Origin: Antedon mediterranea
Taxonomy: Eukaryota; Animalia; Echinodermata
Direction: 5' to 3'
Assembly (NCBI RefSeq): GCF_964355755.1
Contig: NC_092673.1
Location: 23,929,648 to 23,993,647 of the forward strand
Length of the DNA: 64,000 nucleotides
The translations under genes and the position numbers were made by a program. Numbering within the stretch: the first letter of the stretch is position 1; the number at the start of each line of letters is the position of its first letter. The notes beneath the pieces were generated by a model. The model did no database searches and was not told where the DNA came from. It saw only the letters and a program-made list of their open reading frames with translations. Below, piece by piece: positions 1 through 64,000 of the stretch.

Positions 1-1842
1 AGGTTGCAAGTCAATTTCATTTAGAACACAATTTGCCATCAAAGTCAAAGAACATTTAATAACCTTATATGATGCTTAGTTTTTTTTCTATTTTTTCTAT
101 TTAAAAAACAAAAAAAAATGTATATAATACTCTTCTATTACTTATTTCATATTCATATTGATAATGCCAGTGAGTTATTAATTTTCATTTATGTAATTAA
201 TTTTCTTCAGATTTTTCTTTCTCAGAAATGATATACGTTCTAGTTTAAGTTTTATTTATTTTAAAAGGCCAAAACTCGATAAGCGAAAGGTTTTTTTTTT
301 TGGTCTTTTGTCTTTAGTTTTGATTTTATGTATGTGAAAAAGAACAAACAAGAAAGAAAGACAATAAAGATTATTATAAAGTAATGTTATAGTTTGCAGT
401 ATAACGTCATTGCCTAAGTAAATATCTGAGAGAAAAAGTTTACATAACTTAAGATCAGTCTAATTTCGATCGCTGGTAACGTAATACAACCTATTTGAAA
501 ATAAAAATTCACATTCTTGTGTTACCTAATTTTACTTCATCAGAAGTAAGAATACACACAAACGGTACTAAACAACACGCCTACTGTGCGTGTAATTGTT
601 TTGACAATGACAACAACTACGTTTGCATTGCAGTATTGTTGTCCAGTAATTTCTATATATAGTATGATAGAATTGAAACTTACAGAGTAAGTCATCGTAC
701 TGTTAAAAATGCCATTCATTAATTCATTTGCCTTTCTTTCAAAGGCTTACACATAATATTTGCCGAACTACAGAATAAATATCTACATATGTTAAACTCA
801 TTTTTTTCAAAAATGGACACAAGCCCTTTTGCATATCAGCTTTTCATATAAATAAATAAAATATATCATTACAATCTTACAAGAGTGTAGATATTTAACC
901 ACAATAATATATATGCCATTTATTTATTTCCATAATACATTTAGTAAACATAATATTGAATTTATTAGTGTATATAAATATTTAATTTATTTTATTACCA
1001 TAGCTCTCATTAAACTTGTATTTACCCAATTTTACCTGTTTTTATGCATTATGATACTATACTGTACAGTAATTACCATGCTTTACTCATTTTTCATTGT
1101 ATTGTTAATGTTGCATTTGTATTTTATCATCTTGGTGTGTCATATACTGTCTATATTTTACCCCCTTTTTATGATATTTATCATGTGATTGTGTTATATT
1201 ATGCAATTTTGTGTTTGCAGTCCATGACAAGCAAGACACATCTCCACGAGTCAGTGTATTCTTTTATTACAATTCTCCGTTTTATATGTATATATATATA
1301 TTTACATTTGTGTCAATTAAACATTTGTAATCATATTTTTTCCTTTCGATTGTATTTTACACAAATATTCTTACAGTAGTTAAAAAATACATGCATGCAT
1401 ATTTACATAATGAGATGAATGATTTCAATATAAAACCATAGTTCCTTGCATTTACATTTTTAAGAAGATGTTAATTAACATATATAAATAAAACATGAAA
1501 ATAAAAGACGATGAACAGTGATTAAAATCGTACTTATATAAAAATCGCTATCTGGTTTGTGTTCGGGTAGAGAGGCTAAAAACTCAGAAAGGATTATAAA
1601 ATATCTTCCGTTTTTACCAAGACAAAATGGATGAGATGATAAAAGAAGAATGCAAAAATTCGAAAATTCGGATGATAGCTTGGAATGATATATTTAATGA
1701 AAACCGTAAGAGTTCATACACTGTGCTAGTCCAATGTGTATGCGTCATAGCCGATGTCATCTTATTATAATACTACATCATATATGTATTCCTCGGATTT
1801 TACCTCCTGAAGAAAAAAAACATTTTCGACTTCAATGTTTGT

Positions 1843-1970
1843 TTTTTTAGACAAGAATGGGTGTATTCTTATTAGTCGACTCTACAGCTCACTATGTCGG
1901 TCGGTTGGTCGGTCGGTCGGTAAACACTCAAATTTGCGCACGCGACTGCAGCCATTTATATGGCCTTGTT
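1843..1970 (-). mobile_element. Short Helentron/DINE-1-like non-autonomous element
   Basis: Inverted, shortened relative of 57540-58285: GGCCTTGTT end, CACGCGAC, (GGTC)n microsatellite. Confidence 0.55.
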
Positions 1971-2789
1971 TCTTGTAGCACAGCTATGTTGGGGGTTTAA
2001 TGTATGGATTCATCGAATGATGAGTTTTGTAATTTTCCTTTATGATAATAAAACATATGTGTTATATACATTAATATATATAAAGAATTAAGAGAGACGT
2101 TATGAGTATGACATTAACTTTTCTAAAATACAAAAATTCATAATTTAAAATGTTATATTAGTCCACCGTGCCAATTTGAGGTTGACATATTTATACGTGA
2201 ACTGAATTGAATTTACTTTTTCTTATCTACTTTTGGTGACGCGAAAAAACGGCACAACCAATCAGAATTTGATTCGGCCGAATATTTTTTCGTGGAAAAG
2301 AGGTTTTAACAAGGACAAAGCTCGGATTCGACTTCCGATTACTGTGGTTTGTTTCACTCTCACAAATCAATGTTAGTTTACGTTTATAGAGTATTGTTAT
2401 TATTGTCTCTTTTTATGTTATTTAAAAGTGCAACAGTTACTGAAATAGTGTATTAGTAATTTGTCCTTTTCTGTAATCAATAAACACTAGATTGAAAAAA
2501 ACTTCGATTTAGAATTACACTCATCTATAAACAGCGCACTCACACAACATAGAACGTTTAATTTATTTTTAGCAACAATTACCAATTATCGGTAATTATT
2601 TATTCATTCCACTTAAAGTAGGCCTATAGTCGGGCGCCTATCATTGTGTATACTGGTAGCAGGCTGTTGGTTATTAGGCCTGAATAATGTGACTTTGTAC
2701 GTCTCGGTTGCTAACCCAAACTATGAATGCGAATTAGCACCAGTTGGTTCGGTGCCTTACGGGATTCGGGGTTCTACCCAATTAAGTAA

Positions 2790-4020
2790 AGGAGTTGATA
2801 ATACCAATGGTGACGGAGCTGATAATAACAATATTGAAGAAGATGAAGGTGCTGATAATACCAATGGTGATCTGAGGATGCGATGGTGCTGGTAATACCA
2901 ATGGTGAAGATGACGAAGGTGCTGATGATACTAATGATGAGGCTGGCGAAGGTGCTGATAATACCAATGGTGAAGATGACGAAGGTGCTGATGATACTAA
3001 TGGTGAGGATGGCGATGGTGCTGATAATACCAATGGTGAAGGTGGTGAATGTGCTGATAATACCAATGGTGAAGGTGGTGAAGGTGCTGATAATACCAAT
3101 GGTGAATATGGTGAAGGTGCTGATAATACCAATGGTGAGGATGGCGAAGGTGCTGGTAATACCAATGGTGAAGGTGGTGAAGGTGCTGATAATACCAATG
3201 GTGAAGGTGGTGAAGGTGCTGATAATACCAATGGTGAATATGGTGAAGGTGCTGATAATACCAATGGTGAGGATGGCGAAGGTGCTGGTAATACCAATGG
3301 TGAAGGTGGTGAAGGTGCTGATAATACCAATGGTGAAGGTGGTGAAGGTGCTGATAATACCAATTGTGAGGATGGCGAAGGTGCTGGTAATACCAATGGT
3401 GAAGGTGGTGAAGGTGCTGATAATACCAATGGTGAAGGTGGTGAAGGTGCTGATAATACCAATGGTGAGGATGGCAAAGGTGCTGATAATACCAATGGTG
3501 AGGATGGCAAAGGTGCTGATAATACCAATGGTGAAGATGGCGACGGTGCTGATAATACCAATGGCGAGGATTGTTTGTTTGTTTGTTTTATTAGTTTCTC
3601 CACACATTTTAAAATAAAAGATAAAAATTACAAATTACAAAATAAGATAGACTCATAACTTAAAAAATTACAATAAACATAAAAACATCAAAAATGTGCA
3701 GATGGAGGTCAAAATAAGTTGCGGACAACTTTAAGTCATGACCATCAGTTAAAAAGGGTTTAAAAATAAGGATAACAAAGATGGCGAAGGTGCTGATGAT
3801 ACCAATGGTGAGGCTGACGAAGGTGATGATAATGCCAATGGTGAGGATGGCGAAAATGCTGATAATACCAATGCTGATGATGGTTAAGGTGCTGATGATA
3901 CCAATGGTAAGGATGACGAAAATGCTGATAATACCAATGCTGATGATGGTTAAGGTGCTGATGATAACAATGGTGAAGATGACGAAGGTGCTGGTAATAT
4001 CAGCTGGGAGGATGGCGATA
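2790..4020. repeat. 33-bp GA-rich minisatellite (GGTGCTGATAATACCAATGGTGAAGGTGGTGAA)n, interrupted by a ~210-bp insert
   Basis: 11-aa periodicity in all ORFs at 2774-3617 and 3781-4089; the array pauses at ~3570 and resumes at ~3779. Confidence 0.9.
3571..3779 (-). mobile_element. Truncated retroposon 3' end (LINE-like tail) inserted in the minisatellite
   Basis: Minus strand ends AATAAA(ACAA)n; internal GATGGAGGTCAAAATAAGTTGCGGACAACTTTAAGTCATGACC resembles GATGGAAGTCACAGTAAGTTCACTGAACTTTAAGTCGTGACTCC at ~36460-36505, which also has a microsatellite tail. Confidence 0.55.
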
Positions 4021-4064
4021 CATTACTTATATCATGGTGACGGTGTGGATACTGTAAGTATAGT

Positions 4065-4400
4065 AATGCCGATTTATCACGAACGATGATAGTAGAACAT
4101 CCAGTTACCGTTATGCTAAATGAAATCAACCCCAAACCACTCCAGCATAGGCGACAAGTCAATAGACTTGTGATGCTGCACAACATTGTCCATCAAAAGA
4201 TTGACCTGAAGCTTGAAGATTACATCCATGATGCTAGCTAATTTGTGGACTATGATATATTTTAGTATTACTTGTTTGGACTGTGTTATACTATGTTTTT
4301 TATATATATATTTATTATTATATTTATGTCAACTTCAACACTGTTTACTTGATGCAATAAAGGAAATAAATAAATAAATAAAAATAATGATGATGATGAT
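4065..4400 (+). mobile_element. LINE (CR1/L2/Jockey-type) ORF2 C-terminal fragment with A-rich tail
   Basis: Frameshifted translation CRFITNDDSRTS/VTVMLNEINPKPLQHRRQVNRLVMLHNIVH matches the typical post-RT motif ARF...YSR.SSVT.ML..L....L..RR...RL; (AAAT)n tail at ~4365-4385. Confidence 0.65.
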
Positions 4401-5475
4401 TTGGATAAATTAGAGAGTACACATAATTAACTAGAAATTAATTCGCCGTCAGTACTCCATGTTTAATCAGAATATTAAATAGTCAAATCGGATGTTTCGT
4501 TTTGTATTTTGAATTATTTAATCTAAAAAAAGGTTACTGTGTCTATGCCATTGTGTTACAGTGATTGTTGGTTATACTCTAAGCCGGAAGAGCATAAAGG
4601 AAAATGAATAAATAAGGTTTTTTTAATCATTGATGGATATAGGTGTGCGTAAAATGGTCAATGAGAGCGTAGGTTAACATTTTTTACTCGGAACCAACCA
4701 GCCAATCAAACAAATTAAAAGAATATTTTTATGTTATTCTCTTTAGTTGAACAAGCTCTTATTTTGTGCTGAAGCCAAAAGCGAGTAAAACCACTAAATG
4801 TCAAAGTAAAAGTCTTAATTATGTGAGAAAAAGGGAGCATTAAAGAAATTGTAACTACATGGAAATTGGCATTTCTATGTAGATCAACGGTTTCAAGATG
4901 TTTTATTCATAACCTCTCGTTATCCGCATCTGTCTTGCGCGCAAACGAATTAGGATTATAACAAATGCTAAATAGGCAATGTTATAGAGTAAACGCTTGT
5001 TTCACCTAATATATCTCATCATTACGTTAATAACGTATTCCCATATATTTATGTCATTATGGTTATAGCACACTTCCGTAACCGCGTGGTTCGGACAACT
5101 GGGGTGTCTTAGAAACTACGTGACGGATTGAAATAATAATTATCATCCATTGTTTTGTTTCTCATGCTATCAAGTTGTTTGAAGTTCATGTCGTTCGTAC
5201 CTATGTGGGATGTGATCGCCGCAGTTTGTAGATAAATAAAGACGCACTTGGATTCTCTAACAAACATGTGCGTACACACCAGGCCTCCCATCGTACCGTT
5301 TTAATAGCGTACACTCATCGTTACGTTATTGATAACGTACACTTTTCGTTACGTTAATTGTTGTCGACGGGTCATTTACTGAACATTCATTTCAAGATAA
5401 TTACACCACAAACAATCTCGTTATGTTATTGCATACGTATATCATCGTTACATTATTGATTACGTGCATTCATCG

Positions 5476-5797
5476 TTACGCAATTGATAACGTACACTCA
5501 TCGCCGCCATAATGTTTGAGAAAGACTGGGAATTCACAACATGTACGTTACGCAAAGAGATATTTCCGGTAAATTAAATGTCGTTTGGGGGCGAATTGCT
5601 AATTATATCAAAAGGTTTTTACATATATTTTTAATTAAAAAGGCTGGTTATGCTATCAGAGGGTGTAACGGATATACTTTAATATTTAATACTTACGTTA
5701 AATAGGTTTTTAATATTTATATATTTTACATTGAGTATTCAAACTGTCTTTATAACATTTTAATTTCCTATGTGACGTCATGACGTGTCTTATAAAT
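5476..5797 (+). promoter_or_regulatory. Proximal promoter of the secreted-protein gene (C/EBP, kB-like, STAT/GAS-like, CRE, TATA)
   Basis: TTACGCAA at 5476-5483 and 5548-5555, GGGAATTCAC 5528-5537, TTCCGGTAA 5564-5572, perfect TGACGTCA 5773-5780 plus adjacent TGACGT, and TATAAAT 5791-5797, about 140 nt upstream of the ATG. Confidence 0.6.
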
Positions 5798-5930
5798 GAT
5801 ACGCACACTTTGATGAGCCAGTATTTTATAGATTCTGGAGTAAGTAGCAGAAATATATTAACTTGTTTTTTGACGTGAGAATCTGCGATTGTCTTCAAAC
5901 AGTACTGTTCGGTGGATAATAATACATGAA

Positions 5931-8900
5931 ATGTTGAAGCGAGAGTTTTTATGCGTAATTGTAATTTTAGGGTTAGCTGCAGTACAGTTGGTTGAAGGAG
6001 TGCCAGCTTTCTACCGGAGAATAATTTCTGGACAGTTTAAGAGAACTCCGGAGGTGCACGATAAATTATTTCATCTGGAAAGAGTACTCAACCAAACAGA
6101 ACTACGACTTAGAGGCTTAGGCTTAACAAAAGTTACTATGGTAAGAAACAATTTAGTTTTCAATGTTATTTTTTTGAATATTTATATTAGAATCTGTTAT
6201 TTATTTATTACAGTTCTCTTCTCTTCTCGCTGATAACAAAACATGTTATGATAGTATAAATGGATATGATATTTACTGCTTGTTTTATATTTACATCCCA
6301 GGATTTCTCCTAGTTTAAGGGTTTTGTTGTTCTGTTGGAAAAAAAAAGTGTTATATCTTAATTATCGTCACAGTGCAATATAACCTGGCATTTAACCTGA
6401 TACTTCTTGATTAAGAAGATTATTAAATTCATATGAGAATTCATAAAAGAAAATGATCCAACTATTAAACTGCCTACTTCTGTACCAATACATACATGTC
6501 GTTATACCTATTTTACAGCATTGCGACCTAACAACCTCCGATAGCATATCAATTATCATATCATCATATCATAAACAAAATGTATTTCCAAAAATGGTGG
6601 CATGTCTCAGAAAGCAATGTGCTGTTGTCAAGGAATAAATAGACAAAGTGAAAAACATTATAAATTATATCAAAATAATTATATCAAAAAAACGCCAAAG
6701 CGGTAAATTTCAATTGCAGTATAAATCATATTACATTTCTATTGATAATGGTAAGTGTGTTAACAAAAACATGACCACTAATTATTATTTTGCAATCTTT
6801 TTTAAACTAGCCGAATGTGTAGGGGAAAACTTACATATTACTTGCTGTATAAGCTAACAGAGAGTATTATTCTTTTTAGCCTCGGGAAACCCAGACAAAA
6901 ATATCAGATCTATTAAATATTGTACCAGAGAAAGATGTCGAGTCGTGGGTAACTGTCCATGAGACCATAGCACAGGTAAAGTATATTATTGCTCGATGAA
7001 TTAATTTACGACTTGATTGCACAATCATACCACTGGTAGTTATGTAAAAAGAAACTTCATCCGAAAAAAAAACACGTTTACGGAGACGTGTTATTCAATT
7101 GTAGAATTCTCTTTTTGCGTGTGGTGCTTTGTCAGCAGTCTATACATTCGTTTAAAAGTGGGAACTTTTTAAAAAGTACAAACAATATAATACTTGGTAA
7201 CATGCTTACAAGTATAATGCATAAAGGTTGGTTTGGAAGATAGCGTCATGTTCATGTATTCTTTTTAAATAAAAATATCAAATGAAAGCACTCAGAAAGT
7301 GAGTGAAGTAGGCCTACTTGGCAAAATATTGCCACAGAGGGCGCATGTTGATATTTCGGCCCATAAGAAAACCAATTTTTCTATTTAAAAAAAAAATGTT
7401 ATTAGACATGTTTTTTAAGTATATACCTATTTACATAGACATATTTGAAATGATAACTTGTAGGCGATATCGTGCAAACAAACAAACAAAGCAAGTAGGC
7501 TACTATGCTTAGCACAATTCTGTTTTGCCAAGTATTAAATAAGTATACCGTATACCAACAGACCATTTCCATTAAATTTTTAAAAAATCGATATATTTTT
7601 GCCCAATTTTTTTTTACAAATCTGTATATTATATTCATTCGTATCATAGAAACATTACGAACGACTTGCTACGTTTAAGCACATTTTGGACAGCTTTAAC
7701 GAGACTACGTCCAACGAAGTCAGTCGAATAGAAGAAGTATTGCATGAAATAAATACGACATACCAGGTAAGTTTAACATATTATTATTAATTCATATTTT
7801 TATCATTACACACCTCAGTGTATCGTTGCCATTTTCACCATTGGTCTTTCCTCGATCAACGTTCTGGTGGTTAAACACATGTTCTCGGATAAAAACTTAA
7901 AACTGGTGGTTGAGTGTACAAATAATGAATCGTGTCCAGTGCAATTTTCAAAAGGTAGTAGGTTCCATCTCATGTCATACCCTGTCGTTGAGGATTGATA
8001 ATTGTTTGGTGGTAGCTTACTACACGAAGGAAGCTTATGGGAGATGAAAGCTCACTGTATTACTGTAAAAATCGCATTATGAAAACTGTTTTGAAAGTTC
8101 AGCTTTTTGTGATAAAAAAGTAAAACACATGACTGTTAGACATATTATAACCAAATTCACCGTCAAAATAATAGCGCGGACTTTTCAAATACCGTAGCCC
8201 ACATATTCAAAACGGAACACACTACAGTGTGTTATAAAATGAAAACAAATAAATGTTCTTATACAAAATCATCATATCATCCGTTACGCTATTCGTCTTG
8301 GGTAGACAAAATATTTAACAATTTTATATTAATGTACTTATATATAAATTATGGTTAATTCTGACGTAGGCAAGCACAATGGAAAAACTTCGGTATAAAT
8401 CTCCGCCTTGGATACCTACCTTATCTATCTTAGATGTACCGAGAAACGTAGATTTGATAACATTAGTTTTCAGTACTACGCTATTGTTCCATATTTCTAT
8501 CTTAGGAAGATATTATAAATGGTTTTATAACAACATTTTTGATTTCATCAGTATATTTTCACTTCAATTTCAATTGTACGCGGGTGGAAGTAATTTCCGG
8601 GTTCACGACAACTTCACACGTTCACCTTGCAACTTCCTGGTTTCAACTAAGTTGGCCGTTCATTTTAGTTTTTTGTCTATTTTCGGATCGGACCGCGAGA
8701 ACCATCGTCTACGCTTCCTAGAGGGGGAGCGAGAGAAGCGAGCTCACCCTCTAGTACCAATAATTACCAATATTACAACTGCTGTTTTCAGCTTAATTAG
8801 TAAATTATTCTTAGCCAATTAGACCTACCCTTTTTTTTTCTAAAAAGACCGTTTATGGTTGTCAAAATAATAATTTGGACATTGAAATATATGTAAAAAT

Positions 8901-9260
8901 GATTCAACTGAATTTATCTTACCTAGTTTGTATTAAAACAAAAGTAACGAACCGTATTTTACGAGACCCCGTCTTAATCTACATGCAATTTTTCCCTTCT
9001 GGTGGGTAAACTCCTTCAATGTTATTTATTACGTAGGCCTATATATTGTTGTTGAAAAAACACCATAACATAATTATGTTCTTTTCATTTTTCAGAATTT
9101 AACTCTTCCGGAAAAAGTTAAATTGAATCTCACAGGATTGAATGAAACCGAGAAGAATCATGCTTTGCATAGCATAATTGGTGATTTTAATGTGTATGTA
9201 CAGTCATTGAGACGTGTGTTATTCAAAGACTTAAACCAAAAGAGGCGTAAATTATCTTAA
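5931..9260 (+). CDS. Uncharacterised secreted 195-aa glycoprotein, candidate long-chain four-helix-bundle (IL-6/IL-11/CNTF-like) cytokine; 4 coding exons
   Basis: Exons 5931-6140, 6880-6975, 7650-7766, 9096-9260 (210+96+117+165 nt), all GT-AG and all phase 0, open through to TAA at 9258-9260. Protein: MLKREFLCVIVILGLAAVQLVEG-VPAFYRRIISGQFKRTPEVHDKLFHLERVLNQTELRLRGLGLTKVTM|PRETQTKISDLLNIVPEKDVESWVTVHETIAQ|KHYERLATFKHILDSFNETTSNEVSRIEEVLHEINTTYQ|NLTLPEKVKLNLTGLNETEKNHALHSIIGDFNVYVQSLRRVLFKDLNQKRRKLS. Signal peptide, 6 N-x-T sequons, no Cys in the mature chain. The gene model is well supported; the cytokine assignment is inference. Confidence 0.8.
7858..8060 (+). mobile_element. Degenerate SINE copy in intron 3 of the secreted-protein gene
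   Basis: GTTCTGGTGGT..TTCTCGGATAA..GTGTACA similarity to the SINE body. Confidence 0.5.
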
Positions 9261-9982
9261 CTATTAATTATTTTCTAAAAAACCGAAAACGTTATTTAAG
9301 GCAAAGCAAATTCGTACTATTTTATCGAGAGAAAAAAAAAAACTAATTTCAAATTATTTGTATTTTATATTTATTATTTGTTCGATAATACATATTTATA
9401 GTAGGCCTAATTAAGTGTTGGTAGTAAAATACAAGACTATATAAAAGTTTATAGGCCTACCACAATTAAAAAAAGACACTCTTTAAGTGTGGTCAAAATT
9501 GTAAGATGTACCTATGTTTATTGTAAACTGGTAAAAATGTCACTCGTTGTATGGAGTGAAACTTTTTTCACTCTATAAAGCGCGTTTACACTCTAATGAA
9601 ATGATGTAAACGGTTATTGTAAACGAGTCATAATTTCACTCGTTGTTTGGAGTGAATATTGCCTGAAACGATGTGAATTTTCACTCTTTTACAGAGAGTA
9701 CAACATATTATTCAAATTCTTTCTATCCGAATAGGCATACCAGTTTAAATTAAACCTTTCCAACAACATTAGTATTAGGGCCAATAACCCAATACTATTG
9801 GGGTATTATTAATGCTGTTGGAAAATGATTTTGCAAAGTATTGTGAAGCAGAACGAGCGCCGTGGAATACGGTAAGCCTTTAAAAAAAGTAGTGCTACAG
9901 TACGACAGACGTTTTCATTTTGATTAAGATAGGAATTTTACTGAATTCCAATGCCTTACAATCGCTAACCGTGTACACGTTA

Positions 9983-10118
9983 AGCTCTGTCTACACTATC
10001 AATCTACATGGCCAGAAAAATGTGATACGCCCATACACGATGATGTCATGTCACTGCCATATTTGGGCACATTACACTTTTTTTTTTGTCAAACTAGTTT
10101 GATAGTGTAGACAGAGCT
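9983..10118. mobile_element. MITE family A (PIF/Harbinger-like)
   Basis: TIR AGCTCTGTCTACACTATCAA...TTGATAGTGTAGACAGAGCT, TTA target duplication. Confidence 0.8.
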
Positions 10119-11289
10119 TTATATGTTTTGTTAATCAACATCGTTAGTGAGTACATCATCATTGACTGGTTTTCCATTTTCATTAAAAACAATTTTTGTT
10201 TTCTTTTCATTTATTAACTTACTAAATTAAATTATAATACTAAAAACAGAATCTGTAGCACCACTTATGGGACGTATCACACTGCTCGTTCTGTTTCACC
10301 ACGTGCTGTCGATAAACAATAAAGCCTGGAACGAGCCTTTAATGTTACACGTTCAATTTCCAAAAGAGAGTATAGTGAAAATCCGTAATGTAGTACTGAT
10401 GGTCCGTCGTGTGCAATATTGGTCAAATAACTACCGTACATTCCGTGCAATTTAATCCATTTAGAAAATCATTTTCCATGCATTATTTTTGCCTGCAATT
10501 GGCCTAACAGGTCCTTTTTATTCTGTATTCACTTTATACCATGGTTATGTTGGTGCAATGATTTATAAAAAAATTATACACTATTTTTCCAATAGTGCCT
10601 TCGAAAGTAACATTGTATTGAAATTGTATACGTAAGTTTTGTGTAGAATTATATATTTTACACTATTTATTCAAAATTACTGAAAACGCTCTAACTACTC
10701 GTGTAAAATGTTCAATCATGTAAAATTAAAGAAAGGGATAGAGCGATAACGTGTGGGTGGTAGGGTGTTTGGGATGCCAATATTTTTTTGTTCTGAAGAA
10801 TATTATGTCAGGATATTATGGCTTTATTTCTATTGTATTTATATCAATTTGCGTTGTGTAGATTTATTGGACAATTTATTTATTTATATTTATAGTAAAA
10901 ACTATATTCTTACTCAGGCAGTATTATATTTTACACTTATCTGAATTAAAAATGCATTCAATTTAATTTACAGTCTGTTTTGTAATTTACTTTGACTTTT
11001 GTTTCGACTTCAAATGACCTGCTGTATTGTTTCTTTGCGAACGCGAATTAAAACATTTAAAATAAACGTACAAAGCATCAAAGAAACACATGTCAGAGAG
11101 TTGAATATTTTTATTGTGGGGGTTGGGTGGTTGTGTGGGGAGGGGGGGGGGGCGGATTGGTGTTTAGAAGAGGGAGTGTGTTTTTGGTGCTATAGTGTTA
11201 AAAAAAGATGACCAACCATAACTCTGTCTGATGTAATCAACTTTCTGAATGGTCTTGATAGTCGGCCTATATTTATCATCACTGCATTA

Positions 11290-11374
11290 AGCTCTGTCTA
11301 CACTATCTACTTTGACAAAAAAGTGTGAAGTGACATTTTTCTGTCACATAAAGTTTGATAGTGTAGACAGAGCT
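11290..11374. mobile_element. MITE family A, short copy
   Basis: Same TIRs, internal deletion. Confidence 0.75.
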
Positions 11375-11676
11375 TTTTGTGTTTTTTTTTTGTGTTGATA
11401 CCGAGATAACCTAAGATCAACCGTGGATTTGCGCGTACACTCAAACTTTCCCCCACTCATAACTAAAACAGTTTACCTTACAAATAACGCAGTTTTTCTA
11501 TGCTACGTGAATAATAATAATACTCGCCGTTGGCTAGATCCGATATGATTGCCGAACCGAGACATCGTCGGTGTTATTGATGATTAAACGACCAAGTAGG
11601 CTACGATAAGAATAATGAATAAATCGGCGCTCGTATCATTTTCTTCTTAGCTTTCATATTAGCTATACGTTTGTTG

Positions 11677-11834
11677 AGCTCTGTCTACAATATCAAACTA
11701 GTTTGATAAAAAAAAAGTGTGATGTGCCCAAATATAGTAGTGATATGACGAAATATGGTAGTGGTATGACATCATTATATGTATATAGCACATCACATTT
11801 TTGTCACATGAGGTTTGATAGTGTAGACGAGTCT
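11677..11834. mobile_element. MITE family A
   Basis: Same TIRs and GTGATGTGCCCAAATAT core. Confidence 0.75.
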
Positions 11835-12738
11835 TAACGGTGTGTTGTGTAAAATAAGAATTATGCCAACATTTTTCGTATTTTAAACGGAGGAAACATC
11901 AGAAGTATAACCGTACAACATAATACAAATATCCTTACTTTGACACGTCACATACGGTGAATTGGGGTGGGGGTATAGTGTTTAAACCCCGCTCTAAGGG
12001 CGGGTAATTTTGCTAGTAGGCCTACGCTATAAAATACTATTATGTAAGCTATTATAATATCTATTTAAAGAGAGAGCACGTTTGTTCGTTATGTAGTTGC
12101 AAACATTCATCGGACATGGGTACGTTTGTTCGCTATGCTAATAGCTGCAAGCATCCATCCTACACATGGGGTAAAAATGACTGGAATTGCACTTCAAATG
12201 CTTTAAACATTTTAAGCCGGAAGTGACTAAAAAATGAATATACCCATTGGCTCTACTGCCACAAAAAACTCTATAAATAATCAATTATGGACGAAAGTGC
12301 AAATAGGATACCAATACGCATACCTATATTATCATTTTATAATAGTTATTCTATTTTTTATTGATCATGGATCAAACACACAATGATCGAGAACTGTCAA
12401 CTGAAATACTAGTAATTCACTGTATTATCCTTATATTATACTGATAGGCCTATAGTATTAGATAATTGTTCATGCAATATTTACATTTTCGAAATTTACT
12501 AAAATAACTTTTTCTAGGATAAAATGTATTGATTTCAATTGAATAATTGTTAATGTGTCATTATTCTAGCAGGCGCGACATCTTTATCGTTGACGCTAAT
12601 TTAATTCAAATAAAATAACAATATTGACAGATATTCAAGTTTTATTTATTTGTAATAAATACTAATTTAAATTTTTTTAAACCGTATATTTTTGATATAC
12701 AAATATACTTAATAAACAATAATTAACTTATAAAGTTA

Positions 12739-12913
12739 AGCGTGGTTCCCACTAGCGACGCAATGCAAGGACGTAACGCAACGCAAGTGAATTGACCAAT
12801 CACAAGCGATGGCTTATTCGCTTGTGATTGCTGTCTATAACTTCGCTTGTCATTGGTTAAAACGCTTGCGTTGCGTTTACGTCCTTGCGTTACGTTCTAG
12901 TGGGAACCAAGCT
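12739..12913. mobile_element. MITE family B (PIF/Harbinger-like)
   Basis: TIR AGC(G/T)TGGTTCCCACTAG..ACGCAACGCAAGGACGTAA; near-perfect long palindrome flanked by TTA/TAA. Confidence 0.8.
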
Positions 12914-15141
12914 TAAGTGAGCATGGAATAACCTTTAAATGTAAGAAAATTACTAGTTCAAATACGTAACCTTTTCGATTTCATATAATTGTCCTCATAG
13001 AAAACGTCACTTTTGACTAGGAGTGAAATATTAGGTTTATGCAGATATTAGAGAATTAGGATAACATGTTTCAAAGATAATACAGACATTTAATGGTTTG
13101 TCAATTCCAAAATGTATATTGCAATAAATTTTTTTAAGGAAAAAAAAGCAGCAGATTCACAATTTGATATTAACCACAAAATAAGCAAATAACATGGACA
13201 CACATACTATACCAAAGGTTTGTCAAGTTTGATGGTGTCAATTTAATATATGAATGGATTTGTTTAAGCAAGACTGGGACATAATATAGTACCCGGTGGA
13301 TTTGGCGTGGGTTTATGGAATTTTTTATGATTAATGACGACAACAAAATTGCAGAAATCATACTTTTACTGAAGCGTAACTTTAACATAAGAAGTATTAT
13401 ATATACTATAATGGCTACGTGCAATTGAAGATAATAGGTCTCTTAATTGACATACTTTACGGTAAGTGATAACATTTATGGAAAGCAATCGTCGCCAAAA
13501 CGACAACGACAAAACTTCCCGCACAAATTATTTCAAAGTGCCCGTGACGCTGCGTTTGCGTGCATCTTACTCGTTTGGTGTGACGAGTTGAAATCTAGTT
13601 AACGACCTGTTTTCTAAACGTCTTAATGCATACTACAGTAGCATTACGTCACTTGTAGTTTACACGACATTTACAAAACAATCTCTATTTAATCTCTTTA
13701 ATTGGTTGCTTTCCGTATATAATGCACGATACGTTTTAACTATGCACTGGTAAAGACTGAAAACTTTAAAATGGCGTCATGGACCTACAACAACTTACAG
13801 AACCTGAAGATGGCCATCTGTATAATAAATGAATAATCACAGTAATACATTTGCATATCAACGTATGCACAATGAAAGCGACAAAAAGCATAAAGTTTGG
13901 TAACATTTAGGAAACCAGCTTTAGGCTCCATCGGAAACTGGTTTGATCATTCTTAGAAAGACAAAGATATTATATAATATATCCCACTGCATAAATGAAC
14001 ATTTTCATATCACCTTGGAATTAAAAGCCAATTACAGTAGAGATATGACAATATTCCGCAGAGATTAGCAATAATTTACGGATGTTAATACCCATGTAGG
14101 CCAAACAGATTATTGAAAAAAATGCCATTAGATTAACTATCTAAAATTCTCGTCTCCAATTATCTACGTAAATGGTGAAAACGGTAAAAGTCTACGAAGT
14201 AAAGAACAATGCACAATCTTACTTTAAAATGTTTTTTAAAAAGACACCTACCATGTCATTAAATCGCCATTACATCAATAAGATATATAAGAAATTAAAG
14301 TTCCAGCACTACATAATAATGATTGATAAACAAACAGTAAAGTTTGTATATGATCCAGGGTATGGCATGGTGTTAGGCCAATTTGCATAAAAGTGGTCAC
14401 ATATGGGAGACGTCCGTATGGGAGTTTTGTTGCACACGGAATCAACAAATAAAAAAAAAGACTAATATTCATATAGCATGTTTTCACTTGCAGAGCTAGT
14501 GTTGCACGAAAGCTCTACTAATGTTTCTGGCTGTTTTACTTTATCGTTTTGATTTAGCTTTTTTCTTATTTTATTTTGTATCTCCATTGAGATCCAGCCA
14601 CTGCAATACCTACAGCACTATCATTATTTTCAGTAATCTCCCTTTGGATTTATATAATTCATTCATATATAGCGGCAGCATTGATTTGTTAAACTGGTAA
14701 ACAAATGGGCCTATACGTTTCACATATTGTCTGTATCATGTAAGGTTATATATACGGAAATATATATATTATCACTATAAGATGATGAATACCAAATATC
14801 GTGGCATTTATTTTTCAAAAAAGGAGTATTTCGATCCACAGTAGTTATTTGTTTGAATTTTCAATGACTCTAAATAAAGGCAAGACAAGCGATTACTTTC
14901 TGTGGACTAATAACACCAATCAGGACGCTTGGACTGATCGAACTTTTGCCTGTGATTGGTCAACTCACCTGCACTGCGCCTGCGTCATTACGTTTTGTCC
15001 AAAGGAAAACAATTTTTTAAAACAATTTTTAATACATTCAACGTAATTTATGTTCTGTATATTGTATTGTGTGAAACAATAAACTTGAAACGTCATTAAA
15101 TTTCATTATCATTATTAGCAGACGTAATTGGGAGGAAATAA

Positions 15142-15314
15142 AGCGTGGTTCCTACTAGAACGCAACGCAACGTAACGCAGCGACGTATTGACGCAAAGTG
15201 TTCTATTGCGTAATCACAAGTGGGAACCGACGACGCAACGGTGCTGCAAAGTCGCAGGTTTGATTTCACGTTGCGTAGTTTGCGTTACGTTGCGTCGCTA
15301 GTGGGAACCAGGCT
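15142..15314. mobile_element. MITE family B (variant interior)
   Basis: Same TIR, TAA target duplication. Confidence 0.75.
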
Positions 15315-15373
15315 TAAGGAACCCTTCCAATTATCAATATATAGTTGTAAATATGACAATAAATACTAACTAG

Positions 15374-16485
15374 AGCTTGGTTCCCATTAGGACGCAATGC
15401 AAGGACGTAAACGCAACGCAAGCGTATTGACCAATGACAAAGGACAGTGCAAATAATCCATCACTCGTGATTGGTCATCTCACTTTGTGTTGCGTCTCTA
15501 GTGAGAACCAAGTAGTATCGTATCGTATATATAGTGCAAATATATTAAATGTCAATGTACCTTTAACAAATAAATAAATAATCACCATGCTTGTAATAGT
15601 ATTACCATGATTTAAGTCTGCCACTTAGAACTCTCCATAATTATTATTAGGACTGTCAGTGTCATCAATGTCCGTTTAAGCTTAGTTCCCACTAGGACGT
15701 AACACAAGGACGTAAACGCAACGCAAGCAAGTTGACCCATGATAACCAACAGTTTGAATAATCCATCGTTGGGTCCCTCGAGTATGAGGCAGCGCAAAGA
15801 CGTACACTAAACGCAATTACGTACACGCAACGCAATTACGTACACGGAACGCAAGGACGTACACGGAACGCAAGGACGTACACGGAACGCAAGGACTTAC
15901 ACGCAACGCAAGTAATTTGATCAATCACAATTTCGATATTTACAAAAATTATATAAAACAAAAAAATGTGAATACTAATGCACAAAATGCCTTCAATATT
16001 TGAGGCAAAAAAAATATAGTCATTATAAATGTAATACAAAAAATACCACAAACTGATCTAATTTATATTTTGCTTTAATGTACACAGAGAATACATTTAT
16101 CCTAAAAAATTTTTAATGTACAATGATAATAAGTATAATGGACATAATGTCCACAGAAAATTCATTTTATGATTTTCCTGCTAACACAGAATCTCTTCAA
16201 TATTAGAATACATTTAACACAGTAACCTTACATTTATTTATATATTATGTATATATATTATATGACCGACAACAGCCTTAATTATTCATTTGAATAACTT
16301 GTGATTGATGTTGCATACGGTATAAAAATAAATCGGTGCTAAAGCTTGGTTCCCACTAGAACGTAACGCAAGGACGTAAACGCAACGCAAGCGTTTTAAC
16401 CAATGACAAGCGAAGTTATAGACAGTTAGCAATCACAAGCGAATAAGCCATCGCTTGTGATTGTTCAATTCACTTGCGTTGCGTT
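15374..16485. mobile_element. Cluster of further MITE family B copies (15374-15512, 15679-15930, 16343-16485)
   Basis: Repeated AGCTTGGTTCCCACTAG..ACGCAAGGACGTAAACGCAACGCAAG starts; the 15679 copy carries tandem GTACACGGAACGCAAGGAC expansions. Confidence 0.7.
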
Positions 16486-17239
16486 TGGTGTTTTTTGCCC
16501 TTTTCAAAATAAATTGAATTGAAAACGCTTGATTGAGAACTTCGCAAAAACCAGTCGAAAACACCTCAATGTACGAAGAGACTGGATTGTGAGAACTACA
16601 CAAAAACTAGTCGAATAAATCTTATTTAAAGCACAACGTAATGGTTGCATTTTCCCAAGGGTGTGGATATTCTCATAATTTGTTTATATAATATACAAAT
16701 AATATAAGAAATATGATTCCAAAGTTGTTATTATACAAATTGTTTAAGTTATGAGTTATTATTAAACTCAGAGAATTATAGTGCTCATTCTCCGTTTATT
16801 TGTCAATTAATAATTCCTCTATGTTAGGAACTATTACCTACAATGAATAAAATAGCTACTTTGAACGACAGTAATATGCTTACATGGTGTAGTATAACAC
16901 AAGCAAGGATTGATCGATGATTGGCTAAAACTTCTTTTTGAAGTACGCACTGGACTTGAATATTGTTTAAAGTCTAACGTGTTTAAAGTTGATAAAAAAA
17001 ATATCATTTAAATAAATAAATAATATAACTGTGTCAATTTAGTTTATAACAGTATTTAAGCCAATTTGATTCGAGATGTACCCATTTGTTATATTAGTCG
17101 GCGCTGATTGAAAATTATTAAATTTATGTATAAAATGTGTGTTTAATAACGTCTGATTATAAAGATGGACAAAATAATCTCTTGTAAGTGGTATAAATAA
17201 CCAAGTAAAAGCAGCACTGAATTGAAAGTACTGTAATAC

Positions 17240-18245
17240 CACTGATAGCGTTACTGTTTATAACAGCCACTTTAAACGCTACGCTACAACCTTAAAGGCT
17301 ACGCTATCCTGTTCGTAGCATTGTGACAATTTTAAATGCTATACCGCTGATACTGTCAATGTTTGTAGCATTGCGACACCATTTAAATGCTATACTGCTG
17401 ATAGTGTGACTGTTCATAGCATTGTGACACCCTTTAAATGCTATACTGCTGATAGTGTCACTGTTCGTAGCATTGCAAAACCCTATAAATGCTACACCAC
17501 TGATAGTGTTACTGTTTGTAGCATTGAGACACCCTTTAAATGCTATACTGCTGAGTGTCACTGTTCATAGCATTGTGACACCCTTTAAATGCTATACTGC
17601 TGATAGTGTGACTGTTCATAGCATTGCGACACCCTTTAAATGCTATATCGCTGATAGTGTCACTGTTCGTAGCATTGTGACACCACTTAAATGCTACATC
17701 GCTGATAGTGTTGCTGTTCGTAGCATTGTGACACCACTTAAATGCTACATCGCTGATAGTGTCACTGTTTGTAGCATTGAGACACCCTTTAAATGCTATA
17801 CTGCTGAGTGTCACTGTTCATAGCATTGTGACACCCTTTAAATGCTATACTGCTGATAGTATGACTGTTCAACAGCATTGTGACACCCTTTAAATGCTAT
17901 ATCGCTGATAGTGTCACTGTTCGTAGCATTGTGACACCACTTAAATGCTACATCGCTGATAGTGTTGCTGTTTGTAGCATTGCGACACCCTTTAAATGCT
18001 ATACCGCTGATAGTGTCACTGTTCATAGCATTGTGACACCACCATTTAAATGCTATAACACTGATAGTGTCACTTTTCAATAGCATTGCGACACCCTTTA
18101 AATGCTATAACGCTGATAGTGTCACTGTTCATAGCATTGTGACACCTTTTAAATGCTATACTGCTGATAGTGTTAATATTTGTAGCATTTTGACAAAATT
18201 TAAATGCTATACCGCTAATAGTGTGTCACTGTTTATAACATCGTG
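17240..18245. repeat. 51-bp minisatellite, about 19 copies, just downstream of KLHL20
   Basis: Unit TAGCATTGTGACACCCTTTAAATGCTATACTGCTGATAGTGTCACTGTTCA; 17-aa periodicity in spurious ORFs. Confidence 0.9.
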
Positions 18246-18555
18246 ACCTCAACTAAAATTCTACGCTTCCACTGATAGGGGCACCATTTATTGCATTGTG
18301 ACCTAAAATAAAAATCTGCAGCACCTCTAAGGCTTGGTGAAAATCACCAAGGATGGAGTGCCTATAGATAATACAGTACACACAAAACAGTTTCAACACA
18401 AAAAGGGTTATGTTATCAAACAGACTGCAGCACAACCAATCCAAAATAGCTGTTGCACAATTAATACGTCGCGCCACCAACAATGAGAGCCTAAGGCACC
18501 AAAAAGCACTAACCATGCATGCGAACACCAGAGTAGCACTGTGACACTATAAACA

Positions 18556-21500
18556 TCAGGTCCAGAGGTGAGTATCTGATTGCGGAAGTTTCACGACTCC
18601 AACTCCGCCCCCTAATCGCCTGAAGTTCATACTGCCACACATCTGCCACGACTTGCTGTCGGGGTCATACACCTCAACCGTTTTCAAGTAAGTTGTTCCG
18701 TCAAAACCGCCGACGGCCATTAGTTGCCCGTTGACCACAGCCAATCCAACCTAAAAGAAGTCAAGATAAATTAATCAATTTTAAATAATTTACCAGGAAA
18801 AAAATAAAATCAACTTGCAGACATCAAGTAGGTAAAACAATTTATTCATTAGAATTTTCAAAATAAATTTAACAATTCATATTTTACAGAAATGCTACTG
18901 AATACTTCTGGCTGGCCAATAATATCTAAAAATGAAGGTTTTGCATATTGGTAGTAAACATCTGGAACATTACAATAACATATGGTTCTTCGGGTTCAGA
19001 ACATATTTTAAAAAGTAGGGGGAAAAAAGGTTTTTTATGCTCAAAAATACTGTACTACACAAAGATTTGGTTTGACCTACGACCTACGTACGTTGTTGGA
19101 CGTCACCTAGATCTAGAATCTGCCAAAAGAATCGAGTGGGAAAGCACATCCCAATGTCTCTGATTGCGCACAGCTAGTTGTTAAGTCGTAGGTCATCACA
19201 AATAAAATAATTATTTCCTACCCCACTACGTCTAGAATTCATAGCTACAATGGGTTTCCAGGTATTAGAAGCTGATTCATATCGTTCAGCACTACTCAAT
19301 TCTGTCTGGTCATCTCGTCCTCCTACAGCATACAGCATGTCGTTGAATACTGAGCACCCCAGATGTTTTCTCCGCGTTCCCATTGGTGCCACTGGTGTCC
19401 ACTTGTTCATGCGAGGGTCATATCTTTCCACTGAAAATGGGAGGAAATATAGTGATACCTTTTATATCTCAAAATTGACACCAAGAAAGTTGGATGGAGG
19501 TTTTGTTCATGAATAGCTTAAAGATATATTGTCCCCCTAAACAAATTTTTTTGTTGAATATGTCTTTTTAATGTCACATAATAGTTATTCACTTTGACCA
19601 AAAGCTGGAAAAAAAAATGATTAAATGAAAAAATGTAATTCAAAGCAAAAAATACTTTTAAGTTTTAAAATTGTCTGTCAGACAATGGTTTTTGGTTAAA
19701 ATTAACCGTTTCGTATGTCTTTTTAAAAATGAAATCTTATTTTTTTTGTTTTTTTTACAGAAGTGAATAACTTTATTAAAACTGCAAAATGGACTATTTA
19801 AAGTTAGATTTTATTAATCTTCATTTTTCATATTCATTTTTGGGGGACAATACATCTTTAAAAAACAAGTTTGTTTCCAACTTACAATTTAAGGCTCATA
19901 TGCAAAATATCAGAAAGTGAATATATAGAACCCAGTACGTATCATTATAATGGTGTTATACGATTTTAACTTTTCTAATCAATGCTTTGTGCAGCTTCCT
20001 GAATGAGTTAATGTGAATGTTCATATTCTTTAACCGCAGTGTGAACACATAGTTAAACTTTTTGCTGAAACTGAACATACATGTAATTAGAGGGTGATTG
20101 ATTAAAAAAAGGGTGAAGGTTAAAAGAGCAAAAAAATTACATTCCTGTTTAAAACTATTTTTACATCCAGAATCAGTCTCAGTGTAAATGTAGCTTTAAG
20201 TGATACATCATATTGATGGTAACAACATCATAATATCGACATAATCAATTAAATTAATATGGATACAGAAATTAGTACAACTCAATTATTCATTCTATTC
20301 ATTAATATAATCCAGACATAACGATCAAGTTATTACAACGCTGATTCACACTTTAATTATTTCTGCAAACTTAAATTATTTTGCTCATTTACATAAAATT
20401 TAATTGAAAGAGCTCAATATGATTGCACTTGAATGGATATTATTTAATTATAATTGTTTTAGGGTTCTAAAATACCGAAAAAAACACATTACTATTGGAT
20501 GGTATCTTTAAACCAGAAGCAAATTTTTAATAAAATGTCAACATTATAATTTATATGCATTTTCTACATTTCGGGCAATTGAGGAAGAGACGGGAGGAGA
20601 TGGTAGAGTGGACACTATTAGAGCCTGTTACTGCTGACAAGGAAAAAATGTCTTAAAACTAATATTTGTTTCCTCTGTCACTAGAAATGGTTTTAAATAA
20701 AAAAAAAATTCCAATTGTTTCTGATCTCGAAAAAAAAAAATTGTTAGCTGTAACACAATCATGGTCTCAATTTGACCTCAATTCAGAAAGTCACACTGAC
20801 TGGAGCAAACATTTGACTACTCTCTGTAGATAATTATATTGAATGTCATTAACATGAACGATCTTATTTCATCTTTGTTATACTAAACTACTAACGGTTT
20901 CTTAAAAATACATCAGAAACAGACTATCATTCAGTCATGGTACCAAACCAAACTGTAAATGCCAAGGGTATATTTTAATATACTGTATAACACACCTGAT
21001 TGTATGGAATTTAATTGATCAATTACGCATCACATGTTATTTGGATAATAAACGGCTCTAATGCACGTTCAACTTTCTGTAAACATTTTGAGAATTGTTG
21101 CTACGCAGCATTATTGACTGATCGCAATCGGAAATCAATTTGTTGTGCGCGCCGTCTATAACTATTCTTACTCCACGCCCAAAGTCAGAGCACTGCTTTT
21201 TTTAAGGCCTAGCATTCATCAATGATTTAGGATGGATAAATTGAATAAAGGCAGGTGTGTTATTAAACAAATAATGAATGTTTTGTATTCATTGAATGGA
21301 AAGAATGTCATAGTATTTTTAACGAGGCGCAATACAGCAGCCAATGAAATATTCTCACCATCCAACTCATAAACATTCATTATTTGTATAATATAACACG
21401 CCAAGTGTGTTAAAGATTCGCTATCCAATCAATTTGAACTAAAACATGAAAGCCCCAAGTTCCGAGTTCAAATCTTGGTTGGGCTGTATTTGGACTGTAT

Positions 21501-24500
21501 TTGTGATAACTAGGTTTTTTTTGGCAGGGGGTTGCTATGAGGTGGGGGAGTGGGGATTTTTCAGAAGTACTGCTAATATTTGCTTGGATTACTCATGTCT
21601 CAAAACATAAAATAGTTCAAAGAGCTTGTTTGTTTGATGGGCAGCAGTGCTTTAGCATAGGCTAGCATGTTGGATAATCGTTTGTTTGATTTCATCAACG
21701 ATGCATGTCCTTCTGCTATTTTATCCCTGGTCTACAGTACTATATTCCCTGTGTTAATGGTGTATGGCTAATTTCAATACTATAGAACTTATTATAGAGT
21801 TGTGGGCTATGGTTTAACAATTGAAAGCATTCTTTTGTCATTTTAATTTTACTTCATGATAGCAACGAATGTCTAACAAAGCTGCATAGTAATATTCATC
21901 CAAGTTGCTGGCTAAGAATTCATTCTAATTTAATCATCATTTAAAAATTCAATTAATTCAGGACAATGATCCTTAATAAACCTGTTGAATAATTAATTAC
22001 CAACAAAACAGTTTAATGATGATTATATTTTTAGAATTTAAAAAACAAATTTATAAATTTCTATTTAATCAAGAACATTGAAATAAATATGTAAATAAAA
22101 ACGTCAGGACATGATTTTTACATACCGGTAGTTATATTTATCAGAAATATGTAACAAAAAATGAGTTTATTACCATTTACCGGAAACGATAAATATTGGA
22201 CACACCTACATTATTAGGGAATGCTTTCTCATGAAATAAACGAGGGGAATATGCTCAAACACTACGGTCAATCCGTAATAAGTGGACACTTTGTTGGGTC
22301 TTAAAGTGTTTCTTAGAGGTTCTGTCTGTACTACAAATTGGTCAGATAATATTCCCTACTCTGGCAAAATATAACAGACTATTAACTTGGCCCCGACGCA
22401 AGTTGGTGGTCTAGTTATGAACGGCAGGCTAGTGATCGCGAGGTCGTGGGTTGGAGCGAACTGTTTCCTTGGCCTCGACGCAAGTTGGTGGTCTAGTTAT
22501 GAACGTCAGGCTAGTGATTGGGAGGTTGTGGGTTGGAGCGGACTGTTTCCTTGGCCTCGACGCAAGTTGGTGGTCTAGTTATGAACGTCAGGCTAGTGAT
22601 TGGGAGGTTGTGGGTTGGAGCGGACTGTTTCCTTGGCCTCGACGCAAGTTGGTGGTCTAGTTATGAACGTCAGGCTAGCGATTGGGAGGTTGTGGGTTGG
22701 AGCGGACTGTTTCCTTGGCCTCGATGCAAGTTGGTGGTCTAGTTATGAACACCAGGCTAGTGATTGGGAGGTTGTGGGTTGGAGCGGACTGTTTCCTTGG
22801 CCTCGACGCAAGTTGGTGGTCTAGTTATGAACGGCAAGCTAGTGATCGGGAGGTTGTGGGTTGGAGTGGACTGTTTCCTTGGCCTCGACGCAAGTTGGTG
22901 GTCTAGTTATGAACACCAGGCTAGTGATTGGGAGGTTGTGGGTTGGAGCGGACTGTTTCCTTGGCCTCGACGCAAGTTGGTGGTCTAGTTATGAACACCA
23001 GGCTAGTGATTGGGAGGTTGTGGGTTGGAGCGGACTGTTTCCTTGGCCTCGATGCAAGTTGGTGGTCTAGTTATGAACACCAGGTTAGTGATTGGGAGGT
23101 TGTGGGTTAGAGCGGACTGTTTCCTTGGCGTCGACGCAAGTTGGTGGTCTAGTTATGAACACCAGGCTAGTGATTGGGAGGTTGTGGGTTGGAGCGGACT
23201 GTTTCCTTGGCCTCGACGCAAGTTGGTGGTCTAGTTATGAACACCAGGCTAGTGATTGGGAGGTTGTGGGTTGGAGCGGACTGTTTCCTTGGCCTCGATG
23301 CAAGTTGGTGGTCTAGTTATGAACACCAGGCTAGTGATTGGGAGGTTGTGGGTTGGAGCGGACTGTTTCCTTGGCCTCGACGCAAGTTGGTGGTCTAGTT
23401 ATGAACACCAGGCTAGTGATTGGGAGGTTGTGGGTTGGAGCGGACTGTTTCCTTGGCCTCGATGCAAGTTGGTGGTCTAGTTATGAACACCAGGCTGGTG
23501 ATTGGGAGGTTGTGGGTTGAAGCGGACTGTTTCCTTGGCCTCGACGCAAGTTGGTGGTCTAGTTATGAACACCAGGCTAGTGATTGGGAGGTTGTGGGTT
23601 GGAGCGGACGGTTTCCTTGGCCTCGACGCAAGTTGGTGGTCTAGTTATGAACACCAGGCTAGTGATTGGGAGGTTGTGGGTTGGAGCGGACGGTTTCCTT
23701 GGCCTCAACGCAAGTTGGTGGTCTAGTTTTGAACACCAGGCTAGTGATTGGGAGGTTGTGGGTTGGAGCGGACTGTTTCCTTGGCCTCGACGCAAGTTGG
23801 TGGTCTAGTTATGAACACCAGGCTAGTGATTGGGAGGTTGTGGGTTGGAGCGGACTGTTTCCTTGGCCTCGAAGCAAGTTGGTGGTCTAGTTATGAACAC
23901 CAGGCTAGTGATTGGGAGGTTGTGGGTTGGAGCGGACTGTTTCCTTGGCCTCGACGCAAGTTGGTGGTACCAGGCTAGTGATTGGGAGGTTGTGGGTTGA
24001 AGCGGACTGTTTCCTTGGCCTCGACGCAAGTTGGTAGTCTAGTTATGAACACCAGGCTAGTGATTGGGAGGTTGTGGGTTGGAGCGGACTGTTTCCTTGG
24101 CCTCGACGCAAGTTGGTGGTCTAGTTATGAACGGCAGGCTAGTGATTGGGAGGTTGTGGGTTGGAGCGGACTGTTTCCTTGACCTCGACGCAAGTTGGTG
24201 GTCTAGTTATTTATAAACGCCAGGCTAGTGATTGGGAGGTTGTGGGTTGGAGCGGACGGTTTCCTTGGCCTCGACGCAAGTTGGTGGTCTAGTTATGAAC
24301 ACCAGGCTAGTGATTGGGAGGTTGTGGGTTGGAGCGGACTGTTTCCTTGGCCTCGACGCAAGTTGGTGGTCTAGTTATGAACACCAGGCTAGTGATTGGG
24401 AGGTTGTGGGTTGGAGCGGACTGTTTTCTTGGCCTCGACGCAAGTTGGTTGTCTAGTTATGAACACCAGGCTAGTGATTGGGAGGTTGTGGGTTGGAGCG

Positions 24501-27500
24501 GACTGTTTCCTTGGCCTCGACGCAAGTTGGTGGTCTAGTTATGAACACCAGGCTAGTGATTGGGAGGTTGTGGGTTGGAGCGGACTGTTTCCTTGGCCTC
24601 GACGCAAGTTGGTGGTCTAGTTATGAACACCAGGCTAGTGATTGGGAGGTTGTGGGTTGGAGCGGACTGTTTCCTTGGCCTCGACGCAAGTTGGTGGTCT
24701 AGTTATGAACGGCAGGCTAGTGATTGGGAGGTTGTGGGTTGGAGCGGACTGTTTCCTTGGCCTCGACGCAAGTTGGTGGTCTAGTTATGAACGCCAGGCT
24801 AGTGATTGGGAGGTTGTGGGTTGGAGCGGACTGTTTCCTTGGCCTCGATGCAAGTTGGTGGTCTAGTTATGAACACCAGGCTAGTGATTGGGAGGTTGTG
24901 GGTTGGAGCGGACTGTTTCCTTGGCCTCGATGCAAGTTGGTGGTCTAATTATGAATGCCAGGCTAGTGATCGCGAGGTTTTGGATTGGAGCGGACGGTTT
25001 CCTTGGCTTTGGCGCAAGTTGGTGGTCTAGTTATGAACGCCAGGTTTTTAATTAATAATTATGGTAAAAATATTTGTTCCCGTTCGATGACATAATTTAA
25101 ATTTCATAATTATAATGTTTATACGTCAGTATGAAAACCCCTACACTTTCATACTCTTTAATTAATACCAATACTACTAGTTTATTAATATTATTAAGTT
25201 TTATTCATTATATGAACATCTATTATGTATTCTTCTTTTTTCTTTTGTTATATGATTTTGTCATTTATTGCCAGATCCATCAATCTACATCAAATTTGTA
25301 CAGTATATTAATAAGCTTTTTATGGTACGCAATTAGTAAGTAAGCAAATCATGCATCATGCTTTTTTTTATTACCTTCATAGCTTGAATTTTTGTGTGCA
25401 GGTGCTTGGCTACCACTCTAAGGGTCCTTGCTTCAAGTCCTGCAACATGTCAGGACTTTTTTCTAAGGACAAAATTACAACCATTCTACTGGGCAGGCAG
25501 TGGTTAGTAAAATTCAAAAAAAATTGTTTATATATAAAACTCTTATAAAATTGGGATTTCAGATCCAGTGAGATTGAGGCTTTAAACAACTCTTTATTGC
25601 AATTCAACTTCCGGTAGAATAATATGGTAAAATTATTTGTCCTTTGATCGCGTAAGAGAGGAAATTAAAATTTCATAGCTTATAATTAATTATATTATAG
25701 TGGTAGAAGACGGTCAAATTATTTATTCATCGATCACGTAATCGGAAGCGCTTAAAATTTAATTATTGTTTATTTATGTCTGTTCACGTCAAAACATTAT
25801 GAAAAATTTCCATTATATACTTTTTGCTACATAAATTAATTGTGTTATCACCCACTGGTTTATTAATAATAATATATATCCGGTAGAAGATGGCAAAGTG
25901 ATTGTGGCATAATTTATTTGATAACTTAATTGGAATATCTTATAGCATTGTTTATATTTTTATAATAATATTGTTTGATTGTTTCCGGTAAGCCATCAAT
26001 AGATTATGGTAAACTAATTTCCTTCTATTCTATGCCCTTAATAATAGTGTTTATTTATAAATTCAGGTACCACTTTGATACTGGTTTATTTAATATTAAT
26101 AGTGTCTTGTGCTGCATTTATTACAGAGAGTGCAATTTATTCATACTGTAAACCAGGGCAAAACGACCTACAGTAGCATGAAACCTAGATCTACCAGACC
26201 TAGCATGTAAAATAAAAAGCACTTTAACTTGAAATTAATAAGCAAAACATGGAGTTAAAATTTGTATGAAGAAACATGTGGCTATAAATGTGTGGTACCT
26301 CACGTATGTAATTTTGAAAAGAACTACAATAGTTTAATCAGTCATTAAAGTAAACTCAACCATCTTTCCAAAACAGAATAAACTTAACAGTTCTTTTCAG
26401 AACTACATAATGTACATGGTGCTCAAGTACGTATTTATGAAATACAGAATAAATGAATGGATATCATATGTTAGTGTTCCCCAATAAAAAAAAAAGTTTA
26501 AAAAATTTGACCCGCTCCTAAAGAGATATAATTTGTTTTGTGTTGTTCAGCTAACACACATCTTGTAAATTGAGTAAAGCTCTGTCTACACTATCAAACT
26601 AGTTTGACAAAAAAAGTGTGATATGTGCCCAAATACGGTAGTGATAATGATATGCCCAAATATGTTAGTGATAATATGACATCATCATCCCCATATATGG
26701 GCACATCACATTTTTTTGTTTCATAAAGTTATTTTCATTTCTGTGTCTTATATTATATGTTTTGTTTGCTTTTAAATATTTTGTTTTGACGTTTGCTTTA
26801 TTGGCGACACCACCATTTTGGAAATAAATGTTAATTTTGAATTGAATTTTGAATAGTGTAGACCAAAGATCGTATAGCGCCACGTAGTGGCGCAAGATAT
26901 GGAACTGACGCTCGAAAAATGATAATTGCATTGGCAGCCATTCCGGCAAGCGGATTACCCAGTAGGCAATGCGGCACGCCACCTAAATCAATGTAAACAA
27001 ATAGGATTTACATCTACGCGATAAACAGTACGACTTTATTTTATCTTTTGTGTCAAAATGAAAGAACATCTATTATAACATTCGATTATATAAATTTACT
27101 CCATTTGATATTACACTTACATATGCGTATATCACTGTCCAACCTCAAACGGCTACAGAATAAACACTGACTGTATGGAGGACGAATTTTGTAGGCAGTC
27201 AGTTGAGGCATAGTTATAAATAGTAATAGGACTAGTGAGTATTCAAAAATGTTTACATTAATTAACTAAATATTTTTCAAATAAAGATGAAGAACAAAAT
27301 AAATATGAGGATCAAATTTATAATTTAAATTTATTAAATAAAAAAAAACAATAACATCATGATCAGGTTTAGTAGACCTACCTACCCTGTGATTTTATTG
27401 TTTTATAACGATTTTTTATTTCATTACATTTAATTATTTCTGTTAATGTTATTATTAATAAAACGCCATTTTGTCTTCGTACATTTTTAATAAAAACTCT

Positions 27501-30500
27501 TAATTCCCGAACAGCTTCAGCTTTTTTCTTAATCTTCCATCCATCCAAGTCATCATAGTCAGCCGCCAATATCATTCATCCTCTCCTCCCAGACTTTTTT
27601 TAATAATACTAACTAGTAGTTAGTAGTATTGGGCATTAAATATGCCTAGGCCTACTACTGTACTATCTAGGCCCTAGATCGGATTGCGAAGAAATGCCTG
27701 CCTGAACTAAATTTATACAACAATTTAATAATTTTGTTAATGTTTACTAGCAAAAAAATATATATTCTAAAAACTTACCCTTACAATTTACCCGATACAA
27801 CACGAGAAAACCTCCCGAACAAACACTCAACACGTCACACGTGGATGTGGTTCAATGGTTTATTATACACTTCCGGGGTATGTGATCGCGTAACTTGCTT
27901 GCCGGAATGGCTGCCCATGGAATTTCACTCATGCGCAGTGTATAAGAGATAGGACTTCCCTATCTTGCGCCACTTCGTGGCGCTATAGTATCTTTGGTGT
28001 AGACAGAGCATAATACTGTACTAATCTTAATTATTTGCATTGATTAAAGTTGAAGTACCTGTATTTAAAGGTGAAGTGCCATCTGAGCCACCAACTGCAT
28101 AAAGGTAAGAACCAAGTACAGCTACAGCGACTCCCAAACGTCTAGTACTCATTGATGCTACTCGTGTCCACCTATTTGCATGTGGTTCATATCTAATAAA
28201 ATAATAATTTAATTACCACCATTAAAAACATACAATGAAATTACCTGTTCTATTGCACATTCATTATTTGTTTTATAACACACTTGGTCAAAGCCTAAAT
28301 TTGTAAATATACATTGCGCAAAGAATGTATACATATGAAGAGTTTACCATTCTGATATAATATACAGTACAAAATTATTTGTTCCATTGCACATTCATTA
28401 TTTGTTTTATAACACACCTACAGTAGCCAAAGCCTAAATTTGTAAATTGCATAAGAATCTTCCATAAATATACAGTGCACAAAGAATGTATACATATGAA
28501 GAATGTACCTTTCTACAATGTTTAAACATGAGACTCCATCCTGGCCCCCTACTGCGTATAGATAACCATCGAGTACAGCGACCCCTACACTGGTCCGACA
28601 CGTACTTGTCGGGGCAACATCACTGCTCCATTGATTTGTTTGTGGATCGTACCTAAAATTAGAGTAAATAACACATTATATAAACAAATTATCATCCAAT
28701 TTTCTTCCAATATAAAATTGGACAAACATTAATTTGCAATGTAAACAATAAATTGACATGACCTGATTGTTTGTCACAAATTAAAACTCCTTAATTTCAA
28801 GAACAATGAATCATAGTAAAATCATACAATTCCTACCTTTCTATGCTATTTAAATATGAAGAACCATCGTGTCCTCCAACGGCATATAATAAATCATCGA
28901 GAACAGCAACCCCAACGCCGCATCGTCTCTTACTCATTGCTGCGACCATTCTCCATTCACCTGCCTGCGGATCATATCTTTCAACACTAGCTATGGCATC
29001 GCCACTACACCAACCACCAACTATGAATGAAAAAATGGTTTGATTTTATATATTAATCAAAAAAGATATTTTGCAACTAAGTGGTATTTATTGAGAGAAC
29101 ACTTATGAACAGTAATGTAGTACTTTTTTCCAGAAGAAGCGGTCCTTCTTATGGTGTATTGGGTATTTTGCTAACAACAGTGGAAGGGCTATCAGTGCCC
29201 ACTGGCTAGATCTAGGGCCCCAGAGCATAAGCAGTCCAAACACAACTACCCAGCATTGGAGGGCCATTAGAAGTGCTAAACCAGGGGCCTTTCCCTTGCG
29301 TTATGACGGTTGTCACATAATGCTTTGTAATTGTATTTCTTTGTAAATTTTTTGTTTCATATGGACAGTTTGTCTGAAATAAAGTTGAATTGAACTGATT
29401 TGAATAAACAGATACATTATGTGTTGAAATAAAACATTACCAGCAAAAAGGACTTCTCCACATCTAATAGGTTTTCTAGGTCTTGTTCTTGGACCTTGCA
29501 TGAGAGGGCGCTCTTGTGGTAAAAGTAAATAGTTTTTTGCTTCATCAACTAAATCTCGACAGGCTTCATCACTACGAATCAAAATATCTGAACTAACAGT
29601 TCCAACTAGAAACTTAGGTGTTAACAACGGTAAACGAACATGTTGAATAACCTATAAAAACAACAAAGTATAGAAAAAATTTAATTTAATGTGGTGGTTA
29701 CTAATACAAGTTCAATCTGCGGTAGGTGGAGGGTACTGTATGTTAGTGAATTGATCAAAACGATTCTAAACTACTTGAAGAGAGGAGGTTGGAGCTTTGC
29801 GAAGCCGGCGTTGTGTGTTGGGAGTGTGGGATATTAACATAATTGTAATTTGTACTGGGAAGGTTTTAAACTACTGGAGTGGCGTAGATTGGGAGAGAAG
29901 TACCGCTCTGGGGTGGGTATTTCATCTAGTTATTTATAACTGTTACACTCTCTGACATGGACGTCAACGAGAGGGAAGTAATACGCAGAATTGAAGCCTT
30001 TGAGATAAGGTGCTAGAGAAAAATGTTAAAAATTAAACACAGAGGGAATGAGGACATATTGATTGAGAAAATGAATATGAAAAGGATAGCGGAGCAGCAA
30101 AAACAATGGCTTGGACAAGCTTTACTGTACACACACTCTGAGTTGGGCAAAACATCTTCCTTCCTAATGCAAAATAAACAAGGGATTATCAATAAACAAG
30201 GGATTATCAATAAACAAGGGATTATCAATAACCATGATTTTTATACAGTAGTAACTGTATAAAACTCTACACTATCAAACTAGGTTGACAAAAAAGTGCC
30301 TAAATATAGTAGTGATGTACCCAAATATGGTTGTAATGTAATATGACATCATCATCACATTTTTTGTCACAAAAAGTTTGATAGTGTAGTCAGAGCTTTA
30401 AATGAAACATACCTGTGAAATAAGATGCCTTCTTTCTCCTAAATTGTATTTTACCCATGCAAGGCAAGCGGCAAATACTTGCTCCTCTGTCCGAACGTTC

Positions 30501-32796
30501 AATTCTTCACTTCCAATGATGTCTATTAACTGGCCTACAGGTAACAACAGAAACTCCTCACTTTCCATTACCTAGATAAAAAATGAATGTAATTTAACCA
30601 AATAACACAAAAGAACATGATTCAATCAACAACCAACCTACTGTACTTCGAATAAATGATAATTGAAAAATGTCAATGAAAAATTAAGAAGAAAGCATTA
30701 GAGTAATCCTTTCGTCCTTTAATGTGCAATACCACTCGATGTAGGAAATCATTTGTCCACAACTCTATTCATGTTTCCAACACAACATTCCAAAGATAGT
30801 TTGTTTACTTGTTTACTACTGACTGTATATAGTTTTAATGTATTGTATTGATATTTTTAATGTTGTATGTGTTTTTAAGCATCAAGGAAAACCAATTTCA
30901 TGTTCGCCTTGTTGTGTTCATGACAATAAAGATTATCTTATCTTGAAAGTTTAAGAATAGAAGACACACATTTTAAACTAGAAAGAACGGCACTCCGAGA
31001 GTTCATATCTCCGCCTAAAGTATAATTTCCCTAAACAATTATGATTTTCCCCAATTTTTTTTTTTTTTTTAAATGTTTGTGTCTTTAGTGCAAAGTGTGA
31101 TTAGGCTAATTTCACTACAACCTTTATGAATGTTAGTTTTGGTAATGGTTATGTATCCAGCCTTACACAGTTGAGGTCCCCAGTTCAATCCTATTATTTT
31201 TTTATTATTAATATTATTTTATATTATTTATATTATTATAATACAGTATATTTTAATTTCATTGACTATGACTACGTTAAGACTGCTCCATACTAGATTG
31301 CAGGCTTTGAAAATTGTCTCCTATCTTTTAACACTAGCAGGTCTGAAAATAATAGTAAGTGATCCAGAATTGGGATCCTGGTCTGGATTGCTTCCAAAAG
31401 GTTCTTATGATGAATGATATAACCTGTGAATGAATTTACATGAGTGATCAATACTCATACAGTAGTCAATACTTGACACACTGTTTAAAATAAAAAATAC
31501 ACCATTTTAAAGCTACACATACACCGGATTTTACCATGGTACAGTACCATTCAAAAAGAAAAAAAAACCATTTATATTGTATTATTTTATATTACTCAAT
31601 TACTGTACTGTAAAGAATGTGGACATGGCACCCATTCTAGACTTTAACAAAATCTCTTATCTACGTTGCATCTTAAAATGTTATTGTTTAGAAGGAAATT
31701 ATATGATTGCAAGAGTATGGAGTAAAATAATGAGATTGGTTCAACAGGAAGTGGCTTAACAAGCTGAATTTGTTCAGGATGGGTCTGAATGGTAGGTTAC
31801 AAATCTGATTAGACTGTTTAAAACTTCATTGTAAGACCATAACAACTGTAGTGTCATGGTTATGTATAATTTTTAGCACTAAAATAAGTCAAAACTTTGT
31901 TCATTATCTCCTCCAATACTTGTGTTTTTTAGCTTCTTGGTCACTTTTTTTGGTAAACTTCGTAACTCTCTGCAATTCTCTCTATGTCACATAAAGGTCA
32001 TCGCAATCGGTGACAGCATATAAACAACAATAACAAAATGGTGACCTGTCTATTGGATGGGTTTACCGTATTTATTAATATTCAAACAATATCATGGGAA
32101 GTACTGTAAATAAATTGATATACATACAGTAGAATCCCTCCCTCAGGACCTCCATATACAGTAGGACAGTTTGAGGTGTGATATGTGGCCAACCCCTTTT
32201 TATTTTTGTTTGGTTCTGAAAATATCATCTTACTATAGGTTATTCTAAAACAGATTAAAAATAGACTATACAAATACCTGTTGAAAATTCAATTGTGTAA
32301 ACTTATCAGCAACCCTTAAAAGTTCTTTACAGGAATGAGTATCTGCAAATGCCCTAATTCCAAGACAGTTTGATGGGTCTAGCTGCCGTTTCAAAAACTC
32401 GCAGCATGCCTCCTGAATTTCTCCTAACTGTAATAAGCAGGCAGCTGGTAACAGAGTCTGAACGTTACTCTCTTCCACCGTAACGACCGATGTGTACGCA
32501 AAATCAATCAACTGTTCCATAGCACGTTCATCTATGTCTCTAATCGTTACCTCTGTTTGTCTGCTCTCTGCAAGTTCGCCTGTGAACATTGCACGGAAAT
32601 AAGGACTACAGGCGGATAAAACAATTCGGTGGGCAAATATTTTTGTATCGGCAACAACAATGACGACGTCGCAAAGTTCCCTGTGTTTGCGTAACACGCT
32701 TATCATCTCCATGGTCTCTCGAGGGTGCTTTTCAGAATTGTAAACATATCGAGCCGGTTGCGGAGGTGTGTCAAAAACTTGGTGAACTCCTGCCAT
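18556..32796 (-). CDS. KLHL20: Kelch-like protein 20 / diablo (BTB-BACK-6xKelch Cul3 adaptor), 584 aa, 8 coding exons
   Basis: Exons 32796-32278, 30571-30413, 29651-29441, 29020-28837, 28652-28509, 28192-28059, 19430-19222, 18750-18556 (1755 nt, phases consistent). Motifs [93 protein letters not shown] match KLHL20. Probable non-coding first exon with its donor at 33711-33712. Confidence 0.96.
19522..19857. mobile_element. Non-autonomous TIR element with TTAA TSD (Kolobok-like)
   Basis: TTAA|AGATATATTGTCCCCC ... GGGGGACAATACATCT|TTAA. Confidence 0.65.
22387..25045. repeat. 82-bp tandem satellite, about 32 copies, in a KLHL20 intron
   Basis: Unit TTGGCCTCGACGCAAGTTGGTGGTCTAGTTATGAACACCAGGCTAGTGATTGGGAGGTTGTGGGTTGGAGCGGACTGTTTCC; ORF calls recur every 82 nt. 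Confidence 0.95.
26578..28009. mobile_element. MITE family A copy split by a nested element
   Basis: Left TIR at 26578; right TIR interrupted at ATAGTGTAG|...|GTAGACAGAGC. Confidence 0.7.
26862..27998. mobile_element. 1.14-kb non-autonomous TIR DNA transposon nested in the MITE A terminus
   Basis: About 40-bp TIRs ACCAAAGATCGTATAGCGCCACGTAGTGGCGCAAGATA / TATCTTGCGCCACTTCGTGGCGCTATAGTATCTTTGGT; subterminal inverted GGCAGCCATTCCGGCAAGC; TSD GTAG (or TGTAGA). Confidence 0.8.
29930..30125 (+). mobile_element. RTE-clade LINE reverse transcriptase C-terminal fragment (degenerate)
   Basis: Translation [34 protein letters not shown] matches the RTE motif ETWT...RRIEAFEMWCYRRMLKI..NEEVL..WLGH. Confidence 0.65.
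30262..30397. mobile_element. MITE family A
   Basis: Degenerate TIRs, same core. Confidence 0.7.
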
Positions 32797-33199
32797 TTTT
32801 ACTATAAAATAAAAATATTGGAATTTAACGTAAAAGGTCTTATATTATGCTGAATCAGTATGGTACTAGAGTAGGTCTGTTTAAAACAAAAATACAGTCA
32901 TTGCATTGCCACTTTTAAAACAGGAAATTTTGATGCTCAATTAACAAATTAAAGCAAGTCATGCTGTTTTGATAATTTGAAAAATGACTGTACATATCAT
33001 ATGCTATACAGTACTGTATCAAAAAGTAATTGTAAAAAAAGGAAATTTTGGCATATATTTGTTTGGTGTGATTTAAAAAATAGTTAATTACTATTAGTAT
33101 TAATATACTAGGCTAAAGTAGTATCAATCAAATCAGCAAGTAGGTATAGCCTACAGTATTTATTATTGATTATAGAAAAATTGATGTAAAGTTTTATTT

Positions 33200-33620
33200 A
33201 TTTAGGCCTAGTTAGGCCTGGGCCTAAAAAATATTTCCGGCCTACTAGCCTAGTAGGCCTAGTAGTGTACAGTGTCAGTAGATCTAGGCCTAGCCTATGC
33301 CCTAGAGTTTAGTAAATAAAATATTAATTAGGGGGGCCTAGCTAGGCCTACTAGCCCTTGGCTAGGCCTAGAGTATATAGTAATCTACTAGAATATATAT
33401 ACAACTGTGTAGTTATCATCCTCATGTGAGTAGGCCTAGGCTAGACCATTAGGCCTACTAGGCTAGCACAGCATTGTGTAGGCTTAGCCTAGTAGGTGTT
33501 ATTCCAGCCTAGCCTAGATAGCTAGCCTATACTATATGCCAGCTAGGCCTACTGGAGGCCTAGCTAGGCTAGGCTAGGCCTAGGCCTCCTAGCCTAGGAG
33601 GCCGCCGCGCTAGCTAACCT
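33200..33620. repeat. Low-complexity TAGGCCTA/CTAG palindrome-rich tract in KLHL20 first intron
   Basis: Dense scrambled AGGCCT, CTAG and TAGCCTA words. Confidence 0.7.
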
Positions 33621-33712
33621 TTTTACAACCAATTTATTATATCATTTAGTGAATGAATTTTAAATAAAATGACAACAATACTTATAATAAAACTAACTGA
33701 TTCTTTACTTAC

Positions 33713-34111
33713 GGTTTAATAGTCGAAATATATCTTCTAACCTGTTGTTTTAGCTCGGTTATTTAAGGAAGTTTGTTTACATTTTTCTTCGAGCAAAAGA
33801 TGGCTGCCTAAAATTGTACATGAAGACTATTTTTAAACCAATTTGTTCTAATTTAAATTATAAATAAAAATTCGTTTTCATATTAGGATTAAAAAACTAA
33901 AATAATTATTAAGTATTTAAAAAGACATATGAGATTTTTTATTAAAAATAATTTTTTTTGTTCATGTTATGTAACAATACATAGGCCTAGGGTCAAATTT
34001 GAAAAGGTCAATTTTCATGGAAACCACTGTAATCAAAACAACTTTTACATTTCTGTCAATTTTTCAACGTTATATACCTGTTTTAAATCGTATACATTCG
34101 ATAAGTTAACT
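33713..34111. promoter_or_regulatory. Bidirectional promoter region KLHL20 / ANKRD45
   Basis: Only about 400 bp separate the KLHL20 first-exon donor (33711-33712, minus) from the ANKRD45 ATG (34112). YY1-like AAGATGGCTGC 33797-33807, forkhead-like TGTTTAC 33774-33780, X-box-like TTTCATGGAAAC ~34013-34024. Confidence 0.55.
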
Positions 34112-36714
34112 ATGACAGGAACGACTGAAGAGACACCCCCGTCTCGAAAATCATCATCAAATCATAAAAATATTATTTTTCGTTGCATTTCGACAGGAGA
34201 TTTTGCCAGGTTGCAAGAATGCTTCACAAATGAAGCTGACCCATATTTTGATCGGGTTCAGGACCTGGTGAACAAATTTGAAGATGGGACAACACCAATT
34301 GAACTGGCATGCATAAGTGGGGATGAGAATATCGTTAGGTTTTTGATGGAAAGGGGATCTAATACAAATTTTCGTAATAAAAAATCTGGAAAGTCAGCCC
34401 TTGATATGTCTTGTATTTTAGGAAGAGAGGAGATTGTGAAGGCTCTTCTTGAGAAGGGAGCCGAATGTGATATGGCATCAAAGAGAGGTATTGACTATTG
34501 TTGATTACCGGTACTAGCCTAGGCCTATACAATACTGCTAAAGCCATAGTAAAACATGACCAAATTTGTACAACGTTAATAATACTCAGTATGTGAACAC
34601 ATTTGCATGTGTGGTGACAGAGCAGAGTGTAGCATGGCATGCTGCATATGGCATGTAGCATGCACGTTGTCACAGTAAGTGCAGTGTGCATGTTACAGTT
34701 CTGCCACAGACAGTGTAGCATGCATTCTAGGAGGTGCAGTACAAAAATAAAGGGGAAATGTACAATGGAGAGGCTGTAGACCCAACAAACTAAATTTTTT
34801 TCTAAATTATTTATACCTGTTTTCTTTATTCTAGGGTACACAGCACTGCATCATGCTGCTGCTTGGGGTAGAATAGAATGCTTAAAGATACTAGTGGATT
34901 TTGGTGCAATTTTATCTGTTGTTACCACCCATGGAGAGAAAGCGAGAGATGTAGCACTTCGATATAAGCATGTTGAATGTGCTTACTACCTTGATTTGTC
35001 GGGTAAATCTTCATCATAATACTATATTGATATCTGCAATGCATAGTTTATCATGCATACACAGTTTCATAAGAAATTCCCTTTTTCATTGGTCACTTTC
35101 AGCAGAAAAATGTGCACAGACTGTAGACTAATGTTAAGTTTTGACTTTCTAACTAATTTATTAAGCTCTGTCAAACTTTATGACAGAAAAAAAAAGTTGA
35201 TGTGCCCATATTTTGGCCATGATGAATGGTGTCCATCCCACTTTTGTTGTCAAACTAGTTTGATAGTGTAGACAGAGCTTCACAATATCATTTCAATAAC
35301 TGAGCACCATTTAATACTAATAAGCTAATACTTAATAATATCAGTTTTTGTTTTGGTCTAATTAGAATCTGACAGCATTTGAACCCAGGACACTGGGATT
35401 GGTAGCCAAGCATCTTAACCACCAAGCTACAGGGTTATATTGTACTGTATGTTTATCCAGGTCACTTAAAGCGGTGTCTACTCTTAACATTTAAAAAGGA
35501 ATAATGTTTGTTTTACAGAAGCAAAACGAGCTTTATTAGCTGTCATCAGAAATATGAAAGACACAGTTGAAGATCCGCAGAAACTTCAAGGAAAATTAAG
35601 CAAAGATGAAAAGGTTTATTTATAAATAATTAATAGAGATAATATAGAATATCAAACTGTATTATGTGACAAAAAAATGTGATGTGCCCATATGGACAGG
35701 ATGATGTCATACCACTACCATATTTGGCCATATTACTACCATATTTGGCCATATTACACTTTTTTTGTCAAACTAGTTTGATAGTGTAGACAGATCTGTA
35801 GAGAGATGGAATACTAGTATAGGAGTAAATGAGTCAGACTTGAGTTGGAGACTGTCTGGTGTTTGTTTGCAAAGCCACAAGTTTGAGACCTTGTGGTGTT
35901 GGGATGTTCAGTACATTTTGTAAGCTGTCACATGACAAGAACCATGTAATATTTAGATAAAACACAATCTAACCAACCAAATTTACTACTTGTTCTTATT
36001 TGTATCATACTGTATTGCTTACAGATGACTGCTATAAACCTATGTAGTGAAAGGCAGGAATGGCTTGAGACGGTGGATAAACCATCCGTTGAAGCTATCA
36101 TGAAAAATAGGGAAAGCTTAATAGAAGCATTGGAACCAATAAAACAAAAACTTCAAGAACCTGGTAAGCCAAACACATTGATACAATTGCATGCCAATAT
36201 TCATGATTTAACTGTAAGTATCCCAAGTACTAAAACTAGTATCTGAATGAATGCTAAATAAACTTGTAACACTGAGTTTTAGTTCTACATGGCCACCATG
36301 CAAGTGAATTAACCAATCACAAGCGACAGTTTGGATGATCCGTCATGTTGTGACTGGTCAAATTACCTTTCGTTTCGTTTCGTTTATTTATTTTTTCCAC
36401 TCACTTATATATATATATATATATCATTTACATTTATATAACATATATTAAATGTGGGTGGATGGAAGTCACAGTAAGTTCACTGAACTTTAAGTCGTGA
36501 CTCCCGTATGCCTAAGTATACTAACATTGCTACAGAGTAGACTAAAATATGAATATATGATTGACCTTTGGCTTGCTTATATCTTTTTGTGACATCCAAG
36601 AGGGAACCAAGCTTTACCCTGTATCTGGTTCTATTATATTTTTATTGCATATGTTTAAGTAAATTGTTATTTGTAATTTCATTTTCAGCTCCTGAAAAGC
36701 CCCACAGAAGATAA
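34112..36714 (+). CDS. ANKRD45: Ankyrin repeat domain-containing protein 45, 267 aa, 5 coding exons
   Basis: Exons 34112-34487, 34835-35002, 35519-35613, 36025-36163, 36689-36714 (804 nt). Ankyrin repeats (TPIELACISG, SALDMSCILG, GYTALHHAAAWGRIECLKILV) then EKARDVALRY..ECAYYL..EAKRAL..GKLSKDEK..CSERQEWLET, which follows the ANKRD45 C-terminal pattern; divergent from KLHL20. Confidence 0.88.
35164..35279. mobile_element. MITE family A
   Basis: Same TIR termini and core. Confidence 0.7.
35648..35797. mobile_element. MITE family A
   Basis: Core and right TIR present. Confidence 0.65.
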
Positions 36715-39700
36715 AACAGTTGACTAAAGCAGAACACTGGAGTTGTCAGGAATTTAATTGAACTGTATATATGAATTGAATTATTTGAATTTAACTGTAT
36801 ATGAATTGAACTGTTCAATGAATTGACCTGTATATGAATTGAACTGTATATATTCAACCTTTCATAATACTAGTGTAACTTGTTTTAAAATGAATTAAAT
36901 TGTACAATTTTGTTTTCTAAATTTGACTTAATTAGTCACCAATATAGATTATACCAATCACCACCTACACACAAAAGTTAATCTTATTAGATACACCCAC
37001 ATACAAACCAGATAAACTGCATAATATCTATTCAGAATCATACTTCCGGGTGTGGTAGAATTTAGAGCTGGTTGTTCTATAAATAGAGCTGGGTTAGCTG
37101 GACTAAAAGATGAGAACATTTTTAGAAATTTTGCTTCAACATGCCCTACTTTGTTTGTATTAAAAGTTCTTATCATGTATTAGATACCACTTGCAAACAG
37201 ACACCTCTTTGAAGCATTTTTTACTGTACAATTTTAATTTTTTACCTCCTGTTATCCTGTAGCCAGTGAGGGTTTAAAGGAACCCCTTTTTCCTGAAGTG
37301 TCCTTTTCAAACTAGAGACCTGCAGTAGAATTGATAATAAATGGGGTTTTTTTGGGCCCCCCCCCCCCCCCACTTCTTGTAAAAATCTACTACATCAACT
37401 GCCCAAAAGTTTTCTTTTTAAACTGATATATTAAAAAGCATTGTATACAGTAGCAGTATAATGGTCTTTAACTGTTCTGTGTCAAATGAACAACGCAATT
37501 GTTTGCTGTTGGGTTGTAATTATCATGAATAATGTAAAACTTCAGATTTAATTTGATGAAAACCATCATAGCTGACGATACTAATTACCGTACATGGATA
37601 ATTCATTTGAATCGGTAATTATGCTTGGATAATTCAGTATTTAAATCAACGTTATGCAAACATTTCAGACTAAATACATTTCTGTTGTTATTATTGGAGT
37701 GTTAGTACTTTATATATTTTACACTATATATACTCTTATCTTAATAAACTAAAGCTCGGTCTACACAATGTTATGTAACAACAAAATGTGATGTGCCCAT
37801 ATGTGGACACGATGTCGTCATATCACTACCATATTTGGGCATATCACAACAGAACACCAGGACAACCCCACACCTTACTCTTCCTAAAGATGAACTGGGT
37901 TCACAAGCCAGAAGTACACATTGTTCTTATCTGAGAGGACTATGATCTGAAGAGCCTTAAACATGTACCGATTTAATAGTTATGGATCGTGGTAACCCTG
38001 ACTCAACCACTCGAAACAAAAATTCAATAATACTGTAACAGAAAAACACAAAAGACACAAGACATAAGAAAACTAAAAAAGCATTTTACAATTATCGTTT
38101 TTATTTCATACTTCAGTGCCATAACCTTAACAGCCCTGAATATAAATAGAAAAGTACATTTGTATGCACCATATTTTAGTATTAATTTATTAAACATGCG
38201 CAAAGCTGAAACTAGAGGATTCTAAAGTTTTAATTAATATAGACAGTATAATACTGAATAAAATAAATATTTTAAGAGATAAATATAAGAATATGTGATT
38301 ATTTTGTTTAAATCAGATATTTAAACAAAAGAAAAAAGATTCTAACCCATGCTCTTGAGTGAAGATTTACATGGTGGACAACAGAAAAACAGTACAATAT
38401 AAAAATAGCATAATACACATTAAAAAATAATAGTATTTTAAGCATACAAATGGCAATAGGAATCATAACATGACGGTGGAACCTCTATTTTGAGAATTCT
38501 GTATCTTTGGAACTCAACAATCTTTATAGAGGTGTCTCAAGGAGAGGTTGTACTGTATTACTAAAATACTGTTGTTTCCAAGACATTGTAATGAACACTT
38601 GTATTCATAGAATATATTGATCACATGACAAAAGGTTTTTTTTCTTATATATTCAGACATCACATCAAGATTTTTACGACCATAAAAAACATCGGCCTAC
38701 ATAAAATAAGAAAGTTTAATTTTGGAATCACATTAAAAAATGTGTTAAGCTCTTTAAAGTCGGATGTCCACCAACAAATAAAACTTTGAATATTTCATGT
38801 TTTAATCAAGTTATTCCGTTTGGCGATAATTTAACACAAAAAAAAACAATTTTGCTATTAATAAAAAGACAAAATAAACATTTAACCAGAAACCATTAGT
38901 CTCCTGGTCGGCTATTTTGTCTTAATATTTTTTTGTTGTAAATAACTATTATTTGACAATATAAATTGATTAGTTTCACATTCTTTTATTGAAATCATAC
39001 AAATCATTATGGGGTCCCATAAAAAATAGCACTATGTTAAAGTATACATGTTCTTTTACACTGTCAAAATGGTACATAGGTCTCGTAACATTAACAAACC
39101 ATAATGTTTGGATCCCACTTGAACGCAACAAAAACACCATAATTTGACCAATCCTGACGTGATGTATCATTCAAACTTCTGCTTGTGATTGGTCAACTTA
39201 CTTGCGTTAAGCCACGTTACATTGCATCCAAGTGGGATGATGAGGAAGACTTCAAATTGAGGGGATTCCCCCAACAGTATAACATTGCAATGCATTGTAA
39301 AATAACACACACACACAGATAAACATTTGATCGAAATATGCATAAGGTAGCAACAATAATAAATAAAGTGGTATTGTGTTTACTGTACATTAAAAAATAA
39401 ATAAATATAAAACAGTAAAAGTAAATACAGAATAGAGTGCACATAAATAATTAACCAAAACAAATTTAACAAAACGCTATTTATAAAAGTTATGTTACAT
39501 AATATTAAAGAAAAATAATAAATTGTGTTACTTTTGGAGGTTATAAAACAAAAATCGTAATAATAATTGTTTTACAATATTATACAAAGGAAACAACAAA
39601 TAATAAATTAAAATATTAAATGATGAAATGTACAAATTACACAAATATAAAAAGTTGGTAAAATATTAAACCTTGTTCCTAATCCTGTACCATTTCTCAT

Positions 39701-42257
39701 TTTTATTACTCTCTGTGACAATTTTATGAATATAAGATAATTTTGCTGCAAAGTTTGTTCGCTGTACTAATGTATTAAAGTACAATTTACATCAGAATAA
39801 TTTCTCAATTTTCTCTGGTTTCAACAGAAAAGAGAATCATTTCATTTCTAACATTTTATCAATTACTAACAAACACAAGTCAGATAATTATTTGAGGACT
39901 TTTCCCCTTGAAACTAAAAGTTTGAAGTGTTTATTTATAATAATAATTATACAAACAAGTCATAAATTGTTAAATTTTTCACTAACAAACTCAGATACAA
40001 TTTACTTTGACTTTAAAATATCCCAGGTATACAGTGGAACACCTATTTATGGACACTTTCAGGACTCAACAAAGTATCAACTTCATTGGAGGAGTGTCCC
40101 TTGAATAGAGGTTGAATGCATTAAAACGTATATTTCTAAGTGTCCCCTTAATAGATGTATCGAAATAATGATGTTGAAAAGGAACGGTTCTACTGTATTG
40201 GCTTTTAAAAGTTTATTTAAATGTCATTGAATATTTGTTTGTATATGAGGCAAATGCAGAATATAGGAACACATCTTTATTCATGCAAAATACGACTTCA
40301 CCATTATGATTTACCTCAAATTAACTCTTTCACCTGCAGTACAGGTTTTCAAATCTATCATTCAACATTGGAAATATGCAAATCAGTATGCAAATATATT
40401 TCGGGAAATGGTCAACCTAATCTTTTAGCATGTAAAATGAATTATTGGATTAGTTGGATGCATTTATTTCTAAAATTTAATATATTTAAGGCTAATAATA
40501 TAGTAATAGATATTACCTTTGCAAACAGGATATCTAATAAATATGTTAATAAATACAAGACAAGAGGAAATACGGTTTATATTCTAATATGATAGATTCA
40601 TTAACCTAATAATCAACAGAATTTACAGTAGCAATAAGTTATTTTAAAGCTGTATTGAGATTTATGTAGGCCTTGAGTTCAACTTTAGACCAACTGCCCT
40701 AGAGGTGATGATCAAAAAATTCATTCCTACTTGTGTGAAAAATAATGAGTATAGGCTGCAGGGGTAATATTCACTTTGTTAGTAGTAGCCGCAACTTTCT
40801 AAAGTAGCTTGGTTTGGGGCTTAATTTTTTTTTAATTGATTGCTTTAAAAAGTGCTTAAATGGATGTTAAAAAAACTGTTTTTTGTCTGATGCCGTAAAA
40901 CTATAGATGGCAGTCATCATTTAACACATCAGAACACAAATCCTGAACGATAAAAACTCAAAAAAGTGTCCTAAATCAGGATGTCTGGAAACCACTGTAA
41001 AAGCCTTTTTTTCTAATGAAAGTGATTAATAAATTGGTGATTTTTATACGCATTTCTTTTTCTAAGCATTGAGTAATTTTTTGTATACATACAGGTACTG
41101 TATAAATTAATTTGTCAATCAATTTATCTGATTTCCAAATTAAACACAATTTAACTACCTTTTTACACTCCAGACACAAACATTTACACTGTTTACACCT
41201 TGTAACAACTTTTTTGTGTGTAAAAAGGAATTATTATGCAATCAAATAGCAGAATTTTAATATAGGCAAGAAAAAGAAAACGGTTATATTTTGGAAATAA
41301 CTATCATATCAAGGTATTGCATCATTACGCATATTTTCCAGTCTGAAATACACTATCCTAAACTTGTGCATTTTTAGTACAAATAGTTTGGTATCTCAAT
41401 TTTAACATGCGCTTTTAACATTATACTGTACAAATTACCTACAGGGGGATAAATGATTTTATACATCGGATCAATGCCCAAGACGGAACAGTAAGTTCTC
41501 ATAAGTACATGTTTCTCACCATGTACCCTAGTTTTATTTTTTTAGAAGGTTTGGTTCGACATTGTTGAACTCCAACTTATATTGTTTATTATATAAATTG
41601 CACTCTTGTCTTTTAAAAATGAACAGCACACATGTTACATTCCATATCACTTTTTGGTAATCAAAACTCCTGGCATTAAAATTTGAACACCTGGTATTAA
41701 CATTTGAACTCCTGGAAATTCGAAATGAAACACCTGGCATCCAGAACGGAGCACCTGCTTCTGCATACTCAAGTTAAATGAGTATACATGTAGTCCTGAT
41801 GCAATTTGTTAACACCTGGTAACACCAATGTTTGTAAATAAAGCACCATGTATTTAAATCTTTCCATTTGATAATCAAATGATGACAGCTGTATGCAAAT
41901 AATTTTAGATGACTCCAAATTGACTAAAATGTGTTATTTAATCCCTTACAGCTGATGGAAATAAACCTCCTGGTATGCAAATGAACACATCTCTAAATTT
42001 GGTGTTTTATTATTGCTCACATCTTCCAGGTAACCAACCACATCTGGCTAAATTTACATTATTATGTATTCGATTGATTGCAACTGGTATTCAAATGATT
42101 GCATCTGGTATTTAAATGATCTGAAATGATTGCATCTGGTATTCAAATGTCCACATCCAAATAAATAGGCTTGTATTCACACTAGTTATTAAAAAGATTG
42201 TAATACTTTTTTGGTCTTCTGTCCATCTCTTCTTGCTCTTCTTCTCGAGGTAGTATT

Positions 42258-45200
42258 TTACTCAAACGACATCAGATTTGTCGGTACCTGAAAATATCAA
42301 CAATATATTCAAGTACTACACAAAGGATTGTAACTGTCAAATAGCTTTGCATTGAAGTCCCACCCAAAAATTACTTATGTGTTCTTAAATGTACTTAGTA
42401 TAAAGTACAAATCTCGTCTGAGTAGGGCAAAACATCTGACCAATTACTATACAAAGTAAATCAAGGAATGTAGATTTATTAATCTACAGCTAGGTTTAAA
42501 TTGCGACCTGATTTCAATTTGAGTAAACTGACTACAGATTAATAGTGACTATTGACAGACATTGACTGTATAATTGTATTCATCATAATTGTAACATCCT
42601 GTATGTAAATGGCAATAATGAATACTATAATGAGAGCATCAAAAGGCATAAAATGAGGCCAATTTTATATACTTATTTATATTTATAAAATCTGTATTTC
42701 TGTGAAGTTATCATTAGGAATTTCAGCTTAACTTCAAAAATATTAATTATATTTAAATATATTACAATTAAAGCTCATTTGAAAAATAATAACTTACACA
42801 TACAGTACTCGATATAGGGAACCCAGACATTTTATAGTTCAATGCAACCTCAAGAAGCATACATCTCTGTCTATACTATGAAACTAGTTTGACAAAAAAG
42901 TGTGATGTGCCCAAATATGGTAGTGATACATGCTTAAATATGGTGATATAGTGATATGACATCATCATCTCCTTATATGGGTATAACACATTTTTTGTCA
43001 CATAAAGTTTGATAGTGTATACAGAGCTCTATGCAGAGTTACCATAATTAAATTGCATAAATAAAAAGCATACAGTATCCAAATTCTTATATTGTGCACA
43101 AAAGATTCGTAATAGTTTTATGACAGGCAGAAATAATGCAATGCCACCCTCTAACTTGGGTGAACAAAAATTTTGAAGAATTACACTATAATAAACTTCT
43201 TAATAAGCAATAAAATAAATTTAATTCAGAAACTCTAATTATTCGAAAAGTTAAAATAAATATTTATAAACAGTTTTGAAATTATTATTAATATTAGTGC
43301 ATACTAAACAAGCGCCAACAAAAGTAGTGTATCTACTCTAGCCATGATTATAATACATTGAAATTGCACAAATAAACAAAGATATATCCGTTCATATTTA
43401 TATAGTTCCGTTGGTATTTTAAAGCTTTTTTGTACTTTTCAGTAAGTTTCAACATTTAGTTTCAAGAAGAACTTCTTAATTAGAAATGATTTATGATTGT
43501 TAGATTTAAATTTGATATGTTGCAGAATTATTTTCCTTTTTAAAATATGTTCTCTGATTTTGAAGTATTGTATATTATTGATTAAAATGTTGATCATATG
43601 TACATTCCCTATTTGAAAATCTCATTTTTCTTTTGGATTGCTAGATTTTATGAATTATTATACCCGATTCACACATAAAACACAAATGTATCAAATTGTA
43701 ACATGGATCTCACATGATAATCTTACCAAGTTACACCTGTTTGTTATGGTGTAATTTAATGGCATGTATTACATCAATGTAACCTAACAGGCCTCACTTT
43801 TTCATTTCTTTATTCGAATTCAAAACAAAATAACATTAAAAAAACAGTACAGGAATGAATTCAGGGTAGCACAAAAAAGTACTTATTTCCATTAAGGATG
43901 AAGTAGGTACAGAATATAGTTATATAAAATTAGACATGGTAAAGACTATTGTCATATTCCAATATTTTTCATTGATGAAACACAGAAACGCTTTCGTTTG
44001 TTTTAAAGGTTTAAAGTAGACCTACTCTATGTGTTTCCCAAAAGAAAGAAATGATGCCAAAGAATGTGTGCACTGATGCCAGCACATTTTATTGATTACT
44101 GATATGTTCCGAGATTTTTCATTGATGCAACACGGAAATGTGTTTCTAAAAAACTATAGAAGGTGGATTCTAAAAAAAACTACAGAAGGTGGTTTTAGCA
44201 TAACAACCAATGTTAAGATATTCTTAATCCCCTCGATTATATGTGTGAATCAGGTGTTTCAATAACATCACTAACTACTTCCCACATGCTAAAAAGTATG
44301 CAGCAGACACAGGCAAGCATGCACAAGCTTAAGTCACTTGGTATGACTTACACAAGTGTGTGTGTGGGTGTTTGAGTGCACAAGAAAGGTGAACTTTACA
44401 GAGACGCCCCTACAGGTGGCGATGCTACAACAAATGTAAGCTGGATAAAGCAAAATGGACAGTTAGTTGTTACTTGTTAGTTGTCACTTGGTATGACTTA
44501 CACAAGTGTGTGTGTGGGTGTTTGAGTGCACAAGAAAGGTGAACTTTACAGAGACGCCCCTACAGGTGGCGATGCTACAACAAATGTAAGCTGGATAAAG
44601 CAAAATGGACAGTTAGTTGTTAGTGCTAGTGACTTTGCAAAGATTAGTATCGTAGATGAGGAAAGCAATATTTACAAATGTTGGCAATATTGAGCAGTAA
44701 AATGTGGCGGAACCATTTCGACATTGGCGAGCTAGCTTGAAAGGCAAGGGAATAATAAAATAAAACTTTTGGTGGATTTTTATGTTAAGAAAACTAAGCA
44801 AAAAAATAAAAGTAAAGTAATGATTACTAATGAAAGCAAATGGGAAACAAATTGGAATAACATGATATAGATATGTTGAACTGATAGGCCATTATCTGGC
44901 CAAGACTAGTGTAAAAATAAAATAACAGTGTACATGCCATTTGAACAGTGACAGTGAGCTATATATATGAGCATCAAAATAGTTAAGTAGTAGTAGGTAA
45001 ATTTGACTGAATTTCTGTATATTGTGACCCACAGAATCTAAAATATATAGCAATATCTGTGTATTAAATGCACTATGGATATGACCAAGTGCTATATGTG
45101 TTATTATATTTAGTGCCATTTGCCCACCAGGTTTCTTTGACATATGGTTATGCAGATGACCTAGTGCTAAGTGTATGACTATATTTAGTGCCATTTGCCC

Positions 45201-48200
45201 ACCAGGTTTAACATATGGCTATGCTTTGTGCTATAGTCAGGCAGCATTTGTATTTTACTTCATATATTTAGCCAAGTTTGATTTTTCACTTTTAAGTGAT
45301 CAAGGACATTACAACGAACAACTTCCAACTTGTTGTCCAAATTCTAAACGCGTTTTTCATTCGCTGGGGGCGCTTTTTCAAAATGGTCGCTTATGCTATC
45401 AAGTACTTATATCTCGGCAACCACTAATCGTAGAGACTTGGTTTTAATCTTAAAATATTTGTAAGGTACATATTTCTATTTACTCTAATGGAATATTTTG
45501 ACCAGAAATAACTGGAAATGCCATTTCTGACCATTTGACCTTTGACCTTCTATCATCATATCTCGGTAACTAATGGTCACACAGACTTGAAATTTGTTTC
45601 AAATTGTTCGCAGTATGCCTTTTTATATTTACTGTAATTAAATGTTTTGTTTTAAAGCAAACAGAAATGCCATATCTGACCTCTTGCCCAATGCATGTAA
45701 TATCCACAACTGAGAGACTATAGATTTGTCTAGTATTGTTTATAACTTGTACCGGTACTTGTGGTTTTGTTGATGATATCCCTTGTTCCAAAATCAATAT
45801 TTCAAATCACCAATGGAACTGTTATAATAAATAAATTCATACCATAAATATTGAATATAGTCAGATTACCCTCTCCAGTCAATAAAGTTCATCGATATCG
45901 TCTACTAGCTCTACATTCAAGTCCTTTGTATTCTCACATCCATCACCACACTCACATGCATCAGTACTATACAGAGAAAGTTGTTTTTCTTACAACTACA
46001 GCGATTTGTTGAGCATAAACCATTGCAGGTACATCGACGAATTTCTAGAAGAGCTTCTGGTGCTGGTGGATTGTTGCAGAATACCGGCTTCAAGTGACCA
46101 TCTTCTAGTTGCCAGGAGTAGTCAGTTGCTGGTGGAATAGATGGAGTTGGCTTGCATGATGAATTCCATACAATAGACATGTAGTATGCTCTTTCGACGT
46201 GTGGTCTAAGAGTTCCCATGGTTGGAGGTAATTGTTGTCCTTCCTTGCCTTTCTGTGCAAATAACATCCATCTCAAGTCTGTGACATAATCTGCCTTGAT
46301 CTTAGAAGTACTGTATAATATGCAAACATATCTTTCCATTTGCCTGAAAATCCAATTTGGTATTTCAGAGGTCAGTCCATATACAGCAAATGCATCTAGT
46401 ATTTCATCGTCACATTTCATAAGTGCTTTGAAATGGGCGGACACTCCTTTTCCAGCAAATGTACCTGTGTTATCTTTACCTTTAAATGCGTACCATCCAA
46501 TCAGTGCTGCTGATATTTGTTTTCAAAGTCGGTAACAGCATTCCCATATAGGTATTTTTTCCCCTCTTTTCATACAAAATGTGGTCATTGGAGGAAGTAG
46601 AGGATAGCTTCCTGATAAACGGATAAAGACATCAGTATCTACAGAAAATATGTCAACATTGGCACTTGGGTCTTTGTTCATACAATCAAAGGCATTCAAT
46701 AAGACCAGTTGGTCCCCTTCTTCCAATGTGTGTTGTCCGTGTGTCATCTCTGGCATCATGATAATTTCTGAGAGATTGCAGTTTGCCATCATGGATGTGT
46801 GATGTGTTACTAGGACCTTCTTCGTGTTGTTCTTGAAGTGATTAAGTATCTTCTCTGATACTTTTGTAAGTTCAGCTTTGGTCTCTATGTGCGATAAAAA
46901 TGTCTTAATGTTCTTAATCTCAGTGTTGTCATTGACATGGTAGTAAATGGTAGTTGTTTTCTGTGTTCCCTTATCTCGTGTAGATTCTTTTAAAGATCCT
47001 GATAGATATTGATCAAATAAAAGACGAACTTCATCATATGGTTTGCTCATACCAACAATCAGGTTAACAAATTCAGATGCAAAGTCAGAAGCATTGAACT
47101 TATCAGACACCTTCTTTACCATATTGACGACACACATTCCATCAATAATTAGGATTGATTCTGCTTTTGTATCATCTTTCTGTACATGCCTGCTGACATT
47201 ATCTGGTAGAGGGAGTTCTGTTATTGACTGCAATACCTTGGATTTTCCAGAAAGCATTATCATTCTTCCATCTGGATGGAAATTTGATGGTAGAGTGCTA
47301 TTGAACTCATAGTTGCCTATGACATCCTTTAGAGTGAACTCTGGCCTGCTCTTCGCCACAACTAACAATCTAGACAGCAGCTTTCTCTCTTGCTTAATTG
47401 AAACTAGTGGACATTTAATTTTGGTTTTCACCACTGCTCCTACTTCTTTTGAGGGTTCCAAAATGTTACGGTTTTTTCAACCATTCGTGAAGTCACACAT
47501 TTATCCAATGCTTCTTTTCCTAATTGGTCTCGCTTTTCAGTCGTTTGACTGACATCATCGGAGGTTACCATACCAGGCACTGAGTTGACTTGTCACTGAG
47601 TTCCACGGGGATCTCACCAGGCTAGCATTGTTTGCTAGGTGTTAGCGACAAGGCCTAGGCTGGAACTAGTTTATAACTATTTAACTAAGGCCTTTCATTT
47701 ATCAGCATAGGTACATTATTATACAAGTAAAATGTATATGTACTAATAATAAGTATGATTTCCCAGCAAACACTGTTTAAATCGGTTTAAAAAACACTTA
47801 CCATTTAAACTCATGAAATCTGATCTGCTTGAACTTTCAGCCAATCACAGGCTAGGATTATGTATGGAGATAATGAGTGGCTTTTATTTATTTTAAAACT
47901 TTAATTTCCAAGCTTAAGTGAATGTTTTAAAGCATCAATAATTGAAAAATCAATAATGTGTTAAAAATATGGATGTTCTGAGCAATCTGTCGAAAAATGT
48001 TATCTATAACCAACATGTTGTGGATATCACACAGGTTATGGTCAAAGGTCAGATATGGTTTTTCCAGCCATCTTGAAACAAACCTTTGCATTAAAGCAAA
48101 TAGAAACATGTATTTTCTGAACAATTTGGGATAAATATCAACTCTTTCTGACCAATAGTTATTGAGATATGATAAGATCAGGTCAAAGGTCAAATGGTCA

Positions 48201-51200
48201 GAAATAGTATTTTCGGTCATTTTAGGGAAAAATATTCCATTATAGTAAATAGAATTATGTACCTTACGAACAATTTAAGATTAAAACCAAGTCTCTACGA
48301 TTAGTGGTTGCCGAGATATAAGTACTTGATAGCATAGGTGGCCATTTTGAAAAAGCGCCCCCAGCGAATGAAAAACGCGTTTAGAATTTGGACAACAAGT
48401 TGGAAGTTGTTTCTTGTGATGTTCTTGATCACTTAAAAGTGAAAAATCAAACTTGGCTAAATATATGAAGTAAAGTTAATATAGTGACAAATGCTGCCTG
48501 ACTACTATGTGCATGGTGTATATTTAGGCATTTGACCTTTGCCCTCTTTGTATGTTGTGGCTATGTCTATTATCATGCACTAATTTATGTCTTACCTGTT
48601 GCCTACTCTTCTTCGTTGCATCTGCTAACTTTCTGACCCACTGGCAAGTATTTGAGTAACTTGTGGCCTTAAATTTGTAAGAATTACCTACAGAAAAGGG
48701 TACAAAATTAAGTTTTGCTTGACTATTCATTCTGGTTTTCTTGTAATAGCATTTTCAAAACTCCTCTTTTTGTTTCTTCTCAAACTATCCTTGTTTTCAA
48801 ATAAACGTCTTTCAAGAAGCACCTATTTATCGTTTTGATTTAGTTTTTTGCTTATTTTATTTTGTATCTCCATTGAAATTCAGCCACTGATATATCCACA
48901 GCATTGTAATTTTTTCAATAATTTGCCCTTGGATTTCTATTCAAGACTACTATATTCAAGGATATTTTTTTTTTCAAAATCAATTAGTATAAAACAACCA
49001 ATATACTGCATTTTCAATTTTGGTTTCAGTATTTTCAACTTTCAGAATGATTAACATTTATTGTTCAAAATTGGCAATGAGTTAAGTCACTATTATTACC
49101 TGTTATTGAATCAGCCAATAAAAATACATTATGGCCTTTGGATTCTGGTACAATCACCATCCAATCAACTATTGATGTCATCTTACTGGGCTTGGAACGG
49201 AACTAAGTATGACAAACAAATTAGTCATTAATAACGATTAAAATTAAGTTGAAATAGTTTCATGGCAAATTAACTAAGTTTGCTTTTTTAGCCTTTAAAA
49301 AGTGTTGCTGTTTGTATTCTTTATATATATCGAAATAAATAAATAAATGTATTTTTTACAGTATAACTATGAAAAATGTTCCAAAATAATGACCTGTCAA
49401 AGACATCCTAATTGCATTGTTTTTTGTTGGTTATCTATTGTCATGTTTTATATGGACCAAAAGAAGGACAATAACATCAAGTCATGTCTCATTCTTTATT
49501 GCACATACCATCCACAACAATTCTGTTTTATACACACTGTCGGAAACTTACATTTGTTCTCTCAGGACCAGAAAATGTTTTCGCAGCATAAAATATCAGA
49601 TTTGTACCCCACAGACCAACCCAGAACCTAGTCCAAGATGATACCTTTAAAGAAAAATATTCATACAATTTGCCATTATTTATATACAACATTAAGTGAC
49701 TGAGTGGCCGAGCGGTTAAGACAGTGGAACCGTAATTACGTAGCTATAACATCGGCAGGGGTTCGAGGCTCAGTCACTCCATGGTTCTGGTGGTAGAACG
49801 AGTCTTCTCGGATAAGGACTATAAACCATAGGTCCAGTGTACACATCTAGCTCGTGTGCACTTTAAAGAACCTACAGTAGTACATCTTTCGAGACAAGTA
49901 GGGGGTTATCCCGGTGTACTAGTACATCACAGCCACTGATCACCAACTGGGCCCTCTGGGAGACCAGTCTTTGACTGAAGAGGTTACCCAGTATAAATAT
50001 ATATTTCAATATTTCAATTAAAATAACATTTTAATAAAATGACTGCTCATTGGTTGCTGGACCTATTCAGTGAGTGTCAAGCCTGACTGATGAAATCATT
50101 AACAGCCGTATGCAGTATTGGATATAAATATTTTGTGAATGTAGAATTCTGTCTACACTATCAAACTTTATGTGACAAAAAATGTGACGTGCCCATGTAT
50201 GGACATGATGTTGTCATATCACTACCATATTTGGGTATATCACGAGCATATTTGGGCACATCACATTTTTTTGTCACATAAAATTTGATAGTGTAGACAG
50301 AGCTTTAGAAAATATTATTTTTTTAAATAATTTTACTTACAGAAACCTTTCGACCATTCTTCATAACAGATTTTTTTTTAAGAGGACCTACAAAAATACA
50401 GGATTTTTTAATAGAGTTTACTTTATAGTTTTATATAAATAAATATTACCATTTTTTGTTTTTGCAAAATATAATCCTTGGCAGATCCACATATATCCAA
50501 TCAAACTTTAATCAAATTGACATGCATTCTAAAGTGTTCTAAAGTGTTTTCTATATAGTATATATGTTTATAAATATGCTCCACTCTGCACAATACAACA
50601 TTTTTGGAACCACATTTGTTTGTGGATGTCAAATACAGTAGAACACTCCAATAGGATACCTCTCATGACAATAATAATAATAATAATAAACAGTATTTAT
50701 ATAGCGCCTAATGGATCACTGACCCCTCTAGATGCTTTACATAGGACCTTAACTAATGGTAATAAACTATCCCCCGCCGGACACCATTCCGGACAATGAT
50801 CAATATGTAAGTTTTTAACACAACCAACCCCTATCCAGAGTACAATCCTATTACAGGACACTAAATCTCTGTCTACACTATCAACACAGTATGACAAAAA
50901 AAATTGTGATGTGCCCAAGTATGGTAGTGATATGACATCATAATATGGGCACATCACATTTTTAGTCACATAATGTTTGATAGTGTAGACATAGCTTTAG
51001 TTGGGTAATGAAGGTGGTGTAATAGGTTCTACTGTATAACAACAACAATTTAAAAGACAGCATCAAGACTACTTACCCTGGACAGTGAATGATGAGTTTG
51101 GAACCTCAGGAATATCTTGTACCAAGTCTTCAAGACTTTCTGATATGCCTTCATTTACCCAAACCTCTTGATCATCACTTATTTCAGAATCTTCACTACT

Positions 51201-54200
51201 TCCACCTAAATAAAACAAGAGACTAATAACCTTTTCACATCTGCAAAATGTAACAACTTTTAACAATTTGTAACCAGGTTTGAATAGTGTGAAGAAAATT
51301 TTCTGGAAAATCTCCCGAGATTTGATTTTAATTTAAGAGGCTGTTCTTTTCTTCCGAGATGTCCCGAGTTTATACTGCGCATGTGTGGTGCCCTGGAATT
51401 TAACTGACCAATCACAGTACACTAAATTAAATATCGCCCCTAACTATGCAATGACAATGCATTCTCCAGAGATTTCTTGGGTTTGCATATGCGTGTATGA
51501 AAGCATGTAATAAATCGGAAGATCAAACCTAGTTACAAGTTGTAACAATTTATGCAAATGTGAAAAGGGTATTACACAATAATCTTCCTAAATGAAGCTA
51601 CGTAACTCAGACTGTGTTGTGGATTCCGATGTTTATTGTCAAAACCAGTTTTTTAAAACGCAATTTTGATTTCAATTTGAGTAGTTCATGTGACTCAACA
51701 TTAGGACAAGTTTGGAATTAGACAGGCACTTTTTACTTTATACCCACCTATTGACATCCCATTCATAGATCCTTCCACGGAACTACATGTTGACACAGAA
51801 GGCTTAGACTGTGGATTATCCTCTAGGATACTGTCATCTAATAGATGCCGTGATCCATTCCCAAGTTGACCAAATCCTCCGGGTGGAATGCTATAAAAAT
51901 AACATGATTAATTTTAACAGGTGTCAATTTCAATGTTTTAATTTCAAGAGCGATATGACATAATGATAAGGCAATCAAATTTGTTCCTCTGTGCCATATT
52001 GCTGGTATCCTCGTCTTTTACAGCTGATCTGGTATACATACAACACACAGGTGCACAAGAACTATTTGAAAAGAGTTTTTTTTTTCATTTATTTATTCTT
52101 TTATACTAGGTAGCCTCTTCAGTCTAAGACTGTTCTCCCAGAGCGCCCAGTGTATATATATTATGAGTTTGTGACAGTAGTAGTGTTTGAACTAGTACAC
52201 CGGGGTAACCTCCTACGTCTCAAAAGATGTACTAGGTACCTTTAAAGTGCACATGAGCCAGATGTGTACACTGGACCTACGGTTTATAGTCCTTATCCGG
52301 GAAGACTTGTTCTACCACCAGAACCATGGAGCTAGTAAGCCTCAAACCCTTGCTGATGTTATGGCTACGTATTAAAGTTTGATAGTGTAGACAAAGCTTA
52401 AGTCTCAAATGTGCAAAAATATATAATATGCAAATAATTCCAAAAAATTCAGTACGATATGCAAAATTCATTCACATTATAAATGTACAATTAGTAAAGA
52501 GATACAAAATAGAATAGGAATCTCACCTTACATCATTACTTGTAGAAAGAAAACTGAAACACAATTCAAATGACAAATGAGCAAGCAAAACCGTGAGCAT
52601 GCAACAAACAAAGAATTCACAAGTGAAGCTAAAGCTCTGTCTACACTATCAAACTTTATGGACAAAAAAAATGTGATGTACCCATTTAGACACAATGATG
52701 TCATTAACTACCAGATTTGGGTACATCACTACCATATTTGGACACATCACACATTTTTTGTTGAATTAATTTGATAGTGTAGACAGAGCTTAAAGAACAA
52801 ATACATGATTCAGATATACCATGCGGTTTCTACGTACCTTTTAACAAAATATGCACAATTATGACTTACGGTATTGATGAAATGAAGAGAGGAACAAACA
52901 AAATAGGATGGGTAAACAGGAGTAAAATAAGGTAGTACACAGTAGGAAAATGGGTAAAGAAGAGATTTAAGGAAAGGTAAAAAAAAAAAATAAACACATT
53001 CTTCAAAATAGGAATTGATACTGTAAGGGTTTAAAAATAGAAACTGATTTCACTTCAAACAAACACAAATGTATTGATTATGAATTTGCTAGAAACTCAT
53101 TCCCAACACCAAAAAACTTTGACGATAATATGTCACACTAGTGCACAATGTTGTATTGATAATGCACAAGTACATGCATTGTCACAATAAAAATTACTTA
53201 CTAGGCCCCTAAGCTGCGTGACTTCCGATGACCAGGAACAAATTTAGATGTTGTTGTTGGTGTGCCAGGTGGCTTGGTCGATACTTTCTCTAAAATATAA
53301 TCATAATTTATATTATCAATATAATAAATAAATAATAGGTCTTAGGTCATCATAAATTGAAATGTCCCTAAAGCTCTGTCTATACTATCAAACTAGTTTA
53401 AAAAAAATGTGATGTGCCCATAAATTGACATGGTGAGCATGCATATCACTACCATATAGGGCACATCACATGTTTTTTGTCAAACTAGTTTGATAGATAG
53501 TGTCAAAGATAGTGTAGTAGGACTATCTTTGATAGTGTAGACAGAGCTTTACAACAAATGCCATGTCATATGATTGAAATGAAGAGTGAATTCCAATCTA
53601 GGAATCATTAAGTTTAATGAGAAACCAAGATAATTAAATAATTGATTACTGCGATTCAATTTAAAATATATTGAAATATCATGACAGAAACCACATACCT
53701 GTAATATCCAAGTCTTCTTTAGACTTCACTATCAATGGAACAGTAGGTTCTAGTTGCAACGATAATCTATTAAATTATATATATAAAAAAAACTTAATTT
53801 AATCTAAACATGATTTGCATTATCTCAAAATTAATCAAGCAGAATTGAGAATACAAATATTAATATCAAATTTATGAAATAAATAACTTAAGTCCTTTAC
53901 ATGAATTTAATAAAAAAACAAATTTCAATTATGTTCAGTTCCATCAAAAATGTAAATTGTTTGCTGTTTTTTTTTTATTGAAAATTTTCCAGTTTCATAT
54001 AGTTAGAAGAGGCTGGATTAATATTCTACATATTTGCAGACCGAGTTATTTCTTCCTATTTTTTTTACCAACACCCTATCACCATCCCCAACAATAAACA
54101 ATATAGAAAGAAAATGAATTATGTTAAGTGGAATACTTACTTGTAATTGTCTTCTTCAACAAATTTTTGTAGTTCCTCTATATACCTTACAGATTTGAGA

Positions 54201-57200
54201 TAATTTTGTACATGTGGTAGAGATTCAATATCATATTGTGATTGTTGGTATTCTGCTATTGTCCGCAACACATTATTCATCTTTAAAAACAAATAAATTC
54301 AATTATTTAAATATTTGATACATAATAAACTAATTAATAACTAATCGATTCAATTATTATTTCTTGATTCATGTTTTTCTAGACAAATTACTCTGAAACG
54401 GTTACATACACAAGGATTTTTTTCCAGTTAAAGTTCCATATCAATTATATGAATGTATTTTTATTGCCTGGATATTTCAAAAATTGAATTGACATAATAT
54501 TTACTAACATTTAAACACTCAACAATTTAATTTAATAAACCTATTTCTCTAATTACAAGATATAATATTAAGAACAAAATATCTACAATATTTTAGATAC
54601 AAAATATCCAGAAATAGATATCATTATCAGAAATATGATATTCAGATATTAGAAATATATATATATATGTATAATCAAAGGCCAAATTACTGAAACAAAT
54701 TATAATGCTGTGGGTATTAAGGCTGGATCTCAATGGAGATACCAATAAAATAAGAAAAAAGCTAAATCAAAATGAGTAAAGTAATAAAGTATATATATAT
54801 ATTATATATATATAATATATATAAGTATAAAGTATATATATATATAATATATATATAAGTATAAAGTATATAAGTGAAACCGCCAGAAAGAAATTGCAGA
54901 TTGCAGGTTTTGGGTAACACCAAGTGATACATATTAATATTAGATAATTTAAAAATAAAGTATGTATTGCAAGATATCATGATACAAGAAACAGAACACA
55001 AAAGCGTTTTGTAATTTGTATGTCATCCTCATTACACTGATAACTTTAATGCCTGAAGTGTGCAATCTAATCCTATCTACTTCATATCACAAGAAGTATC
55101 AAACACGAATCATCATTTACATATTTCAAAAAGAATCTAAATTGATCTTCTACATGCAATAAATGTATTCAATGTGAAACAATATTATTAATAGTGAGAA
55201 AGATTCGGTAAACTATAATTAATTTATGTCTATAAAACAGCTTTAAAAATAGGTGCATTGAGAAGAGATCATCATAATAGAAAAATGCTTACATTTTCTC
55301 TGATTTGCCATTTGTTTAAACATTGGATTGTGACGCTACTATTGTATTACATTAATATATATCATTTATAATTAATTTATAATATAATATAAATTATTTT
55401 TATGAGTTGAATAGGGAGAATATTTTGATAAGTTGAATGGAACAAACAAATGAAAATATTCCCTCAATTCAACAAACATGTTTGGTAACATGATATAGAG
55501 CCAACCAATCAAATAGCAAGGCTCCCCGATACTAAGGCTGTGGCTTAAGAGGAGCCTCTGGGTGAAATATTGAATAAAAAAATGTTACTTATACGTTTTA
55601 TAACAAAGATAAAGGGTAATATGTAAAATTATGTGCTTACCTTAATACTCCTATTCTCACTATCCAATCCCCCGGTACTTGGATGTGCAACATCTATATA
55701 AATAAGATCTTGTAAATACATTCCTAAAAAAAACAGAAAAATCATAAACTGTTATTTATAGAATGAGTATAAAAAAATTCTTGACAGTACAGTAACTTTT
55801 GGTTTTTCGCGCCATGCCTGGCAGGACATAAGCATGTTACCACACACGAAGATTTTGTACTACAGCTGACAGAAATGAGAATTTTTAAACTCAACTAATT
55901 TATAGGTCCATGCTCAACAAAAATAATTGATAATAAATCATTATTTCTGAAGAACAATAATTGAAACTGTTAAGTTAACAAGTCGAGCAGCGTTTTTTTT
56001 TAAAACATATTTCTTAAAAACACATTCTGAATACCAGAATTCTGGGAAAACCAGATATATTAGGCCAGCGAATGGGAAAATGGACTTCATTCTATGAAAA
56101 TGGTATAAAAATAACAGACAGAATAAAACATATAAAATTGAATAAATTTACCTAAATATGGTACACATGGAAGGCGAACATTGTTAAGATGTTCTCGTAA
56201 CCTTTGACGGTTGTCATCATCTGATACTAACTCCGATAGCTTCTCATAAGTGGAACGTTCTTTCTTGTGTAAAAGCTGTATAGATATGATACATTTTAGA
56301 TGATGCAATTCAAAACATAAACTGAACCTAAATAATATAAAAAGTTTACTTTGATAATTGAAATATTAGATACATAAAGGTGGTATTTACTATTAGGTCA
56401 ACTAGTTGACATTAGTGAGCTACTGAACAAAAATGGCACACACATGAGCCCATGAGTTATTTTTTTAAATTTTATGTATTTATATGCACACGTGGCCAAG
56501 GATTACCAACAGAAAATCAATCACTGTCCTATCCTATGGAAATCCTCTGATACAGGGGCTATTTTGTGAACCAGTTCACCGGGTTAGCCCTCTATTCGTC
56601 TCAAATGATTTGAAGTTATTTTTGGCTCTTTAGGTACGATAAACGGCCTTTCCTGCCTTAACCGCTCGGCCATTTGACTCGCTCAAAAAATAAAGTTGCG
56701 TTTAGTTGCTTCTAATTGAACACAACTTTGAGTAGTGTCGCTCGTGGTATTGATCTATACTTGGATTTTTAGTTCCATTTAGATCTATTCAGGTGCTCGA
56801 AAATCTTGGCCAAGTTGAGTTTCGACCCAAATATATCTTTAGTTGTATTATGTATTCCATTGCATTCAGCTTTCACTGGTTTTACTACAAAATTACTTAA
56901 CTTTACTATCCCACCTTCTAAACATATGAATTACAAAAAGTAAACAATTTAATTTCCACTTACATTCCACGTTTTAGTTAACCTATAAACAGATGCACTA
57001 TGTAGAGCTGATATTACAGCTAAAAGTGAGTGAAAATTATTTAAATCACTTAATTTCTGTAAAGATAAAGTAGAACATGTTATAGATAGATTAATTTGTA
57101 TAAAAAAAATAAACATAGCAATATAACATTAATAGAATGTAGTTAAATGGCAGTATAAAATTAGTATGATAGCAACTGTATGGCACACAAAGAGAAAATT

Positions 57201-60200
57201 AATCAACAACAATCTTCACTAACCATGTTCATGATCACATCACTTTTTTTTGTCACATAAAGTTTGATAGTGTAGACAGAGCTTAAAAGATGCACTGGGT
57301 TCATTAACATGCACACCAGCCACACTATACCACAAGTTACATCCTTACCCAAAAGACTTGTTCTACCACCAACTATGGTAAACAAGGGCCTTGGAACAAT
57401 AATGATGGTTGTGGTTTGTGGTATTGTACTTTAACCATTCACATGAATTCCAGGTCATACAGTAATATATTTATTATCATTCATAGGAATATAAAGATGA
57501 AAGGTTTTAGCAATGGCTCAAGTTTCAATTATTAGATAAAACAAGGCCAACAGCCATTAAGTCGCGTGCTACAATGCATAGTGATACCGGACCGACAGAC
57601 AGACCGACAGACAGACAGACCGACAGACAGACAGACCGACCGACATAGTGAACTATACTGACCGAAATTACTGAACATGTTTAAAAATGTTGAAATGTTT
57701 AAAAACATTTATATTTTTTTAATTTACACGTGCGTAGCCTGTCACTTTTGACGTGCTCGTATAACGTAATTTCGAGTTGAAAAGTAAGTCAAGAAAACAG
57801 AAATCGGGCAAAAAGAGTGCTCAATAACATTTAACGCGCAGTGCGCGCGCAAAAATATGCGCACTCATGGCAATTTTGTAAACGCTTAAAATTGCCTGAA
57901 ACGTACTCTTATTTCATCGAAAATAAATTTTGAAAATTTTAAGCGCGCGTACGCATGCGTTACATGCGCTACGCACGTAATTGTATTGCCATATGATGAT
58001 TTATGCCCTGAAATTTATGAGTACCAAATTTTATTTAATTGTGATTCATGGTTGTGAAGATATGATTACAAACGTGATTTCGTTAAATCGTGCGTAGACC
58101 GCGTAATTTTTTATTGCGCACCGTGAAAACATAACCCCATTGATTCCTGGCCATAAGGAATATACTGTGAAAAATTGACCTAGCTAGATTAAACTGATAT
58201 CAAGATAAGGTCAGAAAGCGATAAAACGCATAGTGATACTGGACCGACAGACAGACAGACCGACCAACCGACCGACATATAGAGTCGCTTCCACGCGACT
58301 AAAAATTGAATTATCAGTAATTTATGTTTTTATGGAGGTTATTTTCAAACAGTAACAAACAAACCTTTGCAATTTTTATAAAATGTCCTAGAATTTCTGC
58401 TCTTATCTTAACCGTCTGACCACTTAAAATCTCTTTTACAACCCAGAAACTAACCTACAAGAAAAAATACAATTAAATCAGTGTTGAATGAATAATCTAG
58501 ACAAAATTTGCGGTTTTTCTACTGAAGAACATTTTAAAAATGTTGTAGCAGCATTTTTTTCTATGACAAATTAAAAACACATATAAAAAGTGGTTTACTT
58601 TTACTTATAATACGTTTATATATTCAGCAGTTTAATTGGAATGCCCTGCCCATAATAATAAAACAAAGTAAATCTATTTGGGTGTCCCCTGAAACTCCTG
58701 GACCTGGCTGTAGTGTTAAAGCATATATTACCCCTCATTCATTTCACAAAGTATCCCCTTTAATTTAAATGTCCCCTGAATCCCCTGAGGTTGGCTGCGG
58801 TGTTTAAGCATATATTACCCCTCAGTCATTTCACAAAGTATCCCCTTTAATTTAAATGTCCCCTGAATCCCCTGAGGTTGGCTGCAGTGTTAAAGCATAT
58901 ATTACCCCTCAGTCATTTCACAAAGTATCCCCTTTAATTTAAATGTCCCCTGAATCCCCTGAGGTTGGCTGCGGTGTTTAAGCATATATTACCCCTCAGT
59001 CATTTCACAAAGTATCCCCTTTAATTTAAATGTCCCCTGAATCCTCTGAGGTTGGCTGCGGTGTTTAAGCATATATTACCCCTCAGTCATTTCACAAAGT
59101 ATCCCCTTTAATTTAAATGTCCCCTGAATCCCCTGAGGTTGGCTGCGGTGTTTAAGCATATATTACCCCTCAGTCATTTCACAAAGTATCCCCTTTAATT
59201 TAAATGTCCCCTGAATCCCCTGAGGTTGGCTGCGGTGTTTAAGCATATATTACCCCTCAGTCATTTCACAAAGTATCCCCTTTAATTTAAATGTCCCCTG
59301 AATCCCCTGAGGTTGGCTGCGGTGTTTAAGCATATATTACCCCTCAGTCATTTCACAAAGTATCCCCTTTAATTTAAATGTCCCCTGAATCCCCTGAGGC
59401 TGGCTGCGGTGTTTAAGCATATATTTCCCCTCATTTCACCATGGTCCTATAAGTTCCCCTTTAATACAGTAGATGTGCCCTTATAATATTGGTGTCATAA
59501 ACTTACATGGTTAAATCGTCTTGTGAATGCTACGATATTTGGACACACATTATTCTTGTCTTTACCCGACCATGCGCAGCTACTAAGCTCCTGTTGATAA
59601 CAAATTAAAAACTATGATTTAAAAACCCAGTTAATACTATTATAAATGTATAATTATAGGAAATTATTTAACATAGACTGTAGCAGAATGTTTTTATGAT
59701 AACTACATATTTTTTTGGTTTAACTTTTTTATTTTTTTATTTATTATAATTCAATCATATGTACATTATTTACAAAAGATATTTGGTTTCAAATGTGTTA
59801 CTAAGATGTCCGAGTTTGAAGCTACAGTATTTACTATGGTAGAGGAAGTGAGTTTTATGGTTGTGGTGCTTGTTTAAATGAATTTCATGTTCAAATCCTA
59901 TGTTAGGATTTATTCTGTCAATTAATAGACTGCATCCAAAGACTGTGTTTATACACTGTATGAGCATACAATGGTTCCAGTTATTACTTCATACCATGGG
60001 GGATTTCATACTTTGGGTATAGGCATAGATAGCCGCCAATTAAAAAGTGGAATGGCCTTTCATACAAAGGAATGTGATATCATTTGAAATCATGGAATAA
60101 TGTTCACTGTTTAATAATGTCTCTTATGATGTTTTATGTGTAATTCTAAACTTTATAACTGTCAGTTCAACTTAATGCATGGATGAACAGGTCAAAGGTT

Positions 60201-62803
60201 AATGTATTCTTTTATGACCCATAAAGTACAGTGTCTACAGTAATATAAGGGATAGTGTAGGGCTGAGCATCTGCCTATTCATACTGTAGGCAGCTGATGC
60301 ACCTAGTGATCTCAGCAAGCTAGAAAGGAGGTCAGACTTTCACCCCTGTATGTTTTTATTGTATTTTCATAACAAAAATTCTGACAAACATGTTATGCTG
60401 TATCAACAAACTTTCCAAGATACTGAAGAAATTATGATACAGTGGTGTATTGATATTTGTTATTCATATTATATTCAAAATAAATTTCAGGCCAAGATCA
60501 ACATCGTAAATCCTATACATACAAACTAAAATGTCAACTTAATGAAAAAAATCTTTAAATTTTAAATTTAAAAATCATACATTGAAACTTACCTCAGCTG
60601 TAATGTTTTTAAATACTGGGTAATCCATTAATGTTATTTGGCTCTAAAAATAGAAGTAAAAATTATGTTTTAGCTAAAATACAGTACTTCAATATGTAAA
60701 TAAATTATATTATTTGAACAATGAATAACTTCTGTTTGTAAATAATGTCTATTGTTATTCTGCTGAAAACACACATATTGTAAAACGGTAGGAAGAAAAA
60801 TTTGCATTAACATTATTTTAAAAGAATAATACATTTAAAAAAATACATATTTATCATTTTGGTTCAATTAAATTAAAAAAGTAAAATAAAATTGAAATTT
60901 CAACTGTCATCAGACGGAGACTTTTAATGTATAACCTCTATTAAAGGGACACCTTTGAGGTGTCCACTACAAATTATGGGGTTGGTTACTGTAGTGTTAA
61001 AACATACACTAGGAGGGGTTCTAATGTATGGTCCAACTACCTTAAAAACATTATTTTTATTGTCATCAAATCAAATGTTAATTTATTAATATTTAATAAC
61101 TATAATTTCCCAATAGTTCTTTGTTGGTTTACGCAGCATAATTTTTGATAAAAAAAACTTATTTTGTGTTATTAACTGTATTTCAATTTTGCGTCAATTT
61201 AAACTACCTATGTTAGAAAAAAAATTCATTATCTTCAACCATCTTTTACTAAGCTTTTAGATCCACTGTAGATTACAACAGTCTGATGACAAAAATGATT
61301 GATCATGAACCAAAACATAGCAATGTTTTTCTAATACTGTTAGTGATTAGTGATATGAAACACTATCAATCACAGTGGCCTTGTTAGCAGGCAAAGTGCA
61401 TGAACTGTCTTTAAATTGATGCTTCATGGAATGGTTAAAAATAGTTCTAATATTGAGAAGTACTAATATTCTCAACTTGCCCGATTCTAATAGTTGATTA
61501 TTTTGACAGTATTTTAAACAATTTATAACCTCTTCAGGCCCTACAACATGTCCTCTGATTAGCAGTAAGTAGTGCCATAGTGTTTCCTATTATTATTATT
61601 ATTTCCCCTTATTCATTTTCATGAGAAGGTTTTCCTTGAATAGGGTATCCCATTAGGGTCTTCTCTGAATAATGTGTCCCCTTTATACTGTAGGGGTGCA
61701 TCAAAGGCGGTTTTCATATTGGTTATAGAATTAATAACTATATAATTTTCTTCTGATCCACCTGACTTTCACACTTTTGGGAAAATATTGGAGACCGCAA
61801 CACATCCGTCTAGAGGTGGACATGGCATTGCACATTTACAGCACATTTCCTATTTATATATTAACATAAATTTTGCATTAATTAATTAAAAGAAATCACA
61901 TTCAATGATTTTAGTGTTAAGTATTTATATTCAAAAATATATACAGTAAGTATGAACTACTACTTAAATCAACTACTGTATCAGTATGTTTTAATCGGTC
62001 AAATGTTTGCAGATCAACCAAAAGGTTTATTGGATTCAGAAAAAAAAAATTAAATCAGAACCAATTACATCAGATCCAATTACATAACAAATTATTGACA
62101 TAACAATAACAGTATTTGTTTGTTGATAATATAGTATTGTATGTCTGAGTATAATTGAAGACAAAGATTACTGTACATGGTCTGAAGACAATTCATCTAG
62201 ATTACGTGAGTATCAACACGGTATCTGATCAATCTCTGACGTACAACGACAGAACAAACAGGACAAAAACATGTTTTATATTCTTTAATTATTTCCTAAT
62301 TAACGTCAGCTGTACTTAGAAGTGTTATCCTAAACAAGAGTAGGAAGGATTAACATATTAAAGAATTATGTATCGGCCAATCAAATTGCTTAACAAGCGG
62401 AGGACATTTTAGTTTGCAGTTGGTAACAAAACTGGATACAATGTTAATTATACAAATTAAGAGGAACAGTTTGCGACTGAAAAAATAAAAGGAATTATGC
62501 AATAATATGTACAGTAGAAATTGTAATAGTATAATTAATAATTAAAATATATATTATAGATTTGTTCTGAAATGTTTCACTTGAATAGAGAATTGTATTG
62601 TATACAATGTTATTTACAGTATATACAATTATATTATTATTTTTACGTAATACGTAATAACAAACAAAATTGTAGAATGATCTAGAATTGAAACTTACGG
62701 CAAAATGCTCGGGCATAACCCTGAGCATGTCGAACACAACAGCGTCAAACGTCTTCAGACGTGGAAGAGTCCAGCGGATGTCCACCTTATCTTGACCATT
62801 TGG
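42258..62803 (-). CDS. RALGPS: Ras-specific guanine nucleotide-releasing factor RalGPS1/2 orthologue (CDC25 RasGEF + PH domain), 5'-incomplete
   Basis: Exons 62803-62699, 60643-60593, 59590-59507, 58454-58365, 57056-56964, 56275-56152, 55723-55641, 54280-54141, 53766-53699, 53289-53202, (microexons 52864-52838, 52553-52527), 51890-51748, 51205-51077, 50387-50341, 49644-49552, 49202-49100, 48687-48596, 42287-42258; all phases compatible. Motifs [83 protein letters not shown] and C-terminal VPTNLMSFE*. The start codon was not located in the window. Confidence 0.95.
42864..43027. mobile_element. MITE family A
   Basis: Same TIRs and core. Confidence 0.7.
44333..44622. repeat. Tandem duplication with a 150-bp period
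   Basis: 44333-44472 is repeated at 44483-44622 with no visible differences. Confidence 0.9.
45234..48504 (-). mobile_element. Internally deleted Academ (XPG-nuclease, AcademX-type) DNA transposon in the last RalGPS intron
   Basis: About 350-bp imperfect terminal inverted repeats starting TAGTCAGGCAGCATTTG (45234) and ending CAAATGCTGCCTGACTA (48504); 3-bp CTA target duplication on both sides; internal ORF remnant with XPG/FEN-like motifs and a Cys-rich tail. Confidence 0.85.
45917..47461 (-). pseudogene. Academ protein remnant: XPG/FEN1-like nuclease domain + C-terminal Cys-rich (CXC-like) finger
   Basis: ORFs 47461-46523 and 46444-45917 are in the same frame, split by one TGA at 46523-46525. 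Motifs [76 protein letters not shown]. No N-terminal transposase region remains. Confidence 0.8.
49696..49998 (+). mobile_element. tRNA-derived SINE, apparently full length
   Basis: A box TGGCCGAGCGG (49705-49715), B box GGTTCGAGGC (49760-49769), body TTCTCGGATAAGGACTATAAACC..GTGCACTTTAAAGAACC, AT-rich tail; other copies elsewhere in the window. Confidence 0.8.
50146..50304. mobile_element. MITE family A
   Basis: Same TIRs and core. Confidence 0.7.
50864..50996. mobile_element. MITE family A
   Basis: Same TIRs and core. Confidence 0.7.
51224..51574. mobile_element. MITE-like inverted-repeat element
   Basis: TAATAACCTTTTCACATCTGCA..TGTAACCAGGTTTGA at the left end is the inverted counterpart of TCAAACCTAGTTACA..TGCAAATGTGAAAAGGGTATTA at the right end. 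Confidence 0.6.
52095..52370 (-). mobile_element. SINE copy (same family as 49696-49998), 5'-truncated
   Basis: Reverse-complement match to the SINE body and tail. Confidence 0.75.
52527..52553 (-). CDS. RALGPS: RalGPS candidate microexon B (27 nt, FLSTSNDV)
   Basis: tgtgtttcag|TTTTCTTTCTACAAGTAATGATGTAAG|gtgaga; phase 2-2; TGCATG and several TGC motifs upstream of the acceptor. Confidence 0.65.
52633..52790. mobile_element. MITE family A (between the two RalGPS microexons)
   Basis: Intact TIRs with TAA target duplication. Confidence 0.8.
52838..52864 (-). CDS. RALGPS: RalGPS candidate microexon A (27 nt, HNCAYFVK)
   Basis: Long AG-free polypyrimidine tract, then taag|TCATAATTGTGCATATTTTGTTAAAAG|gtacgt; phase 2-2, frame-preserving. 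Confidence 0.55.
53372..53548. mobile_element. MITE family A
   Basis: Same TIRs, duplicated right end. Confidence 0.7.
57540..58285 (+). mobile_element. Helentron-associated / DINE-1-like non-autonomous element
   Basis: Starts AACAAGGCC; two (ACAG/ACCG)n microsatellite blocks; 3' hairpin AGTCGC-TTCCAC-GCGACT followed by an A-run; sits in an A/T context with no clear TSD. Confidence 0.6.
58684..59440. repeat. 87-bp minisatellite, about 8.5 copies, in a RalGPS intron
   Basis: Unit starts GTCCCCTGAATCCCCTGAGGTTGGCTGCGG at 58771, 58858, 58945 and onward. Confidence 0.92.
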
Positions 62804-64000
62804 CTAAAAATTAAGTAGATTTTCAAATTGAAATTAAACTTCATTTATTAAATATATTATTATTAAATTCTTCAAGTGAGGTATCAGATTAAAATATTTG
62901 CCAATGACAATTACTATATTAATTAATACTTAATATTATTAAAAAATACAGTAAGTACTAATACTATACAATTATAATGTTATTTATATGCTTTTATCAG
63001 CCGAGTGTACCCAACCTGTAGAAATACAAGAAGATTTGGAATACCTCATTGTGAAATTAATAATTACTGTATAAAAGGAAATAATAAAACCAAAACATCT
63101 TGAATAAGTTACTTTAACAATTAAAAAGAATTTTATGAAATTATTTCATAATTATTTGTATTATGAAAATATGATCCTCATTTTCATCAAAGTTTAATTT
63201 AAAAACTGTTTCAAACATCACAAAACTTAATTAAACTTACCTTAAAATAAAATACTACAGTAAAACATTACCAAAATAAGCGCATAACCACACTACACAA
63301 ACATGTGTACACTACTGTACAATATGCTCGGGTCAATTTAAGTCCGGTTTCCCGTGCTATGATCACAAACGCTTTGCCGGAAGAGTTCAATCTATAGCAT
63401 CTACCACATGAATCATCGACACTTTCAGCTTGCCAACAACAGACCAACAAACCATCTGACTCGCACTCAAAAATGTGATTAGACAAAATTATTTCACACT
63501 CATAATTCTACCAAGGGTCCTTATGCTAATTAGTTCAATCATAATCGACACGCATGAGTGAATGTACACTAATCATTTGTCATCAGCTTTTGACATATGT
63601 CAATAGACTACCAATGTAAAACAATTATTAATACTGTACTTTTTTTATTTATAATCAGGTGTACATTTGCTACTCAATTATGTTTATTACCTTTCTGTGA
63701 ACTTGCATTGCATATTGCACAATTAAACCTATATTATTATTAATTAATTAGTGTGTTACTGATGGTAACACATGAATTAATTTTTAAAACTGTACCCGAA
63801 ATATATCCCAATTTATTGTACAGTAGCCTATTACTAGAGCCCCAGCGTATTATATTACTGTAGACTTGAAATGAAGTTTTATTATTTGATAAAAAGATAA
63901 ATTCAATTTGTGTAACTGGTACAGTATTGTTGTAAGCAAAACAAAAATTGTTTCCAAATTTATTATTATTGTCGTTATATTCAACTAGAAAATCAATCAA

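What the first reader, a model, noticed from the sequence alone, without database searches (positions are those of the whole stretch)
5931..9260. Hidden 4-exon gene for a probable invertebrate IL-6/IL-11/CNTF-type (gp130-family) helical cytokine
Seen: four phase-0 GT-AG exons splice into a 195-aa ORF with a signal peptide, six N-glycosylation sequons and no mature Cys; the ORF track shows only exon 1. The chain parses into four long amphipathic segments with long A-B and C-D loops and a short B-C loop: A VHDKLFHLERVLNQTELRLRGL, B HETIAQKHYERLATFKHILDSF, C NEVSRIEEVLHEINTTYQNL, D EKNHALHSIIGDFNVYVQSLRRVLFKDL. Known: that is the up-up-down-down layout of long-chain class I cytokines, whose mature-region introns are typically phase 0. 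From memory, helix D resembles IL-11 HAILGGLHLTLDWAVRGL and IL-6 HLILRSFKEFLQSSLRAL, and ESW..ETIAQKHYERLATFKHIL resembles CNTF DQWSELTEAERLQENLQAYRTFHVLL. Inference: this is a JAK/STAT-activating cytokine. To my knowledge such ligands are barely recognised in invertebrates outside the insect Unpaired family, because they diverge too fast for BLAST.
Basis: partly seen in the sequence, partly recalled or inferred. Interest (0 to 1): 0.92.

Follow-up and report, generated by a model that had tools for sequence, protein, structure and literature searches.

The report
Feather-star interleukin-6-like cytokine gene
This is a real, spliced four-exon gene of a feather star (an echinoderm) whose unnamed, likely secreted protein is predicted to fold like interleukin-6/12-type cytokines, making it a testable candidate for the JAK/STAT-activating signal that has been reported missing in echinoderms.

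Summary
The gene is real: four phase-0 GT-AG exons (5931-6140, 6880-6975, 7650-7766, 9096-9260) translate exactly to a 195-aa database protein, 'uncharacterized protein [Antedon mediterranea]'. It is therefore annotated but unnamed, not hidden. One public contig joins all three junctions. The protein has no sequence relative among 1.84 billion representatives. In the ESM Atlas, 9 of 10 listed look-alike clusters are long-chain class I helical cytokines (top 0.91), and the Atlas model matches an IL-12p35/IL-6/G-CSF cluster (TM 0.64). That is a single source: my two single-sequence AlphaFold models were low-confidence and gave no second confirmation. Independent hints fit an inducible cytokine: signal-peptide-like N-terminus, three introns in the helical domain, the window's only kB + C/EBP + STAT-like + CRE cluster just upstream (motifs chosen after seeing them), and its only dense AU-rich cluster downstream. 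The narrower 'IL-6/IL-11/CNTF-type' label fails one test: no site-III aromatic before helix D, and no IL-6 cysteines. Receptor binding is untested. Verdict: likely long-chain class I cytokine (about 0.75), subfamily unassignable. The scan noted similar candidates in octopus genomes (unchecked notes).

The parts
5476..5796 (+). Proximal promoter with C/EBP-like sites (5476, 5548), a kB-like site (5528, 1 mismatch), a STAT/GAS-like site (5564), a perfect CRE palindrome (5773) and a TATA-like box (5790); function inferred
   Evidence: all four motif classes co-occur in 3 of 1272 overlapping 400-nt windows of the 64 kb, all three starting at 5401-5501; the motifs were picked after reading the sequence
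5835..5930 (+). 5' untranslated region (minimum extent)
   Evidence: The spliced X1 contig begins at 5835; contigs cannot show the true start
5931..6140 (+). Coding exon 1: predicted signal peptide (about residues 1-23, 5931-5999), short N-terminal segment ending in a KR pair (37-38), predicted helix A (40-62)
6141..6879 (+). Intron 1, phase 0, GT-AG, 739 nt
   Evidence: skipped in the X1 contig
6880..6975 (+). Coding exon 2: A-B linker with a short predicted helix (72-82), the only Trp (W93), start of helix B
6976..7649 (+). Intron 2, phase 0, GT-AG, 674 nt
   Evidence: skipped in the X1 contig
7650..7766 (+). Coding exon 3: rest of predicted helix B, short B-C loop, helix C (123-141)
7767..9095 (+). 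Intron 3, phase 0, GT-AG, 1329 nt, holding dispersed repeats
   Evidence: skipped in the X1 contig; very high contig depth at 8340-8840
9096..9260 (+). Coding exon 4: C-D loop with three sequons (142, 152, 157), predicted helix D (158 to about 190), basic KRRK tail, stop
9261..10966 (+). 3' untranslated region: covered to 10068 by the spliced contig and from 10099 to 10966 by a second contig that is not bridged to it (joining inferred)
10862..10892 (+). AU-rich-element-like cluster (five ATTTA), 53 nt before an ATTAAA at 10945
   Evidence: the only cluster of 5 ATTTA within 30 nt on either strand of the 64 kb (308 and 281 ATTTA in all)

Best explanation
This spliced four-exon crinoid gene encodes a likely secreted, likely glycosylated protein that is predicted to fold as a long-chain class I four-helix cytokine (IL-6/IL-12p35/G-CSF/LIF superfamily) and would signal by clustering a gp130/Domeless-type receptor to switch on JAK/STAT. 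Shown: exon structure, splicing in one public contig, hydrophobic N-terminus, six sequons, no mature Cys, absence of sequence relatives. Predicted: helices A-D and the cytokine fold. Inferred: infection or injury would induce it through NF-kB, C/EBP and CREB sites, a STAT-like site would give feedback, and the AU-rich 3' cluster would make the mRNA short-lived. The protein would use site I (W93 before helix B; R181 near the end of helix D) and site II (helices A and C). It likely lacks the vertebrate site-III contact, because helix D has no N-terminal aromatic and the C-D loop carries three sequons. It is a superfamily member, not an orthologue of any one vertebrate interleukin.
For: ESM Atlas features, residues 24-195: of the 10 rows shown from 30 hits, 9 carry IL6, GCSF, IL12, LIF_OSM, IL11, IL23, IL31 or CNTF families (often in a minority of members, e.g. 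IL6 18% in row 1) and 1 is an unnamed arthropod cluster. Top score 0.91 with 196 of 256 features shared. Atlas model pTM 0.70, pLDDT 0.71; best structural row an IL-12-alpha cluster (IL12 59%, IL6 19%, GCSF 12%), TM 0.64 over 138 residues spanning 37-189, the other nine rows 0.46 or less (full length: 0.57 vs 0.44 or less). Helix and loop pattern in both AlphaFold models: four helices of 19-37 residues, long A-B and C-D linkers, a 6-residue B-C loop. The length (195), N-terminal hydrophobic stretch and three introns in the helical domain fit the criteria and the four-exon layout reported for lamprey IL-6.2 and skate IL-6 (PMC13081863 section 5). The only Trp lies just before helix B, where a site-1 Trp is conserved in CNTF, CLCF1 and IL-27p28 (PMC10022904; positional likeness only). 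Promoter motif classes match those named for IL-6 and OSM, and IL-6 mRNA carries AREs (PMC7201933). An IL6R/gp130-like receptor is reported in a sea urchin (PMC13203501 section 3.1). No non-cytokine family claims the protein (Pfam best E 0.031, under its cut-off).
Against: The fold rests on one source: the two Atlas searches count as one, shuffled proteins score 0.9 or more 4-10 times in 100, and a third of them get ten same-clan hits. These rates were not measured for parts of proteins, and the structural row is 'under the bar' for naming a family. My AlphaFold models had no alignment and low confidence (pLDDT 57.9 and 60.3; pTM 0.52 and 0.53), so there is no second confirmation of the topology. 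There are no homologues to test conservation: 1 hit, itself, among 1,835,955,588 representatives, and itself only among 75, 110 and 7 candidates. Three phase-0 introns arise by chance about 1 time in 10 (assumed prior) and, from my knowledge, also mark IFN-gamma and short-chain cytokine genes. The promoter and ARE motifs were chosen after seeing them. The neighbours are a KLHL20-like and an ankyrin gene, not TOMM7.
Confidence: 0.7

Rival explanations
1. A variant of the best reading: it is a true gp130-family (IL-6/IL-11/CNTF-type) cytokine that builds three-site complexes with an alpha receptor and gp130.
For: Atlas look-alikes include IL6, IL11, CNTF and LIF_OSM clusters. Three-intron layout as in lamprey IL-6.2. 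W93 sits at a site-1-like position. IL-11 also lacks Cys (recalled).
Against: No aromatic in residues 141-171, so no site-III Trp or FxxK. None of the four IL-6 cysteines. No TOMM7 linkage seen within the window. The best structural row is IL-12p35-named.
Confidence: 0.2
2. It is a secreted helical protein unrelated to cytokines (for example a matrix, reproductive or defence glycoprotein, or a prohormone cut at its KR/RR pairs), and the language-model likeness is a chance match to generic secreted helical bundles.
For: No sequence relatives. Low-confidence AlphaFold models. Atlas false-positive rate of 4-10% at this score. Dibasic pairs at 29, 37, 180 and 190-193. Heavy glycosylation potential.
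Against: TM 0.64 over nearly the whole mature chain, well above unrelated rows. Intron positions, promoter cluster and ARE cluster all point the same way. No dibasic sites between 39 and 179, so it is not a multi-peptide precursor.
Confidence: 0.15
3. It is a class II helical cytokine (interferon/IL-10 type) acting through a class II receptor.
For: IFN-gamma genes have four exons and three introns (PMC3271213). All-phase-0 introns, a Cys-free mature chain and a basic C-terminal tail also recall IFN-gamma (recalled). IFN-like ligands were recently found by structure in amphioxus (bioRxiv 10.64898/2026.08.17.745176).
Against: No interferon or IL-10 family among the 10 feature rows or 10 structure rows shown. 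The models give four long helices plus one short one, not the five or six of class II cytokines.
Confidence: 0.07

Closest known systems
IL-12p35 / IL-23p19 / IL-27p28 alpha chains (Pfam PF03039, PF16649)
   Same: Best structural row of the Atlas model (TM 0.64); predicted long four-helix bundle of similar size; secreted. F172 and R181-V182 sit in the spacing recalled for helix D of IL-12p35, IL-6 and G-CSF (recalled, not tested by a call).
   Different: No sequence-level hit. No Cys for a p40-type disulfide link. No site-III Trp. No soluble partner chain known.
IL-6, IL-11, G-CSF and lamprey/hagfish IL-6 (PMC13081863)
   Same: 150-280 aa, signal-peptide-like N-terminus, predicted four helices, three introns in the domain (four-exon form as in lamprey IL-6.2 and skate); promoter with NF-kB and C/EBP-type sites; ARE-bearing 3' end.
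   Different: No IL-6 cysteines, no site-III Trp, no signal-peptide intron, no TOMM7 neighbour in the window, six sequons.
CNTF, CLCF1, cardiotrophin, LIF, OSM
   Same: Look-alike clusters at 0.88-0.90; a single Trp just before helix B, where CNTF and CLCF1 have a site-1 Trp (positional only).
   Different: No FxxK site-3 motif; more coding exons than these genes (recalled: 2-3).
Drosophila Unpaired 1-3 / Domeless
   Same: Invertebrate secreted JAK/STAT ligands that cannot be found by BLAST from vertebrate cytokines; unnamed arthropod clusters are look-alikes at 0.87-0.88 (not shown to be Unpaired).
   Different: Much shorter than Unpaired proteins (recalled: about 400 aa); deuterostome; no sequence similarity.
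IL-6-like activity of the sea star Asterias forbesi (Beck and Habicht 1996; seen only as a cited reference)
   Same: Same phylum; IL-6-like by name.
   Different: I saw no sequence for it, so identity with this gene family cannot be tested.

Membership tests
Long-chain class I helical cytokines | Length 150-280 aa with an N-terminal signal peptide | tested here: met
   195 aa; single hydrophobic stretch at 6-21 after a basic start; judged by hydropathy, no SignalP run
Long-chain class I helical cytokines | Four long helices, long A-B and C-D loops, short B-C loop | tested here: met
   Helices 40-62, 87-116, 123-141, 158-~190 in two low-confidence AlphaFold models
Long-chain class I helical cytokines | Up-up-down-down topology / structural match to known members | tested here: inconclusive
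   Atlas model matches an IL-12-alpha/IL-6/G-CSF cluster at TM 0.64; my own low-confidence models gave no confirmation
Long-chain class I helical cytokines | Three introns inside the helical domain, phase 0 | tested here: met
   Introns after residues 70, 102, 141, all phase 0; layout per PMC13081863; that the vertebrate phases are 0 is recalled; exact positional equivalence was not aligned
Long-chain class I helical cytokines | Binds a WSXWS-type class I receptor and activates JAK/STAT | not testable with these tools
   No whole genome held and no receptor sequence obtained; needs co-folding and experiment
gp130 (IL-6) family in the strict sense | Site-III aromatic (Trp, or Phe of FxxK) at the N-terminus of helix D | tested here: not met
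   No F/W/Y in residues 141-171; feature defined in PMC10022904 and PMC7378365
gp130 (IL-6) family in the strict sense | Profile match to PF00489, PF07400, PF01110, PF01291 | tested here: inconclusive
   No such family at E up to 10 for the whole protein or the four exons; lamprey IL-6 was also missed by BLAST
IL-6 orthologue | Two to four conserved cysteines in the mature chain | tested here: not met
   Only Cys is residue 8; criterion from PMC13081863
IL-6 orthologue | Synteny with TOMM7 and the human 7p block | tested here: inconclusive
   Downstream neighbours are KLHL20-like and an ankyrin gene; only 5.9 kb upstream is in the window
Class II cytokines (IFN/IL-10) | Five- or six-helix fold resembling IFN/IL-10 | tested here: inconclusive
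   Not among the Atlas rows shown; models show four long helices and one short but are low-confidence

The most novel reading that the evidence does not exclude
This is a molecularly defined echinoderm ligand of the gp130/Domeless-JAK/STAT pathway: a two-site, cysteine-free, inducible cytokine that keeps the exon plan and the NF-kB/C-EBP/CRE/ARE control logic of vertebrate IL-6. It would place the IL-6/IL-12 superfamily and its inflammatory wiring in the last common ancestor of deuterostomes, before site III and alpha receptors were added.
Probability: 0.45. Interest if true: 0.82.

Novelty: new member of a known kind. Interest (0 to 1): 0.66.

Why it matters
[quoted passage not shown] An IL-6-like activity in a sea star has been cited since 1996. 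Structure-guided searches have just pushed IL-6 back to lampreys (PMC13081863), IL-1 to invertebrates (PMC13736523) and interferon to amphioxus. A named, spliced candidate in a crinoid makes the missing-ligand question testable with one recombinant protein. It would date the superfamily to the base of deuterostomes and offers a candidate signal for inflammation and arm regeneration in a strongly regenerating animal. The fold class itself is well known, and structure-led discovery of such cytokines is now an expected result, which caps the surprise.

Full report
Observation. Reading 4500-10500 and mapping boundaries by script gave four coding exons, 5931-6140, 6880-6975, 7650-7766 and 9096-9260, each a multiple of three and flanked by GT-AG introns of 739, 674 and 1329 nt. 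A search with exon 1 among longer proteins returned one hit of 75 candidates: P0001, 195 aa, named 'uncharacterized protein [Antedon mediterranea]' by NCBI and UniRef. The four exon translations equal its residues 1-70, 71-102, 103-141 and 142-195. The gene is unnamed rather than hidden. Six sequons and a lone Cys at residue 8 are confirmed.

Splicing. Five public runs hold the stretch; I laid two. One 1460-nt contig of X1 (kind guessed as RNA) runs from 5835 to 10068 and skips the three introns exactly, with GT..AG ends. X2, whose contigs are colinear through the introns, shows none of these joints. This is one run of one study. A second X1 contig covers 10099-10966 and likely continues the 3' UTR, but nothing bridges the two.

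What the protein is. It has no sequence relative: itself only in three word searches and among 1,835,955,588 representatives. Pfam and PDB sequence searches give only weak unrelated rows. The ESM Atlas gives the positive evidence (residues 24-195). Of 10 rows shown from 30 hits, 9 are clusters with IL6, GCSF, IL12, LIF_OSM, IL11, IL23, IL31 or CNTF families and one is an unnamed arthropod cluster; the top score is 0.91 with 196 of 256 features shared. The Atlas's own model (pTM 0.70, pLDDT 0.71) matches an IL-12-alpha cluster at TM 0.64 over 138 residues (37-189), with the other nine rows at 0.46 or less. On the full length the figures are 0.57 against 0.44 or less, and the closest unnamed clusters are arthropod (0.88, 0.82). 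The tool's caveats apply: these are one source, shuffled proteins reach 0.9 in 4-10 of 100 cases, and the structural row is under the bar for naming a family. My two AlphaFold2 models had no alignment and low confidence (pLDDT 57.9 and 60.3). They agree on helices 40-62, 72-82, 87-116, 123-141 and 158 to about 190, which is the long-loop, short-loop, long-loop pattern of the up-up-down-down bundle (PMC7378365, passages). They give no second confirmation of the tertiary fold; the fold-search results are set out under Tried and rejected.

Evidence from the gene, independent of folding. The lamprey IL-6 preprint (PMC13081863; passages and section 5) uses length 150-280 aa, signal peptide, four-helix prediction and structural match as criteria. 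[quoted passage not shown] Three phase-0 introns alone are worth little (about 0.1 by an assumed prior). Upstream of a TATA-like box at 5790 lie 2 of the window's 6 C/EBP-like sites, its only perfect CRE palindrome, a kB-like site and 1 of its 4 strict GAS-like sites. All four classes co-occur in 3 of 1272 overlapping 400-nt windows, all at this promoter. In the putative 3' UTR is the only cluster of five ATTTA within 30 nt on either strand of the window, shortly before an ATTAAA and the end of the second contig. NF-kB, C/EBP-beta and AREs are the named controls of IL-6, and STAT5 of OSM (PMC7201933, passages); the CRE of the IL-6 promoter is recalled. I chose these motifs after seeing the sequence, so the counts overstate significance.

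Subfamily. PMC10022904 (passages) lists a site-3 aromatic at the start of helix D as conserved in IL-6, IL-11, IL-27p28, CNTF, CLCF1, LIF and OSM, and a site-1 Trp in CNTF, CLCF1 and p28. This protein has no aromatic in residues 141-171 and three sequons in the C-D loop, so the site-3 test fails. Its only Trp (W93) lies just before or at the start of helix B, a site-1-like place; this is positional likeness, not an alignment. It lacks IL-6's cysteines. Neighbours are a KLHL20-like gene (minus strand, about 32.8 kb down to 18.56 kb) and an ankyrin gene, not TOMM7. I therefore file it under long-chain class I helical cytokines and not under the gp130 family in the strict sense. It may still work like one.

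Mechanism. Shown: structure of the gene and splicing. Predicted: secretion and the four-helix fold. Inferred: induction by infection or injury, a short-lived mRNA, and binding through sites I and II to the animal's gp130/Domeless-like receptor, with JAK/STAT activation and STAT feedback on its own promoter. A sea-urchin IL6R/gp130-like receptor is in print (PMC13203501, section 3.1). No receptor sequence could be obtained here (no genome), so binding was not modelled. I put the fold class at about 0.75 and the whole mechanism at about 0.7 in outline; the strict three-site gp130-type variant at 0.2, a non-cytokine at 0.15 and a class II cytokine at 0.07.

Novelty. PMC13203501 (passages) detected IL-6 only in vertebrates and names only insect Upd and a shrimp lectin as invertebrate ligands. 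PMC8226699 (passages) found no IL-6 superfamily member in invertebrates and cites an IL-6-like molecule in a sea star (Beck and Habicht 1996; reference listing only). Ten searches listed no echinoderm gene of this kind; coverage of subscription journals is poor. Other papers seen in passages only: PMC13736523, PMC1963337, the amphioxus interferon preprint, PMC3271213, PMC9465101. The scan's notes hold three reports of similar candidates in octopus genomes (unchecked) and nothing for this genome, this sequence or echinoderm words. The result is a new member of a known kind in a phylum where the ligand is reported missing: a good, testable candidate whose fold still needs a second, alignment-based confirmation.

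Noticed in passing
window 18559-32844 (-): Multi-exon BTB-BACK-Kelch gene, best natural PDB match KLHL20, convergent with the cytokine gene; a useful synteny anchor for finding orthologues.
   Followed up: partly
window 33893-36246 (+): Ankyrin-repeat gene head-to-head with the KLHL20-like gene. I recall KLHL20 and ANKRD45 being neighbours in human, which would be an old microsynteny; not tested.
   Followed up: partly
window 6039-6044 and 9240-9251 (+): A KR pair (residues 37-38) directly before predicted helix A and a KRRK tail (190-193): possible convertase trimming of a short propeptide, or a heparan-binding tail.
   Followed up: no
window 5289-5356 and 5418-5503: Degenerate 28-bp tandem repeats in the promoter that supply bZIP-type cores (TTACGT, TTACGC); CpG observed/expected 1.74 in 5231-5930 against 0.66 for the window.
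   Followed up: partly
window 9188, 9504 and 9852-9883: The X1 contig differs from the window by a silent third-position change in codon 172, one 3'-UTR substitution and a 32-nt gap without GT-AG ends; likely allelic.
   Followed up: no
window 2807-3571 and 3780-4018: 33-bp tandem array with open frames on both strands, one giving an acidic Gly/Asp/Glu/Asn repeat of 260 aa; coding status unknown.
   Followed up: no
window 45917-47476 (-): Two adjacent long frames (317 and 201 aa, separated by a stop) with no Pfam hit and a Cys-rich end; looks like a decayed DNA-transposon gene (impression).
   Followed up: partly
window 17309-18247, 22386-25044, 58683-59433: Minisatellites of 51, 82 and 87 bp with 18, 32 and 9 copies.
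   Followed up: no
ESM Atlas: Unnamed arthropod clusters (191, 296 and 379 aa; 53-93 members) resemble this protein at 0.82-0.88 and may hold further unrecognised invertebrate helical cytokines.
   Followed up: no
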